The notes beneath the pieces were generated by a model. It searched no databases. It saw only the letters and a program-made list of their open reading frames with translations, and was not told where the DNA came from. The translations under genes were made by a program, and so were the position numbers. A stretch of DNA of 32,000 bases from Thermodesulfobacteriota bacterium. Lineage in GTDB: Bacteria > Desulfobacterota > WTBG01 > JAGOGO01. This document shows, one piece after another, positions 1 through 32,000 of the stretch (its first letter is position 1; the number at the start of each line of letters is the position of its first letter). The stretch lies in the NCBI GenBank assembly GCA_026625185.1, contig CP113000.1, positions 975,622 through 1,007,621 on the forward strand. The letters are read 5' to 3'.

Positions 1-287
1 GGTTCCTATAACTATCTTTTTGGTCATAATACTAAAATTTAAATTGGGAACATTATGTTAGGTCTTTTGTGAACTTGACATCAAAATTATAAGGAATTTC
101 TGTTTTATACACTATAAAAATATCATGTCAACTTCTTTAACAAAACAACGTCCTTCCCTTTTTGGTTTGAATAACAAATTAAAAAACCCCTTAAGGATAC
201 TATCCCATGGTTCAGTGATACTTGCGCTAAATGCGAGGATAAAGGTTGAATAACGATATACCGGAAGATGATGGGAGGTGATTTTTT

Positions 288-854
288 CTAACGAAGGGTG
301 AATTCCTTTAAAATCGTATAGACTGCCCCGGTGGGTTTAAGCTCGCTCTTAAAAAAAATTACCCGCTCAACCCTGATCTCTCCGAAGTCCCGTTCTCGTT
401 CATCAAGCAGATATTTAGCCAGTTCATCCTTTCCCTTGGGAGACCTGACCCGGCCTAAGGTGAGATGGGCTGAAAATGGGCGCTTTTCTTCCTCAAAGCC
501 AAGCTTGGACATTTCTTTTTCAATTTCATTTTGTAGTTTGACAAGCTGACCGACTTGGTCTTCAATGCCGATCCAAACTACTCTTGGATTTCTGAGAGAA
601 GGAAAAGCTCCCATATTTTTTACCATCACCGGCCAGGGTTTAAATCCTTTTATCCCCTCCTGAATCCCCTGCGTAATTTCCTCCACCTTTTTTTCCTCAA
701 TATTACCCAAAAATTTTAAAGTCAGATGGATCGATTGGGGGTTCACCCACTTGACATCCGCAGATAAGGTCCTAAGCTCTTTTTGCGTTTTACCAATTCG
801 AAAAATGATTTCAGCCCTGAGTGGGATAGCGATAAAACTTCTTATGGTCGTCAT
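288..854 (-). CDS. thpR: RNA 2',3'-cyclic phosphodiesterase (2H phosphoesterase, ThpR/LigT family)
   Basis: Two H-x-T-x motifs of the 2H fold (HLTLKF and HLTLGR) at the expected spacing. The ORF track starts at a GTG (893), but MTTIRSFIAIPL from the ATG at 854 matches the usual family N-terminus. Confidence 0.8.
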   Translation of the reverse strand: MTTIRSFIAIPLRAEIIFRIGKTQKELRTLSADVKWVNPQSIHLTLKFLGNIEEKKVEEITQGIQEGIKGFKPWPVMVKNMGAFPSLRNPRVVWIGIEDQVGQLVKLQNEIEKEMSKLGFEEEKRPFSAHLTLGRVRSPKGKDELAKYLLDERERDFGEIRVERVIFFKSELKPTGAVYTILKEFTLR

Positions 855-907
855 GACAAATTTATCTGAAAAGTAAGAAATAGTAATGACCACAAAATTT
901 CAGTTAC

Positions 908-937
908 ATGATAAAACTCTCATTAATATTTTGTCAA
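908..937 (-). promoter_or_regulatory. candidate sigma-70-type promoter for thpR
   Basis: The minus strand reads TTGACA (937-932), an 18-nt spacer, then TATCAT (913-908), about 50 nt upstream of the ATG at 854. Confidence 0.35.
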
Positions 938-1472
938 ACCCTAACCCCTTATTTGACATACGCTTCATTAACCCCCTTTATCCATTTGACTTTTAAAGCC
1001 ATTTTAATATATTTAATAAGTTCTCTATGCATAGGAAACCCAGAAGTACGGTCGGATTTTCCCCTGCGGTCTCCTTCAAAAAGACCATTTTTCTGTTCTA
1101 TTGCACCCCGATCATTTATCCCGAGACCATGATTCCCGACAAATAAAAATACCTGTTAAATCTCAACCCTGCGCACCGCTGATTATAAGCTGGAGAAACC
1201 TTTTTCTTGAAGGCACGCTGAATTTGGACTCTCTGTCGCTTAGTTTTCTCTATGGCGCAGTTGTGTATCTAGCAGAGTATTTCATTTATAAGAAACTCTA
1301 ATGGAAGCTCGCAGAGGTGCTATGAACAAGCCCGTAGTCTTCACAGAGATGAAACCTATATCGAAAATTTGGATAGCCATAAGGGACTACATTCCGGCAA
1401 TCTATCTGACCTACCCTTGATGCACCCTGCGCCGACATTCAGCATGGCTTTTTGCGTATTCGGTTAGTTTTT

Positions 1473-2729
1473 CTAACTATTCTTTTTCGTAAGGATATAC
1501 CGTCTAACCTGGTTCAGGGCGACCGCGGAGGTCATCCATTTAATCTGCTGCCGGTCTCCGGGAAGATGATATTCCTTTGTTGATGTTTCTTTTCCGTCGG
1601 TGAGGGAAATAAAAACCGTGCCAACGGGCTTGTCCGGCCTGCCTCCGGCAGGACCGGCAATCCCGGTAGTGGCAAGACCGAGGGTAGTTCCGGCTGAATT
1701 TCGTATCCCTTCGGCCATAAGTTTAGCAGTAATTTCACTTACGGCGCCGTGAGTGCGGATAACTTCTTCGGGCACTTTAAGCAAATCAATTTTAGCCTGG
1801 TTGCTATACACCACGACTACTCGTTCCAAATAATCAGAGCTTCCGGGTATATTGGTGAGACGATGACCGATCAGCCCTCCGGTGCAGGATTCGGCAACAG
1901 CAATAGTAGCCCTTGCCTTTCGAAGCAGATTACCCACTACTTCCTCCATCGTGTCATCATCTGTACCGAATACGTGATGCTCAAGCCTTTCTCTTATTTT
2001 TTTTTCCCAGTACGCCAGTCTCGCGCAGGCCTCCTCGTTATCTTTTTTTTGGATAGTTATCCGAACATTGGTTTCCGGGAAAATGGGAAGAAAAGCAAGC
2101 GTGATCTCTTTTTGGTTTTCCAAAATATCTTTTAAGAGGTCATCAGCTTTTGATTCTGATATACCGAAGAGCCTCAAGGTCCGGCTCTGAAAATAGGTCT
2201 CCCTCTTCCACTCGTTTTCTAATCGCGGCATAATGGTTTCTTCGAACATTGTCTTGAGTTCGCGGGGAACGCCGGGAAAAAATGCCATAAGAGTCTTCCC
2301 CTCTTTAATCAGAAAGCCTGCCGCTGTTCCTTTTGGATTGGGAATAATCTCAGCTCCCTCCGGAAAGTATGCCTGTTTTTTCTGCCCCTCAGTCATCGGG
2401 ACATTATAAGAAACAAGTATTTTGTTTATGTGATCCAGGGTCTCAGGAGAAAAAACAAGCTTTTTTTTCAGAATATTTGTTGCCACTTCTGTGGTAATAT
2501 CATCACGGGTAGAACCCAGACCTCCGGTTATAATCACCAGGTCGGCCCTCTTTATGCTGTCCTTAAGAGCGCCGGCAATTGCCTCAACACCATCGCCTAC
2601 ACTTATCATTCTTTGAACGGATATCCCCCGGCTGAAAAGACGCTGCGCCAGATAGGGACCATTTGTGTCTACCTGTAACCCGGTGATTAATTCATTTCCG
2701 ATGGTAATGATTTCTGTCTTTACATCCAT
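1473..2729 (-). CDS. cinA: CinA family protein (MoCF-like N-domain plus nicotinamide-nucleotide amidohydrolase PncC-like C-domain)
   Basis: N-terminus EIITIGNELITG..DTNGPYLA and C-terminal AVAESCTGGLIG...TGIAGPAGG blocks are typical of full-length CinA. Length is 418 aa. Confidence 0.85.
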   Translation of the reverse strand: MDVKTEIITIGNELITGLQVDTNGPYLAQRLFSRGISVQRMISVGDGVEAIAGALKDSIKRADLVIITGGLGSTRDDITTEVATNILKKKLVFSPETLDHINKILVSYNVPMTEGQKKQAYFPEGAEIIPNPKGTAAGFLIKEGKTLMAFFPGVPRELKTMFEETIMPRLENEWKRETYFQSRTLRLFGISESKADDLLKDILENQKEITLAFLPIFPETNVRITIQKKDNEEACARLAYWEKKIRERLEHHVFGTDDDTMEEVVGNLLRKARATIAVAESCTGGLIGHRLTNIPGSSDYLERVVVVYSNQAKIDLLKVPEEVIRTHGAVSEITAKLMAEGIRNSAGTTLGLATTGIAGPAGGRPDKPVGTVFISLTDGKETSTKEYHLPGDRQQIKWMTSAVALNQVRRYILTKKNS

Positions 2730-3181
2730 TGACGTATCCCCTGAAGAATAAGGTTTGCATAAATCCCTGAGGCCACATCGTCAAGAACGATCCCCCATCC
2801 GCCGGAAAGATTGCGGTCAATCCAACCAGCAGGATATGGTTTCAGGATATCCAATAAGCGAAAGAGGAAAAATCCTATTCCCACATTGATTAAAGTAAAA
2901 GGAACCCACAGCATCGTTACCAAAAATCCGGCAATCTCATCGATCACAATAGTCCGGGTATCCTTTTGCTGAAAAATTTTTTCTGCTCCATCAGCGATCC
3001 AGGCAGAAAAAAAAATAAACGATAAAAGCGTGATAAGGTAAAGCAGAGGGGAAAATTTAGAAAAACACCAGAAAAAGCAGATTCCCACGACTGTTCCGGC
3101 AGTTCCGGGAGCCGGAGAAAAATAGCCGCTCCCAAAACCGGTACCGAGTAAAAGAAAAAAAAAGCGATTCCCCTTAAGCAT
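2720..3181 (-). CDS. pgpA: phosphatidylglycerophosphatase A
   Basis: GSGYFSPAPGTAGT, DEIAG and LDILKPYPAGWIDR...GIVLDDVASGIYA blocks. Small polytopic membrane protein. Overlaps the cinA start by 10 nt. Confidence 0.8.
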   Translation of the reverse strand: MLKGNRFFFLLLGTGFGSGYFSPAPGTAGTVVGICFFWCFSKFSPLLYLITLLSFIFFSAWIADGAEKIFQQKDTRTIVIDEIAGFLVTMLWVPFTLINVGIGFFLFRLLDILKPYPAGWIDRNLSGGWGIVLDDVASGIYANLILQGIRQWM

Positions 3182-3557
3182 TTTTCCTGATTTGTTCGAT
3201 AGTGATTTTTGATCCGGGAGAAACAGCGCGCAATGAAGTTGGTTCCCCGATTATCTTTCCAATGATATTGACTGCGCTCGCCGGCCGGATTTCTTTATCG
3301 TTACTGATTGGGGTAGGGCCATAAAAAATACAAAACGCCGGTCCGGAGGGCCAGTAACCCAAGTCTCCTGACTCGACAATCTCTCGGGCAGTTGCATCTA
3401 GCTCATGGTGAATGGGGATGGAAAAGTAGATTTCATCGCCCCACGTATTGATTTTTGTAGAAAAAGGAAGAATGTTCCAAAGCGCCTCCGCACAGGCAGT
3501 ATCTGCTAATGTTGCTTCAATTGTTGTATTTCCGACAGTTATTTTTATTCCTTTCAT
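3174..3557 (-). CDS. cyclophilin-like fold protein (TM1367-type), function unknown
   Basis: 127 aa. The pattern GNTTIEATLADT..A..L...LPF......WGDEIYF......GDLGYWPSGPAFCIFYG is what I associate with the small cyclophilin-like family. Recognised by eye only. Confidence 0.45.
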   Translation of the reverse strand: MKGIKITVGNTTIEATLADTACAEALWNILPFSTKINTWGDEIYFSIPIHHELDATAREIVESGDLGYWPSGPAFCIFYGPTPISNDKEIRPASAVNIIGKIIGEPTSLRAVSPGSKITIEQIRKNA

Positions 3558-3567
3558 AACAACTCTC

Positions 3568-4539
3568 TTAAAAAAATTTTTTTTCTTTTCTCGGTTCCCG
3601 GAGCCTTTCCAGAATTCCCGCAGCCAGAAGCGGGATCATTATTTCATGGTGTCCAACTAAATTAAATCCTTTTCCGCCTCTCCGGGTAGGGCGATCCACC
3701 ACATTAATAAGGGGACGGTAATGGCGAATAAAATCCATATTAACGGTTGTAAAATGATCGATGACATATCCTTTATTTCGAACCAGGGTAAGAGCTTTCA
3801 AAAAAATCTCCGGCAAAATAACTGCGGAACCTATATTGAGGTACACGCCTCCTTCCAGGATTGCAACCAACGCGCAGAATTGGCGAAAGTCAAGGTGGGT
3901 GGCTTCCCCCCAGGCAGAAGGATTAAAACTCGGATGAAGGTGAACAATATCCGTTCCAATAGCAACATGCACGGTTATCGGAATCCGGAGCTTTGCGCCT
4001 TGCGCTAATATGCTCGTATGCCGGTTCGGGAGTTTATCCCGCAAGATTTTCCCTCCCAAGCATTCTCCCAAGCCCCTCCCATTGTTTGTGCCTTCCACAA
4101 CTCCGTTATTGATAAACGTCGCTGTCTCTTCAGCCATCCCAAAGGTTCCCTCGTCTAACTCGGCTCCTACCTCCTCAGAGGTCTTCCCTTCGAGAGCGAC
4201 CTCCACATCATGAATCGCTCCGGCGCCATTTAAGGCGATCCCACTGATAACCCCTTCTTCCATAAGCTGAATGATAAAAGGCGCAAGACCGACTTTGATC
4301 ACATGAGCGCCCATTCCCACAAGAACGGTCTTGCCCTCTTCCTTAGCGTGAGTAGTCCTATCAATGACATCCCGAAGGTCTTGCGCGCCAAGGATTTGGG
4401 GCAGCCCGTCCAAAAATTCGGAAACCGTTGCTCCCCGAGTATATTTTCTCCCGAACTGGTTTACGCTTACTTTGCTGCTTCTCTCCTTTAAAGAAACTGT
4501 CTTGATTCCTTCCAATGACAAAGGTTTTATTTTTTCCAT
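3568..4539 (-). CDS. deoxyhypusine-synthase-like fold protein, function unknown
   Basis: 323 aa. The block VLVGMGAHVIKVGLAPFIIQLMEEGVISGIALNGAGAIHDVE parallels the DHS block (..LG.TSNLISSG.R..I..L......VLVTTAGG.EED). This is a weak call from memory. Confidence 0.3.
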   Translation of the reverse strand: MEKIKPLSLEGIKTVSLKERSSKVSVNQFGRKYTRGATVSEFLDGLPQILGAQDLRDVIDRTTHAKEEGKTVLVGMGAHVIKVGLAPFIIQLMEEGVISGIALNGAGAIHDVEVALEGKTSEEVGAELDEGTFGMAEETATFINNGVVEGTNNGRGLGECLGGKILRDKLPNRHTSILAQGAKLRIPITVHVAIGTDIVHLHPSFNPSAWGEATHLDFRQFCALVAILEGGVYLNIGSAVILPEIFLKALTLVRNKGYVIDHFTTVNMDFIRHYRPLINVVDRPTRRGGKGFNLVGHHEIMIPLLAAGILERLREPRKEKKFF

Positions 4540-5105
4540 CCCGTATGCATCCTTTTTTCCACTAGCTCACAGAAAACATGGGCGAGGGTAATGTGTGTTT
4601 CCTGAATCCGGGGGGTTGAGTCCGCATCAACATTAAAATTATAATCTGCCAGGGAAGCGACCGTACCGCCATCTTTTCCCGTAAACCCTATGGTCGTGAG
4701 TCCTAACTCCACCGAAACCTCGAAGGCCCGGATCATATTTCGTGAGTTTCCCGAGGTAGTAATTCCCCAGGCAATATCATTTTTTTTCCCCAGAGCAGCA
4801 ATCTGCCGGGAAAAAATCTCCTCGAAGTTGATATCATTGCTGATGCTGGTGAGGATAGAGGTATCCGTTGTAAGCGCTAACGCAGCAAAGGGCTCCCGAT
4901 CCAAAAGATAACGGTTTACAAATTCCGCCGCGATATGCTGAGCATCTGCCGCGCTTCCGCCGTTGCCAAAGAGCAAGATTTTTCCCCCTTCGTGAAGGGC
5001 GTTAACAATTACCCCTACCACGCGCTCAATTTTGGCGGCATTTTCTTCAGCAAACTTAAGCTTTATCTCCGCGCTTTTTTTAAATATCGAGATGATTTCT
5101 TTCAT
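4527..5105 (-). CDS. gmhA: D-sedoheptulose-7-phosphate isomerase (SIS domain)
   Basis: GNGGSAADAQHIAAEF and TTSGNSRN motifs. 192 aa, the typical GmhA size. Confidence 0.8.
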   Translation of the reverse strand: MKEIISIFKKSAEIKLKFAEENAAKIERVVGVIVNALHEGGKILLFGNGGSAADAQHIAAEFVNRYLLDREPFAALALTTDTSILTSISNDINFEEIFSRQIAALGKKNDIAWGITTSGNSRNMIRAFEVSVELGLTTIGFTGKDGGTVASLADYNFNVDADSTPRIQETHITLAHVFCELVEKRMHTGWKK

Positions 5106-5174
5106 GTGGCTTACAACCTCAGTTTCTTTGAGTTTATTACTCGAATTTGTTCTTTTGTCAACTTTTTATCATCC

Positions 5175-6128
5175 TTATCCCTCAAGTTTTTGGAGGAGCA
5201 GGTGAAAGTCTTCCGGGAGAGGAGCAAAAAATTCCACCTGTTCTTCCCTGGTCGGATGGATAAAGCCGAGGATGCTGGCATGGAGGAGTTGGCGTTTAAC
5301 CGAAGCAAGAAGCTGACGAACGTCCGGATCAGGCAAAGAAGCAATGGCTTTTCTGCCGCCATAGTCCGGATCACACAAAACCGGATGGTGGATACTTGCT
5401 AAGTGAACGCGAATCTGGTGTGTCCGGCCGGTTTCCAGCTTGATGGTAAGAAAAGTAAAAAAAGGATACCTTTTAAAAACTTCCCAGTGAGTAATCGCCA
5501 TCTTGCCTTGATGCTGTCGCACTGACATTTTTTTTGGATCTCTCGGATTCCTCCCAATGAGAGAAGAGACCGTGCCCTTATCTTCCTCCATAACACCGAC
5601 GACAAATCCTCGATACTCCTTGGTTACCGTATGCGCCTTAAATTGTGCGGCCAGGTGTTGATGGGAGTAATCGTTTTTTGCAACCACCATGACCCCGGAA
5701 GTATTTTTGTCGAGACGGTGAACAATCCCGGGCCGAAATGGGTCTCCAAAAGAAGAAAGCCCCTTACAATGATATAGAAGGCCATTTACCAAGGTGCCGG
5801 AATAATGTCCGGCCGCAGGATGAATAACGAGTCCCGCGGGTTTATTGATCACTATGACATCTGAGTCCTCATGCAAAATATTCAGAGAAATGGGTTCGGG
5901 AAAAGCCCGCAATGGCTCCGGGGGAGGAATAGAAATTTCGATTCGGTCCCCCGGTTTAATCTTTTCACCCGCCTTAGAAATGGTGTCGTTCAGTTTAACA
6001 TTTCCGCTTTCGATGAGTCTCTTGAGGTGGGAGCGAGTTAAGCTGGGATTGTGAGCGGCAAGATAGATGTCCAGGCGAATTCCCCGGTCTTCCGGGGAAA
6101 CAATATGGGTTTTCGAGGTTGATTCCAT
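5175..6128 (-). CDS. rluD: 23S rRNA pseudouridine synthase, RluA/RluD family
   Basis: N-terminal S4-like segment (RLDIYLA), catalytic HRLDKNTSGVMVVAK motif, and C-terminal GRTHQIRVH block. Confidence 0.85.
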   Translation of the reverse strand: MESTSKTHIVSPEDRGIRLDIYLAAHNPSLTRSHLKRLIESGNVKLNDTISKAGEKIKPGDRIEISIPPPEPLRAFPEPISLNILHEDSDVIVINKPAGLVIHPAAGHYSGTLVNGLLYHCKGLSSFGDPFRPGIVHRLDKNTSGVMVVAKNDYSHQHLAAQFKAHTVTKEYRGFVVGVMEEDKGTVSSLIGRNPRDPKKMSVRQHQGKMAITHWEVFKRYPFFTFLTIKLETGRTHQIRVHLASIHHPVLCDPDYGGRKAIASLPDPDVRQLLASVKRQLLHASILGFIHPTREEQVEFFAPLPEDFHLLLQKLEG

Positions 6129-6163
6129 ATGACCAGAAAAATCACTGCCAACGAGCCGGGTTT

Positions 6164-6760
6164 TTATTCAAGGAGCTCAGTGTGCCAGTACGAGAGGTCA
6201 ACCAGGTTGAGAAAAGGAAGCCATTCTTTCCGTTTCAAATTCCGCAGAGAAATTTTATAGAATGGAGTCCAGTTTGGCTTTTTCGGTCTATTCAAAAGGT
6301 TCATCCCGGCTTCGTGGGGTGTTCGCCCTCCTTTTTTGCGGTTACAGGTCGCGCAGCAACAGACAATGTTTTCCCACGTGCTCCTTCCTCCGCTGGAACG
6401 AGGAACGACATGATCCAAGCTCAGATCACTCTTGGGGAATTTTTTCCCGCAGTACTGGCAAGTGCTTTTATCCCGGGTGTAGATATTAAGCCTCGTAAAG
6501 CGGACGTGGCCGATGGGCATGCGGTTATAAGTGAGCAAAAGGATGACTCTCGGTATTCTTACCATCCGGTCTACTAATCCGATCGCCTCTTCCCGCTCTA
6601 CTACTGCCAGTTTGCTCCAGCTTTCAAAATCGAAGGTTTTAAATTGTTCATCCACCACCTGAGCAATCCCCAGATAGAGGAGACAGAAAGCTCGGCGGAC
6701 TGAGGTGATATGTAAAGGGAAAAAAGAACGGTTGAGAACTAACACATTGGCATCTATCAT
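6164..6760 (-). CDS. HNH endonuclease domain protein
   Basis: CQYCG...DHVVPRSSGG..WENIVCCCATCNRKKG, i.e. an HNH/zinc-ribbon motif. The start overlaps the selA stop by 4 nt. Confidence 0.8.
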   Translation of the reverse strand: MIDANVLVLNRSFFPLHITSVRRAFCLLYLGIAQVVDEQFKTFDFESWSKLAVVEREEAIGLVDRMVRIPRVILLLTYNRMPIGHVRFTRLNIYTRDKSTCQYCGKKFPKSDLSLDHVVPRSSGGRSTWENIVCCCATCNRKKGGRTPHEAGMNLLNRPKKPNWTPFYKISLRNLKRKEWLPFLNLVDLSYWHTELLE

Positions 6761-8169
6761 GTTACCCTCGCTAAGGCTTCACTGATTATTGGCATTTCAT
6801 GGGCAAATACAGTGCGAACATCTATCAGGAGTCTCTCCTGATTAATGCGAGCAACAATGGGAGGGTGGTGCTTTCTCAGCCGCTTATCCAGCTCGGCTAC
6901 GGAAAAAAACTTTGGGATGATAGTCACAACCCACGTAGGGAGAGCCTGAAGCGGTAAAGAGCCTCCCCCAGCCTGAGAGAAATCTTCTTCAACGCTCAGC
7001 TCATAAGCGTCTTTTGTCTTTCGTGTTATCTGTCGAAAAAGAGTCTTTGCCTTTTTTTTTAATTCCTCTTGGGTCGCGGTTAACATCTCTAAGACCGGTA
7101 TCGATTTCACCGCTTTTTCCGGGTCAAAGTACTCTCGTAACGTTACCTCCATCGCAGCCAGGGTAAATTTATCGACGCGAATTGCCCGTAGGAGAGGATT
7201 TTTTTTAATCTCATCAAGATACTTTTTCTCCCCGACAATAACCCCGGCTTGCGGCCCACCCAAGAGCTTGTCCCCACTAAAAGTAACAATATCTACTCCT
7301 GAGGAAATGGTCTCCATCACCGTAGGTTCATCCTCCAACCCATAAGGGGCCAAGTTCACAAAATTACCGCTTCCCAGGTCTTTCATTACCGGAATGTTAA
7401 ACGTACGACCTAAACGCACTAAGTCTTTTAAAAGAACCTGCTCAGTAAAACCGAGAATCCGGTAATTGCTGGTATGGGCGGTGAGAAAAAGACGGGTCTC
7501 CTGAGAAATAGCCTGCTCATAGTCGCTGAGTTTAGTCTTATTGGTAGTTCCTATTTCCTTTAACATACACCCGCTCTGACGCATAATATCCGGAAGGCGG
7601 AAAGAGCCGCCAATTTCGATCAGCTCCCCGCGGGAAACAACGACTTCATGTCCTCTGGCCAAGGTATTTAAAGCCACCAACACTGCCGCTGCATTGTTAT
7701 TGACCACCAAAGCGCTTTCAGCTCCTGAAAGTTCTTTGAGAATTTTTTCTACATGCAGGTACCGAGACCCCCGCTCCCCTTTTTCCAGCTCATACTCCAG
7801 GTTACAATAGCCTTCAGCTATCTCGCCAATATTTTTCACGGCCCGATTCAAAAGAGGCGCTCGTCCTAAATTGGTATGAATAATTATTCCGGTAGCGTTA
7901 ATAACCTTTTTAAGGTGTAACAAGGCACTATTTTTTGCCTTTTGAGCAATCTGATCAACAAGAATTTTCAGGGTAGTATCCCGGTCAGGGGAAAAAACAG
8001 TTTCTTGGGTAAGGATTTTTTTTCGGATGGTCTCCAGCTCATCCCGAATGATGGTAAGCACTAATTTTCGGGGAAAAACCGAAATCAATTCCTGAATCGA
8101 GGGCTGATTTAAAACCTCATCCACTGCCGGAATAGATCGGAGAATATTTTTTTTGGCCTGGTTTTCCAT
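6757..8169 (-). CDS. selA: L-seryl-tRNA(Sec) selenium transferase
   Basis: 470 aa. N-terminus LRSIPAVDEVL, NNNAAAVLVALNTLA, and the PLP-lysine block FSGDKLLGGPQAG. Confidence 0.9.
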   Translation of the reverse strand: MENQAKKNILRSIPAVDEVLNQPSIQELISVFPRKLVLTIIRDELETIRKKILTQETVFSPDRDTTLKILVDQIAQKAKNSALLHLKKVINATGIIIHTNLGRAPLLNRAVKNIGEIAEGYCNLEYELEKGERGSRYLHVEKILKELSGAESALVVNNNAAAVLVALNTLARGHEVVVSRGELIEIGGSFRLPDIMRQSGCMLKEIGTTNKTKLSDYEQAISQETRLFLTAHTSNYRILGFTEQVLLKDLVRLGRTFNIPVMKDLGSGNFVNLAPYGLEDEPTVMETISSGVDIVTFSGDKLLGGPQAGVIVGEKKYLDEIKKNPLLRAIRVDKFTLAAMEVTLREYFDPEKAVKSIPVLEMLTATQEELKKKAKTLFRQITRKTKDAYELSVEEDFSQAGGGSLPLQALPTWVVTIIPKFFSVAELDKRLRKHHPPIVARINQERLLIDVRTVFAHEMPIISEALARVT

Positions 8170-8218
8170 GAAATTATTGGGTAAACCCCTTTAGAAGGGT
8201 TGCACGCAGGGCATTCAT

Positions 8219-8335
8219 CCCGTTAGAAAAATTTCTACCCCGTGTCAAAACCAGTAAGAATCTTTAATGTTACCCCTGCTTCTGCACCCGGTTAGATATT
8301 TGAGTCTAATTAGGCGGCGGTAATTTTCTAACGGG
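8219..8335. repeat. inverted repeat pair in the selA / lipid-operon intergenic region
   Basis: CCCGTTAGAAAAATT (8219-8233) and AATTTTCTAACGGG (8322-8335) are reverse complements except for one A/T-run length difference. They lie about 90 nt apart. Confidence 0.5.
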
Positions 8336-8623
8336 ACAAAAGGTTTCGCCTTTTATACCACAGGTTTTTCTCAAATGCAAACCAGGCATTCAAAAAACAG
8401 GTGGTATCTTTGTAAAAACCGATAGAAAACCTTTAACGTTTCTTGTTTTTTGCAAGCGCAAGTAGTATGAAATTTTTTAAAAAAGACAAGATGTTATGCA
8501 ATGCAAAGGTAATATAAATAAATTTCTGAATGTCTTTAAGCTCCATCGAACTCAAAATGGAGGGGCAGTTCACTTGGTCTCATATAATGATGACCAAAAA
8601 GATCTGATTCGAAATTGAGAATC

Positions 8624-9202
8624 TCATATTGATTTTATATAAAATCGAGACCACAAAATAATCAATAAAATTCCTATGGTAACATAAATGATATAGAAAA
8701 TGCCCTTAGGCTTTTTAAACTTTATTTTTGACACAAAAAGAAATGCCAGAAGAACCATCGACGCCCTAGTAATCCAGACAACAATTTGCAGTCCAAGAAA
8801 AAAGTAAGAAATTAGAATTAGGGGTAGGAAAAGCGAGACAAATGTCACGGGAATACCCATGAAATATTTTTTCTCTGATGGGAGGGTGTTAAAGACTGCA
8901 AGGCGCCAGATTGCACAACTTACATAAATTAATGTTATAAGGGTATCAATTATTATATTTCCCCCCAAGTTAATAAGAATGAATACCGGGAGAATTCCAA
9001 AACTCACAACATCTATCAAACTGTCCAGTTCTTTTCCAATTGCACTGTTATGAACATTGATCTTTCGTGCAACGTATCCATCAAAAAGATCACATATGCC
9101 CGCTGCAATCAGGCATAAAATTGATAGCATCCAATCCCTATGTGCAAGTATCACCCCTAATAGTGCACAATAGAGTCCTATGAAAGAAATAATGTTTGCC
9201 AT
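8624..9202 (-). CDS. CDP-alcohol phosphatidyltransferase (PssA-like small type)
   Basis: DLFDGYVARK(x9)GKELDSLIDVVS matches the D-x2-D-G-x2-A-R...G-x3-D-x3-D signature, with a spacer one residue longer than the textbook 8. GKELDSL resembles Bacillus-type phosphatidylserine synthase. Polytopic, 192 aa. Headgroup specificity is not inferable. Confidence 0.8.
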   Translation of the reverse strand: MANIISFIGLYCALLGVILAHRDWMLSILCLIAAGICDLFDGYVARKINVHNSAIGKELDSLIDVVSFGILPVFILINLGGNIIIDTLITLIYVSCAIWRLAVFNTLPSEKKYFMGIPVTFVSLFLPLILISYFFLGLQIVVWITRASMVLLAFLFVSKIKFKKPKGIFYIIYVTIGILLIILWSRFYIKSI

Positions 9203-9204
9203 AT

Positions 9205-9528
9205 CTATCTTTCTTCAGCTTCTGAAGCGAATGTCCGGGCCTCAATTTCAAAAGGTATTTCACGAAATGCAGTGGATAATTTTCTATATTTAATTAAATT
9301 CTTTATACCATAATAAATATAATGCATTAACACAATAACCGTACCGTATTTTTTAAATTGAGCAAGGTGCAGAAATTCATGTCTTGAAATTTTGCCTTTG
9401 TAACCCCGACAATATATTGATTTCCCAACCACGATGTATTCAATATTCATTTTCTGCGGGAACCAGTGCTTTTCTTTAACATTGAAGTCGACACCTTCTT
9501 TAAGGTAAATATTATATTTTGATTTCAT
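9205..9528 (-). CDS. small HExxH (zincin-like, DUF4157-like) protein
   Basis: 107 aa. VVGKSIYCRGYKGKISRHEFLHLAQF followed by EIEAR resembles the HExxHxxQ ... ExEA pattern of DUF4157-type minimal metallopeptidase domains. The start shares 1 nt with the upstream stop (TAATG). Confidence 0.4.
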   Translation of the reverse strand: MKSKYNIYLKEGVDFNVKEKHWFPQKMNIEYIVVGKSIYCRGYKGKISRHEFLHLAQFKKYGTVIVLMHYIYYGIKNLIKYRKLSTAFREIPFEIEARTFASEAEER

Positions 9529-10802
9529 TATTCAGCCTTGTAGGTAGTGTCTCTTTGTCTTATTCCCATTCTTTTAAAAATATCTATTGGCTCCATTTTT
9601 GTTACTTCCTGCCATAATGCAAATGTTCTATATTTGGGTAAAGGAAGAAAAGGTGAATTATTAATAGCGTCACTAAGTACATGTACAAGGCACTCTCTGA
9701 CCGGATGCCTGCAATATGGAATAAATTCATTCCAGATCGTCCTAAACCTTTGCTGCATTATATTTCCTATAGCTGTTTTCAAAAGTACGCAGGGTTGAAC
9801 ATTGCCTTGTGCATCAATGTATACATTCTGACCTGAGGTGGCCATACAACCAAAGTTATAGGGTTCTTCATTATACCAAGGCATTACAATGGCTATCTTT
9901 CGTTTGCTCCTGTTTTGTATTTTATAATAGTCAATCAATAATTGCTTATCTTCTTTAGTGAGAAAAATAGTCTTATCTCCTGATTCTTTGGCTCTTCCAA
10001 CCGGTCTGATTTCATTGATTTGAATTGAATGAGCCCCCAATGATTCGGCAAAATCAACCATCTTGAAAATGTCCCCTGAGTTGACCATCCCGCTTGTTGT
10101 GCAGCATACAACGGAATTATAGATACCCAGCGCAGAGGATTCTTTTATTGCTTCACAAGCGCTTTTAAAGGCAATGTTATTTTTCCGCTGCTGATTGTGT
10201 ATTCTTTCATCATAATGATCGAGGCTTATACATATACCCTCAAGTCCTGCCATTTTGAGAATCTTTAATCGCCTGTTGTCTGCCCCAACACCTGAAGTGA
10301 AGATCCTGGTATCCATATGATCTCTTGTGTACCTGATAAACTCCGTGAGATCATCAAAGCGACAAAGGGGCTCTCCACCTACAAAAAACATAACAGTAAA
10401 ATCAGACTTAATTATATCATCAATCGTTTCAAAAATTTTTTCTTTGGGTAAATCCTTATGAATATCCTGAGTATTTTTTACGTGACAATGAAAACAATTG
10501 TTTGGGCATATGTTAGTTATGGATATCTGAGCATGGTTCGGCTTTAAAGGATACTGGTCCACACTGTTGTTATCAAGCATTTTATCATATCGAGGGCCGG
10601 GAAAGTATGGCGCAAATGGGTCAATGAAGTACTTGCTGGCTACTTTTGAATATTTGGTGTCTTTAAAAAGGGAAGATATTATCACTTGTTTTTTGAGCAC
10701 ATAGAGGAACCTGCGGACAGATATTCTACAAGACAGTAGCTTTAAAAGATTGTGCCTTAATACATACCACATCAACCTTGCTTTAAATAACGTCCTTTTC
10801 AT
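9528..10802 (-). CDS. radical SAM enzyme with partial SPASM/twitch-like C-terminal motif
   Basis: CPNNCFHC (C-x3-C-x2-C) at about residue 99. C-terminal C-x13-G-x4-C (CMATSGQNVYIDAQGNVQPC) followed by C-x6-C. About 85 aa of basic N-terminal extension precede the core. Confidence 0.85.
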   Translation of the reverse strand: MKRTLFKARLMWYVLRHNLLKLLSCRISVRRFLYVLKKQVIISSLFKDTKYSKVASKYFIDPFAPYFPGPRYDKMLDNNSVDQYPLKPNHAQISITNICPNNCFHCHVKNTQDIHKDLPKEKIFETIDDIIKSDFTVMFFVGGEPLCRFDDLTEFIRYTRDHMDTRIFTSGVGADNRRLKILKMAGLEGICISLDHYDERIHNQQRKNNIAFKSACEAIKESSALGIYNSVVCCTTSGMVNSGDIFKMVDFAESLGAHSIQINEIRPVGRAKESGDKTIFLTKEDKQLLIDYYKIQNRSKRKIAIVMPWYNEEPYNFGCMATSGQNVYIDAQGNVQPCVLLKTAIGNIMQQRFRTIWNEFIPYCRHPVRECLVHVLSDAINNSPFLPLPKYRTFALWQEVTKMEPIDIFKRMGIRQRDTTYKAE

Positions 10803-11866
10803 ATCGCCATAGGTTCCGTTGTTTTAGTTGTATTCATTCTCCTACCGAAATTCTGTTTTGTTGCAAAGTCCAGCAAGTCGTGTATCCACTGTTCTGTAAT
10901 TTCCTCAGGAGCTTCATACTCCATACCCAACCGTCTTACTGTTGAGGATACATCAAACATTTCTTCCTGTGTAAGATAAGGCAAGAAAATACGTGTTTGC
11001 TTATCGAAAAGCTTCTGCAAATATCCAGTTCCATTGTCTTTTTTTATCGGCAAACTACTTGAACAATCGAAATAATTGATTCCATTTATGTTCATATAAT
11101 CGAATATTAGTTTTAATACCCACGATGTTAAAGGTGGCGCAGGATGGGTGATATAATATATCTCTCCAAATGTGCCGAGACCAATTAGGGAAAGCAACTG
11201 GGAGACGACCCAGTCAACAGGCACAATATTTATTGTGGATGTGGATGAACATGGTACTGAGATAGGTAGTTTCACTGGGTTGGAAATTTTTTTTCTCTGG
11301 CGTAGACTTTTGGCTATGAAATATGGAACCATAGCATATCCGTAAAATCCATTAAAACCGTTAATAGCACAGCTCTTTCTTTCGCCAACGATGACTCCCA
11401 GACGATATATATTGTACGTTAGCCCTGAATTCATCACTAATTTTTCAGCAGCGGACTTACTTATTTCATAGGGGTTTCTCTGAAATGGGGCATAGGCAGT
11501 TGAAATGAAATGCAGATCTGGGATATTAAGAGTTTTTGATAGATTTATTATCCTTTCAGTTCCGCCCTTATTTATATTCCAGGTACGCTTATAGTATTTA
11601 TCGTCAAATTTCACAGCGCTTGCGCAATGTAATACCATATCTATATCGACTGACTTAAGAATGGAAAGGCTTGAATCTGAAAGGCCCAGGTTTTCTTTTT
11701 CAAGGTCGCCTTCAAATAGGTGATCCGGGGGAACGCCAAAACCGAAAAATTTGTCAAACCTTTGCTTGACATTACGAACCAGGGCGTATACTTCATGATG
11801 TAATAATAAAGATGAAATAAGGTGACTCCCCAAGATACCTGTCATTCCGGTCAACAATATCTTCAT
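10799..11866 (-). CDS. extended SDR, thioester-reductase / fatty-acyl reductase-like (NAD_binding_4-like)
   Basis: MKILLTGMTGILGSHL (TGxTGxxG), HCASAVKF, and YEISKSAAE (Y-x3-K with the SK..AE context seen in terminal reductase domains). 4-nt overlap with the next gene. Confidence 0.65.
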   Translation of the reverse strand: MKILLTGMTGILGSHLISSLLLHHEVYALVRNVKQRFDKFFGFGVPPDHLFEGDLEKENLGLSDSSLSILKSVDIDMVLHCASAVKFDDKYYKRTWNINKGGTERIINLSKTLNIPDLHFISTAYAPFQRNPYEISKSAAEKLVMNSGLTYNIYRLGVIVGERKSCAINGFNGFYGYAMVPYFIAKSLRQRKKISNPVKLPISVPCSSTSTINIVPVDWVVSQLLSLIGLGTFGEIYYITHPAPPLTSWVLKLIFDYMNINGINYFDCSSSLPIKKDNGTGYLQKLFDKQTRIFLPYLTQEEMFDVSSTVRRLGMEYEAPEEITEQWIHDLLDFATKQNFGRRMNTTKTTEPMAI

Positions 11867-11868
11867 GT

Positions 11869-12666
11869 TTATCCTGCCTCGTAAAGAGTGAACATGATAA
11901 CCGCCACCGGTCCAAGAATAATCATGCTGTCTAATCGATCCAGCATCCCTCCTTGGGCGCCCATGATCTGTGAAAAATCCTTTATTCCAATCCTCCTCTT
12001 TAGAACACTTGAGCTGGCGTCTCCAATAAATCCACAGGTAAATATAACAACAGCATTCAACAAAATAAGGTAAAAAGGCAGACTGCTCAGATTAAAAACG
12101 TGATAGAAGCTTATCGAAGCTAAAATGCTGAATATGAATCCTCCTATAAATCCGCTCCAGGTCTTGTTGGGGCTGACCAGAGGAAATAGTCGTGGTCCTT
12201 TTAAGCTTTCTCCAACTACCTGCGAAAAAGTGTCGGACACTGACAACACAAAGAGCAAAAATATTAATATTTTATAATTTATCAAAAAGGATAAGTAGAT
12301 ATAACTGGATGCAGCGATAACCGCTATGACTATGCCGGATGCAATCCCGATCGTCTTTTTTAAAGATCCGAAGGTGCTTTCTGCTATTTGATAGATAAAC
12401 TCAAAAAGAGCAACGCTGAATATGGCTATAATAAAAATTATGTAAAAATTCCTGAAGAATATTATGGAAAAGATCATAATCAATTGAAAAGCAAGATACC
12501 TTTTAAGCTTTGCTTTTAATGAGCCTTTGCCACCCTTTTCCAAGGCTAATATATTAAGGTAACTTTCTGCAAACCATCTCAGCCCTTTACTTATGAGAAA
12601 AGCTCCGACAGTCCAGGTAAAAAGAAATAGAAGATAATAAAATAAAAAATGTATTTTATAATCCAT
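11869..12666 (-). CDS. phosphatidate cytidylyltransferase family protein (CdsA-like, variant signature)
   Basis: SPNKTWSGFIGG and SVLKRRIGIKDFSQIMGAQGGMLDRLDS match the CdsA signature as I recall it, except Q where H-G-G normally has His. Polytopic membrane protein. Confidence 0.8.
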   Translation of the reverse strand: MDYKIHFLFYYLLFLFTWTVGAFLISKGLRWFAESYLNILALEKGGKGSLKAKLKRYLAFQLIMIFSIIFFRNFYIIFIIAIFSVALFEFIYQIAESTFGSLKKTIGIASGIVIAVIAASSYIYLSFLINYKILIFLLFVLSVSDTFSQVVGESLKGPRLFPLVSPNKTWSGFIGGFIFSILASISFYHVFNLSSLPFYLILLNAVVIFTCGFIGDASSSVLKRRIGIKDFSQIMGAQGGMLDRLDSMIILGPVAVIMFTLYEAG

Positions 12667-13570
12667 TGAACTTTTCCGGCACCCTCATATTAAGCGCTCC
12701 CTTGTGGCAGCAAAGGTCCCAATGTTCCGATTCAGGGATAACTTCACCATCCCCAAAGGCTGGTACTCTTTTATTATAATAAATACTTATCTTATTGACT
12801 TCCTGCCTACACTGATATCTGTCTTTACTACTGAGTCCCATCTTAATCTTTAATAGGGAATACAGCACAGATTGACAACTGGGATTTTTAAAGAGCAAGA
12901 AATGAAACAATCCATCCGTGGCTTTGGTTCCTGGTGCGACAACGATATTCTTGCCTATGCTTGCTTGGTTTGTAAAAACGCAGGCATGGCTTATATAGTC
13001 CCGAACATCTTCATTATCTGTTATCCTAAAAGAACATGTATTGTTACGAGCAAAAATGGAATGCCACACGAGCAACAGTGAGTATATTTTGTCTCCGGTA
13101 AGCTTCATGAGTAAGGTCCACTTGTGTGATTTCTTTAAACGGTTTGCATTGTCTGCCACCAAAAAGCCCAGGCCAAAGCCCCCTCCAGATACAACATGCC
13201 GTCCATTAGCACTAATGGTGTCATATTTGATTGTTTTTCCATTTTCCAATTGATCCAATGATTTTAAAGGATTCAAAAACAAACCGACCCAGCGGGCAAA
13301 ATCATTGGCGGTACCTGCGGGCACAAGGTTAATTTCTACCGGTTTATTTATTAGATGCTGAATCGTGTGATGTAATGTTCCATCTCCTCCAATAATCAAT
13401 ACCTTACTTACCTCATCTAAAAAGGTGAGCCATCCCGGGCAAGAGATATCTTTGGGTTGCAGAGAATAAAATATCACATCTCCCCAATGTAAGCGTCCTT
13501 TAAGACGGTTTGCGATATCTATGTTCTTAACCGAGCTTACAGCAAGATTATATAAACACAATGTTCGCAT
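12656..13570 (-). CDS. lipid kinase, diacylglycerol-kinase catalytic domain family (YegS/LCB5-like)
   Basis: IIGGDGTLHHTI and PAGTANDFAR motifs. 304 aa, soluble. Confidence 0.8.
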   Translation of the reverse strand: MRTLCLYNLAVSSVKNIDIANRLKGRLHWGDVIFYSLQPKDISCPGWLTFLDEVSKVLIIGGDGTLHHTIQHLINKPVEINLVPAGTANDFARWVGLFLNPLKSLDQLENGKTIKYDTISANGRHVVSGGGFGLGFLVADNANRLKKSHKWTLLMKLTGDKIYSLLLVWHSIFARNNTCSFRITDNEDVRDYISHACVFTNQASIGKNIVVAPGTKATDGLFHFLLFKNPSCQSVLYSLLKIKMGLSSKDRYQCRQEVNKISIYYNKRVPAFGDGEVIPESEHWDLCCHKGALNMRVPEKFNGL

Positions 13571-13588
13571 ACGATTAAGTCTAAAAAT

Positions 13589-14536
13589 TTATACTTTTTT
13601 TAGAATCACGGTTTGCATCGATAAGTTAAGATATTTTTCAAACAGCAGAAAAGGTGCCAGAAATAGTTGCCCGGTAAAATACGGCAAAATTGCCTTCTTC
13701 AAAGTCAAGCCTTTGCCCTTAAGCATCTTGAATGCTGCTCCCGCAAATAGATAGAAATAGGCCGGAAAGGCCCCGTAGGCAAGATAATCTACAAGATCGA
13801 ACCCCTCTTTCTTCACTATTTCGAGAAGATGTTTTTTTGAATACAATACTGTGTGTTGTGGTGACTGAACGCCCGGCCAGCGCGATCCGTAAAGTTTGTA
13901 GGTAAGGCTGTCAAGTCTGGGTACTTCAATAATAAGAATTCCTTTATCCTTCAAGCATTCTTGCGCTTTTTGAAGAGATTCCCGTGGGCGGTAGTCATGC
14001 TCGAGGAAATGCCACATGGTAATTAGGTCATACGAATACGCAGGTAATTTCTGTTCATAAAAAAGGCCCAGATGAAAATCAATCTCATTGAAACCTGGGT
14101 AATATGTGGTATCCTTGAAATCAACACCAACAATACTGCAATGGTATGTTTTTTTTAACAGGAGGAGAAATGTTCCAACAGAACATCCCACATCAAGCAC
14201 ACATGAGTCGGAATTTAGTCTAACATAAGGTTCAATAAGCTTGATTTTGTCCCTATCGTGTTTTCCCATCGCCCAGCTATATAAAGGACTCAAAGGACCT
14301 AATTTTTCATTCTTACGATGGGCAATATAATCGTCCGTATAAAAACGTTTAACCTCATCGATACTTAACCTTGGATTCTGATATATCAAACCGCAAGAAC
14401 GACATCTGACGAAAATAAACCTACCCGGCATGCCTGTTAAATCATCCTCAGCAGTCAAAAAATAATCGGATTCAGTGCTTCCACATAGGTAGCAACAAAT
14501 ATTTTCTGTTTTATAATCTAGTATTAATTTTTTCAT
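13589..14536 (-). CDS. class I SAM-dependent methyltransferase with N-terminal Cys4 zinc ribbon
   Basis: CYLCGS...CRSCGL ribbon, then motif I VLDVGCSVGTF and an acidic post-I loop (GVDF). Confidence 0.75.
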   Translation of the reverse strand: MKKLILDYKTENICCYLCGSTESDYFLTAEDDLTGMPGRFIFVRCRSCGLIYQNPRLSIDEVKRFYTDDYIAHRKNEKLGPLSPLYSWAMGKHDRDKIKLIEPYVRLNSDSCVLDVGCSVGTFLLLLKKTYHCSIVGVDFKDTTYYPGFNEIDFHLGLFYEQKLPAYSYDLITMWHFLEHDYRPRESLQKAQECLKDKGILIIEVPRLDSLTYKLYGSRWPGVQSPQHTVLYSKKHLLEIVKKEGFDLVDYLAYGAFPAYFYLFAGAAFKMLKGKGLTLKKAILPYFTGQLFLAPFLLFEKYLNLSMQTVILKKV

Positions 14537-14549
14537 TATTTCCCGTTAT

Positions 14550-15335
14550 TCAGCCCGATATAGCCAACAAACACAGATATATCACTCCATTGGTAAAAGG
14601 TATAAACTTAAGATTTCGAACCCTTTCATATTTTATTGTCAAGAAAAATAAAGCTATGCAAAGGGATAGGAGACCCCATTTTATCCACTCAGAGGGGTTA
14701 CCGTGGTAATTTAGAATTATATGAGAGGCAAAGCCAATCGACAGGAACAACCAGGCGATAAAACCAGCTTTTAAATAATTCATGTCCGAGAGGTGCTCCC
14801 GGTCATGAAAGGTTTCATAAACGAAGAGAATTAAGTAAATGATTATTAGTGGTAATATTTTTTCTCTAAAAGGTGCGCTTTCAGAAGAAGTAATAAAAGC
14901 AATTACCGGATATTTTATCAGGATAAAAAGGTCGAACATGAGAGGATGCAGTTTCTCTCGTAGAAAATAGATAAGCATAAAGAACAGTGCAAAAATAAAA
15001 GCAATTATCAGTATGGAGATATTATGTAATTTATAAATTATGAAAAAAGACATAAGGAATATAATAAATAACCACTTCCAGAGAATTAATGCATTACCAG
15101 GATTGACGGTAACCCTGTTCGGTGAAGTCTTTCGATCTTTCTTGATTGAGCAGAGATCATCCCAGAGGCGCAATCCCAAAAGCAGCAACAATGCGGAAGC
15201 AAACCTTACAAAAATATCAAATTTATTAGTAAGATGTTGAATAGAAGTTTCGCTACCTATTGATAGAAGAATTCCTAACGGGATAAAGAGGAAAAGATTG
15301 AATCGTTCTTTAAAATATTGAACTATAAGAATCAT
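14550..15335 (-). CDS. polytopic membrane protein, possible divergent UbiA-superfamily member
   Basis: About 8 hydrophobic segments. RLWDDLCSIKKDRKTSPNRVTVNPG sits where UbiA enzymes carry NDxxDxxxD...R.xNRPLxxG, with Ser in place of the middle Asp. A second acidic patch is YETFHDREHLSD. Confidence 0.35.
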   Translation of the reverse strand: MILIVQYFKERFNLFLFIPLGILLSIGSETSIQHLTNKFDIFVRFASALLLLLGLRLWDDLCSIKKDRKTSPNRVTVNPGNALILWKWLFIIFLMSFFIIYKLHNISILIIAFIFALFFMLIYFLREKLHPLMFDLFILIKYPVIAFITSSESAPFREKILPLIIIYLILFVYETFHDREHLSDMNYLKAGFIAWLFLSIGFASHIILNYHGNPSEWIKWGLLSLCIALFFLTIKYERVRNLKFIPFTNGVIYLCLLAISG

Positions 15336-17998
15336 ATTACCTCTTCAAGAAAAACAACCGATCTATCTGCATCAAGCAAAACCCGCTGACCGTCTATTAA
15401 TCTGGTTGTAGCATCCTTTACTCCCACCAAGGTCGGAATCCCATATTCTCTGGCAATTATAGCCCCGTGAGAAAGCATCCCTCCTCTTTCAAGAATAAGT
15501 CCAGAAATTATTGGAAATGCTGGTGCCCAGCCAGGGTCGGTTTGCTTGGTCACAAGTATATCTCCCTTCTCAATCAAACCAATGGATGTTATGTCTTTAA
15601 CAATCCTTGTCCTTCCTATAACCCTGCCCTCACAGGCGCTGTACCCGGTTAAGAAACATTTTTCTATTTCCGGAACTTTCCCGATCTCCAAGGGATTGTT
15701 CTTTTCGGAGGAATAGTACTCTCCTGCAGGCAGGCGAAAACTTTCCGGCGGGGACGATTTCACATCATCTGAATATTTATTCTTCCTCTGTCTGATGACC
15801 TCCCTTATCAGAACCGGAAGGTGACATGCCGACAGATTTTCTATTTCAGAGTATTTTAAGAACAGGGCATCTTCAGCATTCTGAATAAGATGCTTTTTCT
15901 TGAAAATGGTGCCCAAGGCAAGCAAAGAATGTCTGCACTGGTTATAAAGCCTGGCTTGTTTCAATCTCACCCTTTCCCGGTATCTGATACCTTGATGTGC
16001 CAAAAAGATTGAGAACCTGATAATTATTTTGCGATATAATCCTGTTAACACCCCACAGTCTTTCCCAGCGTGTTCCAGTATCTGCTTGGTAACTTCAATC
16101 CTTCTATGGATCTGCGTTTTTAATTGTTCCTCCGGTGAGTGAAAAGGATTTTTCAAATAGCTTTTGAGAAGATCTATTAGTTTCTCTGGTGCTTCATTAT
16201 AATCCGCACGCGTTAAAAGTAATTCCCCTGAAATACGGTATCCCCATTTCTTCTGATACTCCACAAAGGCTCTGTGAAAATCATCGAACTCTTCCCCTTG
16301 AGTCAACACAGACATTATGTTTTTAGGATCATTTTCACCAAATAACCTATATAAACCGTAATTGTTCTTGATCATTTGGGTGAGCTCCCAAAATCTCTGA
16401 GGCGGCTCATGACTCACCAGATTTGGTATTCCAACGAGCAATTGATGAACATTTGTTGATCGTGATCGGGCGTATGTCTCCACAGAAGAACGAAGTAAAC
16501 CATACCCGAACATGGCAAGAGCGTCCGCAAGAGAGGCGTCTTTCCACTTATGCATACGAATATGAATAAAATTCATAATATCTGTTTTATATCTGTTTAC
16601 GTCATGCTCCTTCTCAGGGGAATTGCATTCTTTAAAATGAATGTCGGCTTGTTTTTCAAACCTTTTAACATATAGGGGAAGACACAAAATATGTTTTAAG
16701 GACCGAGAACCAAGCTTGAAAAAATAAAGGTATCTTGCCGGCCTGTTTTTTGACAGAAATTTATCCGGCAAATTATCATAGGGCAGGTCATATATCCCTA
16801 TAAAAGAATCCCAGTATTTCTTGGCAAGATCGGGAAAAGGCAATGCACTCAGACATTCATAAATATTGGTAAGATTATAGTACATTCTACTTTGATGGAA
16901 ATCGATTATGGTTTCAAAGGCTGGCTCTAACTTTTTGCGGACCTTGCGACTGACCCCAAGCAATCTAGCCAAATTTCTGAAATAGTGATAATATCCATTT
17001 TTTGCAAACGACATAAGAAATGGAGTAAGCGCTTCAGGAAAATTTTCATTCACATTAACATTGGACCATAAACAAGACGCATCGTTTTTCTGATTCTGCG
17101 CGGTTACCGGCCTGGATTGAAGTAACCATAACTTTTTTGATTTATCAATGGTCCACTCTATATCTTGTTGCCTTCCGGTATTCTGTTTAGCATCTTTGGC
17201 GATAGCAACAAGATTCTTAATATTCGCAATCTGAGTGTCGAGAAAACCATTTCCGTTGTTTCCCGCAGAAGAACCGGCAATTCTCAATCCCGCAGCTTCA
17301 TCATAAATCAGAATCTGCTCAGGGTTTTCCCTTCCGCCTACAAGCTGTTCTCCGGCGCCCCTGACATATTCGAGTACTAATGGTTTATTTCCGTCCTTCC
17401 GGATCTGGGAGAGAGGATGGGTGGTAAATAACACACCTGAAAATTCCGACTGAATATAAGGTTGCACGATAACCGACATGCCGCCTAAAATTGTGTTACG
17501 GTTACACTGATAACTGATGCTTTTTGATTTCCAATAAGACATCCAGCACTGAAGAAGAGCGTCATGACAGGCGCTCTCGAATTTCTTTTTACTGTCCGTT
17601 ACTGCAGAATCTAGTTGCCCCGCAAAGGAGTTCTCGTTGGAGTCCTCTCCAATGGCTGAGCTACGGAATATCAATTCTGATTTTCCAAACACTTTTTTGA
17701 TGGCTTCATAAATATCACTGAATAACGAACTCTCAATTCCTTTCTTGAGAAGAGCATCACACAATTTTTCAGAATACCTCATGACTGAGCGGATGTCATT
17801 CAAATTTTCATCATTGTCATGAACCTCGGCAAGAGCCTTCTTTGAATAATCCTCAAAGGCCTGTGTACCAATTATCAATGTCTTGGGTATAGATATTCCC
17901 ATCCTATTTAAGGTGTATAATGACTCTGCTTTTCCACCTGTTATGTGGGACGATTTTACCTTTGAGAGAGGAAAAGAATATTTGATTTTTTTATTCAT
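15332..17998 (-). CDS. PEP-utilising-enzyme family phosphotransferase with rifampin-phosphotransferase-like architecture
   Basis: N-terminal PPDK_N-type ATP-grasp (GGKAESLYTL...QDIEWTIDK..LWLLQSRPVT), about 450 aa of helical middle region, and a C-terminal swivel domain (TDPGWAPAF...ERGGMLSHGAIIAREYGIPTLVG). Start moved to MNKKIKYSF (ATG at 17998), which overlaps the upstream stop as ATGAATAA. Confidence 0.75.
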   Translation of the reverse strand: MNKKIKYSFPLSKVKSSHITGGKAESLYTLNRMGISIPKTLIIGTQAFEDYSKKALAEVHDNDENLNDIRSVMRYSEKLCDALLKKGIESSLFSDIYEAIKKVFGKSELIFRSSAIGEDSNENSFAGQLDSAVTDSKKKFESACHDALLQCWMSYWKSKSISYQCNRNTILGGMSVIVQPYIQSEFSGVLFTTHPLSQIRKDGNKPLVLEYVRGAGEQLVGGRENPEQILIYDEAAGLRIAGSSAGNNGNGFLDTQIANIKNLVAIAKDAKQNTGRQQDIEWTIDKSKKLWLLQSRPVTAQNQKNDASCLWSNVNVNENFPEALTPFLMSFAKNGYYHYFRNLARLLGVSRKVRKKLEPAFETIIDFHQSRMYYNLTNIYECLSALPFPDLAKKYWDSFIGIYDLPYDNLPDKFLSKNRPARYLYFFKLGSRSLKHILCLPLYVKRFEKQADIHFKECNSPEKEHDVNRYKTDIMNFIHIRMHKWKDASLADALAMFGYGLLRSSVETYARSRSTNVHQLLVGIPNLVSHEPPQRFWELTQMIKNNYGLYRLFGENDPKNIMSVLTQGEEFDDFHRAFVEYQKKWGYRISGELLLTRADYNEAPEKLIDLLKSYLKNPFHSPEEQLKTQIHRRIEVTKQILEHAGKDCGVLTGLYRKIIIRFSIFLAHQGIRYRERVRLKQARLYNQCRHSLLALGTIFKKKHLIQNAEDALFLKYSEIENLSACHLPVLIREVIRQRKNKYSDDVKSSPPESFRLPAGEYYSSEKNNPLEIGKVPEIEKCFLTGYSACEGRVIGRTRIVKDITSIGLIEKGDILVTKQTDPGWAPAFPIISGLILERGGMLSHGAIIAREYGIPTLVGVKDATTRLIDGQRVLLDADRSVVFLEEVI

Positions 17999-18767
17999 AT
18001 GAAACATTGTGCATCTTGTTATGAAACTCAACAAAAATATCCCTTACCATTTTCCTGTTCTTATCAAGATCATCAAGAACCCATTTGCTGGTCTCTACTT
18101 CCGGCAGAATGTAAACATCCACATGGCCACCCAAAGTCCTATAACCCCTACCCGGATCTATTTCCGATGGTATGTAAATATAAATCGGAACAATTGGTAC
18201 CTTCATATTGGTCGCTAGGTGAAACGCACCTTTATTGAATTTTGATATTCTTCCCGTTGTGGTAACTGCGCCTTCAGGAGAAAGGATCACAGACTCTCCG
18301 GTCTTACGCAATTTGACTTCTGCACGTTTAAAACATTCAGTCCTCTTTCTTGGTTTGTGTTGCTGGTCAATCAGAAATGTCCCGATAAAAAAGTTTATTA
18401 TGGTGACGGGAATATATTTATAGGTCGCTTTTGACATAAAGTACCGCGTATTATTGAAGCCGATCGCCGGTAAGAGCACCACATCAATAGTGGAGGTGTG
18501 ATTAATCACATATATTTTCTGTGAATTTGACAAATCGTCCTGATGATGAACGGTATAGGTAATGCCAAACATCCGCAAAATCATCGCGCAACCGGGACGG
18601 ACAATATACCGGCAACATATATTTCTTAGCTTAAAAAAGGTGCTGATTTGAAAAATTGCAACGATAAAGGCAGTGATAAACAATACGGTTACTGCTGAGG
18701 GAATAAGGATCAGCAAACGCACAGGGAATTTTCTCTTTGCTTTTTTATCAGGCTTTGCAGCGATCAT
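17991..18767 (-). CDS. lysophospholipid/glycerol-3-phosphate acyltransferase family (PlsC-like) with N-terminal TM anchor
   Basis: NHTSTID (H-x4-D) and SPEGAVTTTG (PEG block). GGGAG lies 8 nt upstream of the ATG. First gene of the ten-gene unit. Confidence 0.8.
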   Translation of the reverse strand: MIAAKPDKKAKRKFPVRLLILIPSAVTVLFITAFIVAIFQISTFFKLRNICCRYIVRPGCAMILRMFGITYTVHHQDDLSNSQKIYVINHTSTIDVVLLPAIGFNNTRYFMSKATYKYIPVTIINFFIGTFLIDQQHKPRKRTECFKRAEVKLRKTGESVILSPEGAVTTTGRISKFNKGAFHLATNMKVPIVPIYIYIPSEIDPGRGYRTLGGHVDVYILPEVETSKWVLDDLDKNRKMVRDIFVEFHNKMHNVSYE

Positions 18768-19040
18768 AAATCGCTCCCGTGAAACAGGTGTGTCTCATAC
18801 CCATTTTGCATCAAGGTCGTCAGTTAACTATTTGACAGAGTCCCCCTCGCTGGATATTGGCGGCAAAGTTCTCGGTTACCCTAATAATATATCTTCCCCA
18901 AAAATTACCACTGCCACCTCTGTATTTCAACGAAAATATTGTGCTCATCATTTACATCAAAAAATTTGCCGGTATGGTTACAGGGGCATTATTGAAAAGA
19001 TGGAGGCATTCTGTCTGTCGCTTTAATGCAAATTAATTAC

Positions 19041-19118
19041 TTAGTCATTTTCAGCAAATTTCTAGGTATTTTATATCATAAATACCACCTTTATTCTGCT
19101 TGCGCACAAAATCGCACC
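19041..19118. repeat. repeat A, copy 1 (~80 bp, near identical to 25389-25468)
   Basis: TTAGTCATTTTCAGCAAATTTCTAGGTATTTTATATCATAAATACCACCTTTATTCTGCTTGCGCACAAAATCGCACC. It differs from copy 2 by two substitutions and a 2-nt A-run length change, by eye. Confidence 0.9.
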
Positions 19119-19245
19119 ACCGTTAAAAAGAACTAGAAACCATGTTAATATGGCAACCCTTTTTTAACCGAAACATTCTTATATCCTTTCCTCCGCAAGA
19201 TTCCGGATAATTCTTCTTAACCTGAACTATCCAACGGTTAAACAG

Positions 19246-19261
19246 TGCAATGGCCGTGCCA
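19246..19261 (-). promoter_or_regulatory. sigma-54 (-24/-12) promoter, copy 1
   Basis: The minus strand reads TGGCACGGCCATTGCA, a perfect TGGCAC-N5-TTGC(A) element. Confidence 0.7.
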
Positions 19262-19278
19262 GGGCGCGGAGATATTTA

Positions 19279-19291
19279 TAACTAATTGATT
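19279..19291 (-). promoter_or_regulatory. IHF-like site, copy 1
   Basis: The minus strand reads AATCAATTAGTTA, which fits WATCAANNNNTTR. It lies 17 nt upstream of the -24 element. Confidence 0.35.
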
Positions 19292-19369
19292 ATTAATTAT
19301 TTTATGCAAAAACTCGAATTAGGCTTTGAAAAGGAGGGGAATTTTAATGTTCACAAAAAGCACTATGCT

Positions 19370-19386
19370 TATACAAAAAATGTATA
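19370..19386. promoter_or_regulatory. palindromic upstream activator site candidate, copy 1
   Basis: TATACA-AAAAA-TGTATA. Its centre lies about 119 bp upstream of the -24 GG. Confidence 0.55.
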
Positions 19387-19508
19387 GCTATGAGGTGTTT
19401 TCTGAAGGGAGTCGCCCGGTATTTTTAAGCAGGGTTCACGGGGCAGGGAAGACTGAGGAGGGCATACCAAAAGCAAAATGAGGATTTTTAGCTTTACCGC
19501 TTGCTCCC

Positions 19509-19646
19509 TCACAGCTTCTTGAGCTTTGCCGGTACTATCGTCTCCCTAAGCAGCTTTTCCACCCCTTCTGCACCTACCCGATTACGCCATCTCGCCAGTG
19601 AGCTCGGGTCTAAGGGAAACTCATGTTGAAAATACACAACGGGTGC
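19509..19646 (-). pseudogene. IS5-like (DUF772-type N-terminal domain) transposase remnant
   Basis: The minus-strand frame, bounded by stops, reads APVVYFQHEFPLDPSSLARWRNRVGAEGVEKLLRETIVPAKLKKL. The YFQ.EFP.DPSSL.RWR.R.G..G.E.LL..TI pattern is typical of the N-terminal region of IS5/IS1182-type transposases. There is no start codon and no DDE domain. Confidence 0.5.
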
Positions 19647-19847
19647 TTACGGTTTATCATCTGTTCTAAGCGGGATCTAAACAAATCCTTTTGTCCGCTT
19701 GATTTCATCCTTTTCGGCATCAAAAATCACCAGCTTTTGAAGGGTTAATTACCCTTTTCTGGTGAATATATTATGTTTTTTCCCTAATTAAAACGAATTA
19801 TATCAATCTGTTAAACGTTTTTTCAGGAGCGACTATTTATAAAAAAT

Positions 19848-19874
19848 TTGACAAGAAAAATATTTATATATAAT
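19848..19874 (+). promoter_or_regulatory. candidate sigma-70-type promoter for the BCR/HGD-family operon
   Basis: TTGACA (19848-19853) and TATAAT (19869-19874) with a short 15-nt spacer. Alternatively TAATTT at 17 nt. About 90 nt upstream of the GTG at 19961. Confidence 0.4.
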
Positions 19875-19960
19875 TTATATGTGTTGAACAAAATCGTATT
19901 AACTTTACAGTTAACTAACTTTTCTATAGTCATATCAACTTAATAAAAGGAGGTCTAATT

Positions 19961-21082
19961 GTGGCAATCGAGGAATTAATACGGATTGGTGAAACTATAT
20001 ATAACAAATATATTGATGATTGGAAAAAAGAGGGGAAGAGAGTTATTGGGTACACTTGCAGTTATGCGCCTGAAGAGATCCTGCAAGCCGCCGGTCTTCT
20101 GCCTATTAGGCTCAAGGCCATTGGTTCCAGCGAAACCAGTAAGGCAGACGTGTATATGCCGAAATTCCACTGCACTTTTTCAAGGCATCTGTTGGATCAG
20201 GGCATGTCTAATGCCTTTGATTTTGTTGATGGGATTGTCTTTGTTAACTCATGCGACCAGCTAAGACGAATGTATGATGTGTGGAATAAGCTTGTAAAAT
20301 TTCCATATCAAACCATTATGGTCATGCCCTATTCCTACGATAAAGAGGATTTTGAATGGTACCTGGAGCACGAGGTTAAGAAGCTTAAGAGCGACCTGGA
20401 GACAGCTTATGGGGCAAAAATTACCGACAGCTCGTTAAGCGAGTCAATAAACATTTTCAACGAAACCAGAAACCTTCAGGCCAGATTGTATGAAATGAGA
20501 GGCGCAAAAGAACCCAGAATCAACGGGGTGGACACCCATAAGATCATCACGGCTGCAACCTCTATGCCCAAGAAAAAATACAACGAATTGCTGAAAGCGT
20601 CCCTCGAGGAGCTGAAAAAGAGGCCGGGTATTACAGATTACCGGGCCCGCATTCTCATCGGAGGAAGCATGATAGATGAGCCGGAATTACTGCAGGTTAT
20701 CGAGGATGCCGGGGGTCTTGTGGTTGCAGACGTGTTGTGCACCGGCACCAGATGGACCACGGATAAAGTGGAAACGGACGGTGACCCCCTTTACGCCATT
20801 GCCAAACGATATTACGATCATCAACCATGTCCAAGAATGACCATGGTTTACGAGCGAAAACGTGATTTTGTACTGGATCAGGCAAAGAAAAATCAGGTGG
20901 ATGGGGCTATCTTTTCCAAAATCGCCTTTTGTGATCATCATTCTGGAGACAATGTTCTTTACCAGGAGGATCTTGAGAAGGAGGGTATTCCATCTTTGCT
21001 GCTGGATAGAGATTACAGGATAACCGACGTGGGCCGATTCAGGACAAGAATCGAGGCCTTTTTTGAAAAACTTGGTAAATAA
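19961..21082 (+). CDS. BCR/HGD-family subunit, small HGD-D-type (BcrC/BzdN/HgdB-like)
   Basis: 373 aa. GYTCSYAPEEIL..AG..P, VNSCDQ, and the C-terminal DGAIFSKIAFCDHH block are typical of 2-hydroxyacyl-CoA dehydratase / benzoyl-CoA reductase core subunits. GTG start 7 nt after AAGGAGG. Confidence 0.75.
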   Translation: MAIEELIRIGETIYNKYIDDWKKEGKRVIGYTCSYAPEEILQAAGLLPIRLKAIGSSETSKADVYMPKFHCTFSRHLLDQGMSNAFDFVDGIVFVNSCDQLRRMYDVWNKLVKFPYQTIMVMPYSYDKEDFEWYLEHEVKKLKSDLETAYGAKITDSSLSESINIFNETRNLQARLYEMRGAKEPRINGVDTHKIITAATSMPKKKYNELLKASLEELKKRPGITDYRARILIGGSMIDEPELLQVIEDAGGLVVADVLCTGTRWTTDKVETDGDPLYAIAKRYYDHQPCPRMTMVYERKRDFVLDQAKKNQVDGAIFSKIAFCDHHSGDNVLYQEDLEKEGIPSLLLDRDYRITDVGRFRTRIEAFFEKLGK

Positions 21083-21096
21083 AAGGAGGGTCGGCT

Positions 21097-22518
21097 ATGA
21101 AACCGGTTCCTAAAGAGTTAGAAGGTATAGAGCTGTTTCAAAGGTATTTAACCACCTTTAACCTAATTAATATTGCTTTGACTAATTTCAAAACAGTCGA
21201 AGATCTTATGGCCGCGGCGCCGGAGATCTTAAAGACCCTGCCGGAATATGATGTCGGGGTTTTTCAGTCCCTTAGGCCGGATATTGTTATCGCGGCCTTC
21301 CATCCAAAAAACAGGAATGTGGTACTGAAATGTGCGCAGGCCCAAATAAAATTTTGGCAGGGCATAATAGATGACATCAAGGCAGACAAGCCGCAGTTGG
21401 ATTTTTGGTTTGCGCAAGGTCCGGAACTATTCCGCGCGCTGGGATTTTCCCCGCTATGCACTGAAACCACGTTGGTTGCCTCTGCAATTTATCAGGATGG
21501 ATGTGAAGATGCCACTGACTTATTCAGGTCTAAAGGATTTGCCGATCATATCTGCACCGCCAATGTGGCCTACCCCGGATATGTGATGAATGGCAACTGG
21601 AAGGTTCCCCATGTTATGGTAAAGCCCGGGACTCCCTGTCCTTCAAGCAACCTGGCCTACCAGGCCATAAAGAAATGGTATGGCAATGATTACATCATGT
21701 ATGACTCCACATACTATCTTGACGAAAAAGGCTTGGCCCATCAGACGGATGCCATTCGAAGGGCCATAGCCAAATTGGAGAAGATCTCGGGACAAAAGCT
21801 TGATGAAGCTGTCCTCAGGCAGCAGATGAAGGAAAGCAACCAAACCTACGCCCTTTGCGGTGAGCTTCTTGAGCTCAGGAAAAACAAGCCCAATCCTGAT
21901 CCGGGCATGCACCGTATCCTTGACCTGCTCATGATGGTCACACTTCTCGGAGAGCCTTCATGTACCGAATACTTTCAGCTTCTTGTGGACGAAGCGAAGG
22001 AAAGGGTGGCCAAAGGAGTGGGGGCAATCCCGGAGGGCAAAAAGGAGATCAGGGCGCTTCACACTTGGGCCCTTAACGCATATATGCCGGACCTTTATCA
22101 CTGGCTGGAGGAGACCTATGGGATGACTTACCTTACCTGTGGACTCTCCTATTTCGTTAACCATCAGGTGGATACCTCTTCGGCGGATTCCATGGTCGAG
22201 GGATGGGCCCAGAGGATTATGAACTTTACTATGGAAAGGCAGAGCATGAGCTTTGGTGATGTCTGGGTTGATGATATGTTTTATCTGGCAAAGAACTGGG
22301 ATGCTGACTGCGGCATATTCGCGGGAAACCTGTCATGCAAGCAGGGTTGGGCCATGAGTAAACTGCTGGGCGACCGACTGGAGGATGAACTTGGTATACC
22401 GTCGGTAAGATTTGAAATCGAATTGTGCGATAAACGCACCTGCCCCCCTGATGAGTTCAAGCACCGTATCGGGAGTTTTGTGGAAACCATTTTAACAAAC
22501 TCAAAAAAGAGAGTTTGA
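21097..22518 (+). CDS. BCR/HGD-family subunit, large HGD-D-type (BcrB/BzdO/HgdA-like)
   Basis: 473 aa. The C-terminal DADCGIFAGNLSCKQGW block and overall size fit the larger core subunit. AAGGAGG lies upstream of the ATG. Confidence 0.7.
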   Translation: MKPVPKELEGIELFQRYLTTFNLINIALTNFKTVEDLMAAAPEILKTLPEYDVGVFQSLRPDIVIAAFHPKNRNVVLKCAQAQIKFWQGIIDDIKADKPQLDFWFAQGPELFRALGFSPLCTETTLVASAIYQDGCEDATDLFRSKGFADHICTANVAYPGYVMNGNWKVPHVMVKPGTPCPSSNLAYQAIKKWYGNDYIMYDSTYYLDEKGLAHQTDAIRRAIAKLEKISGQKLDEAVLRQQMKESNQTYALCGELLELRKNKPNPDPGMHRILDLLMMVTLLGEPSCTEYFQLLVDEAKERVAKGVGAIPEGKKEIRALHTWALNAYMPDLYHWLEETYGMTYLTCGLSYFVNHQVDTSSADSMVEGWAQRIMNFTMERQSMSFGDVWVDDMFYLAKNWDADCGIFAGNLSCKQGWAMSKLLGDRLEDELGIPSVRFEIELCDKRTCPPDEFKHRIGSFVETILTNSKKRV

Positions 22519-22520
22519 CA

Positions 22521-23324
22521 ATGATAGTTGCAGGTATTGATGTCGGCTCCCTCACCGCTAAAGCGCTTATTATGAAGGACGGTGAGATTATTGATTTTGA
22601 TATTATCACTGTCAGACCAACACCCGTACAATCAGCAGGGGACGTGATGGAAAAGGCCCTGAACAAGACCGGGCTTAAGATGGATGACCTAGATTATTGC
22701 GTGAGCACCGGTTATGGACGGGAGCAGATATCATTTTCACGGAAAAGCATATCTGAAATCTCCTGTCATGGAATGGGGGCGCATTGGTGCAGACCCTCCA
22801 TAAGGGGCGTTATCGACATCGGGGGGCAAGACTGCAAGGCCATTATAGTGGATAAGGACGGGAATTTAGATAATTTCGCCATGAACGACAAATGCGCCGC
22901 CGGCACCGGAAGATTTCTGGAGATCATCTCCAAGGCCCTTGGCATTGACCTCGCCGAGCTGGGACCGTTGACCTTCAAATCAAATAATCCACTGAAAATT
23001 GTGAGGAGGTGCAGCGTTTTTGCCGAGTATGAGGTCATATTTTTACTCGCAGAAGGTAAGGATGTCACCGATATAGGCGCGGGGGTTAATGAAGCCATGG
23101 CCCAAAGAGCCTTTTCGCTGGCTAGCAGTATAAATCTTAATAACAAACTTACTGGTGAATTGACCGTGACGGGCGGTGTTGCAAAAAATGTCGGGGTCAT
23201 CAAAAACCTGGAAAAACTTTTTGATGCCGAAATTGTTAGTTTGCCACTGGACCCACAGATAATGGGCGCTTTGGGGGCTGCGCTGTTTGCTCGACGATAT
23301 TATGAGAAAGAGGTAAGAGTTTAA
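22521..23324 (+). CDS. BcrAD/BadFG-type ASKHA ATPase (electron-activating subunit 1)
   Basis: MIVAGIDVGSLTAK phosphate-1 motif. DKCAAGTGRFLE and RCSVFAEYEV carry the two Cys that bridge the inter-subunit [4Fe-4S] cluster in HgdC/BcrAD. I prefer the ATG at 22521 to the TTG at 22515 used in the ORF track. Confidence 0.85.
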   Translation: MIVAGIDVGSLTAKALIMKDGEIIDFDIITVRPTPVQSAGDVMEKALNKTGLKMDDLDYCVSTGYGREQISFSRKSISEISCHGMGAHWCRPSIRGVIDIGGQDCKAIIVDKDGNLDNFAMNDKCAAGTGRFLEIISKALGIDLAELGPLTFKSNNPLKIVRRCSVFAEYEVIFLLAEGKDVTDIGAGVNEAMAQRAFSLASSINLNNKLTGELTVTGGVAKNVGVIKNLEKLFDAEIVSLPLDPQIMGALGAALFARRYYEKEVRV

Positions 23325-24104
23325 ATGCATTTTTCCATTGGGATGGACATCGGACTGGTCGGTATCAAAGGGGTAGTCATGAAAGGCGAAAATATTGTTG
23401 CTCAGGTGGTAAAAGATACTGGGGTGAGACCTGCTTTGGCGGCCAAGGAATGTTATGAGCAATTACTCTCAGATGCGGATATAAGTTCAGACAAGATTCA
23501 AGCCCATGGGGTTAGCGGCTGGGGCTCAAAAACATTATCATTCGATTTCGATATAGAATACCTCCCTGATGTGGTCTGCCTTGCTAAAGGGGCAAAATGG
23601 GCCTGCCCGACTTCAAGAATGGTTGTTGACGTGGGGGCGCAGACAGCAAAAGTTGCTCGTTTTGATGGGAATGGGAGTGTAAAAAAATACGAGCTAAGTG
23701 ATAAATGCGCCTCAGGAACAGGAAGATTTCTGGAAATCATGTCGGCGGCTTTAGGATTGAAAGTAAACAATTTGGGGCAAATAGGACAAGCGGCGTCGAA
23801 ACTGGTGGAAATTTCATCCCAATGCAGCGTCTTTGCCGAAAGTGAAATCATAAGCTATGTAAATACCGGCGAGAAGACAGAAGATATTGTAAATGGCATT
23901 AACTATTCGATAGCGAAGAGGGTTTCAACCATCATTATGAGAGTGGGTATTCAAGAAGATATTATTATAACAGGTGGGGTGGCAAAAAATGATGCCGTTG
24001 TCAGATATATAGAGGAGATGGTCAAGGTTAGATTTAAAGATTACGGGGTAGACCCCCAAATGATTGGCGCCATAGGTGCGAGCTTAACTGCTCAGCAGAC
24101 ATGA
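23325..24104 (+). CDS. BcrAD/BadFG-type ASKHA ATPase (electron-activating subunit 2, distinct paralogue)
   Basis: IGMDIGLVGIKG, DKCASGTGRFLE and QCSVFAESEI. The ATG directly abuts the upstream TAA. Confidence 0.85.
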   Translation: MHFSIGMDIGLVGIKGVVMKGENIVAQVVKDTGVRPALAAKECYEQLLSDADISSDKIQAHGVSGWGSKTLSFDFDIEYLPDVVCLAKGAKWACPTSRMVVDVGAQTAKVARFDGNGSVKKYELSDKCASGTGRFLEIMSAALGLKVNNLGQIGQAASKLVEISSQCSVFAESEIISYVNTGEKTEDIVNGINYSIAKRVSTIIMRVGIQEDIIITGGVAKNDAVVRYIEEMVKVRFKDYGVDPQMIGAIGASLTAQQT

Positions 24105-24122
24105 AAAGGTTAGGAACCAGCT

Positions 24123-24935
24123 ATGCCAAAAATAATTGCCGTTAGCGGCAAAGGGGGTATAGGAAAATCCACCCTGGCTGCATTGATAACCAAGTTTTTT
24201 TCTGAAAACACGGATAAAAAGATTCTCCTGGTTGATGCTGACCCGTCTATTAGCCTGACCCTTATGCTCGGGATGGACCCGCTCAAAACACTGAGCAACT
24301 TGAGGGAAAAATTTGTCACCAGTGCGGAGGCTGCCCAGGAGGCCATGTTTGGAGATAAACACATCCGTGATACTATTTATGATGAGTGTTTGCAGAACGG
24401 TGGAAGGTTTAACTTGCTTGCCATGGGCAGGCCTGAAGGACCGGGATGTTTCTGTTCAGTCAATGAGTTATTAAGATATGGGATCGAAAGTGTTTCAAAG
24501 AATTTTGACATAACCATCATCGATTGTGAAGCAGGCCCTGAACAGGTTAACCGGAGAGTGACCAAGAGTATTGACGATTTAATACTCGTAATCGAACCAA
24601 CCGTCAGAAGCGTTCAAACAGCATTATATATCAAGAAGGTGGCTGAAACTTATGGTGTTCAAAAGTCGTTTAGTTTGCACATTATTTTAAATAAAATAGG
24701 GAAACATGACAGAACAAAAAACATAAAGTCAATTTTAAGTAGCGAAGGGATAAAAATTTCAGGAATAGTACCTTTGGATGAAAATATAGCTGAATATGAC
24801 TCCATTGGAAAATCTATACTTGATCTTTCTCATGAATCACCCAGCGTGAAAGCTGTTGGAGAAATCTTCACATTCCTGTATCTCCAGAAAGAGGTCAATT
24901 TTGTCCGTGAGAGAGAGTTAGACCAGCAGATATAA
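24123..24935 (+). CDS. CooC-like MinD/ParA-type P-loop ATPase (metallocentre maturation factor family)
   Basis: AVSGKGGIGKST deviant Walker A, LLVDADPSISL, and a C-x-C motif (GPGCFCSVN) as in CooC-type nickel/cluster insertion ATPases. Confidence 0.6.
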   Translation: MPKIIAVSGKGGIGKSTLAALITKFFSENTDKKILLVDADPSISLTLMLGMDPLKTLSNLREKFVTSAEAAQEAMFGDKHIRDTIYDECLQNGGRFNLLAMGRPEGPGCFCSVNELLRYGIESVSKNFDITIIDCEAGPEQVNRRVTKSIDDLILVIEPTVRSVQTALYIKKVAETYGVQKSFSLHIILNKIGKHDRTKNIKSILSSEGIKISGIVPLDENIAEYDSIGKSILDLSHESPSVKAVGEIFTFLYLQKEVNFVRERELDQQI

Positions 24936-25060
24936 TTGCAGATTTTTACAGCAGATTAATTTTAGAAAGATTGGTGGTGTCTGATGGACGATGTCAGAAT
25001 TTTCTTTGAGCAAAATCTAGAGGATTTTGCTGATTGACCCGCCCAGCGTTTCCGCCCCCT

Positions 25061-25096
25061 TTGCCCGCTTCTCGGGCGAGCCGATGATTTTTTATT
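25061..25096 (+). terminator. weak hairpin plus T-run downstream of the CooC-like gene
   Basis: TTGCCCG-CTTCT-CGGGCGA stem-loop (25061-25079). The T-run TTTTTTATT starts only 8 nt later, so this is not a canonical intrinsic terminator. Confidence 0.25.
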
Positions 25097-25388
25097 ATAA
25101 TACCAAATCAATCCGATTTTCAAAAGAGTTGTCTTTGAAATCCTTACTTACTTTGTCAAAATAAACCCAGCGACCGCGATAATTCCGTTCGTTATTGGGC
25201 GTGGCTACGGGACTGGGCTACGGGACGTACATGAAAATATGAATTGATATTGTGATAAGACCGGGGGAAGAAGGGGCGTCCATTAAATTATAAAATTTCT
25301 AACAACGGCGACTTATGCGTACCAACATAAACACTGTTTTTGCATGAAATAATAATATAATGGAAAAAAAATGAATTAGAAAAATTTG

Positions 25389-25468
25389 TTAGTCATTCTC
25401 AGCAAATTTCTAAGTATTTTATATCATAAATACCACCTTTATTCTGCTTGCGCACAAAAAATCGCACC
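25389..25468. repeat. repeat A, copy 2
   Basis: TTAGTCATTCTCAGCAAATTTCTAAGTATTTTATATCATAAATACCACCTTTATTCTGCTTGCGCACAAAAAATCGCACC, 52 nt beyond the stop of the last lipoprotein gene. Confidence 0.9.
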
Positions 25469-25520
25469 TAACACGATTCTTTTTAATGACTCCTGGGGCA
25501 TTCTAAAGTTATTTCTTTCA

Positions 25521-26855
25521 CTAATAAACTAAACTTATCCACCTCGCAACAATCCCTTGCTTGGTTGGCCAAACCGCAAGGACATCACACCTCCCGCTAC
25601 TACCGATCTGTATCAAATTCCATGGCCCACCCAACCAATGATCAGCAACATTAGTTTCTCCCAAATCTACCGGAGCAGACCAAACCCGACTAAAAAATTC
25701 CAAAAAAAGAACATGGTTTTTGTTACTAAAATTACCCCCCTCTGGGTTTCCGATTACCAAAGCATGAAAGTTATCGTCGCCAGCCGGAGATAGCTTGGGT
25801 TCCCAATAGGTTCGAAGTGGGAATTTGATAGTTCCATTCTGCACGTTATCTTTTAATAAGTAACTCTCGCGATCATGACCACGCAGGATAAGCGCATTGC
25901 CTGTTTCTGGATCTACCGCAAGAGTGCTTTGCGACATATCCTTGGGGTAATCTTGCGAGAATTGAAATTTTTTTCCGGTTACCTTACGGAGCGATCTTGA
26001 TCCCTTAAAAGCACTTAATTTTGCCGGATCCGCCAAGGTATCAGGTGGACCGACAGTTGTTTTGAAACTTACATATCTAGATTGAGAATCCTTTGCTATT
26101 ATTGTGCAAATTGAGTCGTAAATGAGGGTGACAGTGCCTTTTGCATCAGCAGCAAGGTGTATATTATCTATCGATTTCTTATCATTTGGATCAACGACAG
26201 TCCAGGTTGTGTAGATAGGATGGTTTTCAGAAACTACCATTAGTTTGTGCGCTCGTGTTGGCCACGGCCAAATGATGCCACCCCCGTAACCACCAAGTCC
26301 ATACAAATCCAGACGCCAAGGAGCTCCAACTTCATTTCCTTTAACCTCAAAGGCCCATATCAACCCTTTAGCGCCTTTCACGAAAGACGGATTAAACGCC
26401 TCAACCCCTATCTCTTTCCAAGGGGTGCGCTCAACTTTTCGCCAGATACCGTCCTTATAAATCAGATGCTCATTATCTATTAGCACATGAAGATGCCCTT
26501 CGCAATCAAACGTTACATCAAAAGCCGAGGGCAAAGCGGAAGTCCTTATGATCTCGCTCTTCGTGACGCTGTCAGGGCCAACAACGAAGTGGTGAATTTC
26601 CTTTAATTCAGTTGAAACGATAACAACGTGGGCTTGGCCGCTGCTATCAAAAATTACCCGGGCGCTATCGCCATGCGCTGTTTTTGTCCTCAGGAGTTCG
26701 ATAACTGGACCTGAACGAATGTTCGGCAGCACATATTTCGCAGGTAATTTTTTTTCAGATGTGATCGCGCATCCGTTGATTAAAAGGCTTGCGACAAATA
26801 GGACAAGTAGAATATCCGTTTGAAGGCATTTAAAACGCTTGCAATTAAAAACCAT
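25521..26855 (-). CDS. predicted lipoprotein, probably beta-propeller-like, unknown function
   Basis: Signal peptide ending LLINGC|A. Recurring strand-like blocks (AHVVIVS, HLHVLID, VTLIYD, FHALVIG, CDVLAVW) suggest repeated blades. Strong SD (AAGAGGAGGAAG) upstream. Confidence 0.6.
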   Translation of the reverse strand: MVFNCKRFKCLQTDILLVLFVASLLINGCAITSEKKLPAKYVLPNIRSGPVIELLRTKTAHGDSARVIFDSSGQAHVVIVSTELKEIHHFVVGPDSVTKSEIIRTSALPSAFDVTFDCEGHLHVLIDNEHLIYKDGIWRKVERTPWKEIGVEAFNPSFVKGAKGLIWAFEVKGNEVGAPWRLDLYGLGGYGGGIIWPWPTRAHKLMVVSENHPIYTTWTVVDPNDKKSIDNIHLAADAKGTVTLIYDSICTIIAKDSQSRYVSFKTTVGPPDTLADPAKLSAFKGSRSLRKVTGKKFQFSQDYPKDMSQSTLAVDPETGNALILRGHDRESYLLKDNVQNGTIKFPLRTYWEPKLSPAGDDNFHALVIGNPEGGNFSNKNHVLFLEFFSRVWSAPVDLGETNVADHWLGGPWNLIQIGSSGRCDVLAVWPTKQGIVARWISLVY

Positions 26856-27043
26856 CGCTGCAATCTTCCTCCTCTTAAATGATCTTTTGATCTTTTCACA
26901 TTAAACTGCCACGCCGATTTACTTCACTGAAACCCGACCTCGATTCAGGTTTCTTTTATTCGATAAACCCTGCACCAGCCCTCATTTATAGCCCCACAGC
27001 AATCATTGTCACCCTCGACTTTCAAGTCTTTATTATAGGCCTT

Positions 27044-27439
27044 TCATTGATTGGTTTCCTGACATTCACAAACCGCTTTATCAATGCGGCTATGGAAGAT
27101 TTGATAAGCCCTATGATATTCGGTTACTGAACCTGAATCTGTGTCAGCAACTTCGGCCCATACCGGATACCTCGAATGTTTCGCGCCAGAAGGGATTCCA
27201 TACCAACCCGTGGGGATTGCAACTCCTACAAAATAACCATTGTTCTGCTTTTCCAGAATTACTGGAACTTTGCCTGACATTCCGCTCTGTTCCCATTCTT
27301 TCGCAATGCATGAAGCGACAGCATGAGATGAATGCACACTTTTGAAATTCTGTGTGGCACAACCGCATATCAAAATAAATACAAGCATCAAAGTCAATCC
27401 ACAAATTATTTTTATTTTCCTTTTTATTAAGTTTGACAT
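27044..27439 (-). CDS. small predicted lipoprotein, unknown function
   Basis: 131 aa. MSNLIKRKIK..LMLVFILICGC|ATQNF is a signal peptide plus lipobox-like Cys. Confidence 0.6.
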   Translation of the reverse strand: MSNLIKRKIKIICGLTLMLVFILICGCATQNFKSVHSSHAVASCIAKEWEQSGMSGKVPVILEKQNNGYFVGVAIPTGWYGIPSGAKHSRYPVWAEVADTDSGSVTEYHRAYQIFHSRIDKAVCECQETNQ

Positions 27440-27480
27440 TTTATTTTTCTGCCTTCATACGGAGAGGAGTTCCAATGCGC

Positions 27481-28881
27481 TCACTTGGTTTCTAAAAGCA
27501 CCTTTCTATTCTCCGACCATGGGGCTTTCTCCTTCACCACTTCATTAAAAAATCTTTGCATTGAAGCTTGAATTGCTTTCGATATTTCCGCTTTAAATAA
27601 TTTCCTTCCGTTAACGCCTTGATATTCTTCCATCGTTCGACTCGTGGAACCTTCTCCGACCTTCGCCTCATAAAATAAGGGCTCTTTTCTATTCTTGGGA
27701 TTGGCATAATATGAAACCACATCATACACTAAGGCTTTGGGCGCGGTTTCCCAAAGGCGTATGCGCAAAGTTACTGCCACGCAAAAAGAACCGCGCTCTT
27801 TACATTCACTCAGTTCTATATTCAGGATTTCTGTTTGAACAATACTTTTTAGGCCCTGTTGGTTCGCCTGCGCAAAGGGATCATTTTCAGTGTTTAAGTC
27901 AATCGGCTTTGATATGCAATATTTGGAAAGCATGCTTTCAAAACCAGATCCGAGCATTGCGGCAGGGTCATTTTCCTTGAGCTCCTGCTGAAGTCCCTGG
28001 ATGGTTGGCTGCCATTTATGCTCAGCGATTTCGCCGGCAATTGTCCCCCCGGTAATTCCCACAGGAAGATACGTTAAGTATAAAAGAAGAATACCTGCTC
28101 CGGCTTCACGTCCCGCACTTAAGGTTGAAAGACCATTGGCTACATCTTCTCCACTTTCAATCCCAGTAGCACGCGAGATGGCTCTTTTTTTCCAATGCGG
28201 GGACATCAGGTTTTTGGTGCTGGTGGTCATGAAGCCCATGGGAACAAGTTCTTTTATGCACCGGGTATTAATTGGCTTCCCCATTGGTTTCATATGCGCT
28301 AATGATGGAGAACCGTATTGACTGAACGAATCTTGGGCAATAGCCTGTGCTGATTCACTCTCATCAATTACCCTAATTCCGGAGCACTCATTTACCAGTC
28401 GCCCAAAAATCCCCCAGGTGGTTCGGCAGGAAGCAGCAAGGGTACCGATATAGAGCACGTGGTTACCACGTGGAACATGAAACCAAAATACTTCAGGAGC
28501 TGACAGATACCGATCATCCTTCGATGAAATTGCTTCCCGTTTTGGGGAAACGCCAAGATAATAGGTGCCCGGCTGAAGAATAAAATATACCCAGCCGTTT
28601 TTTTGAGCTTGGTGGGATGGAGAATGATAAGGGAAAATACCTGTTGGAGATTGGTCAGCATCAATACTTGCCATTAGTGAGTAAAATCTTTCCGGCCCTT
28701 GCAATTTTTTAGAATCAATTTCCGCAGAAAGCCGGAGCAAAACTACTGATTTTCCTCCTCCGGCAACCGCCTTCTCATCACCTGCATTCGGATTACGCAC
28801 AACAGTCGCGCAGCCGTTAAGAAGCATGGCAAGAAAAACTAATAATACGATCATCAAGGAGAATACATTTAATTTTGACAT
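27481..28881 (-). CDS. predicted lipoprotein, family X paralogue 2 (466 aa), unknown function
   Basis: Signal peptide ..FLAMLLNGC|ATVV. Full-length paralogue of 29913-31316. Conserved Cys pairs and a Gly-rich hydrophobic segment (YLPVGITGGTIAGEIAEHKWQP). Confidence 0.65.
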   Translation of the reverse strand: MSKLNVFSLMIVLLVFLAMLLNGCATVVRNPNAGDEKAVAGGGKSVVLLRLSAEIDSKKLQGPERFYSLMASIDADQSPTGIFPYHSPSHQAQKNGWVYFILQPGTYYLGVSPKREAISSKDDRYLSAPEVFWFHVPRGNHVLYIGTLAASCRTTWGIFGRLVNECSGIRVIDESESAQAIAQDSFSQYGSPSLAHMKPMGKPINTRCIKELVPMGFMTTSTKNLMSPHWKKRAISRATGIESGEDVANGLSTLSAGREAGAGILLLYLTYLPVGITGGTIAGEIAEHKWQPTIQGLQQELKENDPAAMLGSGFESMLSKYCISKPIDLNTENDPFAQANQQGLKSIVQTEILNIELSECKERGSFCVAVTLRIRLWETAPKALVYDVVSYYANPKNRKEPLFYEAKVGEGSTSRTMEEYQGVNGRKLFKAEISKAIQASMQRFFNEVVKEKAPWSENRKVLLETK

Positions 28882-28961
28882 TTTTTTTACCTCCTTTCAT
28901 TTGATTTCAGAAACCAGTGGTAAAAAAAGCAATGGCCGTCCTCCGTTTACTCTCCAGGCTT

Positions 28962-29678
28962 TTACCGGTACTGCCACGAAGGTACTTTTTTCTCGTCCGG
29001 GGTCAAACCGGTCAATTTTTTAAGGATCTCCTTGGTGAGTTTCAGACCCGCCTCTGATTGTGTCTGAGGGATAAACAATAGATGTGCCATGTACGCCAGA
29101 CCCACAAACTCCCCCTTTGACGAAGTTGTTATTGTTCCAATGCTTTTTCCTGACGGTGCTTCCCATATGGTTGCTTCCAGGGTTGTTTGGTTGCCGCACG
29201 CAGCCGCACCAAAGGGAACAAGATATAACGGTACGTGTATTGTGGTTTCAACTTTTTCATTGATGAAAATAATGTATCGCAGATGCTCCTGTTTTGCCTT
29301 TGCTTCTGATATGCTCAATTCCGCCAAAACCGGTTCGCTGAATTTTATGGTCGGCCCTGGTTCCTGTAATTCGCCCAATGTCTTTATGTCGAACTGATCG
29401 GGCGCTGGATTTAGCACCACCATATACTTGATTACTTGCCCGACGGTATCATCCTGAAAATCAGGCATGCCTCCCATGGTAAAATAGGGCTCGCCGAAAC
29501 GTGCGGGACAGGGTGCGTTGTTTCCGCAGATAAGGATCGTCTCGCCTTTTTCTATCAGCGCAACCCGAGAAAGTTTGTCATTAATGGTTTCGATGGAGGG
29601 AGATGGTAAAGGCAGACACCCGCAGATAAGATTCAGGTACAGAATCAAAAAAATATACCCACAGTAATATGATCTCAT
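28962..29678 (-). CDS. predicted lipoprotein, unknown function
   Basis: Start moved to MRSYYCGYIFLILYLNLICGC (ATG at 29678), which has TAAGGAG 7 nt upstream. The track start at 29708 would overlap the truncated paralogue ORF. Confidence 0.55.
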   Translation of the reverse strand: MRSYYCGYIFLILYLNLICGCLPLPSPSIETINDKLSRVALIEKGETILICGNNAPCPARFGEPYFTMGGMPDFQDDTVGQVIKYMVVLNPAPDQFDIKTLGELQEPGPTIKFSEPVLAELSISEAKAKQEHLRYIIFINEKVETTIHVPLYLVPFGAAACGNQTTLEATIWEAPSGKSIGTITTSSKGEFVGLAYMAHLLFIPQTQSEAGLKLTKEILKKLTGLTPDEKKVPSWQYR

Positions 29679-29692
29679 ATGATTACTCCTTA

Positions 29693-29836
29693 TTAATTCT
29701 TGATGCACGAAGCGACAACATCAGATGAACGCGAACTTTTGAAATTCTGGGTGGCACAACCGGATATCAATAGAAAGACAATAGTCAAAACTATTTCAAG
29801 TGCCCCTTTGATCTGTCTTTTTATAAACCGTGACAT
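29693..29836 (-). pseudogene. truncated copy (47 codons) of the small lipoprotein gene at 27044-27439
   Basis: MSRFIKRQIKGALEIVLTIVFLLISGCATQNFKSSRSSDVVASCIKN* aligns with the first ~47 residues of MSNLIKRKIKIICGLTLMLVFILICGCATQNFKSVHSSHAVASCIAKEW... The flanking DNA (29837-29912 versus 27440-27520) is also homologous. Confidence 0.55.
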
Positions 29837-29912
29837 TTTATTTTTCCTTTTTTCATACGCCGAGGAGTTTTAATGAGCTCACTTGTTTCTAAAGCCTTTT
29901 TTTATTCTTAGC

Positions 29913-31316
29913 TCACCGAGAGTTCTCCTTCAGTACATCATTAAAAATTTTTTGAACTGAAAGTTGAATTGCTTTTGACAGTTCATCTTTTAAAAATTTT
30001 CTTCCTTCGGGGCCGCAATAGTCCTCCATTTTCCGGCATTCGGAACATCCTCCCCCCACCTCAGTTACAAAAAATACTGGTTTTTCTCTAATGGCTTTGT
30101 TGGAATATTGTGATACCGAATCATAGAGCAAGTTTTTTGACGCTGTCTCCCAAACTCGAGAACGCATGTTTACCACAATACAAAAACAACCCCGTTCTTT
30201 ACATTCACTCAGTTCTATATTCAGGAAATTCGCCTCGAAGATGCTTTTAAGCCCCAGTTGCTTTGCCCGGACAAAAGGGTCATCCGCCTCCTTCAGGTTA
30301 ATTGGCGCAGTTGCGTCATATTGGGAAAGCGAAGTTTTAAAAGCAGAACTGAGCATCGCGGCGGGGTCGTTTTCCTGCAGTTCCTGCTGAAGGCCTTGGA
30401 TGGCGGGTTGCCATTTGTGCTCAGAGACTTCTCCGGCAATTACACCGCCGGTGAATGCTACAGGCAAATAATATACTGAATATAAAATTGCAACCGGCGG
30501 GGCTGACAGATTAAGAAATGCACTGAGGTATGGATGGTCATTCACGAATTGAGAAGAACCATCGCGCTTAAAACTCAACTTCTCTAATCCTATTCCCATC
30601 CCCATTGCGCTGATAATGTTCCTCCTTTTCCAATTTGGTGAATTCAACTCTTGAGTGCTGGTGGTCGTGTATCCCATGGGGACAAGTTCACCCATCGTCC
30701 GGGTGGTTCTTGGTCTGCTAAGTGGTTTCATGATGACCGATGACAGTGAACCGTATTGCCTGAAAGAAGCCCGGGCAATAACTTTGGCTGATTCAGTCTG
30801 GTCAATGACCTTTATCTCAGAACACTGATCTACCTGCCGGCTAATCAATCCTCTTGTGGTTTCGCATGCAGTACTTAGGGTTCCGATATAAATAACCTTA
30901 TTACCCTGGGGAACTGAAAACCAAAAACTGTCGGGGGTAAAATAATGAGAGTTCTTCAAGGTATCAACTTTCGGGCTGACCTCAAGATAATAGGTGCCCG
31001 GCTCAAGCATAAAATACACCCACCCATCTTTTCGGGCTTCTGCTGAGGGAAAATCGTAAAAATTAAGATTATTCGTTGAAGAATAAAGGTTGTCACAGGT
31101 TGCTATTACCCAGTAAAATCTTCCCGACCCCTCATTTTTTTGAGAATCAATCTTCGCGGAACACCTAAACAAAACCACGGATTTTCTCTTTTCTTGAGTG
31201 ACCTCCTTAACGTTTATACCCAGGTTTGATCCAGGAGTTGCGCAGCCAAAAAGAAACATTAAAAAAGCATTCAAAGTGATAAAAGCAATTGGTCTTAACC
31301 CTGACATTTTTTTCAT
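29913..31316 (-). CDS. predicted lipoprotein, family X paralogue 1 (467 aa), unknown function
   Basis: Signal peptide ..FLMFLFGC|ATPG. Shares long identical peptide blocks with 27481-28881 (EHKWQP.IQGLQQEL.ENDPAAML, LNIELSECKERG.FC). AAAGGAG upstream. First gene after the sigma-54 promoter. Confidence 0.65.
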   Translation of the reverse strand: MKKMSGLRPIAFITLNAFLMFLFGCATPGSNLGINVKEVTQEKRKSVVLFRCSAKIDSQKNEGSGRFYWVIATCDNLYSSTNNLNFYDFPSAEARKDGWVYFMLEPGTYYLEVSPKVDTLKNSHYFTPDSFWFSVPQGNKVIYIGTLSTACETTRGLISRQVDQCSEIKVIDQTESAKVIARASFRQYGSLSSVIMKPLSRPRTTRTMGELVPMGYTTTSTQELNSPNWKRRNIISAMGMGIGLEKLSFKRDGSSQFVNDHPYLSAFLNLSAPPVAILYSVYYLPVAFTGGVIAGEVSEHKWQPAIQGLQQELQENDPAAMLSSAFKTSLSQYDATAPINLKEADDPFVRAKQLGLKSIFEANFLNIELSECKERGCFCIVVNMRSRVWETASKNLLYDSVSQYSNKAIREKPVFFVTEVGGGCSECRKMEDYCGPEGRKFLKDELSKAIQLSVQKIFNDVLKENSR

Positions 31317-31380
31317 CTCCTTTCACTCTCAAAGTTTCGGATAGTTATTTTTAACTTGAGCTACCCAATGATCGAATAAA

Positions 31381-31395
31381 GCAATTGATGTGCCA
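31381..31395 (-). promoter_or_regulatory. sigma-54 (-24/-12) promoter, copy 2
   Basis: The minus strand reads TGGCACATCAATTGC(T), a perfect TGGCAC-N5-TTGC. The predicted transcription start is near 31370, giving a ~54-nt leader to the ATG at 31316. Confidence 0.75.
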
Positions 31396-31412
31396 GGGCA
31401 CGAAGATGTTGC

Positions 31413-31425
31413 TAACTTAATGATT
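31413..31425 (-). promoter_or_regulatory. IHF-like site, copy 2
   Basis: The minus strand reads AATCATTAAGTTA, one mismatch to WATCAANNNNTTR. It has the same 17-nt offset from the -24 element as copy 1. Confidence 0.3.
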
Positions 31426-31503
31426 TTGAATAAGATTATGACAAAACCCGGATCAGACTTTGAAAAGGAAGGGGGGTTTAAGGTTCATGCAATGCACTAC
31501 ATC

Positions 31504-31520
31504 TATACAAATTTTGTATA
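31504..31520. promoter_or_regulatory. palindromic upstream activator site candidate, copy 2
   Basis: TATACA-AATTT-TGTATA, a perfect 17-bp palindrome. Its centre lies about 119 bp upstream of the -24 GG, the same spacing as copy 1. Confidence 0.55.
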
Positions 31521-31575
31521 GCACTGAGGTGTCTTCTGGAGGGAGTCGTTCGGAATGTTCCGCATGTTCACGGAA

Positions 31576-32000
31576 CTAGAAATCGGAGGCCAGTGACCTG
31601 AGCTTAAGCATGCGGAGAAGCCAGTGGGCTCCAAAGGCAGCAAACAAATGTTTGAGTGTATGACCGCTCAATATTCCACCGAAAGCGTAGAGAAAGCTAT
31701 CAAAATGCTCTGCCAGTTTTGCCGCGAGGTAAGCCAGCAGCACGACATATAAATCTCTGCTTCGGGTGTAGGGTGACTTATAGGTAATAATAATGAACGG
31801 GATGAGCAGCATGGGCAAAAACTGCACCAGCGCGTAGGGTCTCAAATCGCCTGCCCCTGATTGTTCCGACCAATGCCAATAAAGCACGCTGCCACAACCC
31901 AAGACTATCAGGGGCCATAGCATCACCCTGCCTAATTTTTCGTGCAGATGTTCAGTGATAATCACGCTGAAAAACGCCATAAACGAAAGGGCCATGGGCA
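31576..32000 (-). CDS. polytopic membrane protein, ceramidase-like (partial, 5' end beyond the window)
   Basis: C-terminal ~140 aa with DLRPYALVQFLPMLLIP and SGHTLKHLFAA blocks, which I associate with the bacterial alkaline-ceramidase-like family. Recognised by eye. The frame runs open to the window edge. Confidence 0.4.
   Translation of the reverse strand, partial: PMALSFMAFFSVIITEHLHEKLGRVMLWPLIVLGCGSVLYWHWSEQSGAGDLRPYALVQFLPMLLIPFIIITYKSPYTRSRDLYVVLLAYLAAKLAEHFDSFLYAFGGILSGHTLKHLFAAFGAHWLLRMLKLRSLASDF

What the first reader, a model, noticed from the sequence alone, without database searches (positions are those of the whole stretch)
8624..18767. Ten-gene, translationally coupled operon that looks like a complete non-canonical phospholipid pathway
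Seen in sequence:
- Ten same-strand ORFs with five start/stop overlaps (at 9528, 10799-10802, 12656-12666, 15332-15335, 17991-17998). The remaining gaps are 2 to 18 nt, so this is one expression unit.
- Motifs read directly: H-x4-D/PEG acyltransferase, ATP-grasp plus swivel-His phosphotransferase, UbiA-like membrane protein, SAM methyltransferase, GGDGT lipid kinase, CdsA signature, TGxTGxxG/YxxSK thioester-reductase-like SDR, CxxxCxxC radical SAM, HExxH mini-protein, CDP-alcohol transferase signature.

Established knowledge:
- Acylation, lipid phosphorylation, CDP activation and CDP-alcohol transfer are exactly the steps needed to turn a lipid alcohol into a headgroup-bearing phospholipid.
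- Thioester-reductase SDRs make fatty aldehydes and alcohols.
- Radical SAM enzymes are the known catalysts of lipid tail C-C coupling, cyclisation and methylation (archaeal Tes and GrsAB, bacterial Mss).

Inference:
- This is not the housekeeping glycerolipid route. A housekeeping pgpA sits separately at 2720-3181, and the operon is visibly more AT-rich than its flanks.
- It is more likely a dedicated pathway for a specialised membrane lipid, for example ether-linked, fatty-alcohol-derived, methyl-branched or membrane-spanning.
- I do not recognise this gene combination as a described cluster.
Basis: partly seen in the sequence, partly recalled or inferred. Interest (0 to 1): 0.85.

Follow-up and report, generated by a model that had tools for sequence, protein, structure and literature searches.

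The report
Undescribed mobile fatty-alcohol phospholipid operon
A ten-gene operon, acquired from elsewhere by an anaerobic sulfate-reducer-type bacterium, is the oxygen-independent version of a gene cluster found across many bacterial phyla that appears to build an unknown, probably fatty-alcohol-derived (possibly ether-linked) phospholipid; I found no description of it in the literature I could search.

Summary
Ten co-directional, mostly overlapping genes lie at 18767-8624 on the minus strand. They sit in a low-GC island (38% against 44-45% in the flanks) with an IS5 transposase remnant just upstream.

g3 has a UbiA/DGGGPS-like fold. g9 is a small HExxH protein only remotely linked to DUF4157.

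No product reaches a housekeeping (equivalog) score. The set is conserved as a unit in at least six phyla, with the kind of enzyme swapped at three steps:
- SDR plus DAGK-type kinase, or FAAL-ACP-thioester reductase-APH kinase fusions, or HMGR-like-APH fusions.
- CdsA or CarS.
- rSAM-g9, or a membrane fatty-acid desaturase.

The invariant block is cytidylyltransferase, Rph-like dikinase, UbiA-like protein, methyltransferase and acyltransferase.

My best reading is an accessory pathway in these steps:
1. An acyl thioester is reduced to a fatty alcohol.
2. The alcohol is phosphorylated.
3. The dikinase and UbiA-type transferase activate and transfer the alkyl group.
4. The product is acylated.
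5. It is CDP-activated.
6. A serine-type headgroup is added.

rSAM-g9 would be the anaerobic stand-in for the desaturase. The product is unknown, and I found no published description.

The parts
17991..18767 (-). g1, PlsC/AGPAT-type acyltransferase, 258 aa; HxxxxD and PEG motifs present
   Evidence: PF01553 9e-19. TIGR00530 scores 66 bits against a cut-off of 103. Conserved in nearly all related clusters. Fused to rSAM-g9 in P0125.
15332..17998 (-). g2, Rph/PEP-synthase-like dikinase, 888 aa: ATP-grasp, Rph 4th domain and swivel-His domain. Alternative starts at 18007 and 18034.
   Evidence: PPDK_N and PEP-utilizers; Rph_4th. Closest solved structures are the rifampin phosphotransferases 5fbs/5hv1, 2e-48. 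Always directly upstream of g3.
14550..15335 (-). g3, UbiA-superfamily-like integral membrane transferase, 261 aa; invariant RLWDD...D(R), KYP and D178
   Evidence: No Pfam hit. AF2 model pLDDT 79. Foldseek top hits are DGGGPS 6m31/7bpu, ApUbiA, AfUbiA and the Rv3806c-type PRTase, probability 1.0, TM 0.55-0.60. Distant family members carry the canonical DDxxDxxxD motif and hit PF01040.
13589..14536 (-). g4, class I SAM methyltransferase with an N-terminal CxxC...CxxC element, 315 aa
   Evidence: Methyltransf_23 3e-20. 51-65% identical across phyla. No close solved relative.
12656..13570 (-). g5, YegS/DgkB-type lipid kinase, 304 aa, GGDGT motif
   Evidence: DAGK_cat plus YegS_C. TIGR00147 scores 82 bits against a cut-off of 119. 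PDB hits are DgkB and BmrU. Replaced by an APH-type kinase fused to the reductase in most relatives.
11869..12666 (-). g6, CdsA-family cytidylyltransferase, 265 aa; signature present with HGG changed to QGG
   Evidence: CTP_transf_1 3e-33. PRK11624 scores 74 bits against a cut-off of 385. Replaced by a CarS-like protein in most relatives.
10799..11866 (-). g7, thioester-reductase-like extended SDR, 355 aa; TGxTGxxG and YxxxK motifs
   Evidence: NAD_binding_4 4e-31. The closest solved structure is the MxaA terminal reductase 4u7w.
9528..10802 (-). g8, radical SAM enzyme with a SPASM/twitch-type C-terminal domain, 424 aa. Invariant Cys99/103/106 plus Cys234/319/338/371.
   Evidence: Radical_SAM and SPASM. 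Nearest NCBIfam models are NirJ2 and AhbD, far below cut-off. PDB hits are SkfB, BlsE and MoaA. 98 clusters of close homologues. Conserved cysteines from alignment A4.
9205..9528 (-). g9, 107-aa partner of the rSAM enzyme with invariant HEFLHxxQF and PFExEAR motifs (zincin-like)
   Evidence: Alignment A2. Fused to the C-terminus of the rSAM enzyme in many homologues of 500-560 aa. No Pfam hit. No PDB fold match despite pLDDT 88. Distant relatives touch PF13699.
8624..9202 (-). g10, CDP-alcohol phosphatidyltransferase of the PssA/archaetidylserine-synthase type, 192 aa
   Evidence: PF01066 9e-15. pssA TIGR00473 scores 85.5 bits against a cut-off of 107; arch_ser_synth scores 85 bits. The same best hits appear in relatives.
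8170..19960 (.). Low-GC island that holds the operon and its two intergenic flanks
   Evidence: GC is 0.384 in the operon and 0.37-0.38 in the flanking spacers, against 0.452 and 0.443 in neighbouring genes. GC3 is 0.30-0.42 against 0.46-0.56.
19509..19720 (-). Remnant of an IS5-family transposase gene (frameshifted, truncated), upstream of the operon
   Evidence: Read in two frames. tblastn matches annotated IS5-family transposases at 55-72% identity, E down to 5e-8.

Best explanation
The operon is a horizontally acquired accessory pathway for a specialised phospholipid. It belongs to a cluster family that appears undescribed.

Shown:
- The ten enzyme families.
- Their tight coupling in one unit.
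- Conservation of the set across phyla.
- The fusions seen in relatives.

Inferred order of steps:
1. g7 reduces an acyl thioester to a primary fatty alcohol.
2. g5 phosphorylates that alcohol. In most relatives one polypeptide does both steps (FAAL-ACP-thioester reductase-APH kinase).
3. g2, a swivel-His dikinase, phosphorylates the intermediate further, most simply to an alkyl diphosphate, for its invariant neighbour g3.
4. g3, a UbiA/DGGGPS-fold membrane transferase, joins the alkyl group to a glycerol-phosphate-type acceptor. This would be an ether bond.
5. g1 acylates the free hydroxyl.
6. g6 makes the CDP-activated lipid.
7. g10 adds a serine-type headgroup.
8. g8 and g9 carry out, without oxygen, the oxidative step that a membrane di-iron desaturase or hydroxylase performs in the versions of the cluster that lack them. 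g4 methylates the lipid.

The exact product is not known.
For: Families and motifs.

Not housekeeping:
- All scores are below equivalog cut-offs.
- The island is low in GC and carries an IS5 remnant.
- The rSAM protein is 52-64% identical across phyla.

Conserved as a unit:
- The window shares 9 of its 10 genes with Spirochaetota locus L009. It shares nine detected (g3 only as a weak tblastn match in an uncalled gap), with g9 not found, with Latescibacterota locus L014 in a different order.
- All but one (L053) of the 41 loci found with the g3 profile keep a g3 match, and every locus whose contig extends that far keeps PPDK upstream and MT (then AT) downstream.

The reductase feeds the kinase:
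- NAD_binding_4-APH, HMG-CoA_red-APH and FAAL-ACP-TR-APH fusions occur.
- SDR is adjacent to DAGK in L014.
- g7 is nearest to MxaA, a reductase that takes a thioester to an alcohol.

The kinase is followed by a cytidylyltransferase: DAGK-CdsA or APH-CarS.

g3 has the UbiA fold and the Asp-rich motif.

g2 has the Rph architecture.

rSAM-g9 against desaturase:
- In the g3-anchored sample of loci of 9 kb or more, 8 have a desaturase and no rSAM, 1 has rSAM-g9, and none has both.
- 10 of 12 rSAM-anchored clusters lack a desaturase.
- The conserved auxiliary-cluster cysteines fit an oxidative rSAM reaction.

AT-rSAM-g9 triple fusion.

The headgroup enzymes always score best as PssA or archaetidylserine synthase.
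Against: - No experiment exists and the product is unknown.
- A saturated alkyl diphosphate is a poor donor for UbiA-type carbocation chemistry (established knowledge). No gene for glycerol-phosphate supply or a first-ether synthase is present.
- g3 itself fails Pfam UbiA and lacks the middle Asp of DDxxDxxxD.
- L009 and L017 have no reductase in the cluster.
- L008 and L016 have rSAM-g9 without the rest.
- Prolixibacteraceae loci L004 and L005 carry both rSAM-g9 and a desaturase.
- No evidence here assigns a role to g4 or g9.
- The habitats of the two cluster types (oxic or anoxic) were not verified.
Confidence: 0.55

Rival explanations
1. Glycerol-free phospholipid. The reductase, kinase, cytidylyltransferase and CDP-alcohol transferase act in a straight line on a long-chain alcohol or diol. 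The alcohol becomes an alkyl phosphate, then a CDP-alkanol, then an alkyl-phospho-serine. g1 acylates a secondary hydroxyl of a diol backbone. g2, g3 and g4 modify something else.
For: - Reductase-kinase fusions are followed directly by CarS or CdsA.
- CDP-alcohol transferases accept many CDP-alcohols (established knowledge).
- No glycerol-backbone gene occurs in any locus.
- Diol-based, methyl-branched lipids exist in Thermomicrobium (my own knowledge, not checked here).
Against: - It gives no role to the invariant, translationally coupled PPDK-g3 pair.
- Nothing in the cluster obviously makes a 2- or 3-hydroxy acid. The desaturase/hydroxylase-family protein or the rSAM enzyme could do so, but that is speculative.
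Confidence: 0.2
2. Archaeal-type or isoprenoid lipid. The HMG-CoA-reductase-like, CarS-like, DGGGPS-like and archaetidylserine-synthase-like proteins make an isoprenoid ether phospholipid in bacteria.
For: - HMG-CoA_red domains at 1e-96 in Prolixibacteraceae clusters.
- CarS-like genes.
- DGGGPS is the best fold hit for g3.
- Archaetidylserine synthase models score as well as pssA.
Against: - G1P dehydrogenase, GGGPS and polyprenyl synthase genes are absent from every locus examined.
- The commonest form uses FAAL-ACP-thioester reductase, which points to fatty acids.
- A PlsC-type acyltransferase is invariant.
- The window itself uses CdsA and an SDR, not CarS and HMGR.
Confidence: 0.08
3. Lipid-like secondary metabolite or signal rather than a bulk membrane lipid. 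The fatty alcohol or amine is condensed by the PigC/TamQ-like dikinase with another building block, as in tambjamine and prodiginine biosynthesis.
For: - g2 matches the PigC and RedH models over its full length, though below cut-off.
- L013 carries a PigE-like reductase-aminotransferase and a second PPDK-like gene next to rSAM-g9.
- Distribution is patchy and associated with mobile elements.
Against: - Three integral-membrane phospholipid-type enzymes (cytidylyltransferase, CDP-alcohol transferase, PlsC-type acyltransferase) are conserved.
- No pyrrole, PKS or NRPS genes are present.
Confidence: 0.1
4. Ordinary housekeeping glycerophospholipid operon (PlsC, CdsA, PssA) with unrelated neighbours.
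For: PlsC-, CdsA- and PssA-family domains are present.
Against: - Scores are far below the equivalog cut-offs: 41.5 against 501, 74 against 385, 85.5 against 107.
- The island has foreign GC and an IS remnant.
- The same ten-family set recurs across phyla with non-orthologous replacements.
- CdsA and the CDP-alcohol transferase are missing from some versions.
Confidence: 0.03

Closest known systems
Myxobacterial ether-lipid operon elbA-E (ElbD: FAR-like reductase, acyl-CoA synthetase, ACP, AGPAT-like acyltransferase; PMC9131029)
   Same: A fatty acid is activated, loaded on a carrier and reduced. The reductase module is genetically linked to a PlsC/AGPAT-type acyltransferase. Relatives of this operon have FAAL, ACP-TR and AT in a row.
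   Different: Here the reductase is fused or adjacent to a kinase. The cluster adds a Rph-like dikinase, a UbiA-fold protein, a methyltransferase, a cytidylyltransferase, a CDP-alcohol transferase and rSAM-g9 or a desaturase. The window version has no FAAL or ACP.
Archaeal phospholipid segment DGGGPS, CarS, archaetidylserine synthase
   Same: A UbiA-fold membrane transferase, a CTP-dependent activation and a CDP-alcohol transferase of the serine type occur in one pathway. DGGGPS is the best structural match of g3. CarS-like genes are present in most relatives.
   Different: G1P dehydrogenase, GGGPS and prenyl synthase are absent. The chain source appears to be a fatty acid. An ester-forming acyltransferase is present. 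The window uses CdsA instead of CarS.
Rifampin phosphotransferase (RPH) and the PigC/RedH/TamQ condensing enzymes
   Same: Three-part architecture of ATP-grasp, substrate-binding domain and swivel-His domain, with no PEP/pyruvate TIM-barrel domain.
   Different: Scores are far below the curated cut-offs for these families. g2 is always coupled to a UbiA-like membrane protein, and the substrate is probably a lipid phosphate or alcohol.
Bacterial CDP-diacylglycerol pathway (PlsC, CdsA, PssA)
   Same: Same three enzyme families and the same logic of acylation, CMP transfer and headgroup exchange.
   Different: The proteins are divergent paralogues below equivalog thresholds. They are embedded in a mobile ten-gene unit, and CdsA is interchangeable with CarS.
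Oxygen-dependent and oxygen-independent enzyme pairs (for example HemF/HemN or AcsF/BchE; CarF/PEDS1 as a lipid desaturase)
   Same: A di-iron membrane desaturase-family gene and a radical SAM gene occupy alternative versions of one otherwise identical cluster.
   Different: Equivalence is inferred from distribution only. The desaturase is PF00487, nearest Bacillus delta-5 Des at low score, not the CarF family. The reaction is unknown.

Membership tests
Housekeeping PlsC / CdsA / PssA | Score at or above the curated equivalog cut-off | tested here: not met
   g1 scores 41.5 against 501 (PRK15018). g6 scores 74.3 against 385 (PRK11624). g10 scores 85.5 against 107 (TIGR00473).
Housekeeping PlsC / CdsA / PssA | Native composition and vertical inheritance | tested here: not met
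   GC 0.384 against 0.44-0.45, an IS5 remnant alongside, and closest relatives in other phyla.
Housekeeping PlsC / CdsA / PssA | Only copies in the genome | not testable with these tools
UbiA superfamily (g3) | All-helical UbiA membrane fold | tested here: met
   AF2 model pLDDT 79. Foldseek hits 6m31, 4od4, 7bpu, 4tq3 and 8j8k at probability 0.99-1.0, TM 0.54-0.60.
UbiA superfamily (g3) | Sequence match to PF01040 above the gathering score | tested here: inconclusive
   g3 has no hit, and the A1 profile finds no UbiA in the PDB. Family member P0011 scores 24 bits, below the cut-off. The protein in the same position in L062 has a clear PF01040 hit.
UbiA superfamily (g3) | Asp-rich motif (N/D)DxxDxxxD for Mg-diphosphate binding | tested here: inconclusive
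   The window subgroup has DDx6D, with the middle Asp lost. Distant members and L062 have the canonical DDxxDxxxD.
Rifampin-phosphotransferase-type dikinase (g2) | ATP-grasp plus Rph 4th domain plus swivel-His domain, with no PEP/pyruvate-binding domain | tested here: met
Rifampin-phosphotransferase-type dikinase (g2) | Equivalog score for Rph, PpsA or PigC | tested here: not met
   228 against 999 (Rph), 195 against 740 (PEP_synth), 230 against 1300 (PigC).
Radical SAM with SPASM/twitch domain (g8) | CxxxCxxC motif plus conserved C-terminal cysteines for an auxiliary cluster | tested here: met
   C99/C103/C106 and C234/C319/C338/C371 are invariant in 39 sequences.
Lipid-tail coupling rSAM enzymes (Tes/GDGT-MAS, Mss) | Detectable sequence relationship | tested here: not met
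   No tetraether synthase chain appears among PDB hits at E<=1e-3; the hits are SkfB, BlsE and MoaA. Mss was not tested because no sequence was at hand.
DUF4157 / eCIS_core zincin-like domain (g9) | HExxHxxQ helix plus a downstream acidic helix | tested here: met
   Invariant H50, E51, H54, Q57 and E94, E96. The helices are predicted at those positions.
DUF4157 / eCIS_core zincin-like domain (g9) | Match to PF13699 or to a known zincin fold | tested here: not met
   No Pfam hit at E<=10. No Foldseek hit in the PDB. The link is only transitive: relative P0251 scores 22.3 bits, at the cut-off.
Myxobacterial elb ether-lipid system | FAAL/ACS, ACP, FAR-like reductase and AGPAT-like acyltransferase acting together | tested here: inconclusive
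   The window has only the reductase-like SDR and the acyltransferase. Relatives have all four, plus a kinase domain.
Anaerobic plasmalogen/ether system PlsA-PlsR / Ger | Benzoyl-CoA-reductase / 2-hydroxyacyl-CoA-dehydratase-family proteins in the unit | tested here: not met
   None is in the operon. HGD-D and activase genes at 19961-24104 lie outside the island and are not linked to the cluster in other loci.
Archaeal ether-lipid pathway | G1P dehydrogenase and GGGPS present | tested here: not met
   Neither appears among the Pfam-annotated genes of the loci; searches did not screen for them.

The most novel reading that the evidence does not exclude
This cluster family would be a missing bacterial route to non-isoprenoid alkyl ether glycerophospholipids that works by archaeal logic. 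A fatty alcohol is phosphorylated twice, first by an APH- or DAGK-type kinase and then by an Rph-like dikinase. A UbiA/DGGGPS-fold enzyme transfers it to the glycerol phosphate backbone. CarS or CdsA and a serine synthase follow. A desaturase (with oxygen) or the new rSAM-zincin pair (without oxygen) creates the allylic or vinyl unsaturation. If so, it would be an enzymatic bridge across the 'lipid divide' and a source of sedimentary alkyl glycerol ether biomarkers.
Probability: 0.2. Interest if true: 0.92.

Novelty: new variant of a known kind. Interest (0 to 1): 0.8.

Why it matters
Bacterial ether and other unusual membrane lipids are used as environmental biomarkers and bear on the bacterial-archaeal 'lipid divide', yet several of their biosynthetic steps have no known genes.

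This work defines a compact cluster spread across phyla that links fatty-alcohol formation, two kinases, a UbiA-fold membrane transferase and CDP-type headgroup chemistry. It exists in a form with a desaturase and a form with a radical SAM enzyme.

That gives a directly testable candidate pathway: ten genes that can be expressed as one unit.

It also delivers three protein families without curated annotation:
- the g3 UbiA-like branch;
- the g8 rSAM family;
- its zincin-like partner g9.

Tried and rejected
- Rfam scan of the whole window: no RNA family.
- Promoter and terminator scan: no more sites than in shuffles.
- Repeat search around the island: no flanking direct or inverted repeats of note.
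- Pfam at E<=10 for g3 and g9: nothing useful.
- Profile of the g3 family against PDB sequences: no UbiA hit.
- Foldseek of the g9 model against the PDB: no match.
- PDB sequence search for g4: only generic methyltransferases.
- Six literature searches for the gene combination, for ether-lipid genes in sulfate reducers, and for Rph-like enzymes in lipid clusters: no description found. One further search failed on syntax.
- The lipocone paper (PMC12419801) does not cover this cluster.
- Considered and rejected:
  - Housekeeping operon, because of scores, composition and distribution.
  - A RiPP maturase role for rSAM-g9, because g9 is a conserved HExxH domain that is often fused to the enzyme, not a variable precursor peptide.
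  - A PlsAR/Ger-type system, because no such genes are in the unit.

Full report
**1. The observation**

The window carries ten consecutive minus-strand ORFs from 18767 down to 8624.

The only caveat is that g2 has three possible starts: ATG 17998, ATG 18007 and TTG 18034. All three overlap g1.
- The operon is compositionally distinct. GC is 0.384 against 0.452 and 0.443 in the flanks, and third-position GC is 0.30-0.42 against 0.46-0.56.
- The window is contig JARDUI010000189.1 of assembly GCA_029216075.1. NCBI names it a Thermodesulfobacteriota MAG. The flanking genes (selA, a GSU2086-family gene, BCR/HAD-type reductase genes) fit an anaerobe of that group.

**2. The ten proteins**

Pfam and NCBIfam confirm eight of the families:

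| Gene | Family |
|---|---|
| g1 | PlsC-type acyltransferase |
| g2 | PPDK_N, Rph_4th and PEP-utilizers domains |
| g4 | Methyltransf_23 |
| g5 | DAGK_cat / YegS lipid kinase |
| g6 | CTP_transf_1 (CdsA) |
| g7 | NAD_binding_4 thioester-reductase-like SDR |
| g8 | radical SAM with a SPASM-type domain |
| g10 | CDP-alcohol phosphatidyltransferase, scoring equally with the PssA and archaetidylserine synthase models |

- No protein reaches any curated NCBIfam cut-off. They are divergent paralogues, not the housekeeping enzymes.
- g2's nearest solved structures are rifampin phosphotransferases.
- g7's nearest solved structure is the MxaA terminal reductase. By established knowledge that enzyme reduces a thioester to an alcohol.
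- g5 is nearest to DgkB and BmrU.

*g3.* It has no Pfam hit.
- An AlphaFold model from 13 homologues (pLDDT 79) matches UbiA-superfamily structures and essentially nothing else. The top hits are the archaeal DGGGP synthase (6m31, 7bpu), two archaeal UbiA homologues and a membrane-bound PRTase (8j8k/8j8j, which I take to be the mycobacterial Rv3806c).
- The family has an invariant RLWDD...D(R) motif. In distant members and in locus L062 this is the canonical UbiA motif DDxxDxxxD.
- Some members hit PF01040.

*g9.* It has invariant HEFLHxxQF and PFExEAR motifs.
- It has no Pfam hit even at E<=10.
- It has no fold match in the PDB despite a confident model.
- Only remote relatives touch PF13699, the former DUF4157.

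**3. Conservation of the set**

I collected related loci in three ways:
- Close homologues of the rSAM protein in species-representative genomes.
- Contigs that encode its homologues.
- A metagenome scan with the g3 profile.

tblastn with all families gave the following picture.

- Spirochaetota locus L009 has nine of the ten window genes. Latescibacterota locus L014 has nine detected (g3 only as a weak match in an uncalled gap; g9 not found), in a different order.
- Prolixibacteraceae (L003-L006, L011), a gammaproteobacterium (L010), a planctomycete (L007), Desulfobacterota-type MAGs (L008, L017, and a Candidatus Electrothrix protein) and many metagenome contigs carry the same functional set, with different enzyme types at three steps:
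  - Reductase plus kinase is SDR plus DAGK-type kinase in the window and L014. Elsewhere it is one polypeptide: NAD_binding_4-APH, HMG-CoA_red-APH, ACP-NAD_binding_4-APH preceded by a FAAL, or FAAL-ACP-TR-APH.
  - The cytidylyltransferase is CdsA or a CarS-like protein.
  - The rSAM-g9 pair or a membrane fatty-acid-desaturase-family protein is present.
- The invariant block is cytidylyltransferase, Rph-like dikinase, g3, methyltransferase and acyltransferase. All but one of the 41 loci found through g3 keep a g3 match, and each keeps PPDK upstream and the methyltransferase downstream where the contig extends that far.
- Signs of mobility are an IS5 transposase remnant at 19509-19720 in the window, a transposase inserted into the cluster in L003 and transposase genes beside L014 and L016.

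**4. Functional inferences from architecture**

a. *Reductase and kinase.* Two unrelated reductase folds are fused to a kinase, and a FAAL and carrier domain lie upstream. The pathway therefore starts with a carboxylic acid thioester, most likely a fatty acid. It is reduced to a primary alcohol that is then phosphorylated. The stand-alone APH kinase of L008 has ACAD11 as its only (weak) PDB match. The ACAD10 kinase domain was recently reported to phosphorylate 1-O-alkylglycerols (PMC13596139). A lipid hydroxyl is thus a natural substrate for this kinase type.

b. *Cytidylyltransferase and headgroup.* The kinase gene is followed by the cytidylyltransferase in both flavours, and a PssA-type CDP-alcohol transferase is usually present. 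This gives CDP activation followed by a serine-type headgroup.

c. *g2 and g3.* g2 and g3 are always adjacent and usually overlap. UbiA-fold enzymes use diphosphate donors (established knowledge), and Rph-type dikinases phosphorylate hydroxyls through a phospho-histidine. I therefore infer that g2 supplies the activated donor for g3.

d. *The acyltransferase.* It is invariant. In P0125 (locus L062) it is fused to rSAM-g9. These three thus act on the same lipid.

e. *rSAM-g9.* The pair is fused in about a quarter of homologues.
- In the unbiased g3-anchored sample of loci of 9 kb or more, eight have the desaturase and no rSAM, one has rSAM-g9 and no visible desaturase, and none has both.
- Ten of twelve rSAM-anchored clusters lack the desaturase. 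Only two Prolixibacteraceae loci have both.
- Di-iron membrane desaturases need oxygen (established knowledge). The rSAM enzyme keeps four extra invariant cysteines, which suggests an auxiliary cluster of the kind found in oxidative SPASM/twitch enzymes.
- I infer that rSAM-g9 is the oxygen-independent counterpart of the desaturase or hydroxylase step. The window then carries the anaerobic version of the pathway.

**5. Most likely mechanism and its limits**

- The scheme that uses most genes is this. A fatty acyl thioester is reduced to a fatty alcohol (g7) and phosphorylated to an alkyl phosphate (g5). The dikinase (g2) activates it further, and the UbiA-fold enzyme (g3) transfers the alkyl group to a glycerol-phosphate-type acceptor. 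The product is acylated (g1), CDP-activated (g6) and given a serine-type headgroup (g10). An oxidative tailoring step (g8-g9) and a methylation (g4) are also part of the pathway.
- The result would be an alkyl- or alkenyl-acyl glycerophosphoserine-like lipid.
- The main chemical objection is that a saturated alkyl diphosphate is a poor UbiA donor. The desaturation step could solve this by making an allylic intermediate, but that is speculation.
- The main rival is a glycerol-free alkanol- or diol-phosphoserine lipid made by the reductase, kinase, cytidylyltransferase and transferase line.
- Isoprenoid/archaeal-type, secondary-metabolite and housekeeping readings are less likely, for the reasons given under the rivals.
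- The product cannot be decided from sequence.

**6. Comparison with known systems**

- The nearest described system is the myxobacterial elb operon. It shares the FAAL-ACP-reductase and AGPAT-like modules, and its ether-forming enzyme is still unknown (PMC9131029).
- The ether lipids of sulfate reducers have been attributed to Ger, a modified PlsA (PMC13159169). Ger is unrelated to anything in this operon.
- The g3, CarS and serine-synthase trio parallels the late archaeal pathway, but G1P dehydrogenase and GGGPS are absent.
- The rSAM enzyme shows no detectable link to the solved tetraether synthase.
- No curated NCBIfam model covers g3, g8 or g9, and six literature searches found no description of the cluster.

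**7. Verdict**

The specific role suggested for the radical SAM enzyme is not supported, and completeness is unproven. This is a new variant of a known kind of system (a phospholipid biosynthetic operon) with an unprecedented enzyme combination. It is readily testable by expressing the operon.

Noticed in passing
window 19509-19720 (-): Frameshifted remnant of an IS5-family transposase gene in the 1.2-kb spacer upstream of the operon. It matches annotated IS5 transposases at 55-72% identity.
   Followed up: yes
window 19961-24935 (+): Five genes transcribed divergently from the operon: two HGD-D subunits (373 and 473 aa), two acyl-CoA-dehydratase-type activases and a MinD-like ATPase. GC is host-like. 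They belong to the same superfamily as the anaerobic plasmalogen and ether enzymes PlsA/PlsR/Ger, but are not linked to the cluster in any other locus.
   Followed up: partly
window 25521-31995 (-): Six consecutive ORFs (444, 131, 466, 248, 467, 139 aa) with no Pfam or NCBIfam hit. Most have lipoprotein-like N-termini (for example LNGCAT, LFGCAT). 27481-28881 and 29913-31316 are paralogues at 50% identity.
   Followed up: partly
window 6164-6760 (-): A stand-alone 198-aa HNH endonuclease between selA and rluD. Its best NCBIfam matches are the HNH segments of Cas9d and IscB.
   Followed up: no
L003 3451-4926: In one Prolixibacteraceae genome a DDE transposase has inserted into the HMG-CoA-reductase-APH gene of the cluster and left only its ends. 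That copy of the cluster is decaying.
   Followed up: partly
L013 4782-11620: This variant has a PigE-like reductase-aminotransferase (898 aa) and a second PPDK-like gene directly upstream of the rSAM-g9 fusion. That suggests a fatty amine instead of a fatty alcohol phosphate in this version.
   Followed up: partly
L062 1-17212: This variant has an acyltransferase-rSAM-g9 triple fusion (794 aa). The PPDK-UbiA pair lies on the other strand, with a clear PF01040 hit and the canonical DDxxDxxxD motif. A B12-binding radical SAM gene, a DUF3419 gene (the family I recall as BtaA-like, betaine-lipid synthase) and a second PPDK-like gene are also present.
   Followed up: partly
L012 6947-12248: Here a PAP2_3-family gene follows the rSAM-g9 fusion, and an 823-aa phospholipase-D-family gene lies upstream on the other strand. 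No CDP-alcohol transferase is visible in the stretch retrieved.
   Followed up: no
L008 1743-4515 and L016 10001-11612: rSAM-g9 occurs without the rest of the cluster. In L008 it follows a stand-alone APH kinase that overlaps it. In L016 it stands alone next to a transposase gene.
   Followed up: no
L024 6126-14699: One metagenome contig carries a full desaturase-type cluster and, convergent to it, a second partial set (CDP-alcohol transferase, CarS, PPDK-like).
   Followed up: no

What the first reader, a model, noticed from the sequence alone, without database searches (positions are those of the whole stretch)
15332..17998. Rifampin-phosphotransferase-like dikinase embedded in a lipid operon
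Seen: an 889-aa protein with an N-terminal PPDK_N-type ATP-grasp, a ~450-aa helical central region and a C-terminal swivel His domain (GGMLSHGAIIAREYGIPTLVG). It is translationally coupled on both sides (ATGAATAA overlap at 17991-17998, ATGA-type overlap at 15332-15335).

Established: this three-part architecture is that of rifampin phosphotransferase and YvkC-like enzymes. They phosphorylate a hydroxyl of a bulky hydrophobic small molecule via a phospho-His intermediate, with the central domain holding the substrate.

Inference: here the substrate is probably a lipid or lipid headgroup hydroxyl. The operon would then have a second phosphorylating enzyme, mechanistically unrelated to its DAGK-type kinase. 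That is unusual for lipid pathways.
Basis: partly seen in the sequence, partly recalled or inferred. Interest (0 to 1): 0.6.

Follow-up and report, generated by a model that had tools for sequence, protein, structure and literature searches.

The report
Dikinase partnered with UbiA-like lipid transferase
This gene encodes an ATP-driven phosphate-transfer enzyme shaped like the rifampicin-inactivating kinase; its relatives in about ten phyla are always encoded just upstream of a membrane enzyme resembling the archaeal ether-lipid synthase, so it probably activates a fatty-alcohol-derived lipid for an undescribed, possibly ether-forming membrane-lipid pathway.

Summary
An intact 888-aa protein (15332-17998, minus strand) has a PPDK_N ATP-grasp, a helical central domain of about 470 aa and a C-terminal swivel-His domain (His844). 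It overlaps both neighbouring genes. Its best structural match is Listeria rifampin phosphotransferase (RPH), and the RPH second-transfer residues Arg-Glu(-Lys) are kept as R674-E675-R678. It falls far below the curated cut-offs for RPH, PigC/RedH and PEP synthase, and it has no PEP/pyruvate TIM barrel.

The unannotated 261-aa downstream protein is a divergent UbiA-fold transferase whose top structural match is archaeal DGGGP synthase. This dikinase-then-UbiA-like order held in every related locus with readable downstream sequence (45 genome, 64 metagenome, 4 more). Most of these loci belong to a conserved cluster of thioester reductase plus kinase, CarS/CdsA-like protein, methyltransferase, PlsC-type acyltransferase, desaturase or radical SAM, and CDP-alcohol transferase.

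My reading is that the dikinase phosphorylates a fatty-alcohol-derived lipid, most likely its monophosphate, to make the leaving group used by the UbiA-like enzyme. That step is inferred, not shown. I found no paper on this pairing. Earlier agents in this scan described the same cassette on other DNA. Here it looks like a low-GC acquired island.

The parts
15332..17998 (-). RPH-type three-domain dikinase (DIK), 888 aa
   Evidence: Pfam PPDK_N plus PEP-utilizers. Best NCBIfam model NF004881 scores 411 bits against a cut-off of 883. Listeria RPH is the top PDB hit by sequence (E 2e-48) and by fold (Foldseek E 3e-38). AF2 model pLDDT 85.7.
17078..17944 (-). DIK ATP-grasp (PPDK_N) domain, residues 19-307
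   Evidence: K23 and R112 are invariant in the 23-sequence alignment. They align with RPH Lys22 and Arg117, the ATP-phosphate ligands.
15659..17077 (-). DIK helical central (substrate-binding) domain, residues ~308-780
   Evidence: Helical in the model. Its C-terminal half aligns with the RPH RIF-binding domain. R674-E675-R678 align with RPH R666-E667-K670 and are invariant in the family. Residues specific to the UbiA-partnered clade: N313, N319, Y336, Y339, Y374, F399, E448, R481, D492, R676, Q681, Y685.
15362..15574 (-). DIK swivel phosphohistidine domain, residues 809-879; His844 codon at 15467-15469
   Evidence: Pfam PEP-utilizers E 1e-24. H844 aligns with RPH His825. Sequence read.
14550..15335 (-). 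Divergent UbiA-fold membrane transferase (MEM), 261 aa, start overlaps the DIK stop
   Evidence: No Pfam hit. AF2 pLDDT 85. Foldseek top hit is DGGGP synthase 6m31/7bpu (E 5e-5, TM 0.65), followed by UbiA homologues. VIA-align over all PDB representatives: 6m31 Z 17.5 with 256 of 261 residues aligned, and the top five are all UbiA superfamily. hhalign against UbiA proteins gives 96% probability, E 1.6e-9. Motif WDDLCSIKKDRKTSPNRV corresponds to the family consensus DDLxDxxxDRxxHPxR.
17991..18767 (-). PlsC-type acyltransferase (AT)
   Evidence: Pfam PF01553 E 9e-19. An HX4D motif, NHTSTID, is visible in the translation. About 40% identical orthologues sit in the same cluster in 31 of 46 genome loci.
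13589..14536 (-). Class I SAM methyltransferase with N-terminal Cys4 ribbon (MT)
   Evidence: Methyltransf_23 E 3e-20. It is the most conserved cluster member, at 50-61% identity across phyla. No informative PDB relative.
12656..13570 (-). YegS/DAGK_cat-type lipid kinase
   Evidence: Pfam DAGK_cat plus YegS_C; TIGR00147 82 bits, below its cut-off. It plays the kinase role that an APH domain fused to the reductase plays in most loci. DAGK-type variants also occur in L007, L010, L020, L023 and L045.
11869..12666 (-). CdsA-family cytidylyltransferase-like membrane protein
   Evidence: CTP_transf_1 E 3e-33. A CarS/CdsA-like gene is present in 41 of 46 genome loci and lies directly upstream of the dikinase in 52 of 59 metagenome loci with room.
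10799..11866 (-). Stand-alone NAD_binding_4 (fatty-acyl/thioester reductase-type) SDR
   Evidence: PF07993 E 4e-31. It corresponds to the reductase domain of the ACP-reductase-APH proteins of the common cluster form.
9528..10802 (-). Radical SAM/SPASM enzyme
   Evidence: Pfam Radical_SAM plus SPASM. Orthologues of 52% and 46% identity lie in the cluster in L026 and L033, which like this window lack the FA_desaturase gene of the common form.
9205..9528 (-). 107-aa protein with an HExxH-like motif; accessory to the radical SAM enzyme
   Evidence: No Pfam hit. Its homologue is fused in frame to the radical SAM protein in L026 (ORF 723-2333).
8624..9202 (-). CDP-alcohol phosphatidyltransferase, serine-synthase-like
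   Evidence: PF01066 E 9e-15. It scores equally on the pssA and archaetidylserine synthase models (E 4e-24, below cut-offs). A homologue is present in 20 of 46 genome loci.

Best explanation
The gene encodes a functional RPH-type dikinase of a distinct, uncharacterised clade. This clade works as a pair with the UbiA-fold membrane transferase encoded immediately downstream. The pair sits inside a widespread bacterial lipid-biosynthesis cluster.

Mechanism. Shown by homology: ATP binds the N-terminal ATP-grasp. His844 on the C-terminal swivel domain takes the beta-phosphate, probably by way of a pyrophosphoryl-His as in RPH. The swivel domain then carries the phosphate to the helical central domain, where R674-E675-R678 position it for transfer to the bound acceptor.

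Inferred from context: the acceptor is the fatty-alcohol-derived lipid made by the cluster's thioester reductase, here the stand-alone NAD_binding_4 protein. The most likely acceptor is its monophosphate, made by the accompanying kinase (here DAGK-type, elsewhere an APH domain fused to the reductase). The dikinase would then yield an alkyl diphosphate, or at least a phosphorylated, activated alkyl donor.

The UbiA-like enzyme would transfer the alkyl group to a glycerol-phosphate-type acceptor, forming an ether bond. The PlsC-type acyltransferase would add an acyl chain. The CdsA/CarS-like enzyme would make the CDP-activated lipid. The CDP-alcohol transferase would add a serine-like head group. 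The methyltransferase and the radical SAM enzyme (an FA_desaturase in the aerobic form of the cluster) would tailor the product.
For: 1. The catalytic apparatus is intact. PPDK_N and swivel domains are present. H844 aligns with RPH H825, R674/E675/R678 with RPH R666/E667/K670, and K23/R112 with RPH K22/R117. All are invariant in 23 homologues. The RPH residues were shown by mutagenesis to be needed for the two half-reactions (PMC4844700).

2. The fold is RPH-like end to end.

3. The neighbour has a UbiA fold, with DGGGP synthase as top hit in two independent structure searches, in a profile search and by hhalign. In distant variants (L040) that position holds a protein passing Pfam's UbiA threshold.

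4. The UbiA-like gene lies directly downstream of the dikinase in 45 of 45 genome loci that are complete there. The same holds in 64 of 64 metagenome loci with room and in 4 further genomes, two of which were found starting from the UbiA-like protein. The UbiA-like gene is single-copy in 5 of 5 genomes checked. RPH-like proteins at or below 26% identity lack it.

5. The clusters pair a thioester reductase with a kinase: ACP-NAD_binding_4-APH or HMGR-like-APH fusions. FAAL, CarS-like, PlsC-type acyltransferase and CDP-alcohol transferase genes are also common. HMGR-like enzymes have been shown to be fatty acyl-CoA reductases that make fatty alcohols (PMC11948995).

6. Known UbiA-superfamily enzymes, including all those among the structural hits, use diphosphate donors (prenyl-PP or PRPP; established knowledge). 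A kinase plus the dikinase gives the two phosphorylations needed. L008 lacks the other kinase and instead has two dikinase paralogues in tandem.

7. PigC/HapC show that RPH-like enzymes can phosphorylate a substrate purely to make a leaving group (PMC13534948).

8. The UbiA-partnered clade has extra conserved basic residues in the central domain: R481, R676, and R678 at 100%. This fits an anionic acceptor.
Against: No member of the cluster has been studied, and the product lipid is unknown.

No dikinase is known to phosphorylate a fatty alcohol or a phosphate monoester.

Known UbiA enzymes use allylic or anomeric diphosphates. A saturated alkyl diphosphate is a much poorer electrophile.

The second Asp-rich motif of the UbiA-like family is weakly conserved. 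In this window the middle Asp of the first motif is Ser.

The order of the phosphotransfer steps cannot be fixed from sequence. The dikinase could act on the alcohol, while the DAGK/APH kinase acts on a later diradylglycerol. The CdsA/CarS-like protein could be a CTP-dependent alcohol kinase, as dolichol and phytol kinases are (from memory).

Confidence: 0.55

Rival explanations
1. Terminal decoration. The dikinase adds a phosphate to a free hydroxyl of an otherwise finished lipid or head group (for example a glycerol, inositol or hydroxy-acyl OH). The phosphate stays in the product.
For: The known chemistry of RPH is OH to O-phosphate with retention of the phosphate (PMC4844700); so, from memory, is that of YvkC, phenylphosphate synthase and glucan water dikinase. 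The lipid cluster context fits. The extra basic residues would also fit an anionic phospholipid substrate.
Against: It does not explain why the dikinase is always immediately upstream of, and often overlapping, a UbiA-fold transferase. It also does not explain why minimal variants keep just reductase-kinase, dikinase, UbiA and head-group enzymes (L040/L042). A decoration enzyme would be expected to be the most dispensable member, not part of the invariant core.
Confidence: 0.2
2. Carbonyl or enol activation, in the style of PEP synthase and PigC. The reductase stops at the fatty aldehyde. The dikinase phosphorylates its enol oxygen to give a 1-alkenyl phosphate. The UbiA-like enzyme transfers the alkenyl group to a glycerol hydroxyl with loss of phosphate, giving a vinyl ether (plasmalogen-type) directly. 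This is analogous to enolpyruvyl transfer from PEP.
For: PEP synthase (enolate oxygen) and PigC/HapC (an aldehyde-derived oxygen, with phosphate as leaving group) are both relatives. NAD_binding_4 reductases can release aldehydes (established knowledge). A monophosphate donor would fit the weak second Asp-rich motif of the UbiA-like family.
Against: It gives no role to the kinase that is fused to the reductase in most loci. No such alkenyl-phosphate chemistry is known. HMGR-like/FcrA-type reductases carry out four-electron reduction to the alcohol.
Confidence: 0.1
3. Isoprenoid rather than fatty donor. The dikinase (re)phosphorylates a polyprenyl or phytanyl-type phosphate to the diphosphate used by the UbiA-like prenyltransferase, in the way VTE5/VTE6 salvage phytol in plants. 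The fatty-acyl reductase branch would feed another part of the molecule.
For: All characterised UbiA-superfamily lipid donors are isoprenoid diphosphates, and the best structural match is DGGGP synthase. A CdsA/CarS-family protein, the family that includes polyprenol kinases (from memory), is nearly always adjacent. Earlier unchecked notes of this scan describe CPR versions that have no reductase.
Against: Reductase-kinase fusions and FAAL genes dominate the clusters. No prenyl-diphosphate synthase was seen in the conserved gene set.
Confidence: 0.1
4. It is an ordinary rifamycin-resistance phosphotransferase or a housekeeping PEP synthase/PPDK that happens to lie among lipid genes.
For: Database names given to homologues include 'rifampicin phosphotransferase' and 'pyruvate, water dikinase'. 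RPH is the closest solved structure.
Against: The RPH equivalog model scores 228 bits against a cut-off of 999. PEP synthase TIGR01418 scores 195 against 740, and PPDK 51 against 843. There is no PEP-utilizers_C TIM barrel. The N-terminal half of the central domain does not align with the RPH rifampin-binding domain by sequence. The operon context is conserved and translationally coupled. The genome has two other dikinase-like genes with the PEP-synthase domain order elsewhere.
Confidence: 0.02

Closest known systems
Rifampin phosphotransferase RPH-Lm (Listeria monocytogenes; PDB 5FBS/5FBT/5FBU, 5HV1)
   Same: Same three-domain order: ATP-grasp, helical substrate domain, C-terminal swivel His. 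It is the best PDB match by sequence (E 2e-48) and by fold (E 3e-38). The catalytic His and the Arg-Glu(-Lys/Arg) phosphate-transfer residues are conserved.
   Different: About 21% identity. It scores 228 bits against 999 on the RPH equivalog model. The first ~220 residues of the central domain do not align by sequence. It is always paired with a UbiA-like gene in a lipid cluster and is not a stand-alone resistance gene.
Prodigiosin/undecylprodigiosin ligases PigC, HapC and RedH
   Same: Same architecture. They give the precedent for phosphorylating a substrate only to create a leaving group for a later bond-forming step.
   Different: It scores 230-233 bits against cut-offs of 1300-1350. There are no pig/red genes nearby. 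In PigC the condensation takes place inside the same enzyme, whereas here a separate membrane transferase is the likely second catalyst.
PEP synthase and pyruvate phosphate dikinase
   Same: Homologous ATP-grasp and phosphohistidine domains. Dikinase chemistry: ATP gives AMP, with the beta-phosphate going to the acceptor.
   Different: No PEP/pyruvate TIM-barrel domain. The His domain is C-terminal rather than central. Scores are far below the cut-offs.
Late archaeal phospholipid pathway: DGGGP synthase (UbiA family), then CarS, then archaetidylserine synthase
   Same: The partner protein's best structural match is DGGGP synthase. The clusters carry a CarS-like or CdsA-like gene and a CDP-alcohol transferase that scores as well on archaetidylserine synthase as on PssA. 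L040 also has a PS decarboxylase.
   Different: The hosts are bacteria. The chain source appears to be reduced fatty acid (FAAL, ACP, reductase) rather than GGPP. A dikinase and a PlsC-type acyltransferase are present, and archaea have neither in this pathway. No GGGP synthase or G1P dehydrogenase was seen.
Myxococcus xanthus elbB-elbE ether-lipid cluster (ElbD: acyl-CoA synthetase/ligase-type domain, ACP, reductase, AGPAT)
   Same: The same building blocks for turning a fatty acid into a fatty alcohol and adding an acyl chain (acyl-activating ligase, ACP, NAD_binding_4 reductase, PlsC-type acyltransferase), which are tied to ether lipids there (PMC9131029).
   Different: The elb cluster has no dikinase, UbiA-like, CarS-like or methyltransferase gene. 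The sponge-symbiont elb survey does not mention pyruvate, PEP or rifampicin-type (dikinase-like) enzymes or a methyltransferase.
Phytol salvage in plants and cyanobacteria: VTE5 (CdsA-family phytol kinase), VTE6 (phytyl-phosphate kinase), then UbiA-type VTE2/ChlG (from memory)
   Same: The logic of lipid alcohol to monophosphate to diphosphate to UbiA-type transferase, with a CdsA-superfamily protein in the pathway.
   Different: The second kinase there is a DUF92/COG1836 protein, not a dikinase. The donors are isoprenoid and the acceptors aromatic or tetrapyrrole.

Membership tests
RPH-like three-domain dikinase superfamily (RPH, PigC/RedH, YvkC-type) | N-terminal PPDK_N ATP-grasp with the ATP-phosphate ligands | tested here: met
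   PF01326 E 5e-43, residues 19-307. K23 and R112 are invariant and align with RPH K22 and R117.
RPH-like three-domain dikinase superfamily (RPH, PigC/RedH, YvkC-type) | C-terminal (not central) swivel phosphohistidine domain with the catalytic His | tested here: met
   PF00391 at residues 809-879. H844 aligns with RPH H825. Motif read.
RPH-like three-domain dikinase superfamily (RPH, PigC/RedH, YvkC-type) | Helical central substrate domain carrying the Arg-Glu dyad for the second phosphotransfer | tested here: met
   R674-E675 align with RPH R666-E667 and are invariant. The full-length fold matches 5hv1. The role of the dyad is from PMC4844700.
Rifamycin-inactivating phosphotransferase (RPH orthologue, NF041857) | Score at or above the curated equivalog cut-off | tested here: not met
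   228 bits against a cut-off of 999. NF000283 scores 134 against 1700.
Rifamycin-inactivating phosphotransferase (RPH orthologue, NF041857) | Conserved rifampin-contacting pocket | tested here: inconclusive
   Residues ~302-523 gave no sequence alignment to RPH. Pocket geometry could not be inspected because no coordinates are available.
Rifamycin-inactivating phosphotransferase (RPH orthologue, NF041857) | Phosphorylates rifamycins | not testable with these tools
   Needs an in vitro assay.
PEP synthase / pyruvate phosphate dikinase | C-terminal PEP/pyruvate-binding TIM barrel (PEP-utilizers_C) | tested here: not met
   No PF02896 hit at E <= 0.01. TIGR01418 scores 195 against 740 and TIGR01828 scores 51 against 843.
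Prodigiosin ligase PigC/RedH | Score at or above the curated cut-off | tested here: not met
   PigC scores 230 against 1300 and RedH 233 against 1350. No pyrrole-pathway genes were found among the window's operon genes scanned or in the recurrent gene set of related loci.
NCBIfam NF004881 (PRK06241.2-2, named 'phosphoenolpyruvate synthase') | Score at or above the curated cut-off | tested here: not met
   411 bits against 883, although the alignment runs end to end. Five other UbiA-partnered dikinases score 358-512, also below the cut-off.
UbiA superfamily (for the partner protein 14550-15335) | UbiA-type helical-bundle membrane fold | tested here: met
   Foldseek: 6m31 E 5e-5, TM 0.65. VIA-align: 6m31 Z 17.5, 4od4 Z 16.1, 8j8j Z 14.6, UBIAD1 Z 13.9, 4tq3 Z 13.1, all above the unrelated helical proteins.
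UbiA superfamily (for the partner protein 14550-15335) | First Asp-rich motif (NDxxDxxxD followed by R..P) | tested here: met
   The family consensus DDLxDxxxDRxxHPxR aligns with DGGGPS NDIFDIEIDRINKPSR. D59, D60, D67, P72 and R74 are invariant. In this window the middle Asp is Ser.
UbiA superfamily (for the partner protein 14550-15335) | Second Asp-rich motif | tested here: inconclusive
   Only a majority YExxHD is present, and it is absent in several members.
UbiA superfamily (for the partner protein 14550-15335) | Pfam PF01040 gathering threshold | tested here: not met
   The window protein has no hit. The family HMM does hit the PF01040-positive protein of L040 (E 7e-17), and hhalign against UbiA proteins gives 96% probability. 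It is therefore a divergent branch rather than a canonical member.

The most novel reading that the evidence does not exclude
The dikinase converts a fatty-acid-derived alkyl phosphate into a non-isoprenoid alkyl diphosphate. That would be the first dikinase acting on a phosphate monoester. The divergent UbiA-fold enzyme then uses the alkyl diphosphate to make glycerol ether bonds. This would be a third, archaeal-style route to bacterial ether phospholipids, distinct from AGPS/ElbD and from PlsAR/Ger. It would occur in soil Acidobacteriota, Gemmatimonadota, Planctomycetota and others. In this anaerobe it would be oxygen-independent, with a radical SAM enzyme in place of the desaturase.
Probability: 0.3. 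Interest if true: 0.85.

Novelty: new variant of a known kind. Interest (0 to 1): 0.68.

Why it matters
How bacteria that lack the AGPS/Elb or PlsAR/Ger systems make ether-linked or other alkyl lipids is unresolved. That bears on the sources of soil and sediment ether-lipid biomarkers and on the 'lipid divide' between bacteria and archaea.

This cluster joins bacterial fatty-acid parts (FAAL, ACP, reductase, PlsC) to archaeal-looking parts (DGGGPS-like, CarS-like and archaetidylserine-synthase-like enzymes) through an RPH-type dikinase. That gives a concrete, testable pathway.

It would also extend the RPH/PigC enzyme class to lipid activation. It shows too that database names such as 'rifampicin phosphotransferase' and 'PEP synthase' on hundreds of such genes are probably wrong, which matters for resistance-gene surveys of soil metagenomes.

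Tried and rejected
The contexts of the closest homologues (P0002-P0008, 42-74% identity) could therefore not be read.
- Single-sequence search for related loci found nothing in genome contigs or in metagenome contigs. The alignment-based scans did work, but they returned only relatives at 38% identity or less.
- A search for fused forms of 1555 aa or more found none (weak evidence). All 150 best UbiA-like relatives are 177-346 aa, so none is a dikinase fusion.
- Eight literature searches found no paper on a dikinase-UbiA lipid cluster. The library holds open-access papers only.
- The elb cluster was considered as an identity and rejected, because it has no dikinase, UbiA-like or CarS-like gene.
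- PDB sequence searches with the methyltransferase and the radical SAM enzyme gave no functional clue.
- The promoter and terminator scan was no better than shuffled sequence. There is no tRNA in the window to mark an integration site.
- Analysis of the central-domain pocket was not possible, because model coordinates are not exposed to scripts.
- Membership of the HMGR-like fusions in the FcrA clade was not tested. Some of them lack the N-terminal extension described for FcrA.

Full report
**1. The observation**

The minus-strand ORF ending at 15332 is real and intact.
- From the ATG at 17998 it encodes 888 aa. An in-frame ATG at 18007 would give 891 aa, which is the length of the identical database representative P0001.
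- Pfam places a PPDK_N ATP-grasp at residues 19-307 (E 5e-43) and the mobile PEP-utilizers domain at 809-879 (E 1e-24).
- The AlphaFold2 model (pLDDT 85.7, pTM 0.85) shows an almost purely helical region between them.
- The quoted GGMLSHGAIIA motif is present, and the His844 codon is 15467-15469.
- Both overlaps are as described. ATGAATAA at 17998-17991 overlaps the acyltransferase stop. ATGA at 15335-15332 overlaps the next gene's start.
- The ten genes from 18767 to 8624 are separated by at most 18 nt or overlap.

**2. What the protein is**

Listeria rifampin phosphotransferase (RPH) is the closest solved structure.
- By sequence it is the top hit (5fbs/5hv1, E 2e-48), and by fold as well (Foldseek E 3e-38, alignment over the whole length).
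- His844 aligns with the phosphate-carrying His825 of RPH.
- R674-E675-R678 align with RPH R666-E667-K670. Stogios et al. showed by mutagenesis that R666 and E667 are essential for the second phosphotransfer (PMC4844700).
- These residues, together with K23 and R112 of the ATP site, are invariant in 23 homologues at 34-74% identity.

It is nevertheless not an orthologue of any characterised member.
- The RPH equivalog model gives 228 bits against a cut-off of 999.
- PigC gives 230 against 1300, and RedH 233 against 1350.
- PEP synthase gives 195 against 740.
- The best model, NF004881 (named 'phosphoenolpyruvate synthase'), gives 411 against 883. Five other members of the clade also fail that cut-off.
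- The genome has two other dikinase-like genes with the PEP-synthase domain order elsewhere.

**3. The neighbour is the key**

The 261-aa protein whose start overlaps the dikinase stop (14550-15335) has no Pfam hit. Several lines place it in the UbiA superfamily.
- Its model (pLDDT 85) matches archaeal digeranylgeranylglyceryl-phosphate synthase best in Foldseek (6m31/7bpu, E 5e-5, TM 0.65), followed by UbiA homologues.
- An independent all-against-all VIA-align search gives 6m31 Z 17.5 with 256 of 261 residues aligned. The top five hits are all UbiA-superfamily enzymes.
- A profile of 16 family members has 6m31 as its best PDB sequence hit, over the first Asp-rich motif.
- hhalign against UbiA proteins gives 96% probability.
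- The family motif (W/F)DDLxDxxxDRxxHPxR mirrors NDxxDxxxDR..P.R of DGGGPS.

It is a divergent branch of that superfamily.
- The second Asp-rich motif is weak, and in this window the middle Asp of the first motif is Ser.
- An exhaustive HMMER search finds 1480 representatives at 50% identity (414 at E <= 1e-30), and the 150 best listed are 177-346 aa.

**4. Conservation of the pair and of the cluster**

The order dikinase then UbiA-like gene held wherever it could be read.
- All 46 genome loci whose dikinase is at least 27-28% identical were checked. 45 have the UbiA-like gene directly downstream, and the remaining one ends at a contig edge.
- In an independent set of metagenome contigs the figure is 64 of 64 with room.
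- Two Acidobacteriota genomes found by searching with the UbiA-like profile show the same order. So do two genomes from the window's own phylum.
- In five genomes the UbiA-like gene is single-copy and is the one beside the dikinase.
- RPH-like proteins at 23-26% identity (Nitrospira, Anaerolineae and others) lack it.
- In the distant variants L040 and L042 the same position holds a protein that passes Pfam's UbiA threshold.

The common form of the cluster, in order, is as follows:
- CDP-alcohol transferase (optional)
- FA_desaturase (optional)
- CarS-like protein
- dikinase
- UbiA-like protein
- methyltransferase
- PlsC-type acyltransferase
- FAAL (optional)
- ACP-NAD_binding_4-APH kinase fusion

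Flavobacteriales and some Desulfobacterales have an HMG-CoA-reductase-like-APH fusion instead. HMGR-like enzymes of this general kind have been shown to be fatty acyl-CoA reductases that make fatty alcohols (Grossi et al. 2025, PMC11948995). I did not test whether these particular fusions belong to that clade.

Counts over the 46 genome loci:
- CarS/CdsA-like gene: 41
- reductase: 36
- APH or DAGK kinase: 36 (most of the rest lie on contigs that end nearby)
- methyltransferase: 33
- acyltransferase: 31
- desaturase: 29

L008 lacks the other kinase and instead has two dikinase paralogues in tandem.

**5. This window's version**

The operon keeps the same functions, with several replacements.
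- A DAGK_cat/YegS kinase stands in for the APH domain, as also in L007, L010, L020, L023 and L045.
- A CdsA-type protein stands in for the CarS-type protein.
- The reductase is stand-alone, with no ACP or FAAL.
- A radical SAM/SPASM enzyme plus a 107-aa partner stand where aerobes have the O2-dependent desaturase. L026 and L033 share this feature (52% and 46% identity), and in L026 the two proteins are fused. This looks like an oxygen-independent substitute, which is sensible in an anaerobe, but that is an inference.

The block has 36-40% G+C against 45-48% in the flanks. The dikinase was not found in the 3 same-genus genomes, the 4 same-family genomes or the 33 same-class genomes searched. 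It was found in only 2 of 400 other sampled genomes of the phylum. The cluster is also sparse in Acidobacteriota, at 3 of 201 genomes. A patchy, horizontally spread cassette is the simplest reading.

**6. Mechanism**

Shown by homology: ATP passes a phosphate to His844, which passes it to an acceptor held in the central domain, with R674 and E675 organising the transfer.

Inferred:
- The acceptor is the cluster's own lipid, and the purpose is activation for the UbiA-like transferase.
- Known UbiA-superfamily enzymes use diphosphate donors (established knowledge; all the structural hits are of this kind).
- The clusters supply a reductase that should give a fatty alcohol, one conventional kinase, and the dikinase. 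Those are exactly two phosphorylations.
- PigC/HapC show that this enzyme class can phosphorylate solely to make a leaving group (PMC13534948).
- The UbiA-partnered clade has its own central-domain signature, including the extra basic residues R481 and R676, with R678 at 100% against 48% in unpartnered relatives. This fits a phosphate-bearing acceptor but does not prove one.

I therefore favour the sequence alkyl phosphate to alkyl diphosphate, followed by ether formation, acylation, CDP activation and head-group addition. That sequence parallels the archaeal DGGGPS, CarS and archaetidylserine synthase steps.

Weak points:
- A saturated alkyl diphosphate is a poor electrophile.
- No dikinase is known to act on a phosphate monoester.
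- The order of the three phosphotransfer-type enzymes cannot be fixed from sequence.

The rivals are terminal decoration, enol-phosphate or vinyl-ether chemistry, and an isoprenoid donor. Each is listed with the test that would refute it.

**7. Novelty**

I found no paper on this pairing or this cluster in the open-access library. The Myxococcus elb cluster shares only the fatty-alcohol and acyltransferase parts. Earlier agents in this scan reported the same cassette on other DNA, in CPR bacteria, Bacteroidota, Clostridia and others, and also found no description of it. Those are unchecked AI notes that agree with what I derived here.

The enzyme is a new clade of a known enzyme class with a new, conserved functional partner.

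Noticed in passing
window 9205-9528 and 9528-10802; L026:723-2333: The 107-aa protein after the radical SAM gene carries an HExxH-like motif (RHEFLHLAQ). In the Gammaproteobacteria MAG locus L026 its homologue is fused in frame to the C-terminus of the orthologous radical SAM/SPASM enzyme. The two probably act as one unit.
   Followed up: partly
window 9528-10802 versus L005:8300-9301 and equivalents: Clusters carry either an FA_desaturase-family gene (29 of 46 genome loci) or the radical SAM enzyme (the window, L026, L033), never both. This suggests an O2-dependent and an O2-independent way of doing the same tailoring step.
   Followed up: partly
window ~8600-19500: The lipid operon has 36-40% G+C against 45-48% on both sides. 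Its dikinase was not found in any of the 7 same-genus or same-family genomes searched. It is probably a horizontally acquired island. There is no tRNA in the window.
   Followed up: partly
G000:C1:~694600-697900 (L003/L004) and ~710600-714600 (L002): Two paralogous proteins of 864 and 858 aa lie about 16 kb apart. Each has a ~130-aa N-terminal extension, then PPDK_N, then a central swivel domain, followed by ~300 C-terminal residues with no PEP-utilizers_C hit at E <= 1e-4. They are PEP-synthase-like in domain order but may not be ordinary PEP synthases.
   Followed up: no
L008:1450-11794 (Desulfobacterales MAG): A variant context: a 982-aa protein with a class-III aminotransferase domain, two tandem dikinase paralogues (877 and 889 aa) separated by a CarS-like 228-aa gene, then the UbiA-like gene and a ThiF-family gene. 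There is no reductase-kinase here.
   Followed up: no
L040:140-7914 and L042: A compact form of the pathway in Desulfobacterales MAGs: HMGR-like-APH fusion, dikinase, a Pfam-positive UbiA protein, a phosphatidylserine decarboxylase (L040; L042 instead shows a CDP-alcohol-transferase-like match at this position) and a small CarS/CdsA-like protein. The decarboxylase suggests an ethanolamine-type head group for that variant.
   Followed up: partly
L014:12522-13333: In the Pyrinomonadaceae MAG the UbiA-like gene is split over two reading frames. This is either a frameshift or an assembly error.
   Followed up: no
window 17996-18034: There are three possible starts for the dikinase: TTG at 18034, ATG at 18007 and ATG at 17998. 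None has an obvious Shine-Dalgarno sequence. The public gene call uses 18007 (891 aa).
   Followed up: partly

What the first reader, a model, noticed from the sequence alone, without database searches (positions are those of the whole stretch)
19184..19441. Second, diverged copy of the same sigma-54 module 12 kb away, pointing at the lipid operon
Seen: 19184-19441 aligns over its whole length with 31317-31573. It is clearly diverged; by eye roughly two thirds to three quarters of positions match. The functional elements are preserved at identical spacing:
- TGGCACGGCCATTGCA (19261-19246).
- A perfect IHF core AATCAATTAGTTA (19291-19279).
- The palindrome TATACA-AAAAA-TGTATA (19370-19386).
- The leader hairpin, kept with compensatory-type changes (GGATAGTT/AATTATCC here versus GGGTAGCT/AACTATCC there).

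Inference: selective retention of the half-sites, the -24/-12 elements and the spacing, while the surrounding sequence drifts, argues that both copies are functional and answer to the same activator. Copy 1 fires toward the lipid operon, whose first ATG at 18767 is about 470 nt downstream. The specialised-lipid genes and the lipoproteins could therefore form one regulon.
Basis: partly seen in the sequence, partly recalled or inferred. Interest (0 to 1): 0.75.

Follow-up and report, generated by a model that had tools for sequence, protein, structure and literature searches.

The report
Orphaned sigma-54 promoter from lost operon
The second "sigma-54 module" is real, but it is the leftover head of a lipoprotein operon whose genes have been deleted. 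An intact-looking stress-type promoter now sits 470 bases upstream of a lipid-synthesis operon that has its own conserved upstream region.

Summary
19164-19441 aligns with 31295-31573 at about 72% identity (blastn E 4e-36). Both copies carry an exact TGGCAC-N5-TTGC and an exact TATACA-N5-TGTATA palindrome 108 nt upstream.

Eight related modules from other metagenomes keep these elements and the spacing while the sequence between them drifts. It is therefore a genuine sigma-54 enhancer-type promoter.

Copy 1 is not a stand-alone regulatory module. It carries:
- the last 9 codons of a ceramidase-family gene;
- the promoter, leader and ribosome-binding site;
- an 18-codon, frameshifted, Cys-less stub of a lipoprotein signal peptide.

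The stub is fused directly to the native upstream DNA of the lipid operon. A relative shares that upstream DNA and has no sigma-54 site there; none of four related lipid operons has one. An 86-nt piece of this native DNA recurs at 93% identity just after the intact lipoprotein operon.

Copy 1 is therefore a relic. Its promoter elements are intact, and no terminator lies between it and the lipid operon, so read-through is possible but unproven. The argument from selective retention is weak, because most of the divergence probably dates from when both promoters served genes.

A third module lies just outside the window, ahead of a B12-radical-SAM/hydrolase/ceramidase operon. The same enhancer layout precedes pspABC in Hyphomonadaceae.

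The parts
19436..19465 (-). Stub of the 3' end of a ceramidase-family gene (reads MPSSVFPAP*). It marks the 5' edge of the relic.
   Evidence: blastn homology to L027 runs 28 nt into that locus's ceramidase gene. The C-termini compare as L026 LPSSGFPTF* and L027 LPYSGFPAS*. No further ceramidase similarity lies upstream.
19370..19386 (.). Upstream activating sequence: the 17-bp palindrome TATACA-N5-TGTATA.
   Evidence: Exact in copy 1, in copy 2 and in 8 related modules. It lies 108 nt before TGGCAC in all but one module, which has 109.
19349..19366 (-). Possible second, weaker activator site (AGTGCT-N5-TGAACA), about two helical turns (21-22 bp, centre to centre) from the first.
   Evidence: The right half, TGAA, is invariant in all nine modules. 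L004-type, Phycisphaerae and module C sequences show a clearer second palindrome at this same spacing. Inference only.
19279..19291 (-). IHF-like site AATCAATTAGTTA, centred near -50.
   Evidence: Perfect WATCAANNNNTTR. The same position is perfect in 5 of 9 modules and 1-2 mismatches off in the rest.
19246..19261 (-). Sigma-54 -24/-12 element TGGCACGGCCATTGCA. The predicted start is near 19235.
   Evidence: One of only two exact TGGCAC-N5-TTGC matches in the window. CTGGCAC and ATTGC are invariant in all nine modules.
19203..19234 (-). Leader hairpin of up to 11 pairs.
   Evidence: MFE fold. 92% of cells pair across 7 modules, and two pairs show a double change. L004, L020 and L026 lack it.
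19123..19195 (-). Decayed translation start. It holds an SD-like GGAGGAAAGGAT and ATG 19176, followed by a 17-codon ORF (MFRLKKGCHINMVSSSF*). This ORF is a frameshifted remnant of a lipoprotein signal peptide.
   Evidence: It aligns with the 5' coding DNA of L004/L018/L022 (..FAILxGFLILLNGC..). It has a 5-nt deletion, and the lipobox Cys codon is changed to GGT. Two of the three family-invariant positions lost in copy 1 lie here: SD G to T, and -2 A to G.
19035..19118 (-). Repeat T_A: the start of the lipid operon's native upstream region, joined directly to the stub.
   Evidence: 93% identical to 25383-25468. From about 19095 onward it aligns with the upstream region of the L038/L039 lipid operon.
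18768..19034 (-). The rest of the lipid operon's native upstream region. It includes a strongly conserved block at 18945-18900, a candidate for the operon's own promoter or operator.
   Evidence: 71% identity over 291 nt to L038 665-952, E 6e-30. The block is nearly identical in L038/L039.
25383..25468 (-). Repeat T_B: a copy of T_A, 50 nt after the stop of the last lipoprotein gene.
   Evidence: It is a direct repeat of T_A, and the two flank a 6,264-nt segment holding the relic and the HGD-D/BcrAD cluster.
31317..31573 (-). Copy 2: the working module ahead of the five-gene lipoprotein operon (25521-31316). Palindrome at 31504-31520, TGGCACATCAATTGCT at 31395-31380.
   Evidence: It follows an intact ceramidase-family gene, as in L026 and L027.
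8624..18767 (-). Ten-gene lipid operon downstream of the relic. The gene products are an acyltransferase, a PPDK-like enzyme, a membrane protein, a methyltransferase, a DAG-kinase-like protein, CdsA, a NAD_binding_4 reductase, a radical SAM/SPASM protein, a small ORF and a CDP-alcohol phosphatidyltransferase.
   Evidence: Pfam. The same operon occurs in relatives L034-L037.

Best explanation
Copy 1 is the orphaned head of a lipoprotein operon.

**What the module is.** In this lineage a sigma-54 promoter sits ahead of variable sets of lipoprotein genes. It has one or two 17-bp palindromes about 108 nt upstream of the -24 element and an IHF-like bend site between them. It often lies directly after a ceramidase-family gene.

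**What happened at 19.1-19.5 kb.** One such unit lost everything from codon 19 of its first gene onward. The remaining pieces are joined straight to the native upstream DNA of the lipid operon:
- 30 nt of the ceramidase 3' end;
- the enhancer and promoter;
- the leader and ribosome-binding site;
- a frameshifted signal-peptide stub.

**Shown.** The homology, the decay of the coding stub, the intact promoter core, the native origin of the DNA downstream of the junction, and the absence of a recognisable terminator.

**Inferred.** The promoter can still be fired by the same activator as copy 2. Its transcripts would then run about 470 nt through the dead stub into the lipid operon. That would add stress-linked input on top of the operon's own promoter.

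**Probabilities for the inferred steps.** About 0.6 that the promoter is still active. About 0.35 that its read-through matters for lipid-operon expression.
For: **Relic structure.**
- Copy 1 is 80% identical over 310 nt to the L027 module and 78.6% to L026. Both of those sit after an intact ceramidase gene and ahead of intact lipoprotein genes. Copy 1 is only 72.5% identical to copy 2.
- The ceramidase stub is shown.
- The stub aligns with the L004/L018/L022 signal-peptide coding DNA. It has a 5-nt deletion, has lost the Cys codon and stops early.

**Promoter core intact.**
- Copy 1 keeps 66 of the 69 positions that are invariant in the eight modules preceding intact genes. Two of the three lost positions are translation signals.
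- There is no indel in the 108-nt spacer.

**Native upstream DNA.**
- 19082-18796 is 71% identical to the upstream region of the closest related lipid operon, which has no module.
- No TGGCAC-N5-TTGC lies upstream of four related lipid operons.

**Other.**
- No terminator-like site on the - strand between 19235 and 18767.
- The same relic is present in a second sample, at 99.7% identity.
Against: - No expression data are available.
- No sigma-54 gene or activator gene is visible in the 38 kb I could read.
- Copy 1 evolves no faster than working modules (relative-rate counts 21 vs 24 and 26 vs 30). This fits either continued selection on the promoter or a young relic.
- The module pair is 72% identical but the T pair is 93%, so one simple duplication followed by a deletion does not explain the history.
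- I cannot exclude that only a roughly 340-nt operon head was ever copied here, rather than a whole operon that was later deleted.
Confidence: 0.72

Rival explanations
1. Copy 1 is a maintained second promoter whose job is to place the lipid operon under the same activator as the lipoproteins, so that the two form one regulon.
For: - The core elements and spacing are intact, and none of the 74 mismatches falls in the 22 core positions.
- No rate acceleration.
- No terminator before 18767.
- The only invariant positions lost, apart from one, are translation signals that a pure promoter would no longer need.
- The same enhancer type drives lipid-related genes elsewhere: module C in L001, and in Phycisphaerae.
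Against: - The copy carries useless baggage that marks it as a leftover: the ceramidase stub, the RBS, the ATG and the dead signal peptide.
- Four related lipid operons have no sigma-54 site. Some have a MarR gene upstream instead.
- The operon keeps its own conserved upstream block.
- Retention of the core is not significant if the relic is young.
Confidence: 0.3
2. Silent fossil. The promoter is no longer used, for example because it is occluded or because the activator concentrates on stronger sites. It simply has not yet decayed.
For: - The coding stub has already decayed.
- The second UAS half-site is weak in copy 1.
- One invariant position next to the IHF-like site is lost.
- Two strain-level SNPs fall inside the module, at 19300 and 19238.
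Against: All elements known to be needed for sigma-54 initiation are at consensus and at the family spacing.
Confidence: 0.3
3. The module now makes a product of its own: a sigma-54-dependent small RNA covering leader, stub and T (about 200 nt), or the 17-residue peptide.
For: - A strong SD-like sequence and an ATG remain.
- The T segment is unusually well conserved between its two copies, at 93%.
Against: - No Rfam match, even at E values up to 5.
- The fold is no better than shuffled sequence: z = -0.6 for the 217-nt transcript and -0.8 for T.
- No terminator to define a 3' end.
- The peptide is a frameshift product with no homologue.
- T is native lipid-operon upstream DNA.
Confidence: 0.05

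Closest known systems
Escherichia coli pspA promoter (sigma-54, PspF upstream activating sites, IHF)
   Same: - Sigma-54 -24/-12 element.
- Activator sites of 6-N5-6 geometry roughly 80-130 nt upstream.
- An IHF site in between (established knowledge; sequence read).
   Different: - The E. coli half-sites are TTAGTG/CGCTAA rather than TATACA/TGTATA.
- The targets here are lipoproteins, not psp genes.
- No PspF gene is visible near the window.
pspABC promoters of Hyphomonadaceae (e.g. Hirschia maritima DSM 19733, L014)
   Same: An exact TATACA-N5-TGTATA palindrome lies 108 nt before TGGCAC-N5-TTGC. A PspF equivalog sits next to it (TIGR02974, 467 bits against a cut-off of 443.6), and pspA/B/C lie downstream.
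   Different: The phylum differs and there is no sequence homology outside the motifs. Whether the activator in the Thermodesulfobacteriota MAG is a PspF relative is unknown.
Enhancer ahead of the B12-radical-SAM / hydrolase / acyltransferase operon in Phycisphaerae (L009, L012, L013 and others)
   Same: - Tandem palindromes 22 bp apart, lying 108-110 nt before a sigma-54 promoter.
- The radical SAM gene is 50% identical to the one behind module C in this genome.
   Different: There the activator gene is adjacent and divergent. Here no activator gene is nearby.
Orphan or fossil promoters left by gene loss, and promoter capture through deletion
   Same: A promoter with its RBS and first codons survives the loss of its gene and ends up facing the next operon downstream.
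   Different: Capture is not demonstrated here. The downstream operon keeps its own conserved upstream region.

Membership tests
Sigma-54 (RpoN)-dependent promoter | GG at -24 and GC at -12 within TGGCAC-N5-TTGCW | tested here: met
   TGGCACGGCCATTGCA at 19261-19246 is one of only two exact matches in the window. CTGGCAC and ATTGC are invariant in nine related modules.
Sigma-54 (RpoN)-dependent promoter | A conserved activator-binding site 80-150 nt upstream at fixed phasing | tested here: met
   The palindrome lies 108 nt upstream in copy 1, copy 2, L004, L016, L018, L020, L022, L026, L027 and L028, and 109 nt in L024. The intervening sequence falls to about 50% identity between subgroups.
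Sigma-54 (RpoN)-dependent promoter | rpoN and a cognate AAA+ activator encoded in the genome | not testable with these tools
   No GAFTGA-type protein in the window or in L001. The 3.3-Mb MAG is not in the searchable collections.
Sigma-54 (RpoN)-dependent promoter | Transcription starting 12 nt after the GC, dependent on the activator | not testable with these tools
   No expression data are available.
IHF-assisted enhancer | WATCAANNNNTTR between the activator site and the promoter | tested here: met
   19291-19279 is a perfect match. The site is perfect in 5 of 9 modules. The motif is loose (8 found against 2.8 expected), so this is sequence-level evidence only.
Phage-shock (Psp) regulon | pspA/pspB/pspC as target genes, with PspF as activator | tested here: not met
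   The five lipoproteins have no Pfam family, and no Psp domains were found among the window proteins scanned. Only the enhancer layout is shared with Hyphomonadaceae psp promoters.
Pseudogene / operon relic | Homology to intact genes elsewhere, plus disabling lesions | tested here: met
   The stub aligns with the L004/L018/L022 coding DNA. It has a 5-nt frameshift deletion, the lipobox Cys is changed to Gly, and it stops after 17 codons. Only 9 codons of the ceramidase gene remain.
Intrinsic terminator between the relic and the lipid operon | A GC-rich hairpin followed by a U run on the - strand | tested here: not met
   No - strand site in 18500-20100, and none after the last lipoprotein gene.
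Known RNA family (Rfam 15) | A covariance-model match at the gathering score | tested here: not met
   No match in the window. Only chance-level hits at E values up to 5 in 18760-19960.

The most novel reading that the evidence does not exclude
Deleting the lipoprotein genes was adaptive promoter capture. It fused an envelope-stress-type sigma-54 enhancer to a ten-gene specialised-lipid operon. One activator would then co-ordinate three gene sets in this Thermodesulfobacteriota lineage: the lipoproteins, the B12-radical-SAM/hydrolase/ceramidase operon and de novo lipid synthesis. The same TATACA-N5-TGTATA enhancer would mark a membrane-remodelling regulon shared across Thermodesulfobacteriota, Planctomycetota and Hyphomonadaceae.
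Probability: 0.2. Interest if true: 0.55.

Novelty: new member of a known kind. Interest (0 to 1): 0.33.

Why it matters
The finding shows how to tell a real second regulatory site from the debris of a lost operon. Here the flanks settle it: a gene-end stub, a dead signal peptide and the junction with native DNA.

If the orphan promoter is still fired, it is a natural case of an operon gaining a new stress input through deletion. That can be tested with a single RNA-seq experiment.

The wider by-product is an enhancer layout that recurs ahead of membrane and lipid genes in three phyla. It gives a handle on an uncharacterised sigma-54 regulon.

Tried and rejected
**Searches that returned nothing useful**
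- Rfam at gathering score and at E values up to 5, and tRNA/tmRNA search: nothing.
- RNA folding of the putative transcript and of the 86-nt repeat: no better than shuffles.
- The genome-contig scan with the module pattern did not return this MAG. The metagenome scan with a 22-mer from the repeat found nothing, not even the source contig. The genome-wide copy number of the module and of T therefore could not be measured.
- Homologues of the last lipoprotein gene (L032, L033) lie in unrelated contexts and have no T. Whether T normally follows such operons is unknown.
- tblastn of the ceramidase and all five lipoproteins against 18768-19960 found nothing beyond the 9-codon stub. No further gene remnants are hidden there.

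**Ideas tested and dropped**
- A PspF site like that of E. coli: the half-sites differ.
- Ancestral adjacency with the BcrAD cluster: the L038 upstream ATPase is only 40% identical to the window's, so it is not an orthologue.
- Antisense 43/44-aa ORFs called by JGI inside both modules: read by eye, they occupy non-equivalent positions and differ mostly by non-synonymous changes, so I rejected them as genes.
- A single clean history (tandem duplication, Campbell-type insertion through T, or an inversion): none fits both the direct orientation of the T copies and the 72% versus 93% identities.

**Literature**
- A search for the palindrome together with enhancer-binding proteins found nothing relevant.

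Full report
**1. Observation**

The two stretches are related. A blastn of the window against itself pairs 19164-19425 with 31295-31559 at 72.5% over 265 nt, E 4e-36. MAFFT gives the same register, with no gaps between the palindrome and the promoter.

On the - strand copy 1 contains:
- the palindrome TATACATTTTTTGTATA at 19386-19370;
- AATCAATTAGTTA at 19291-19279;
- TGGCACGGCCATTGCA at 19261-19246.

Copy 2 has TATACAAAATTTGTATA at 31520-31504 and TGGCACATCAATTGCT at 31395-31380. In both copies 108 nt separate the palindrome from TGGCAC. Exact matches to either motif occur nowhere else in the window. None of the 74 mismatches between the copies falls in the 22 core positions (P = 5e-4).

The 'compensatory' hairpin claim is only partly right. 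Between the two copies the changes are one-sided, and one pair is broken. Across seven modules 92% of cells pair and two pairs show one double change each. Three modules lack the hairpin.

**2. The module is a real sigma-54 enhancer-type promoter**

*Source.* The window is JGI contig Ga0439198_0001401. The same sequence is in an NCBI Thermodesulfobacteriota MAG. The lipoprotein family is tiny, with 12 clusters among 5.8 billion proteins, and has no Pfam family.

*Related modules.* A pattern scan of metagenomes, plus contig look-ups, returned true relatives of the module: L004/L016, L018/L028, L020, L022, L024, L026 and L027, with L003 partial. All precede lipoprotein-like ORFs. All keep CTATACA-N5-TGTATA, CTGGCAC-N4-ATTGC and the 108-nt spacing (109 in L024). 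The sequence between these elements falls to about 50% identity between subgroups. This is the selective-conservation evidence that two paralogues alone could not provide.

*IHF-like site.* It is perfect in 5 of 9 modules. The consensus is loose, with 8 matches in the window against 2.8 expected.

**3. What copy 1 really is**

Four observations change the picture.

- *(a) Nearest relatives.* Copy 1 is closer to the L027 module (80% over 310 nt) and the L026 module (78.6%) than to copy 2. Both of those sit immediately after an intact 258-aa ceramidase-family gene, as copy 2 does.
- *(b) Ceramidase stub.* Copy 1's homology to L027 runs 28 nt into that gene. Window 19465-19436 reads MPSSVFPAP*, against LPSSGFPTF* in L026 and LPYSGFPAS* in L027. 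Upstream of 19465 nothing resembles the ceramidase.
- *(c) Dead coding stub.* Downstream, homology continues through the RBS and ATG (19176) into the coding DNA of the first lipoprotein gene of L004/L018/L022 (..FAILxGFLILLNGC..). Copy 1 has a 5-nt deletion that shifts the frame, a GGT where the lipobox Cys codon should be, and a stop after 17 codons.
- *(d) Junction with native DNA.* At about 19119 the stub joins an 86-nt segment, T_A (19118-19035). T_A is 93% identical to 25468-25383 (T_B), which lies 50 nt after the stop of the last gene of the intact lipoprotein operon.

Copy 1 is therefore an operon head with no body.

**4. The DNA after the junction belongs to the lipid operon**

The lipid operon is conserved in relatives (L034-L039). 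The closest relatives are L038/L039, whose acyltransferase is 79% identical. Their upstream region aligns with window 19082-18796 at 71%, E 6e-30. It includes a nearly identical block at 18945-18900.

Most of T_A and the 267 nt that follow are therefore the operon's native upstream region. T_B is the displaced copy.

None of the four related operons has TGGCAC-N5-TTGC upstream. Their upstream neighbours differ: MarR in L036 and in a 3300075153 contig, an 85-aa ORF in L034, and a non-orthologous BcrAD-type ATPase in L038. A sigma-54 module facing this operon is thus peculiar to this genome and arises from the relic. The same arrangement is present in a second sample at 99.7% identity.

**5. Is the orphan promoter still under selection?**

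*For selection.*
- Copy 1 keeps 66 of the 69 positions invariant in the eight working modules.
- The three positions lost are one next to the IHF-like site and two translation signals: SD GGAG to GGAT, and A to G at -2.
- It has no indel in the spacer and no rate acceleration, with 21 vs 24 and 26 vs 30 lineage-specific changes.

*Against over-reading this.*
- Most of the 28% divergence between the copies would have accumulated while both served genes.
- If the relic is as young as the T pair suggests (7% divergence, about 3.5% per lineage), only about 0.8 substitutions are expected in the 22 core positions.
- The phylogenetic signal is mosaic. The 5' part is L027-like and the leader plus stub are L018-like, while the motif CCGTGAAC is shared only with copy 2. 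Tree-based arguments are therefore fragile.

My conclusion is that the promoter is sequence-competent, and that continued selection on it is neither shown nor excluded.

**6. Mechanism I commit to**

The activator that binds TATACA-N5-TGTATA can still assemble at 19386-19349. It would loop over the IHF-like bend and open sigma-54 RNA polymerase at 19261-19246.

Transcripts from about 19235 meet no terminator-like structure. They would continue through the dead stub, T_A and the native leader into the acyltransferase gene at 18767. I put this promoter activity at about 0.6 and a meaningful contribution to lipid-operon expression at about 0.35.

The operon's main control is more likely in its own conserved upstream block.

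**7. Context that bears on the 'one regulon' idea**

- *Third module.* Just outside the window (L001 2530-2670) there is a third module. It reads CCTGCA-N5-TGTATA, then a second site 22 nt on, then 107 nt, then TGGCACGGTCATTGC. It lies ahead of a B12-radical-SAM gene, an alpha/beta hydrolase gene and the ceramidase-family gene.
- *Phycisphaerae.* The radical SAM gene is 50% identical (E 7e-163) to one in Phycisphaerae. That gene lies behind tandem TATACA-N5-TGTATA sites and a sigma-54 promoter, next to a divergent unnamed activator.
- *Hyphomonadaceae.* The same palindrome at the same 108-nt distance precedes pspA-pspB-pspC, next to a PspF equivalog.
- *E. coli.* Its pspA promoter shares the 6-N5-6 geometry but not the half-sites.

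This enhancer type is therefore repeatedly tied to membrane and lipid genes. It does not show that the ten-gene lipid operon belongs to the regulon.

**8. Unexplained**

- The module pair is 72% identical but the T pair is 93%.
- T_A and T_B are direct repeats flanking a 6,264-nt segment. That segment holds the relic and the HGD-D/BcrAD cluster.
- Neither a tandem duplication, nor a Campbell-type insertion through T, nor an inversion accounts for everything. Gene conversion among the several modules that such genomes carry is the likeliest complication.
- I could not tell whether a whole operon once lay at 19.1 kb or whether only its head was copied there.

**9. Verdict**

The feature is a new member of a known kind: an activator-dependent sigma-54 promoter, preserved here as an orphan after gene loss. 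Interest is modest. It would rise if read-through into the lipid operon were shown.

Noticed in passing
L001 2530-2670 (about 2.7 kb beyond the window's right end, - strand): Third sigma-54 module in the same genome. It reads CCTGCA-N5-TGTATA, then a second site 22 nt on, then 107 nt, then TGGCACGGTCATTGC. It lies ahead of a B12-binding radical SAM gene, an alpha/beta hydrolase gene and the ceramidase-family gene.
   Followed up: partly
L006, L008, L014 (Hyphomonadaceae); L009, L012, L013, L015, L019, L023, L030, L031 (Phycisphaerae/Planctomycetota); L021/L029: The same enhancer layout occurs in other phyla: the TATACA-N5-TGTATA palindrome, often doubled 22 bp apart, lying 106-111 nt before TGGCAC-N5-TTGC. 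In Hyphomonadaceae it precedes pspABC with a PspF equivalog alongside. In Phycisphaerae it precedes a B12-rSAM/hydrolase/acyltransferase operon with an adjacent unnamed activator.
   Followed up: partly
window 19035-19118 and 25383-25468: Direct 86-nt repeats at 93% identity flank a 6,264-nt segment containing the relic and the HGD-D/BcrAD/CooC-like cluster. They are much more alike than the two modules are (72%). The history is unresolved.
   Followed up: partly
window 18900-18945 (- strand): The block GCACAATATTTTCGTTGAAATACAGAGGTGGCAGTGGTAATTT is almost identical in L038/L039. It is a candidate for the lipid operon's own promoter or operator.
   Followed up: no
L004 2539, L005 2360, L020 2266; first genes of L024, L026, L027: The gene behind the module differs between relatives: the 450-aa family, an lp131-like gene, a 138-aa gene or a 250-aa gene. 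The RBS and the first ~7 codons (M-S/P-G-L-I/R-K) stay alike, and they recur at internal genes. This suggests cassette-like shuffling of lipoprotein genes.
   Followed up: partly
window 8624-18767; L034-L037: The ten-gene lipid operon (acyltransferase, PPDK-like 900-aa enzyme, methyltransferase, DAG-kinase-like protein, CdsA, NAD_binding_4 reductase, radical SAM/SPASM protein, CDP-alcohol phosphatidyltransferase) keeps its gene order in several uncultured relatives. Some have a MarR gene upstream. Its product is unknown.
   Followed up: no
window 24936-25382 (- strand): A 450-nt non-coding gap lies after T_B. It has a near-consensus sigma-70-like site (TTGAAA-18-TATAAT, 25123-25094, 11 of 12 matches), followed by a GC-rich inverted repeat (GGCTCGCCCGAGAAGCGGGC). 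There is no Rfam match.
   Followed up: no
window 19238, 19300, 19667, 19670, 19678, 18572: Six SNPs separate this contig from a second sample's contig (L042, 99.72% over 2,170 nt). Five lie in the 1.2-kb intergenic region and one in coding DNA. Two lie in the module at non-core positions.
   Followed up: yes
window 19347-19481 (+) and 31390-31521 (+): JGI gene calls place 44-aa and 43-aa ORFs antisense inside the two modules. Read by eye, they are at non-equivalent positions and their differences are mostly non-synonymous, so they are probably not genes.
   Followed up: partly

What the first reader, a model, noticed from the sequence alone, without database searches (positions are those of the whole stretch)
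19961..24104. Orphan four-subunit BCR/HGD-family enzyme beside lipid genes: aromatic-ring reductase or split PlsAR/Ger-like ether-lipid enzyme?
Seen: four plus-strand genes with gaps of 14, 2 and 0 nt. There are two HGD-D-type core subunits (373 and 473 aa). There are also two different ~260-aa ASKHA ATPases, each keeping both cluster-bridging Cys contexts (DKCAAGTGRFLE/RCSVFAE and DKCASGTGRFLE/QCSVFAE).

Established, the family includes:
(i) Class I ATP-dependent benzoyl-CoA reductases, whose operons have this same small-large-ATPase-ATPase order and two non-identical ATPase subunits (bcrCBAD, badDEFG, bzdNOPQ).
(ii) 2-hydroxyacyl-CoA dehydratases, with a single homodimeric activator.
(iii) The anaerobic plasmalogen synthase PlsA/PlsR and the related glycerol-ester reductase Ger, which carry two ATPase domains plus HGD-D domains in fused form.
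(iv) Double-cubane cluster proteins.

Inference: the subunit inventory fits a BCR-like reductase. However, the window shows no CoA ligase, ferredoxin, dienoyl-CoA hydratase or ring-opening genes. The nearest neighbours are a lipid operon and lipoproteins. A split-gene ester-to-ether (plasmalogen or alkyl-ether) reductase acting on the product of the adjacent lipid operon is therefore a serious alternative.
Basis: partly seen in the sequence, partly recalled or inferred. Interest (0 to 1): 0.75.

Follow-up and report, generated by a model that had tools for sequence, protein, structure and literature searches.

The report
Uncharacterised ATP-driven reductase with CooC partner
This is a self-contained five-gene operon in the benzene-fermenting bacterium ORM2a that encodes a relative of ATP-dependent benzoyl-CoA reductase with an extra CooC-type metal-handling ATPase; its substrate is unknown, and it sits next to lipid genes only because of a strain-specific insertion.

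Summary
The four genes are real and are as described. The functional unit, however, has five genes (window 19961-24935). A CooC-family ATPase with an intact Cys-X-Cys motif follows the two ASKHA ATPases in nearly every relative that could be read past them.

The small subunit keeps all six Cys of the BzdN/DCCP [8Fe-9S] double cubane and branches next to BzdN. The large subunit keeps the three [4Fe-4S] Cys of BzdO/HadB. It is otherwise very divergent (17-19% identity), with clade-specific residues that include a fourth Cys. One ATPase is Q/alpha-like and the other is P/delta-like.

All four BCR-type subunits score far below the curated cut-offs for Bzd, Bcr, Had and DCCP. There is no DUF2229 domain, which is the Ger/PlsA hallmark.

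The window is the ORM2a genome (WAC08505-WAC08509). ORM2a is a benzene fermenter that expresses a class II (Bam) reductase. A sister-strain contig lacks the whole lipid operon, an 11.5-kb low-GC indel. None of about 20 other loci carries lipid genes. Orthologues at 63-85% identity occur in the butane specialist BuS5. More distant relatives sit beside CoA ligases, acyl-CoA dehydrogenases, ETF and OYE-type reductases.

Verdict: this is a new, uncharacterised branch of the BCR/HAD/DCCP family. It is probably an ATP-dependent acyl-CoA reductase. The lipid hypothesis is not supported.

The parts
19833..19960 (+). Conserved 128-nt leader of the cassette. It carries a consensus-like promoter (TTGACA at 19848-19853, TATAAT at 19869-19874, 15-nt spacer) and an AAAGGAGG ribosome-binding site 8 nt before the GTG start.
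   Evidence: blastn shows that homology with the sister-strain contigs L035 and L036 resumes exactly at 19833. The sequence was read. The promoter is a consensus match only and is untested.
19961..21082 (+). S: small HGD-D subunit (373 aa, WAC08505.1), BzdN-like, predicted carrier of an [8Fe-9S] double cubane.
   Evidence: Pfam HGD-D 1.7e-92. The best PDB match is BzdN 8s02_B at 3.4e-60, 34.5% identity. Six Cys (33, 71, 98, 260, 290, 324) are invariant in all 21 S sequences of the family alignment and align with the six Cys that BzdN and DCCP share. In an NJ tree the clade has bootstrap 100 and groups with BzdN at 99. TIGR03190 scores 209 bits against a cut-off of 454.
21097..22518 (+). L: large HGD-D subunit (473 aa, WAC08506.1), predicted catalytic subunit with a three-Cys [4Fe-4S] site, a clade-specific N-terminal helical extension and a fourth Cys (C348).
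   Evidence: Pfam HGD-D 7.6e-45. C153, C181 and C414 are conserved in about 99% of 165 relatives and align with BzdO Cys95, Cys128 and Cys380. C348, H151, S184-N185 and H272-R273 are specific to the clade. The AF2 model has pLDDT 89; Foldseek ranks HadB, BzdO and MbdO equally (TM 0.69-0.73, 17-19% identity). BzdO, BcrB, HadB and DCCP models all score below 65 bits.
22521..23324 (+). A1: ASKHA ATPase (267 aa, WAC08507.1), Q/alpha-like, with all nucleotide motifs and both cluster Cys intact.
   Evidence: BcrAD_BadFG 2.7e-60. The best PDB match is MbdQ at 4.3e-61, 46% identity. Motifs DVGS, TGYGRE, GGQDCK, DKCAAGTGRFLE and CSVFAE are present.
23325..24104 (+). A2: second ASKHA ATPase (259 aa, WAC08508.1), P/delta-like, with degenerate phosphate-binding motifs but both cluster Cys retained.
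   Evidence: BcrAD_BadFG 5.5e-45. GWG and GAQ replace GYGR and GGQD across the whole A2 group, as in MbdP, which has GGQT. It is 31.5% identical to A1.
24123..24935 (+). C: CooC-family P-loop ATPase (270 aa, WAC08509.1) with a deviant Walker A (GKGGIGKST) and a Cys-X-Cys motif (GCFCS).
   Evidence: The best PDB match is CooC1 3kje at 5.7e-20, with the CXC aligned. The G-C-[FY]-C motif is invariant in all 15 cassette-linked copies. The gene follows the ATPases in nearly all related loci. Homologues at 45-47% identity also sit directly after HGD-D pairs or a BcrAD gene in four other lineages.

Best explanation
A self-contained five-gene operon encodes an uncharacterised member of the BCR/HAD/DCCP radical-enzyme family, built like a Bzd-type class I benzoyl-CoA reductase.

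Inferred mechanism:
1. A heterodimer of the two ASKHA ATPases (A1 Q-like, A2 P-like) holds a bridging [4Fe-4S] cluster.
2. It uses ATP hydrolysis to push a low-potential electron into the S/L heterodimer.
3. S relays or stores the electron on an [8Fe-9S] double cubane.
4. L reduces the substrate at a three-Cys [4Fe-4S] site whose surroundings differ from those of BzdO.
5. The CooC-type ATPase most likely acts as a maturation or metal-insertion factor for one of these clusters.

The substrate is unknown. From the neighbourhoods of more distant relatives, it is most probably a CoA thioester of an unsaturated, alicyclic or aromatic acid.

The cassette is not ORM2a's benzoyl-CoA reductase, which is the class II Bam enzyme. 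It is also not functionally tied to the adjacent lipid operon.

What is shown: domain content, cluster-ligand conservation, synteny, strain indel, published proteomic detection of S. What is inferred: electron path, reductase chemistry, CoA substrate, role of CooC.
For: Architecture and ligands:
- Domains are confirmed by Pfam.
- S keeps all six double-cubane Cys, plus BzdN Arg53, Arg267 (as Arg or Lys) and His330.
- S groups with BzdN at bootstrap 99, outside DCCP, MbdN and HadC.
- L keeps the three Cys of BzdO/HadB.
- The ATPases split into a conserved Q-like type and a degenerate P-like type, as in MbdPQ.
- The distant group has the bzdNOPQ gene order.

The five-gene unit is conserved across Desulfobacterota, Binatota and Actinomycetota MAGs and in Desulfosarcina BuS5.

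Neighbourhood families in the distant group:
- FAD oxidoreductases: 8
- AMP-binding CoA ligases: 5, plus 1 in L006
- ferredoxins: 5
- ETF: 4
- SDR: 4
- acyl-CoA dehydrogenases: 3 or more
- OYE-type reductases in L006 and BuS5

This parallels the OYE and ferredoxin genes next to the class I-like THNCoA reductase (PMC12016498).

Independence from the lipid genes is shown. S was detected with 11 spectra in benzene-grown OR culture.
Against: - No subunit reaches any curated equivalog cut-off.
- L is only 17-19% identical to BzdO, HadB and MbdO. It lacks BzdO His131 (Ser184 here) and Tyr97 (Ala155 here). Reductase versus dehydratase chemistry therefore cannot be read from L.
- The close sub-clade (ORM2a/b, BuS5, L009, L011) has no CoA ligase or beta-oxidation genes beside it. 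A CoA substrate is thus extrapolated from relatives with 32-39% identity in L.
- BzdNO assembled its double cubane in E. coli without a CooC (PMC11971306). The CooC role is therefore speculative.
- ATP-dependent reduction is costly for a syntrophic fermenter.
Confidence: 0.55

Rival explanations
1. It is a dearomatising aryl-CoA reductase used in ORM2a's aromatic catabolism. It would be a second, ATP-dependent benzoyl-CoA-type reductase, or a reductase acting on a benzene-derived intermediate.
For: - The host is the benzene fermenter ORM2a.
- S was detected in the benzene-grown proteome and was assigned KEGG K04112.
- The architecture is Bzd-like and S is sister to BzdN.
- Class I-like enzymes do occur in strict anaerobes, for example THNCoA reductase.
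- Distant relatives sit beside CoA ligases, AFOR and OYE-type reductases.
Against: - ORM2a expresses a complete class II Bam pathway (BamB-I, R, Q, A), which accounts for benzoyl-CoA turnover.
- Orthologues at 63-85% identity lie in Desulfosarcina aeriophaga BuS5. BuS5 is described as a metabolic specialist on gaseous alkanes.
- L lacks BzdO His131 and Tyr97.
- All equivalog scores are less than half of their cut-offs.
- The cassette lies outside the highly expressed 'Magic' cluster, and S is of low abundance.
Confidence: 0.15
2. It is a split-gene ester-to-ether (plasmalogen or alkyl-ether) reductase of the PlsAR/Ger type that acts on products of the adjacent lipid operon.
For: - The cassette is divergently adjacent to a ten-gene lipid operon in this strain.
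- Ger/PlsA belong to the same superfamily and have two ATPase domains.
- Sulfate-reducing Desulfobacterota do make alkyl ethers.
Against: - No PF09989 (DUF2229) hit appears in any subunit. The BBD core is conserved in all ether producers.
- The lipid operon is absent from sister-strain contig L035. Homology jumps from window 8380 to 19833.
- The lipid operon is compositionally foreign: GC 0.32-0.41 versus 0.41-0.48 for the cassette and 0.43-0.48 for the housekeeping flank.
- No lipid-operon homologue lies near any other relative.
- Lipid families are absent from the top 25 neighbourhood families.
- S was detected in proteomes, whereas WAC08495, WAC08502 and WAC08503 were not.
Confidence: 0.04
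3. It is a 2-hydroxyacyl-CoA dehydratase-type enzyme. It would catalyse a redox-neutral ketyl-radical dehydration, with the ATPases acting as an activator.
For: - L scores slightly better against HadB than against BzdO (62 versus 47 bits; E 7e-11 versus 6e-9).
- Foldseek ranks HadB first by a negligible margin.
- NCBI names the proteins 2-hydroxyacyl-CoA dehydratase family.
Against: - There are two non-identical ATPase genes in the operon rather than one homodimeric activator.
- S has six Cys, like BzdN and DCCP, whereas HadC lacks two of them.
- S groups with BzdN and not with HadC.
- No CoA-transferase gene is in the window.
- HadB and HadC models score 62 and 186 bits against cut-offs of 750 and 700.
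Confidence: 0.1
4. It is a DCCP-like ATP-dependent reductase of a small, non-CoA substrate, with a detoxification or housekeeping role. This would explain why it travels as a context-free cassette.
For: - The close sub-clade has no conserved pathway partners and different flanks in each genome.
- S has the double-cubane signature and scores 209 bits against NF040772.
- An OsmC gene recurs downstream.
- The physiological substrate of DCCP is itself unknown.
Against: - DCCP is a homodimer of one HGD-D protein with a homodimeric reductase. Here there is an S/L heterodimer and two distinct ATPases.
- The NF040772 cut-off of 350 bits is not met.
- Distant relatives sit in CoA-ester contexts.
Confidence: 0.1

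Closest known systems
Bzd-type class I benzoyl-CoA reductase BzdNOPQ (Aromatoleum/Azoarcus; structures 8S02, 8S1T, 8S2R)
   Same: - Four-subunit inventory and N-O-P-Q gene order.
- The small subunit has the same six Cys as the [8Fe-9S] double cubane, plus Arg53, Arg267 and His330 equivalents.
- The large subunit has the three Cys of the aqua-[4Fe-4S] site.
- Two non-identical ASKHA ATPases.
   Different: - S is 34.5% identical and L about 17-18% identical.
- All scores are below half of the equivalog cut-offs.
- His131 is replaced by Ser and Tyr97 by Ala.
- L has an extra N-terminal helical segment and a clade-specific Cys348, H151 and H272-R273.
- A CooC-type fifth gene is present.
- No bzd pathway genes are nearby, and the host uses class II Bam.
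3-methylbenzoyl-CoA reductase MbdONQP (Thauera chlorobenzoica; 9G87, 9GAI)
   Same: A1 is closest to MbdQ (46% identity). A2 shares the degenerate GGQD motif and the DKCASGTG variant with MbdP.
   Different: MbdN lacks three of the six Cys, so it has no double-cubane signature. S is only 25% identical to MbdN.
Double-cubane cluster protein DCCP and its reductase DCCP-R (Carboxydothermus hydrogenoformans; 6ENO, 7YYL)
   Same: Six-Cys double-cubane signature in S, ATP-dependent ASKHA reductase partner, unknown physiological substrate.
   Different: DCCP is a homodimer with a homodimeric reductase. Here there is an S/L heterodimer and two distinct ATPases. S is 28.7% identical, and NF040772 scores 209 bits against a cut-off of 350.
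2-hydroxyisocaproyl-CoA dehydratase HadBC with activator HadI (3O3M, 4EHT)
   Same: Same fold. L is structurally as close to HadB as to BzdO (TM 0.71). The three Cys are conserved.
   Different: HadC lacks two of the six Cys. HAD uses a single homodimeric activator with catalytic ATP use. A CoA-transferase partner is absent here.
Plasmalogen synthase PlsA/PlsR and glycerol ester reductase Ger
   Same: Same superfamily domains (PF01869 twice, PF06050). Oxygen-sensitive and found in anaerobes.
   Different: Ger/PlsA have the PF09989 (DUF2229) reduction domain and are fused proteins of about 150 kDa. Here there is no PF09989, there are four separate genes, and there is no conserved linkage to lipid genes.
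CooC1, the Ni-insertion ATPase of CO dehydrogenase (3KJE)
   Same: Deviant Walker A, aligned Cys-X-Cys metal site, similar length of about 255-270 aa.
   Different: There is no CODH/ACS gene nearby. This subfamily is consistently found after HGD-D pairs or a BcrAD ATPase gene instead.

Membership tests
Class I (Bzd-type) benzoyl-CoA reductase | Four subunits N, O, P and Q encoded together, with two non-identical ASKHA ATPases | tested here: met
   The distant clade members even keep the N-O-P-Q order.
Class I (Bzd-type) benzoyl-CoA reductase | BzdN-type six-Cys ligation of an [8Fe-9S] double cubane | tested here: met
   C33, C71, C98, C260, C290 and C324 align with the six Cys shared by BzdN and DCCP and are invariant in the clade. 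The structural basis is in PMC11971306.
Class I (Bzd-type) benzoyl-CoA reductase | BzdO three-Cys aqua-[4Fe-4S] site (Cys95, Cys128, Cys380) | tested here: met
   C153, C181 and C414.
Class I (Bzd-type) benzoyl-CoA reductase | BzdO catalytic and substrate residues His131 and Tyr97 (Glu65, Tyr298 and Gln274 could not be aligned) | tested here: not met
   His131 is replaced by Ser184 (30 of 32 in the clade). Tyr97 is replaced by Ala155. The Glu65 region is not alignable.
Class I (Bzd-type) benzoyl-CoA reductase | Scores above the NCBIfam equivalog cut-offs (TIGR03190-03192, TIGR02259-02263) | tested here: not met
   S scores 209 bits against a cut-off of 454, L scores 47 against 449, and A1 scores 208 against 380. 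A2 scores 112 against the BzdQ cut-off of 380 and 112 against the BcrD cut-off of 313.
Class I (Bzd-type) benzoyl-CoA reductase | Clustering with benzoate-CoA ligase, dienoyl-CoA hydratase, ring-opening genes and ferredoxin | tested here: not met
   None is in the window. ORM2a's benzoyl-CoA pathway is Bam-type and lies elsewhere.
Class I (Bzd-type) benzoyl-CoA reductase | ATP-dependent reduction of benzoyl-CoA to cyclohexa-1,5-diene-1-carboxyl-CoA | not testable with these tools
   This needs an anaerobic enzyme assay.
PlsA/PlsR plasmalogen synthase and Ger glycerol ester reductase | Conserved BBD core: two PF01869 domains plus a PF09989 (DUF2229) domain | tested here: not met
   There is no PF09989 hit at E<=0.001 in any subunit. 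The architecture is taken from PMC13159169.
PlsA/PlsR plasmalogen synthase and Ger glycerol ester reductase | Phylogenetic placement with PlsAR/Ger sequences | not tested
   No PlsA, PlsR or Ger reference sequences could be obtained with the tools available.
PlsA/PlsR plasmalogen synthase and Ger glycerol ester reductase | Formation of vinyl or alkyl ether lipids on anaerobic expression | not testable with these tools
   This needs an experiment.
2-hydroxyacyl-CoA dehydratase | Beta subunit with a single [4Fe-4S] cluster (no double-cubane Cys set) and one homodimeric activator | tested here: not met
   S has six Cys, whereas HadC lacks two of them. There are two distinct ATPase genes. HadB and HadC models score far below their cut-offs.
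Double-cubane cluster protein (DCCP) | A single HGD-D protein forming a homodimer, above the NF040772 cut-off, with a homodimeric reductase | tested here: not met
   S scores 209 bits and L 35 bits against a cut-off of 350. The genes indicate an S/L pair plus two ATPases.
CooC-family metallochaperone ATPase (fifth gene) | Deviant Walker A and a Cys-X-Cys metal site at the dimer interface | tested here: met
   GKGGIGKST and GCFCS align with CooC1 (3KJE). The CXC motif is invariant in 15 cassette-linked copies.
CooC-family metallochaperone ATPase (fifth gene) | Genomic association with CODH/ACS | tested here: not met
   No cooS or acs gene lies in the window or in any related locus. The association is with HGD-D and BcrAD genes.

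The most novel reading that the evidence does not exclude
The CooC-type ATPase with an intact metal-binding Cys-X-Cys motif is coupled in operons to six-Cys/three-Cys HGD-D pairs across Desulfobacterota, Chloroflexota and other anaerobes. This coupling may mark an undescribed branch of the BCR/HAD/DCCP superfamily. In that branch a cluster would need dedicated ATP-dependent maturation. One possibility is a heterometal or otherwise non-canonical cluster on the catalytic subunit, with the clade-specific Cys348 as an extra ligand. Another is a NifH-like reductive fusion that builds the double cubane. That would mean a new metallocofactor and possibly new substrate chemistry in hydrocarbon-degrading specialists such as ORM2a and BuS5.
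Probability: 0.13. Interest if true: 0.85.

Novelty: new variant of a known kind. Interest (0 to 1): 0.5.

Why it matters
ATP-driven 'archerase' reductases perform some of the lowest-potential chemistry in biology. Only a handful of them have known substrates: benzoyl-CoA and its methyl analogues, tetrahydronaphthoyl-CoA, and the 2-hydroxyacyl-CoAs.

This finding defines a distinct, rare catalytic-subunit clade. About 10 cluster representatives were found among 1.84 billion. The clade has its own active-site signature and a dedicated CooC-type partner. It is present, and its small subunit is expressed, in ORM2a, a model organism for anaerobic benzene degradation. ORM2a is otherwise thought to rely only on ATP-independent ring reduction. 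The cassette also occurs in the butane specialist BuS5.

Identifying its substrate would extend the reaction scope of this enzyme family. It would also clarify what CooC-like ATPases do outside CO dehydrogenase maturation.

The analysis removes a tempting but false lead: the lipid neighbourhood is a strain-specific insertion.

Tried and rejected
- **Lipid link.** I looked for homologues of all ten lipid-operon proteins in 28 related loci and found none outside the near-identical strain. Aggregated Pfam counts of 133 neighbour ORFs showed no lipid families.
- **Rfam.** A scan of the whole window gave no hits.
- **Literature.** I searched for any CooC link to BCR, HGD or DCCP and found none. The hits were co-mentions or the word 'cooccurrence'.
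- **Fold comparison of L.** It did not discriminate reductase from dehydratase, because HadB, BzdO and MbdO are equally close.
- **Transposase remnant.** The intergenic region 19509-19723 gave only a weak DUF772 hit (E 0.018, below the cut-off). This is suggestive, not proof.
- **Published genomic islands.** The islands listed for ORM2a in the readable (truncated) part of Table S8 do not appear to include the lipid operon. The indel evidence therefore rests on my strain comparison.
- **Chen et al. 2022 (BuS5 proteogenomics).** The paper is not held, so expression in BuS5 is unknown.
- **Acetone-induced 'BCR/HGD' subunits in Desulfosarcina cetonica and the six-gene cluster BzS1_02010-60.** These could not be linked to this cassette because no sequences were available.
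- **A maximum-likelihood tree with PlsAR/Ger, BcrABCD and BadDEFG.** This was not possible, because only PDB-derived references were obtainable. I used NJ with bootstrap on S instead.

Full report
**Observation.** The four plus-strand genes exist exactly as described.
- S: 19961-21082, 373 aa
- L: 21097-22518, 473 aa
- A1: 22521-23324, 267 aa from the ATG
- A2: 23325-24104, 259 aa

The gaps are 14, 2 and 0 nt. Pfam gives HGD-D at 1.7e-92 for S and 7.6e-45 for L. It gives BcrAD_BadFG at 2.7e-60 for A1 and 5.5e-45 for A2. Both quoted Cys contexts are present in each ATPase.

**The unit has five genes.** The fifth protein is a CooC-family P-loop ATPase. Its best solved relative is CooC1 (3KJE, E 5.7e-20), and the metal-binding Cys-X-Cys motif is aligned (GCFCS against QCYCR). 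I collected relatives of the large subunit from three sources:
- a 5.8-billion-protein index;
- their source contigs;
- one genome per GTDB species (18 loci).

A tblastn map shows the order S-L-ATPase-ATPase-CooC in nearly every locus that extends far enough. The G-C-[FY]-C motif is invariant in all 15 cassette-linked copies.

In the distant group (32-39% identity in L) the P-like ATPase comes first, which gives exactly the bzdNOPQ order. In the window's own sub-clade the Q-like ATPase comes first.

CooC-like homologues at 45-47% identity lie directly after HGD-D pairs or a BcrAD gene in four further lineages, which include Dehalococcoidia and other Chloroflexota. Every small subunit next to such a CooC has the six Cys. 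I found no paper that links CooC to this enzyme family.

**Anatomy of the subunits.**
- *S, the small subunit.* It is 34.5% identical to BzdN. Cys33, 71, 98, 260, 290 and 324 are invariant in all 21 S sequences of the family alignment. They align with the six Cys that BzdN and DCCP share, which are the [8Fe-9S] double-cubane ligands. HadC lacks two of them and MbdN lacks three (structural basis in PMC11971306). In an NJ tree the cassette S clade has bootstrap 100. It joins a second BCR-like S from locus L022 (98), then BzdN (99), with DCCP, MbdN and HadC outside.
- *L, the large subunit.* It keeps Cys153, Cys181 and Cys414, which correspond to BzdO Cys95, Cys128 and Cys380. It has Ser in place of BzdO His131 and Ala in place of Tyr97. 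It carries clade-specific residues (His151, Ser184-Asn185, His272-Arg273, Tyr345, Cys348) and an N-terminal helical extension. An AF2 model (pLDDT 89, pTM 0.91) is equally close to HadB, BzdO and MbdO (TM 0.69-0.73, 17-19% identity).
- *How rare L is.* A profile search of 1.84 billion representatives found only about 10 clade members above 330 bits. Below them is a continuum of shorter, also uncharacterised, relatives.
- *The ATPases.* A1 has all ASKHA motifs and is closest to MbdQ (46% identity). A2 has degenerate phosphate motifs, like MbdP, but keeps both cluster Cys.
- *Curated models.* None of the four BCR-type subunits reaches a curated equivalog cut-off for Bzd, Bcr, Had or DCCP.

**Source organism.** The five proteins are exactly WAC08505.1-WAC08509.1, on a 3,300,546-bp contig. 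That contig is the closed genome of ORM2a (CP113000.1), the benzene-fermenting Desulfobacterota member of the methanogenic OR consortium (PMC13101534). The paper shows that ORM2a expresses a complete class II, ATP-independent Bam pathway. It does not discuss this cassette in the main text. Its supplement lists WAC08505.1 (S) under KEGG K04112 with 11 spectra in one proteome. Three lipid-operon proteins (WAC08495.1, WAC08502.1, WAC08503.1) carry no spectral counts in the same KEGG tables.

**The lipid neighbourhood is an accident of strain history.**
- *Sister-strain contig.* ORM2_100473 (L035) aligns to window 3255-8380 and then jumps to 19833-25008. The 11.45 kb in between, which holds the whole lipid operon, is replaced by about 400 nt.
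- *Another close strain.* L034 (98.3% identity) keeps the lipid operon. After 25008 it has transposase genes instead of the lipoprotein block.
- *The conserved unit.* It is therefore 19833-25008. It includes a 128-nt leader with a consensus-like promoter and a strong ribosome-binding site.
- *Composition.* The lipid genes have GC 0.32-0.41. The housekeeping genes have 0.43-0.48 and the cassette 0.41-0.48.
- *Other relatives.* No relative elsewhere has a homologue of any lipid-operon protein nearby.
- *Ger/PlsA hallmark.* The PF09989 domain of the conserved BBD core (PMC13159169) is absent.

**Clues to function from context.** In the distant group the neighbours are rich in the following:
- FAD oxidoreductases
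- AMP-binding CoA ligases
- ferredoxins
- ETF with Fe-S oxidoreductases
- SDRs
- acyl-CoA dehydrogenases
- enoyl-CoA hydratase
- sigma-54, GntR and TetR regulators

This is the look of a CoA-ester catabolic pathway. It resembles the OYE and ferredoxin genes beside the class I-like tetrahydronaphthoyl-CoA reductase (PMC12016498).

The close sub-clade is different. In Desulfosarcina aeriophaga BuS5 the subunits are 79% (S), 85% (L), 73% (A1), 63% (A2) and 78% (CooC) identical to the window's. There, and in a related metagenome, the cassette is followed by OsmC, two PrpD-like genes and an OYE-type reductase. In L011 it sits among NuoF-like, ferredoxin-like, DUF3786 and C_GCAxxG_C_C genes. In L009 it is followed by glyoxalase and WYL genes. 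In ORM2 it stands alone.

BuS5 is described as a specialist on gaseous alkanes (PMC13416013). This argues against a role specific to aromatic compounds.

**Conclusion.** The best-supported reading is an ATP-dependent, Bzd-like low-potential reductase of unknown substrate, probably an acyl-CoA. A dedicated CooC-type factor of unknown role accompanies it. It is a new variant within a known superfamily, not a member of any characterised family.
- The ether-lipid alternative is not supported.
- Reductase chemistry, a CoA substrate and the CooC function are inferences. They need the experiments listed under next steps.

Noticed in passing
window 8381-19832 (lipid operon genes 8624-18767, minus strand): A ten-gene accessory lipid cluster: PlsC-like acyltransferase, a 900-aa PEP-synthase/PigC/Rph-like enzyme, an unknown 261-aa protein, a methyltransferase, a YegS-like lipid kinase, a CdsA-like protein, a thioester-reductase-like NAD_binding_4 protein, a radical SAM/SPASM protein, an unknown 107-aa protein and a PssA-like protein. 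Its GC is low (0.32-0.41). All NCBIfam hits fall below their cut-offs. It is absent from sister-strain contig ORM2_100473. The three members listed in the published KEGG tables carry no proteome spectra. It may encode an unusual lipid.
   Followed up: partly
window 25521-31316, minus strand: A block of five predicted lipoproteins with lipobox motifs (LINGC, ICGC, LNGC, LFGC and similar). It includes two paralogues of 466 and 467 aa and has no Pfam hits. In the 98%-identical strain contig L034 the block is replaced by HTH_23/DDE_3 transposase genes.
   Followed up: partly
window 19509-19723, minus strand: Two short overlapping ORFs resemble the N-terminus of an IS5-type (DUF772) transposase. 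The hit is weak (E 0.018, below the Pfam cut-off). This may be a remnant marking the edge of the inserted lipid island.
   Followed up: partly
L030, L031, L032, L033 (and window 24123-24935): CooC-like ATPases at 45-47% identity sit directly after six-Cys/three-Cys HGD-D pairs or a BcrAD ATPase gene in Dehalococcoidia, other Chloroflexota and further MAGs. L030 places the gene next to HdrA/HdrD-like, MvhD and NiFe-hydrogenase genes. This looks like a general association, and I found no paper that describes it.
   Followed up: partly
L029 (BuS5 CP087952.1), L037, L012, L006: An OsmC-family gene recurs immediately downstream of the cassette in several lineages. BuS5-type loci add two MmgE/PrpD-like genes flanking an OYE-type flavoenzyme. 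L033 also has a PrpD-like gene.
   Followed up: no
L024 6149-6931 and L028 10539-11321; L003 13781-15181: The Desulfatitalea loci carry a third ASKHA ATPase gene between the Q-like ATPase and CooC. L003 has a second L paralogue, and its ATPases and CooC lie 8 kb downstream, after acyl-CoA dehydrogenase, SDR and ECH genes.
   Followed up: no
window 6164-6760 and 6757-8169, minus strand: An HNH endonuclease gene (198 aa) overlaps the start of the upstream selA gene by 4 nt. This arrangement is conserved in the sister strain (L035).
   Followed up: no
PMC13101534 supplement, locus OS130_12160 (outside the window): ORM2a has a second K04112-type HGD-D protein (WAC06985.1), two genes from the non-decarboxylating glutaryl-CoA dehydrogenase and ETF genes. 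It was not detected in the proteomes. It is a separate BCR/HAD-family system in the same genome.
   Followed up: no

What the first reader, a model, noticed from the sequence alone, without database searches (positions are those of the whole stretch)
25521..31316. Sigma-54-controlled operon of five lipoproteins with no recognisable function
Seen: five same-strand ORFs plus one truncated copy, each beginning with a basic N-terminus, a hydrophobic stretch and a Cys in a lipobox-like context (LFGC, ICGC, LNGC, ICGC, INGC), four of them followed by A-T/I. None shows an enzymatic motif I recognise.
- The two ~466-aa paralogues share conserved Cys pairs, which suggests disulfides and therefore a periplasmic location.
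- They also share a beta-rich N-terminal part (GWVYF.L.PGTYYL.VSPK ... FWF.VP.GN.V.YIGTL) and an unusual Gly-rich hydrophobic segment followed by EHKWQP.IQGLQQEL.ENDPAAML.
- The 444-aa protein looks like a beta-propeller.

Inference: this is a coordinated set of envelope lipoproteins, possibly an outer-membrane or periplasmic assembly. It shares its regulatory module with the specialised-lipid operon, which suggests a role in handling, transporting or organising that lipid, or in an envelope remodelling programme.
Basis: partly seen in the sequence, partly recalled or inferred. Interest (0 to 1): 0.65.

Follow-up and report, generated by a model that had tools for sequence, protein, structure and literature searches.

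The report
Sigma-54 operon of uncharacterised envelope lipoproteins
This is a real gene cluster, probably switched on by sigma-54, that encodes five membrane-anchored lipoproteins of unknown function built around a protein family that has not been described, whose predicted shape resembles lipoproteins that sit under the outer membrane in export and lipid-transport machines.

Summary
On the minus strand, 31316..25521 carries five lipoprotein genes and a 47-aa truncated copy of the 131-aa gene.

- **Promoter:** an exact sigma-54 -24/-12 site and a palindrome 117 nt upstream precede the first gene. The promoter core and the right half of the palindrome are invariant in seven related upstream regions.
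- **Sequence searches:** no gene matches Pfam, NCBIfam, PADLOC or PHROGs.
- **The 466-aa family:** it is undescribed but not tiny, with 501 representative clusters, all unnamed or "hypothetical".
- **Structure:** an AlphaFold2 model (pLDDT 90.6) shows an N-terminal beta-sandwich, a helical pair with a conserved small-xxx-small motif, and a C-terminal alpha/beta region. Its best PDB matches are PelC, LptE-like proteins, CsgG and FlgT, at fold level only.
- **Accessory genes:** they vary between related loci, while their signal peptides are conserved by position.
- **The "shared regulatory module":** the copy before the lipid operon is the remnant of a second lipoprotein operon (promoter, about 60 nt of gene start, 3' tail).
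- **Link to lipid metabolism:** suggestive only. Ceramidase-like and lipase-like genes lie nearby, and distant family members sit beside PlsA/Ger-type ether-lipid genes.
- **The 444-aa protein:** the beta-propeller idea is untested.

Verdict: a real, moderately interesting new lipoprotein family whose function is unproven.

The parts
31504..31520 (-). Palindrome TATACAaattt/TGTATA, a candidate binding site for the enhancer-binding protein. Its centre lies 117 nt upstream of the TGGCAC element.
   Evidence: 2 copies in the window against 0.07 expected. The TGTATA half is invariant in 7 aligned upstream regions.
31380..31395 (-). Sigma-54 -24/-12 promoter, TGGCACatcaaTTGCT.
   Evidence: an exact consensus match, 2 in the window against 0.04 expected. 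CTGGCAC...ATTGC is invariant in 7 related upstream regions.
31317..31379 (-). Conserved 5' untranslated region containing a 9-bp hairpin (GGRTAGYTC...GARYTATCC) and a ribosome-binding site.
   Evidence: Only 4 sequences are available and covariation is weak.
29913..31316 (-). A467, a lipoprotein of the 466-aa family (paralogue 1). The likely start is the ATG at 31307.
29693..29836 (-). D', a 47-aa truncated copy of D131 that keeps the signal peptide, the lipobox and 18 further residues.
28962..29678 (-). B238 (listed as B248 from an upstream GTG), a lipoprotein with 16 homologues and no known family.
27481..28881 (-). C466, a lipoprotein of the 466-aa family (paralogue 2). This is the protein that was modelled.
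27044..27439 (-). D131, a small lipoprotein with the N-terminus 'MSxLIKxKIK', which is typical of the gene that follows a 466-family gene.
25521..26855 (-). E444, a lipoprotein with only two homologues found. Its fold is undetermined.
25383..25468 (-). 3' tail of the operon, repeated at 93-95% identity at 19035-19118.
   Evidence: Folding shows no significant structure (z = -0.58).
19035..19425 (-). 'Ghost' copy of the operon ends. It holds a palindrome (19370-19386), a sigma-54 promoter (19261..19246), about 60 nt of a decayed 466-type gene start, and the 3' tail. It ends 268 nt upstream of the lipid operon's first ATG (18767).
31576..31995 (-). 3' part of the upstream ceramidase-like (PF05875) membrane-protein gene, cut by the window end. 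It belongs to a separate sigma-54 unit seen in full in L002.

Best explanation
This is a sigma-54 and enhancer-dependent operon encoding envelope lipoproteins.

**Core.** The core is an undescribed protein family, present here as two paralogues (A467 and C466). Its predicted parts, in order, are:
- a lipid-anchored N-terminus;
- a prealbumin-like beta-sandwich;
- a helical pair whose first helix carries a conserved Pro and a small-xxx-small-xxx-small (glycine-zipper-like) motif;
- a C-terminal alpha/beta region of the class seen in PelC, LptE and PqiC.

**Most likely mode of action.** The 466-aa proteins sit at the periplasmic face of a membrane, probably the outer membrane. There they act as a scaffold, possibly an oligomer, on which the exchangeable accessory lipoproteins (B238, D131, E444) assemble.

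**Regulation.** The same palindrome-plus-promoter module precedes two further units. One holds a B12 radical-SAM enzyme, a lipase-like protein and a ceramidase-like protein. The other is a remnant directly upstream of a phospholipid-type biosynthesis operon. The lipoproteins are therefore probably one arm of a sigma-54-driven programme that remodels the envelope or its lipids.

**Shown:** the genes, the lipoboxes, the promoter and its conservation, the size of the family, the confidence of the fold, and the variability of the accessory genes.
**Inferred:** outer-membrane location, oligomeric scaffold, and any role with lipids.
For: **Genes and lipoboxes.**. Purifying selection: dN/dS about 0.2.

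**Promoter.**
- The exact consensus and the palindrome each occur twice in the window, against 0.04 and 0.07 expected by chance. Both pairs have the same 117-nt spacing.
- The promoter core and the TGTATA half of the palindrome are invariant across 7 upstream regions from at least 3 organisms.
- A distant family member, L010, also has TGGCAT-N5-TTGCA 48 nt before its ATG, and a different palindrome about 115 nt upstream.

**Family.** 13 close relatives. The exhaustive profile search finds 501 representative clusters at E<=1e-3 and 117 at E<=1e-30. None of 75 members matches Pfam.

**Structure.**
- The AlphaFold2 model has pLDDT 90.6 and pTM 0.87.
- Foldseek against PDB finds PelC (E 6.6e-4, probability 1.0, TM 0.48), Cj1090c (TM 0.57), CC_3750 (TM 0.52), CsgG, FlgT, an LptDEM chain, GNA1162 and LpoB. 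It also finds beta-sandwich proteins such as PA1324; CBM41 and transthyretin matched only the earlier, lower-confidence model.
- PelC, LptE and PqiC are reported as structural homologues, and PelC and PqiC form rings at the outer membrane (PMC10897342; PMC12141448 abstract).

**Conserved residues.** [G/A]275, 279 and 283 are kept in 66-69 of 75 sequences, P273 and W290 in 62 of 75, and seven Cys columns are conserved. Glycine-zipper outer-membrane lipoproteins (SlyB, YfgH) that stabilise the outer membrane are a precedent (abstracts).

**Neighbourhood.**
- Further lipoprotein genes accompany the family in about 8 of 13 contexts.
- Lipid-related neighbours are: ceramidase-like and lipase-like genes, UbiA, and PlsA/Ger-type genes beside distant members in L008 and L017.
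Against: - Fold matches are weak: TM scores normalised by the length of the matched PDB chain are 0.45-0.57 and sequence identity is 7-14%. This alpha/beta class is common among periplasmic lipoproteins with very different jobs.
- The tool does not report which residues of the query aligned. Assigning the PelC-like match to the C-terminal part rests on the model's secondary structure.
- No partner of known systems (PelB, LptD, MCE/PqiAB, CsgEF) is in the window.
- The internal hydrophobic helix only just reaches a transmembrane threshold (Kyte-Doolittle 1.63-1.68). It may simply be buried in the protein core.
- Distant family members lie among unrelated genes, for example nitroreductase and RsmE, EamA, or ribosomal-protein genes.
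- The window's HGD-D/BcrAD cluster is a bzd-type benzoyl-CoA-reductase-like enzyme, not Ger.
- No enhancer-binding-protein gene is in the window.
- B238's family also occurs in another string of lipoprotein genes, on a 5.8-kb contig that carries no 466-family gene.
- B238, D131 and E444 were not modelled.
Confidence: 0.4

Rival explanations
1. This is a lineage-specific, fast-shuffling island of lipoprotein genes with no functional tie to lipid metabolism, for example surface or periplasmic binding or adhesion proteins. On this view the adjacency to lipid genes, and the promoter copy before the lipid operon, are by-products of local duplication and deletion.
For: - Accessory genes differ in every related locus. 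Only the signal peptides are conserved: D131 against the L004 261-aa protein is 69% identical over residues 1-29 only, and E444 against the L004 136-aa protein is 67% identical over residues 1-30 only.
- The window itself shows a truncated D' and a ghost operon.
- B238 homologues sit in another lipoprotein string next to SSB, SWIM and transposase genes.
- In 8 of 13 family contexts no lipid-related gene was recognised among the neighbours.
Against: - The same enhancer-promoter module also precedes the unit holding the radical-SAM, lipase-like and ceramidase-like genes.
- The ceramidase-like gene is again upstream of 466-family genes on an independent contig.
- Two differently arranged loci put distant family members beside PlsA/Ger-type genes, which are rare in genomes.
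Confidence: 0.3
2. The 466-aa proteins are inner-membrane proteins that span the membrane once. The N-terminal lipid anchor and beta-sandwich face the periplasm, the Gly-rich helix crosses the membrane, and the C-terminal domain is cytoplasmic. They would act as sensors or regulators.
For: - An internal 19-residue window reaches the Kyte-Doolittle threshold of 1.6 in both paralogues.
- Basic residues (KKRAISR) precede the helix.
- Short-form paralogues lacking the beta-sandwich exist.
Against: - The hydrophobicity is borderline. The family mean is 1.18.
- The region after the helix keeps conserved Cys columns (293, 360, 367, 414, 421), and the model's closest solved structures include periplasmic lipoproteins.
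- The helix is modelled with pLDDT 96-98. Whether it is packed against the rest of the protein could not be checked, because the model coordinates were not readable.
Confidence: 0.08
3. The operon is cargo of a mobile or defence island, or is auxiliary to the adjacent benzoyl-CoA-reductase-like genes, for example in uptake of aromatic substrates.
For: - RhuM and DpnII-like genes lie a few kb upstream in L002.
- The bzd-type reductase cluster ends about 590 nt from the operon's end, in convergent orientation.
- A B238 homologue lies near a transposase.
Against: - No PADLOC or PHROGs matches.
- No integrase or transposase is in the window.
- Bzd-like genes are absent from every other related locus inspected.
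- The orientation is convergent, so the two clusters do not form one operon.
Confidence: 0.07

Closest known systems
PelC (the outer-membrane lipoprotein ring of the Pel exopolysaccharide exporter PelBC)
   Same: It is a lipoprotein and the best structural match to the model (9h80_A, E 6.6e-4, probability 1.0, TM 0.48). Its alpha/beta domain sits at the periplasmic face of the outer membrane.
   Different: Sequence identity is about 10% and there is no profile match. PelC has about 150 residues and one domain, whereas this family adds a beta-sandwich and a long helical pair. No pelB or other pel gene is nearby. Ring formation is untested.
LptE and PqiC (outer-membrane lipoproteins of the LPS and phospholipid transport systems)
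   Same: They share PelC's structural class (PMC10897342). LptE-type hits are Cj1090c (TM 0.57), which I identify as LptE-like from memory only, and an LptDEM chain (9kn3_B). They serve lipid or glycolipid transport, which fits the lipid-gene neighbourhood here.
   Different: PqiC itself was not among the top 50 hits. No LptD, MCE or PqiAB partner is in the window. There is no sequence membership in those families.
SlyB and YfgH (glycine-zipper outer-membrane lipoproteins)
   Same: They are lipoproteins carrying a hydrophobic GxxxGxxxG helix and are implicated in stabilising outer-membrane lipids and proteins under stress (abstracts). The same motif is conserved in this family.
   Different: No Pfam Gly-zipper match at E<=1. 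Here the motif lies in the middle of a 466-aa multidomain protein, and its hydrophobicity is only borderline.
CsgG and FlgT (ring-forming envelope lipoproteins)
   Same: They give weaker Foldseek hits to the same model.
   Different: TM scores are 0.2-0.35 with large rmsd. No curli or flagellar genes are nearby.
BamE/SmpA_OmlA-type small lipoproteins
   Same: Small lipoproteins of this kind follow 466-family genes in L010 (BamE at E 2e-4, below the Pfam cut-off). Weakly related small lipoproteins follow them in L004, L013 and L015.
   Different: The window's own accessory proteins (B238, D131, E444) show no such similarity.

Membership tests
Bacterial lipoproteins (Lgt/LspA substrates) | A basic N-terminal region, a hydrophobic region, and a lipobox ending in Cys within about 35 residues (PROSITE PS51257). 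| tested here: met
   The rule is met by A467, B248/B238, D131 and D'. C466 and E444 deviate only by Asn at -2, and their Cys is conserved in relatives (71 of 75; 3 of 3).
Bacterial lipoproteins (Lgt/LspA substrates) | Actual lipidation and signal peptidase II cleavage. | not testable with these tools
   Needs palmitate labelling or globomycin sensitivity.
Sigma-54-dependent promoter | -24 GG and -12 GC elements with fixed spacing (TGGCAC-N5-TTGCW), placed just upstream of the gene. | tested here: met
   an exact match at 31395..31380, 2 in the window against 0.04 expected. It lies 64 nt before the first ATG.
Sigma-54-dependent promoter | An upstream activator site about 80-150 nt away, conserved in orthologous loci. 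| tested here: met
   the palindrome TATACA-N5-TGTATA lies 117 nt upstream in both window copies, and its TGTATA half is invariant in 7 aligned regions.
Sigma-54-dependent promoter | rpoN and a cognate enhancer-binding protein present, and transcription dependent on them. | not testable with these tools
   No Sigma54_activat gene was found among the window's ORFs of 100 aa or more. The rest of the genome is not available.
PelC / LptE / PqiC-type outer-membrane lipoproteins | Sequence membership, that is, a profile match to those families. | tested here: not met
   no Pfam or NCBIfam match for the window proteins, and no Pfam match for any of 75 family members; no PDB sequence match.
PelC / LptE / PqiC-type outer-membrane lipoproteins | The same alpha/beta fold. 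| tested here: inconclusive
   E 6.6e-4, probability 1.0, but TM only 0.45-0.57 and rmsd 4-6 A. The aligned query region is not reported.
PelC / LptE / PqiC-type outer-membrane lipoproteins | A ring oligomer, and a partner transporter (PelB, LptD or PqiAB) encoded nearby. | tested here: not met
   No such partner gene is in the window or in the related loci inspected. Oligomerisation itself is not testable here.
Glycine-zipper lipoproteins (SlyB-like) | A Pfam Gly-zipper domain match. | tested here: not met
   (E<=1): none.
Glycine-zipper lipoproteins (SlyB-like) | A GxxxGxxxG motif in a hydrophobic helix. | tested here: met
   [G/A] at positions 275, 279 and 283 in 66-69 of 75 sequences. The helix is modelled with pLDDT 96-98.
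Beta-propeller (E444) | Repeated blades detectable by sequence, profile or structure. | tested here: inconclusive
   one weak internal repeat (residues 52-79 against 100-126, E 0.009); no PDB or Pfam hit.
PlsA/Ger ether-lipid reductase (neighbouring genes) | The architecture BcrAD_BadFG x2 + DUF2229 + HGD-D (PMC13159169). | tested here: not met
   The window cluster at 19961-24104 has separate HGD-D and BcrAD subunits, no DUF2229, and no BLAST match of its HGD subunits to the Ger-like genes. IMG names it a bzd-type benzoyl-CoA reductase. The architecture is met in full by the gene next to the family member in L008; for the gene next to the family member in L017 only BcrAD_BadFG and DUF2229 are on record, not HGD-D.

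The most novel reading that the evidence does not exclude
The 466-aa family would be the outer-membrane end of a so-far unknown system that receives or organises unusual (ether or otherwise modified) lipids in the envelope of anaerobes. It would be a ring-forming lipoprotein cap analogous to PqiC or LptE, with a glycine-zipper helix dipping into the inner leaflet. It would be co-induced through one sigma-54 enhancer with the enzymes that make or trim those lipids, and equipped with exchangeable accessory lipoproteins.
Probability: 0.12. Interest if true: 0.75.

Novelty: new variant of a known kind. Interest (0 to 1): 0.42.

Why it matters
How modified membrane lipids, including ether lipids, reach and are organised in the outer membrane of anaerobic bacteria is unknown. 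This locus offers three things:

- **A defined, confidently foldable protein family.** It has about 500 clusters and no Pfam or NCBIfam entry. It combines a lipid anchor, a glycine-zipper-like helix and a region of the class used by known outer-membrane export and lipid-transport lipoproteins.
- **A clear regulatory handle.** A conserved enhancer and sigma-54 promoter is shared with lipid-modifying genes.
- **Evidence on how such loci evolve.** Whole mature domains are swapped behind conserved signal peptides, and a ghost operon has been left in front of a lipid operon.

If the lipid link is wrong, this remains an ordinary, lineage-restricted lipoprotein island.

Tried and rejected
**Searches that found nothing**
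- Pfam, NCBIfam, PADLOC and PHROGs scans of all five proteins.
- PDB sequence searches with profiles of the 466, E444 and B238 families.
- Profile-profile comparison of B238, D131 and E444 against the 466 family. Only the signal peptides align.
- Rfam scan of the window.
- The operon's 3' tail as a structured RNA or terminator: z = -0.58, and no terminator-like site.

**Searches with limited yield**
- Genome scans of the GTDB species representatives. The close-family patterns found nothing. Two broader alignments were too diverse to use. A third found one Nitrospiraceae MAG. Co-occurrence with the lipid operon could therefore not be profiled across genomes.
- Self-alignment of E444 for propeller blades gave only one weak repeat.

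**Ideas considered and rejected**
- That the window's HGD-D/BcrAD cluster is a PlsA/Ger ether-lipid reductase.
- That the operon is defence or phage cargo.

**Limits**
- Source names could not identify the organism, because names for the window's own proteins are hidden.
- Both structure-prediction jobs went to C466, so B238, D131 and E444 have no models.
- Model coordinates were not readable, so packing of the Gly-rich helix could not be inspected.

Full report
**1. What is there**

The finding's interval holds a same-strand gene string on the minus strand:
- A467, 31316..29913;
- a 47-aa ORF, D', 29836..29693;
- B248, 29708..28962;
- C466, 28881..27481;
- D131, 27439..27044;
- E444, 26855..25521.

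A467 and C466 are 50% identical. D' matches the first 45 residues of D131 at 62% identity and then stops. Repeat families spaced 2397-2432 nt apart show that a [466-aa + 131-aa] unit was duplicated in tandem. In the upstream copy, the B gene now occupies the place of the rest of the 131-aa gene.

B248's real start is the ATG at 29678, giving 238 aa. That version has a ribosome-binding site and is identical in length and sequence to database protein P0210. A467 more likely starts at the second ATG (31307, 464 aa), which is better spaced from the ribosome-binding site and matches P0007.

Intergenic gaps are 14-188 nt. No convincing terminator lies between the genes; the three minus-strand terminator-like patterns fall inside the A467 coding sequence.

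**2. Lipoproteins**

Every product starts with Lys/Arg residues, a hydrophobic stretch and a Cys in a lipobox. The PROSITE PS51257 rule is met by A467, B238, D131 and D'. C466 and E444 miss it only because of Asn at -2. That Cys is conserved in 71 of 75 aligned family members and in all three E444-type proteins.

None has Asp after the Cys. Under the E. coli sorting rule that would mean outer-membrane targeting. This is my own knowledge, and the rule is not known to hold in this organism.

The genes are under purifying selection, with dN/dS about 0.2 for C466 and for B238 against their orthologues.

**3. Sigma-54 control**

An exact TGGCAC-N5-TTGCW lies at 31395..31380, 64 nt before the first ATG. 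The window has two exact sites where shuffles give 0.04. A perfect palindrome, TATACA-N5-TGTATA, also occurs exactly twice against 0.07 expected. Each copy is centred 117 nt upstream of one of the two promoters.

I aligned seven upstream regions:
- the two window copies;
- four metagenomic loci with 466-family genes (L012-L015);
- the region before a B12 radical-SAM gene in L002, which is the same locus extended beyond the window.

In this alignment the CTGGCAC...ATTGC core and the TGTATA half-site are invariant, while the flanks drift. A family member at only 34% identity (L010) also has TGGCAT-N5-TTGCA 48 nt before its ATG, and a different palindrome about 115 nt upstream.

This is strong comparative support for a sigma-54, enhancer-dependent promoter. 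No enhancer-binding-protein gene is in the window. Dependence on sigma-54 remains unproven experimentally.

**4. The "shared module" before the lipid operon**

Region 19176-19425 is 73% identical over 250 nt to 31310-31559. Region 19035-19118 is 93-95% identical to the operon's 3' tail at 25383-25468. The roughly 60 nt between the two pieces is homologous to the first codons of 466-family genes in L014 and L015, but is no longer an intact gene.

So 19035-19425 is a collapsed copy of a whole lipoprotein operon: enhancer, promoter, gene start and tail, with the coding content deleted. It ends 268 nt before the first gene of the phospholipid-type operon, whose products are:
- a PlsC-like acyltransferase;
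- a PEP-synthase-like phosphotransferase;
- a methyltransferase;
- a YegS-like lipid kinase;
- a CdsA-like protein;
- a thioester-reductase-like SDR;
- a radical SAM/SPASM enzyme;
- a PssA-like transferase.

No minus-strand terminator was detected in between. Read-through is therefore possible, but this is inference. Its origin differs from what was assumed.

**5. The 466-aa family**

The word-indexed search found only 13 proteins. The exhaustive profile search found 501 representative clusters at E<=1e-3 and 117 at E<=1e-30. All named members are "hypothetical protein". They include MAGs of Gemmatimonadota, Alphaproteobacteria and Nitrospiraceae. None of 75 members matches Pfam, and a profile search finds nothing in PDB sequences.

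With a 75-sequence alignment, AlphaFold2 gives pLDDT 90.6 and pTM 0.87. The model's layout is:
- residues 45-172, a beta-sandwich;
- a mixed linker;
- a 44-residue helix (261-304) followed by a second helix (306-321);
- residues 335-448, a four-stranded sheet with helices.

Foldseek against PDB gives PelC first (E 6.6e-4, probability 1.0, TM 0.48). It is followed by Cj1090c (TM 0.57), CC_3750 (TM 0.52), the flagellar LPHT ring and FlgT, CsgG, an LptDEM chain, GNA1162 and LpoB. All-beta hits (PA1324, and CBM41 and transthyretin with the earlier lower-confidence model) can only correspond to the N-terminal sandwich. PelC, LptE and PqiC are described as structural homologues of one another, and PelC and PqiC form rings under the outer membrane (PMC10897342; PMC12141448).

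The similarity is at fold level only. Identity is 7-14% and no partner transporter genes are present.

P273, W290 and [G/A] at 275, 279 and 283 are conserved in 62-69 of 75 sequences, which makes a glycine-zipper-like face. Its hydrophobicity is borderline for a membrane span. I could not inspect the coordinates. A membrane-dipping helix, as in the SlyB and YfgH lipoproteins, and a buried packing helix both remain possible.

Seven Cys columns besides the lipobox are conserved. The window's paralogues have lost some of them.

Short-form paralogues lacking the sandwich exist.

**6. The accessory genes**

B238 has 16 homologues at 43-80% identity. On L021 it sits in another string of lipoprotein genes, on a 5.8-kb contig that carries no 466-family gene, next to SSB, SWIM and transposase genes. 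E444 has two homologues. Neither these two nor D131 shows profile, PDB or internal-repeat evidence for a fold, so the beta-propeller idea is untested.

In related loci the genes after the 466-family gene encode different mature proteins but keep the signal peptide:
- the N-terminus "MSxLIKxKhK" heads at least four unrelated mature sequences, and in five of its seven occurrences in the fetched loci it heads the gene right after a 466-family gene (in two, on L012, the preceding gene is not visible);
- E444's signal peptide heads an unrelated 136-aa protein in L004.

One relative has an M48 peptidase gene between two paralogues. Others carry BamE-like small lipoproteins. The locus is thus a constant core with exchangeable accessories, and D' is a visible scar of such an exchange.

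**7. Link to lipids**

*In favour*
- The gene immediately upstream is ceramidase-like (PF05875). It is preceded by a lipase-like hydrolase and a B12 radical-SAM enzyme under a third copy of the promoter module.
- A ceramidase-like gene again precedes 466-family genes on an independent contig.
- UbiA and B12 radical-SAM genes precede them in L014 and L015.
- Distant members sit beside PlsA/Ger-type genes in two differently arranged loci, L008 and L017. The Ger architecture is taken from PMC13159169.

*Against*
- L008 and L017 come from related organisms, so they count as about one lineage.
- The window's own HGD-D/BcrAD cluster is bzd-type and not Ger.
- Eight of 13 contexts show no recognised lipid-related gene among the neighbours.
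- Genome-wide profiling was not possible.

**8. Verdict**

The most likely reading (confidence about 0.4) is a sigma-54-dependent set of envelope lipoproteins built around a new family that acts as a membrane-anchored periplasmic scaffold, co-regulated with lipid-modifying enzymes. The main rival (0.3) is a fast-shuffling lipoprotein island with no tie to lipids.

In novelty terms this is a new variant of a known kind: an undescribed family and architecture made of known folds and known regulation. Interest is moderate.

Noticed in passing
window 19035-19425 (minus strand): A ghost operon: enhancer palindrome, exact sigma-54 promoter and about 60 nt of a decayed 466-type gene start, fused to a 93-95% identical copy of the operon's 3' tail. 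It lies 268 nt upstream of the phospholipid-type operon, and no terminator was detected in between.
   Followed up: yes
window 27439.. and 29836.. (minus strand); L004 2376 and 3181; L012 60; L013 2284; L015 4281: Signal peptides are conserved by gene position while the mature proteins are unrelated. The 'MSxLIKxKhK' type heads at least four different mature sequences, and E444's signal peptide heads an unrelated 136-aa protein. This suggests cassette-like exchange with breakpoints just after the lipobox.
   Followed up: partly
window 25383-25468 and 19035-19118: An 84-86-nt element is repeated at 93-95% identity, far better conserved than the 73%-identical promoter module next to it. It has no Rfam match and no significant fold. 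Its function is unknown.
   Followed up: partly
L002 2656-2671 (outside the window, upstream of the ceramidase-like gene): A third exact sigma-54 promoter, with a half-conserved palindrome, precedes a unit of B12 radical-SAM, lipase-like (Palm_thioest/DUF676/PGAP1-type) and ceramidase-like genes. This implies a small regulon.
   Followed up: partly
window 31317-31379 and 19178-19245; L014 1367-1438; L015 3176-3247: The conserved 5' untranslated region contains a 9-bp hairpin (GGRTAGYTC / GARYTATCC). L012 and L013 lack about 21 nt from another part of this 5' region. Too few sequences are available to assess covariation.
   Followed up: partly
L008 2842-7408; L017 2754-11425: Distant 466-family members (27-33% identity) lie beside PlsA/Ger-type ether-lipid reductase genes (BcrAD x2 + DUF2229 + HGD-D in L008; only BcrAD and DUF2229 are on record for the L017 gene) in two different gene orders. 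In L017 the gene is split by a frameshift and is followed by two lipoprotein genes and a WG-repeat protein.
   Followed up: partly
L010 70-215: A 34%-identical family member has its own sigma-54-type promoter (TGGCATatctgTTGCA) and a different palindrome (AGATACactGTATCT) about 115 nt upstream. It is followed by three BamE-like small lipoproteins.
   Followed up: partly
contig of P0003/P0004 (no DNA held): Gene order here is ceramidase-like, 450-aa family member, Peptidase_M48 (441 aa), 448-aa family member. A protease occupies the position that B238 holds in the window.
   Followed up: no
window 8624-18767 (minus strand): A ten-gene phospholipid-type operon contains two proteins with no family match (261 aa at 14550-15335, 107 aa at 9205-9528), a 900-aa PEP-synthase/rifampicin-phosphotransferase-like enzyme and a radical SAM/SPASM enzyme. 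Its lipid product is unknown. All NCBIfam hits are below the curated cut-offs.
   Followed up: partly
window 19961-24935 (plus strand): A four-subunit bzd-type benzoyl-CoA-reductase-like or 2-hydroxyacyl-CoA-dehydratase-like cluster (HGD-D x2, BcrAD x2) with a CbiA/ParA-type NTPase. It is divergent from the ghost promoter and convergent with the lipoprotein operon.
   Followed up: partly
L001 9272-14653; L020 9350-14520: In Nitrospiraceae-type contigs the family member lies in a conserved run of nitroreductase, family member, RsmE and PHP genes. A sigma-54 activator gene lies about 2 kb downstream and nif genes lie upstream. No sigma-54 consensus was found directly upstream of the gene.
   Followed up: partly
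L004 64-879; L014 1436-2299; L015 3245-4177; L016: Short-form paralogues of the 466-aa family keep the signal peptide and the C-terminal helical and alpha/beta part but lack the beta-sandwich, which shows that the two halves are separable modules.
   Followed up: no

What the first reader, a model, noticed from the sequence alone, without database searches (positions are those of the whole stretch)
31317..31573. Complete sigma-54 promoter architecture (-24/-12, IHF-like site, perfect palindrome) driving the five-lipoprotein operon
Seen on the minus strand:
- TGGCACATCAATTGC (31395-31381), an exact TGGCAC-N5-TTGC.
- AATCATTAAGTTA, 17 nt further upstream, with one mismatch to the IHF core.
- The perfect palindrome TATACAAATTTTGTATA (31504-31520), centred about 119 bp upstream of -24.
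- The predicted ~54-nt leader starts with an 8-bp hairpin (GGGTAGCT...AACTATCC, 31366-31339).

Established: sigma-54 promoters require a bacterial enhancer-binding protein bound 80-150 bp upstream, often with IHF-mediated looping.

Inference: the lipoprotein operon is silent unless a specific enhancer-binding protein, not encoded in this window, is activated. The palindrome is its likely binding site.
Basis: partly seen in the sequence, partly recalled or inferred. Interest (0 to 1): 0.65.

Follow-up and report, generated by a model that had tools for sequence, protein, structure and literature searches.

The report
Conserved sigma-54 promoter for lipoprotein operon
The stretch is very probably a real sigma-54 promoter with an activator-binding palindrome and an IHF-type bending site; it is an ordinary kind of switch, but it is one of at least three copies that appear to put orphan lipoprotein genes and membrane-lipid genes of a benzene-fermenting bacterium under one unidentified regulator.

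Summary

The support comes from comparison, not from the motifs alone.
- A second copy of the whole 250-nt module lies at 19176-19425. It is 73% identical, yet all 22 specified palindrome and -24/-12 bases are intact and the 108-nt gap is the same.
- A third module lies just outside the window, before a B12-radical-SAM/hydrolase/ceramidase operon.
- A lipoprotein homologue only 55% identical, found by protein search, has the same palindrome, the same 108-nt gap and TGGCAC-N5-TTGC.
- The IHF core sits in the same alignment column in nine modules.
- In Planctomycetota, Desulfobacterales, Methylomirabilales and a high-GC contig, (T/G)TACA-N5-TGTA palindromes followed by a sigma-54 promoter lie next to a divergently transcribed activator gene of one unnamed family. 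The targets are often B12-radical-SAM or lipid genes.

The window matches Desulfobacterota ORM2a, a benzene fermenter. No activator gene lies in the window or in the parts of its contig that I could read. Presence of rpoN could not be tested.

Verdict: a new member of a known kind, of modest interest. The shared regulon is the more interesting lead.

The parts
31504..31520 (-). Upstream activator site 1: perfect palindrome TATACAAAATTTGTATA, centred about -143 from the predicted start of transcription.
   Evidence: The arms are identical in copy B (19370-19386) although the modules are only 73% identical overall. It is also present in L020, which was found by protein homology. The related TACA-N5-TGTA lies next to activator genes in L041 and L043.
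31482..31498 (-). Probable degenerate second activator site, AGTGCA-TTGCA-TGAACC, 22 bp centre to centre downstream of site 1.
   Evidence: The same register holds related half-sites in B (AGTGCT-N5-TGAACA), C (CCTGCA-N5-TGATCA), L020 (CATACA-N5-TGAATA) and the Planctomycetota loci (TATACA-N5-TGTCAA). That it is a binding site is inference.
31462..31476 (-). Conserved CT-rich block CCCCCCTTCCTTTTC; role unknown, possibly an anti-Shine-Dalgarno insulator.
   Evidence: Conserved in the window-like modules. It is predicted to pair with the ribosome-binding site in read-through RNA, but for this module that pairing does not exceed shuffled controls.
31413..31425 (-). IHF-like core AATCATTAAGTTA (one mismatch to WATCAANNNNTTR), preceded by an A/T-rich arm and centred about -50.
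   Evidence: The core sits in the same alignment column in nine modules and is a perfect match in B, L024, L028, L032 and L033. A single site is not above chance.
31381..31395 (-). Sigma-54 -24/-12 element TGGCACATCAATTGC (GG at 31394-31393, GC at 31382-31381). The predicted transcription start is near 31369.
   Evidence: It is an exact match in modules B and C and in L020, L041 and L043, none of which was found by searching for this element together with the palindrome. The start position is inferred from the usual sigma-54 spacing.
31337..31368 (-). Stem-loop at the 5' end of the predicted transcript (TTGGGTAGCTC ... ACTATCCGA).
   Evidence: The RNAalifold consensus has 11 pairs, two of them with compensatory changes. 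This leader is about 85-90% conserved before a lipoprotein homologue that is only 54% identical as protein. The stabilising role is inferred.
31305..31324 (-). Ribosome-binding site GAAAGGAG (31324-31317) and the likely true start codon ATG at 31307-31305.
   Evidence: 464-aa form P0001; ATGTCAGGGTTAA is conserved at the homologues' starts.
25521..31316 (-). Downstream operon of lipobox ORFs: 29913-31316, 28962-29708, 27481-28881, 27044-27439 and 25521-26855, plus a truncated paralogue at 29693-29836.
   Evidence: signal peptides ending in L/I-x-G-C. No Pfam or NCBIfam hit. Only 12 homologues exist among 5.8 billion proteins. One domain resembles PelC/GNA1162-type outer-membrane lipoproteins, weakly.
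31521..31559 (-). Conserved block upstream of the palindrome (CGACTCCCTCCAGAAGACACCTCA...), lying within the 250-nt repeat; function unknown.
   Evidence: Conserved in A, B, L032 and L033.
19176..19425 (-). Paralogous module B. Palindrome TATACATTTTTTGTATA at 19386-19370, perfect IHF core AATCAATTAGTTA at 19291-19279, and TGGCACGGCCATTGC at 19261-19247. It is followed by a decayed remnant of a lipoprotein signal peptide, then by a lipid-metabolism operon starting at 18767.
   Evidence: (repeat D2). No minus-strand terminator is predicted before 18767.

Best explanation
The intergenic stretch 31317-31575 (minus strand) is a functional sigma-54-dependent promoter.

**Proposed mechanism**
1. RNA polymerase carrying sigma-54 sits as a closed complex on TGGCAC-N5-TTGC (31395-31381).
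2. Dimers of an enhancer-binding protein bind the perfect palindrome TATACA-N5-TGTATA (centre about -143). They probably also bind a weaker site 22 bp downstream (centre about -121).
3. An IHF-type protein bound at AATCATTAAGTTA (about -50) bends the DNA so that the activator ring touches the polymerase.
4. ATP hydrolysis then opens the promoter.
5. Transcription starts near 31369, right at a conserved 5' stem-loop that probably stabilises the mRNA. It runs through five lipoprotein genes.

**Wider picture**
- The module is one of at least three on this contig that share the same upstream site. The other two precede a B12-radical-SAM/hydrolase/ceramidase operon and a phospholipid-type biosynthesis operon.
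- The lipoproteins therefore probably belong to a membrane or lipid-remodelling regulon.
- The likely activator belongs to an unnamed family: an N-terminal domain of about 200 aa with no Pfam or NCBIfam model, then the AAA+ domain, then a C-terminal helix-turn-helix.

**Shown versus inferred**
- Shown: the presence, conservation and fixed geometry of the sites, and the co-occurrence of the palindrome with that activator family in other lineages.
- Inferred: binding, looping, the transcription start, the activator's identity in this organism, and the physiological signal.
For: **Within the contig**
- Both the -24/-12 element and the palindrome are exact matches and are rarer than chance allows.
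- Module B, found by self-similarity, is 73% identical over 250 ungapped nt. It keeps all 22 specified bases of the palindrome and the -24/-12 element, 8 of the 9 specified IHF-core bases, and the same 108-nt gap. By my own estimate, 0.73^22 is about 0.001.
- Module C, upstream of the B12-radical-SAM gene, has an exact CTGGCACGGTCATTGC and a half-conserved palindrome at a gap of 107 nt.

**Relatives found by protein, not by DNA pattern**
- L020 carries a lipoprotein homologue that is 55% identical. It has TATACATTTAATGTATA, a gap of exactly 108 nt, and CTGGCACGCCAATTGC.

**Collection scans**
- Nine window-like modules from the window's contig, the metagenome scan and L020 share the IHF core in one alignment column.
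- In the genome scan, 5 of 9 hits have the 108-nt gap out of 21 allowed lengths.

**Link to an activator family**
- Planctomycetota loci have tandem palindromes between a divergent activator gene and an orthologue of the contig's radical-SAM gene, 50% identical.
- L035 and L031 show the same layout. The L035 activator is homologous over its full length to the L009 activator; L031 holds only an N-terminal fragment with matching motifs.
- Two further family members picked by protein alone (L041, L043) each have an exact TGGCAC-N5-TTGC. Each also has a TACA-N5-TGTA-type palindrome 96 or 112 nt upstream, next to the activator gene.

**Rivals excluded**
- No coding signal is conserved across the module.
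- No Rfam family matches.

**Organism**
- The ORM2a annotation lists sigma-54-dependent regulators.
Against: - Nothing here shows transcription, sigma-54 binding or activator binding.
- Neither rpoN, IHF genes nor an activator of the proposed family could be looked for in the source genome.
- No activator gene lies in the window or in the parts of the 55.7-kb contig and its homologous contigs that I could read.
- No hit carrying ORM2a's contig length appeared among the N-domain hits or the top 120 activator homologues.
- The two collection scans required the palindrome and the -24/-12 element. Conservation of those two elements among scan hits is therefore by construction.
- The IHF core alone is at chance level.
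- A weak sigma-70-like match (TTCAAA-18-CATAAT, 31464-31435) lies inside the module.
- Read-through from the upstream operon cannot be excluded.
Confidence: 0.85

Rival explanations
1. The module is mainly a relic of a segmental duplication or repeat element. The motifs survive only because the copies are recent, and the real expression signal is elsewhere.
For: - A and B form a 250-nt ungapped repeat.
- B is flanked by a decayed transposase-like fragment and a gene remnant.
- An 85-nt repeat at 95% identity lies nearby.
Against: - The copies are 27% diverged, yet all 22 specified motif bases are intact.
- The same motifs at the same spacing occur before a homologue with only 55% protein identity, where the sequence between the motifs has diverged.
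- They also occur in other lineages next to activator genes.
Confidence: 0.04
2. A sigma-70 promoter inside the same intergenic region (TTCAAA-18-CATAAT, 31464-31435) drives the operon, and the palindrome is an operator for a conventional repressor or activator.
For: - The consensus scan finds a 9-of-12 match with a TG extension.
- The CATAA(A/T) stretch is partly conserved.
Against: - Sigma-70-like matches are at chance level in this region: 17 found against 12.9 expected.
- The conserved A/T-rich stretch is where the A/T arm of an IHF site is expected.
- This reading does not explain the invariant TGGCAC-N5-TTGC or its fixed distance from the palindrome.
Confidence: 0.06
3. The promoter is real but secondary. 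The lipoprotein genes are transcribed mostly as the tail of a longer unit that starts at module C, before the radical-SAM gene. Module A only boosts or re-initiates transcription.
For: - No terminator is predicted between the ceramidase stop at 31576 and the lipoprotein start.
- The order ceramidase, module, lipoprotein is conserved in relatives.
- Module C carries a related upstream site.
Against: - A complete, strongly conserved promoter with its own upstream site is retained at this position in several relatives.
- The CT-rich block could even damp translation of read-through RNA, but that test was inconclusive.
Confidence: 0.3
4. The activator is a PspF-type protein rather than the unnamed family, making this a phage-shock-like envelope-stress regulon.
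For: - Three Hyphomonadaceae genomes have the same palindrome at the same 108-nt gap before pspA.
- Each has a divergent, bona fide PspF; the Hirschia protein scores above the TIGR02974 cut-off.
Against: - No pspA gene is in the regulon seen here.
- The E. coli pspF-pspA region has no such palindrome.
- The orthologous radical-SAM target is paired with the other activator family in the Planctomycetota loci, and a B12-radical-SAM gene is likewise paired with it in Methylomirabilales.
Confidence: 0.12

Closest known systems
Classic IHF-assisted sigma-54 promoters: Pseudomonas putida Pu with XylR, Klebsiella nifH with NifA, E. coli pspA with PspF, and the Desulfovibrio vulgaris orp operons with OrpR (PMC8359166)
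   Same: - A GG/GC -24/-12 element.
- Tandem activator sites more than 100 bp upstream.
- An IHF site in between.
- An activator that may be encoded elsewhere.
   Different: - The upstream site, TATACA-N5-TGTATA (core TACA-N5-TGTA), is not the NifA (TGT-N10-ACA) or NtrC motif, as I recall those motifs.
- It is not the E. coli PspF site.
- It was not found in the text of the Desulfovibrio vulgaris regulome paper.
- The targets are orphan lipoproteins and lipid genes.
Hyphomonadaceae pspF-pspA divergent promoters (L003, L005, L011)
   Same: - An identical palindrome type with the same 108-nt gap to TGGCAC-N5-TTGC.
- A second related site just downstream.

   Different: - The activator is a true PspF with a Fis-type helix-turn-helix and no N-terminal domain.
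- The target is pspA.

Unnamed activator family with divergent sigma-54 promoters in Planctomycetota, Desulfobacterales, Methylomirabilales and a high-GC contig (L009, L035/L043, L041, L031)
   Same: - The same palindrome core at 96-112 nt from the -24 element.
- An orthologous B12-radical-SAM plus hydrolase target in the Planctomycetota loci.
- Lipid-related neighbours: MlaC, MMPL, and acyltransferases.

   Different: - In the window's contig the activator gene is not adjacent; a RhuM gene and a DpnII-type restriction gene occupy that place.
- The regulon has spread to lipoprotein and lipid-synthesis operons.

CT-rich anti-Shine-Dalgarno insulators in sigma-54 promoters (Levy et al., bioRxiv 10.1101/086108)
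   Same: A conserved CT-rich block inside the promoter region is complementary to the downstream ribosome-binding site.
   Different: - The block lies about 150 nt upstream of the ribosome-binding site, not within 25 bp.
- For this module, predicted pairing does not exceed shuffled controls.

Membership tests
Sigma-54-dependent promoter | GG and GC doublets with the canonical TGGCAC-N5-TTGC spacing | tested here: met
   Exact match at 31395-31381.
Sigma-54-dependent promoter | Conservation of the -24/-12 element in paralogous and orthologous promoters found by other means | tested here: met
   Exact in module B (self-similarity), module C, L020 (protein homology), and L041 and L043 (activator homology).
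Sigma-54-dependent promoter | The genome encodes sigma-54 (rpoN) | not testable with these tools
   The ORM2a genome could not be searched. The only indirect support is that its annotation lists two sigma-54-dependent regulators, OS130_01675 and OS130_02305.
Sigma-54-dependent promoter | Transcription start about 12 nt downstream of the GC, dependent on rpoN | not testable with these tools
   Needs 5'-end mapping and genetics.
Enhancer-dependent promoter (upstream activator site) | Inverted-repeat site or sites 80-150 bp upstream of the -24 element, conserved with fixed phasing | tested here: met
   The palindrome is centred 118 bp upstream of the GG. The gap is 107-112 nt in most modules and 96 nt in L041. 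A second site lies 22 bp away.
Enhancer-dependent promoter (upstream activator site) | A cognate activator binds the site | not testable with these tools
   Only co-occurrence with a divergent activator gene in other lineages supports this.
IHF-assisted sigma-54 promoter | WATCAANNNNTTR core with an A/T-rich arm between the upstream site and the -24 element | tested here: met
   There is one mismatch here. The core is perfect in five related modules at the same alignment column. A single site is at chance level.
IHF-assisted sigma-54 promoter | IHF genes are present and IHF binds the site | not testable with these tools
Regulon of the unnamed activator family (L009/L035 type) | An activator gene of this family adjacent and divergent | tested here: not met
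   No Sigma54_activat protein is encoded in the window or in the readable parts of its contig.
Regulon of the unnamed activator family (L009/L035 type) | TACA-N5-TGTA palindrome about 100-110 nt upstream of TGGCAC-N5-TTGC | tested here: met
Regulon of the unnamed activator family (L009/L035 type) | An orthologous target gene (B12-binding radical SAM plus hydrolase) | tested here: met
   The radical-SAM protein at L001 2715-4091 is 50% identical to the one in L009, and each follows such a module. This target lies just outside the window.
PspF / phage-shock regulon | pspA-family target and a PspF-type upstream site | tested here: not met
   No PspA_IM30 protein is encoded downstream. The E. coli psp control region lacks the palindrome. 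Hyphomonadaceae psp promoters do share it.
CT-rich anti-Shine-Dalgarno insulator | CT-rich motif within 25 bp upstream of the ribosome-binding site | tested here: not met
   The block at 31476-31462 lies about 140-150 nt upstream of the site at 31324-31317.
CT-rich anti-Shine-Dalgarno insulator | Sequestration of the ribosome-binding site in read-through RNA beyond what composition alone gives | tested here: inconclusive
   Pairing is predicted. However, 47 of 60 shuffles do as well for module A; only L024 and L028 stand out, at 1-2 of 60.

The most novel reading that the evidence does not exclude
The palindrome TACA-N5-TGTA and the unnamed activator family may define a widespread, uncharacterised sigma-54 regulon for membrane-lipid and envelope remodelling.
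- Its targets would include B12-radical-SAM enzymes, hydrolases, a ceramidase, MlaC/MMPL transporters and phospholipid-synthesis genes.
- It would span Desulfobacterota, Planctomycetota, Methylomirabilota and others.
- In the benzene fermenter ORM2a it would have spread by promoter duplication to at least three operons, including an orphan lipoprotein family. That could form a response to solvent stress on the membrane.
Probability: 0.35. Interest if true: 0.6.

Novelty: new member of a known kind. Interest (0 to 1): 0.4.

Why it matters
The promoter itself is a textbook design, so as an isolated feature it is ordinary.

**What the follow-up adds**
- A concrete, testable regulon in an uncultured bacterium studied for anaerobic benzene degradation.
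- Three operons within 37 kb share one activator site: radical-SAM/hydrolase/ceramidase, five orphan lipoproteins, and a phospholipid-type synthesis cluster.
- A DNA motif is tentatively assigned to a large activator family that databases name only generically.

**If confirmed**
- It would give a handle on how such organisms adjust their envelope; membrane stress from benzene is discussed for ORM2a in PMC13101534.
- It would supply a search rule (TACA-N5-TGTA about 100-110 nt upstream of TGGCAC-N5-TTGC) for annotating this regulon in metagenomes.

Tried and rejected
1. **Small gene on either strand.** Rejected. All six frames of copy B carry stops, substitutions show no three-base periodicity, and the plus-strand frame is stopped inside the palindrome in L020. 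The 43-aa ORF that JGI called at 31390-31521 is probably spurious.
2. **Known RNA family.** No Rfam hit anywhere in the window.
3. **Palindrome as a terminator of the ceramidase gene.** Rejected. It is AT-rich with a one-base loop, and the scan finds no terminator there.
4. **CT-rich block as an anti-Shine-Dalgarno insulator.** Pairing is predicted, but for module A it is not better than shuffled upstream sequence. Left as unexplained conservation.
5. **PspF as the activator.** The Hyphomonadaceae psp promoters share the motif, but E. coli's do not, and the orthologous target points to another family.
6. **Finding the activator in the source genome.**
   - Walking along the contig found none.
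   - No N-domain hit and none of the top 120 full-length hits carried ORM2a's contig length.
7. **More divergent lipoprotein homologues.** P0008 and P0012 lie inside operons, 51 and 76 nt after the preceding gene, so they say nothing about the promoter.
8. **Further degenerate modules in the fetched loci.** None found.
9. **Function of the lipoprotein.** Only a weak PelC/GNA1162-like domain match, from a model of moderate confidence.

Full report
**Observation**

Reading the minus strand confirms every element.
- TGGCACATCAATTGC lies at 31395-31381.
- AATCATTAAGTTA lies at 31425-31413, 17 nt upstream of TGGCAC.
- The 17-nt palindrome TATACAAAATTTGTATA lies at 31520-31504. Its centre is 118-119 bp upstream of the -24 GG.
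- A stem-loop lies in the leader.

The downstream gene at 29913-31316 opens a row of five ORFs with lipoprotein signal peptides, plus one truncated paralogue.

Chance levels differ between the elements.
- The exact -24/-12 pattern occurs twice in the window. With one mismatch allowed there are 6 matches against 1.5 expected.
- Palindrome-like matches number 5 against 0.28 expected.
- The IHF core alone is at chance: 63 matches against 59 expected.

**A second and a third copy**

The other exact -24/-12 match (19261-19247) and the other palindrome (19386-19370) belong together. The repeat finder reports a 250-nt ungapped repeat, 19176-19425 against 31310-31559, at 73% identity (alignment).

Despite 27% divergence, module B keeps:
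- both palindrome arms;
- the whole of CCCTGGCAC and ATTGC;
- a perfect IHF core, AATCAATTAGTTA;
- the identical 108-nt gap.

Module B is followed by a decayed remnant of a lipoprotein signal peptide. About 480 nt further on, with no predicted terminator in between, comes an operon encoding:
- an acyltransferase;
- a PEP-utilising enzyme;
- a methyltransferase;
- a lipid kinase;
- a CdsA-like cytidylyltransferase;
- an acyl reductase-like protein;
- a radical SAM/SPASM protein;
- a CDP-alcohol phosphatidyltransferase.

The window's own contig (L001) extends 5.3 kb beyond position 32000. There a third module precedes a B12-binding radical SAM gene, which is followed by an alpha/beta hydrolase and the ceramidase whose 3' end lies in the window. 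This module has CCTGCAAAATTTGTATA, a gap of 107 nt, and CTGGCACGGTCATTGC.

**Not a gene, not a known RNA**

No frame is open in both copies, and substitutions are not three-periodic. Rfam finds nothing.

**Relatives**

The lipoprotein family is tiny: 12 homologues among 5.8 billion proteins.
- **P0002 (55% identical, locus L020).** This locus was reached through the protein, not through DNA. Upstream it has TATACATTTAATGTATA, exactly 108 nt, then CTGGCACGCCAATTGC. The sequence between the motifs has largely diverged.
- **P0003 (54% identical).** Only 64 nt upstream are available. They reproduce the leader of modules A and B almost base for base. P0003's longer contig has the order ceramidase, 262 nt, lipoprotein.

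Scanning public genomes and metagenomes for the palindrome plus the -24/-12 element gave 9 and 17 loci.
- Five of 9 and nine of 17 have the 108-nt gap.
- Several lie before lipoprotein homologues and after a ceramidase gene.

In an alignment of nine window-like modules, five things are conserved:
- the palindrome;
- a half-conserved second site 22 bp downstream;
- a CT-rich block;
- an A/T-rich stretch followed by the IHF core in one column;
- the -24/-12 element.

The palindrome and the -24/-12 element were required by the scans. The IHF core, the second site and the CT block were not.

**The activator**

No Sigma54_activat protein is encoded in the window or in the readable parts of its contig. 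In other lineages, however, the module sits beside a divergent activator gene.
- **Planctomycetota/Phycisphaerae (L006, L009, L010 and others).** Two tandem palindromes lie between the activator gene and a radical-SAM orthologue that is 50% identical to the contig's. A hydrolase follows.
- **L027/L035.** The layout is the same, before a VIT-vWA protein and a rhomboid-like protein.
- **L031 (high GC).** The layout is the same, before a 467-aa ORF that I read as hydrolase-like. ORFs nearby, on the opposite strand, look like an acyltransferase, a CdsA-like protein and a CDP-alcohol transferase. These are readings of the translations, not tool assignments.

The L009 and L035 activators are homologous over their whole length (38% identity, E 5e-105). 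No Pfam or NCBIfam model covers their N-terminal 200 residues, and no curated family cut-off is reached. The family is large and only generically named.

As an independent test I picked two members by protein alone.
- **L041 (Methylomirabilales).** The activator is divergent from a 243-aa gene, a B12-radical-SAM gene, an FAD protein and an MFS/acyltransferase/AMP-binding fusion. The 174-nt spacer holds CGTACAACAAATGTACA, then 96 nt, then TGGCACATTGCTTGC.
- **L043 (Desulfobacterales).** The activator is divergent from VIT-vWA, rhomboid, MlaC and MMPL genes. The spacer holds TATACATATATTGATCA, then 112 nt, then TGGCACACCTGTTGC.

The core site is therefore TACA-N5-TGTA. Its link to this activator family holds in every case examined, although the window's own genome could not be checked.

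Three Hyphomonadaceae genomes use the same palindrome and the same 108-nt gap before pspA, with a genuine PspF. The E. coli psp region has no such site. I treat PspF as a less likely candidate.

**Leader**

The predicted start, about 31369 by the usual 12-nt rule, falls at the foot of a stem-loop. That stem-loop is conserved in seven leaders, with 11 consensus pairs, two of them with compensatory changes. A 4-bp CUUU/AAGG helix touches the ribosome-binding site. A stabilising 5' hairpin is the simplest reading, and it is inference.

**CT-rich block**

Levy et al. (bioRxiv 10.1101/086108) described CT-rich motifs in sigma-54 promoters that silence read-through transcripts by pairing with the ribosome-binding site. 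Folding predicts such pairing here. With the upstream sequence shuffled, the site is masked about as often for module A (47 of 60 shuffles), and clearly less often only for L024 and L028. The role of the block remains open.

**Organism**
- Homologous contigs come from the DGG-B benzene-degrading consortium: IMG 3300019861, and the JARDUJ assembly.
- The lipoprotein clusters list a longest contig of 3,300,546 bp. That matches the 3.30-Mb closed genome of Desulfobacterota ORM2a ('Candidatus Anaerobenzenivorax').
- The window's gene order fits locus tags OS130_04690, OS130_04730 and OS130_04740 in the supplement of PMC13101534.
- That supplement also lists two sigma-54-dependent regulators in ORM2a.
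- The window's genes are not part of the paper's 'Magic' or 'Nanopod' clusters.

**The lipoproteins**

They have no family assignment. A model of moderate confidence (pLDDT 66) has one domain weakly resembling PelC/GNA1162-type outer-membrane lipoproteins.

**Verdict**

This is a new member of a well-known promoter class. The added value is the evidence for a shared regulon and a candidate activator family.

Remaining gaps are the presence of rpoN, the identity of the activator in this genome, the transcription start, and how much read-through from the upstream operon contributes.

Noticed in passing
window 19035-19111 and 25383-25459: An 80-85-nt stretch is 95% identical at two places: after module B and after the last lipoprotein gene. 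It is far better conserved than the 73% promoter repeat. It starts inside what looks like a truncated lipobox and holds a GGTATTT...AAATACC hairpin. It may be a small repeat element, and it may explain why assemblies break here.
   Followed up: partly
window 19430-19760 (minus strand): A frameshifted ORF fragment upstream of module B reads MPKRMKSSGQKDLFRSRLEQMINRKHPL...LARWRNRVGAEGVEKLL. It gives only a weak, sub-threshold hit to the transposase domain DUF772 (E 0.022). It is probably a decayed IS remnant.
   Followed up: partly
window 29075-29089 (minus strand): A near-consensus sigma-54 element, TGGCACATCTATTGT, lies inside the 248-aa lipoprotein gene, 194 nt before the next gene. It resembles module A's element, and E. 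coli pspA also uses TTGT. No palindrome lies upstream of it.
   Followed up: partly
window 29693-29836 (minus strand): A 47-aa ORF is a truncated paralogue of the 131-aa lipoprotein at 27044-27439. The 29.7-31.3 kb and 27.0-28.9 kb segments form a diverged tandem duplication about 2.4 kb apart.
   Followed up: no
window 31305-31316: The first ATG (31316) directly abuts the GGAG. The second ATG (31307) has proper spacing and matches the homologues' conserved ATGTCAGGGTTAA start and the 464-aa database form.
   Followed up: yes
window 31390-31521 (plus strand): A 43-aa ORF called in the JGI annotation spans the promoter from the -24 element to the palindrome. It is not conserved in copy B or in L020 and is probably spurious.
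   Followed up: yes
window 8000-20000: The lipid-metabolism operon downstream of module B has a lower G+C content (0.36-0.40) than its flanks (0.42-0.48). This hints at acquisition by horizontal transfer.
   Followed up: no
L001 287-2303 (beyond window position 32000): A DpnII/MboI-type restriction gene and a RhuM-family gene sit where the divergent activator gene lies in Planctomycetota and Methylomirabilales. An insertion may have displaced the regulator.
   Followed up: no
L003, L005, L011 (Hyphomonadaceae): The pspF-pspA control regions carry TATACA-N5-TGTATA at exactly 108 nt from TGGCAC-N5-TTGC, the same geometry as in the window. Yet the activator belongs to a different family and E. 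coli lacks the motif.
   Followed up: partly
window 19961-24935 (plus strand): A cluster of two HGD-D (2-hydroxyacyl-CoA dehydratase-like) genes, two BcrAD/BadFG activase-like genes and a CooC/ParA-like ATPase lies between the two promoter modules. One subunit, OS130_04740, was detected in an ORM2a proteome.
   Followed up: no
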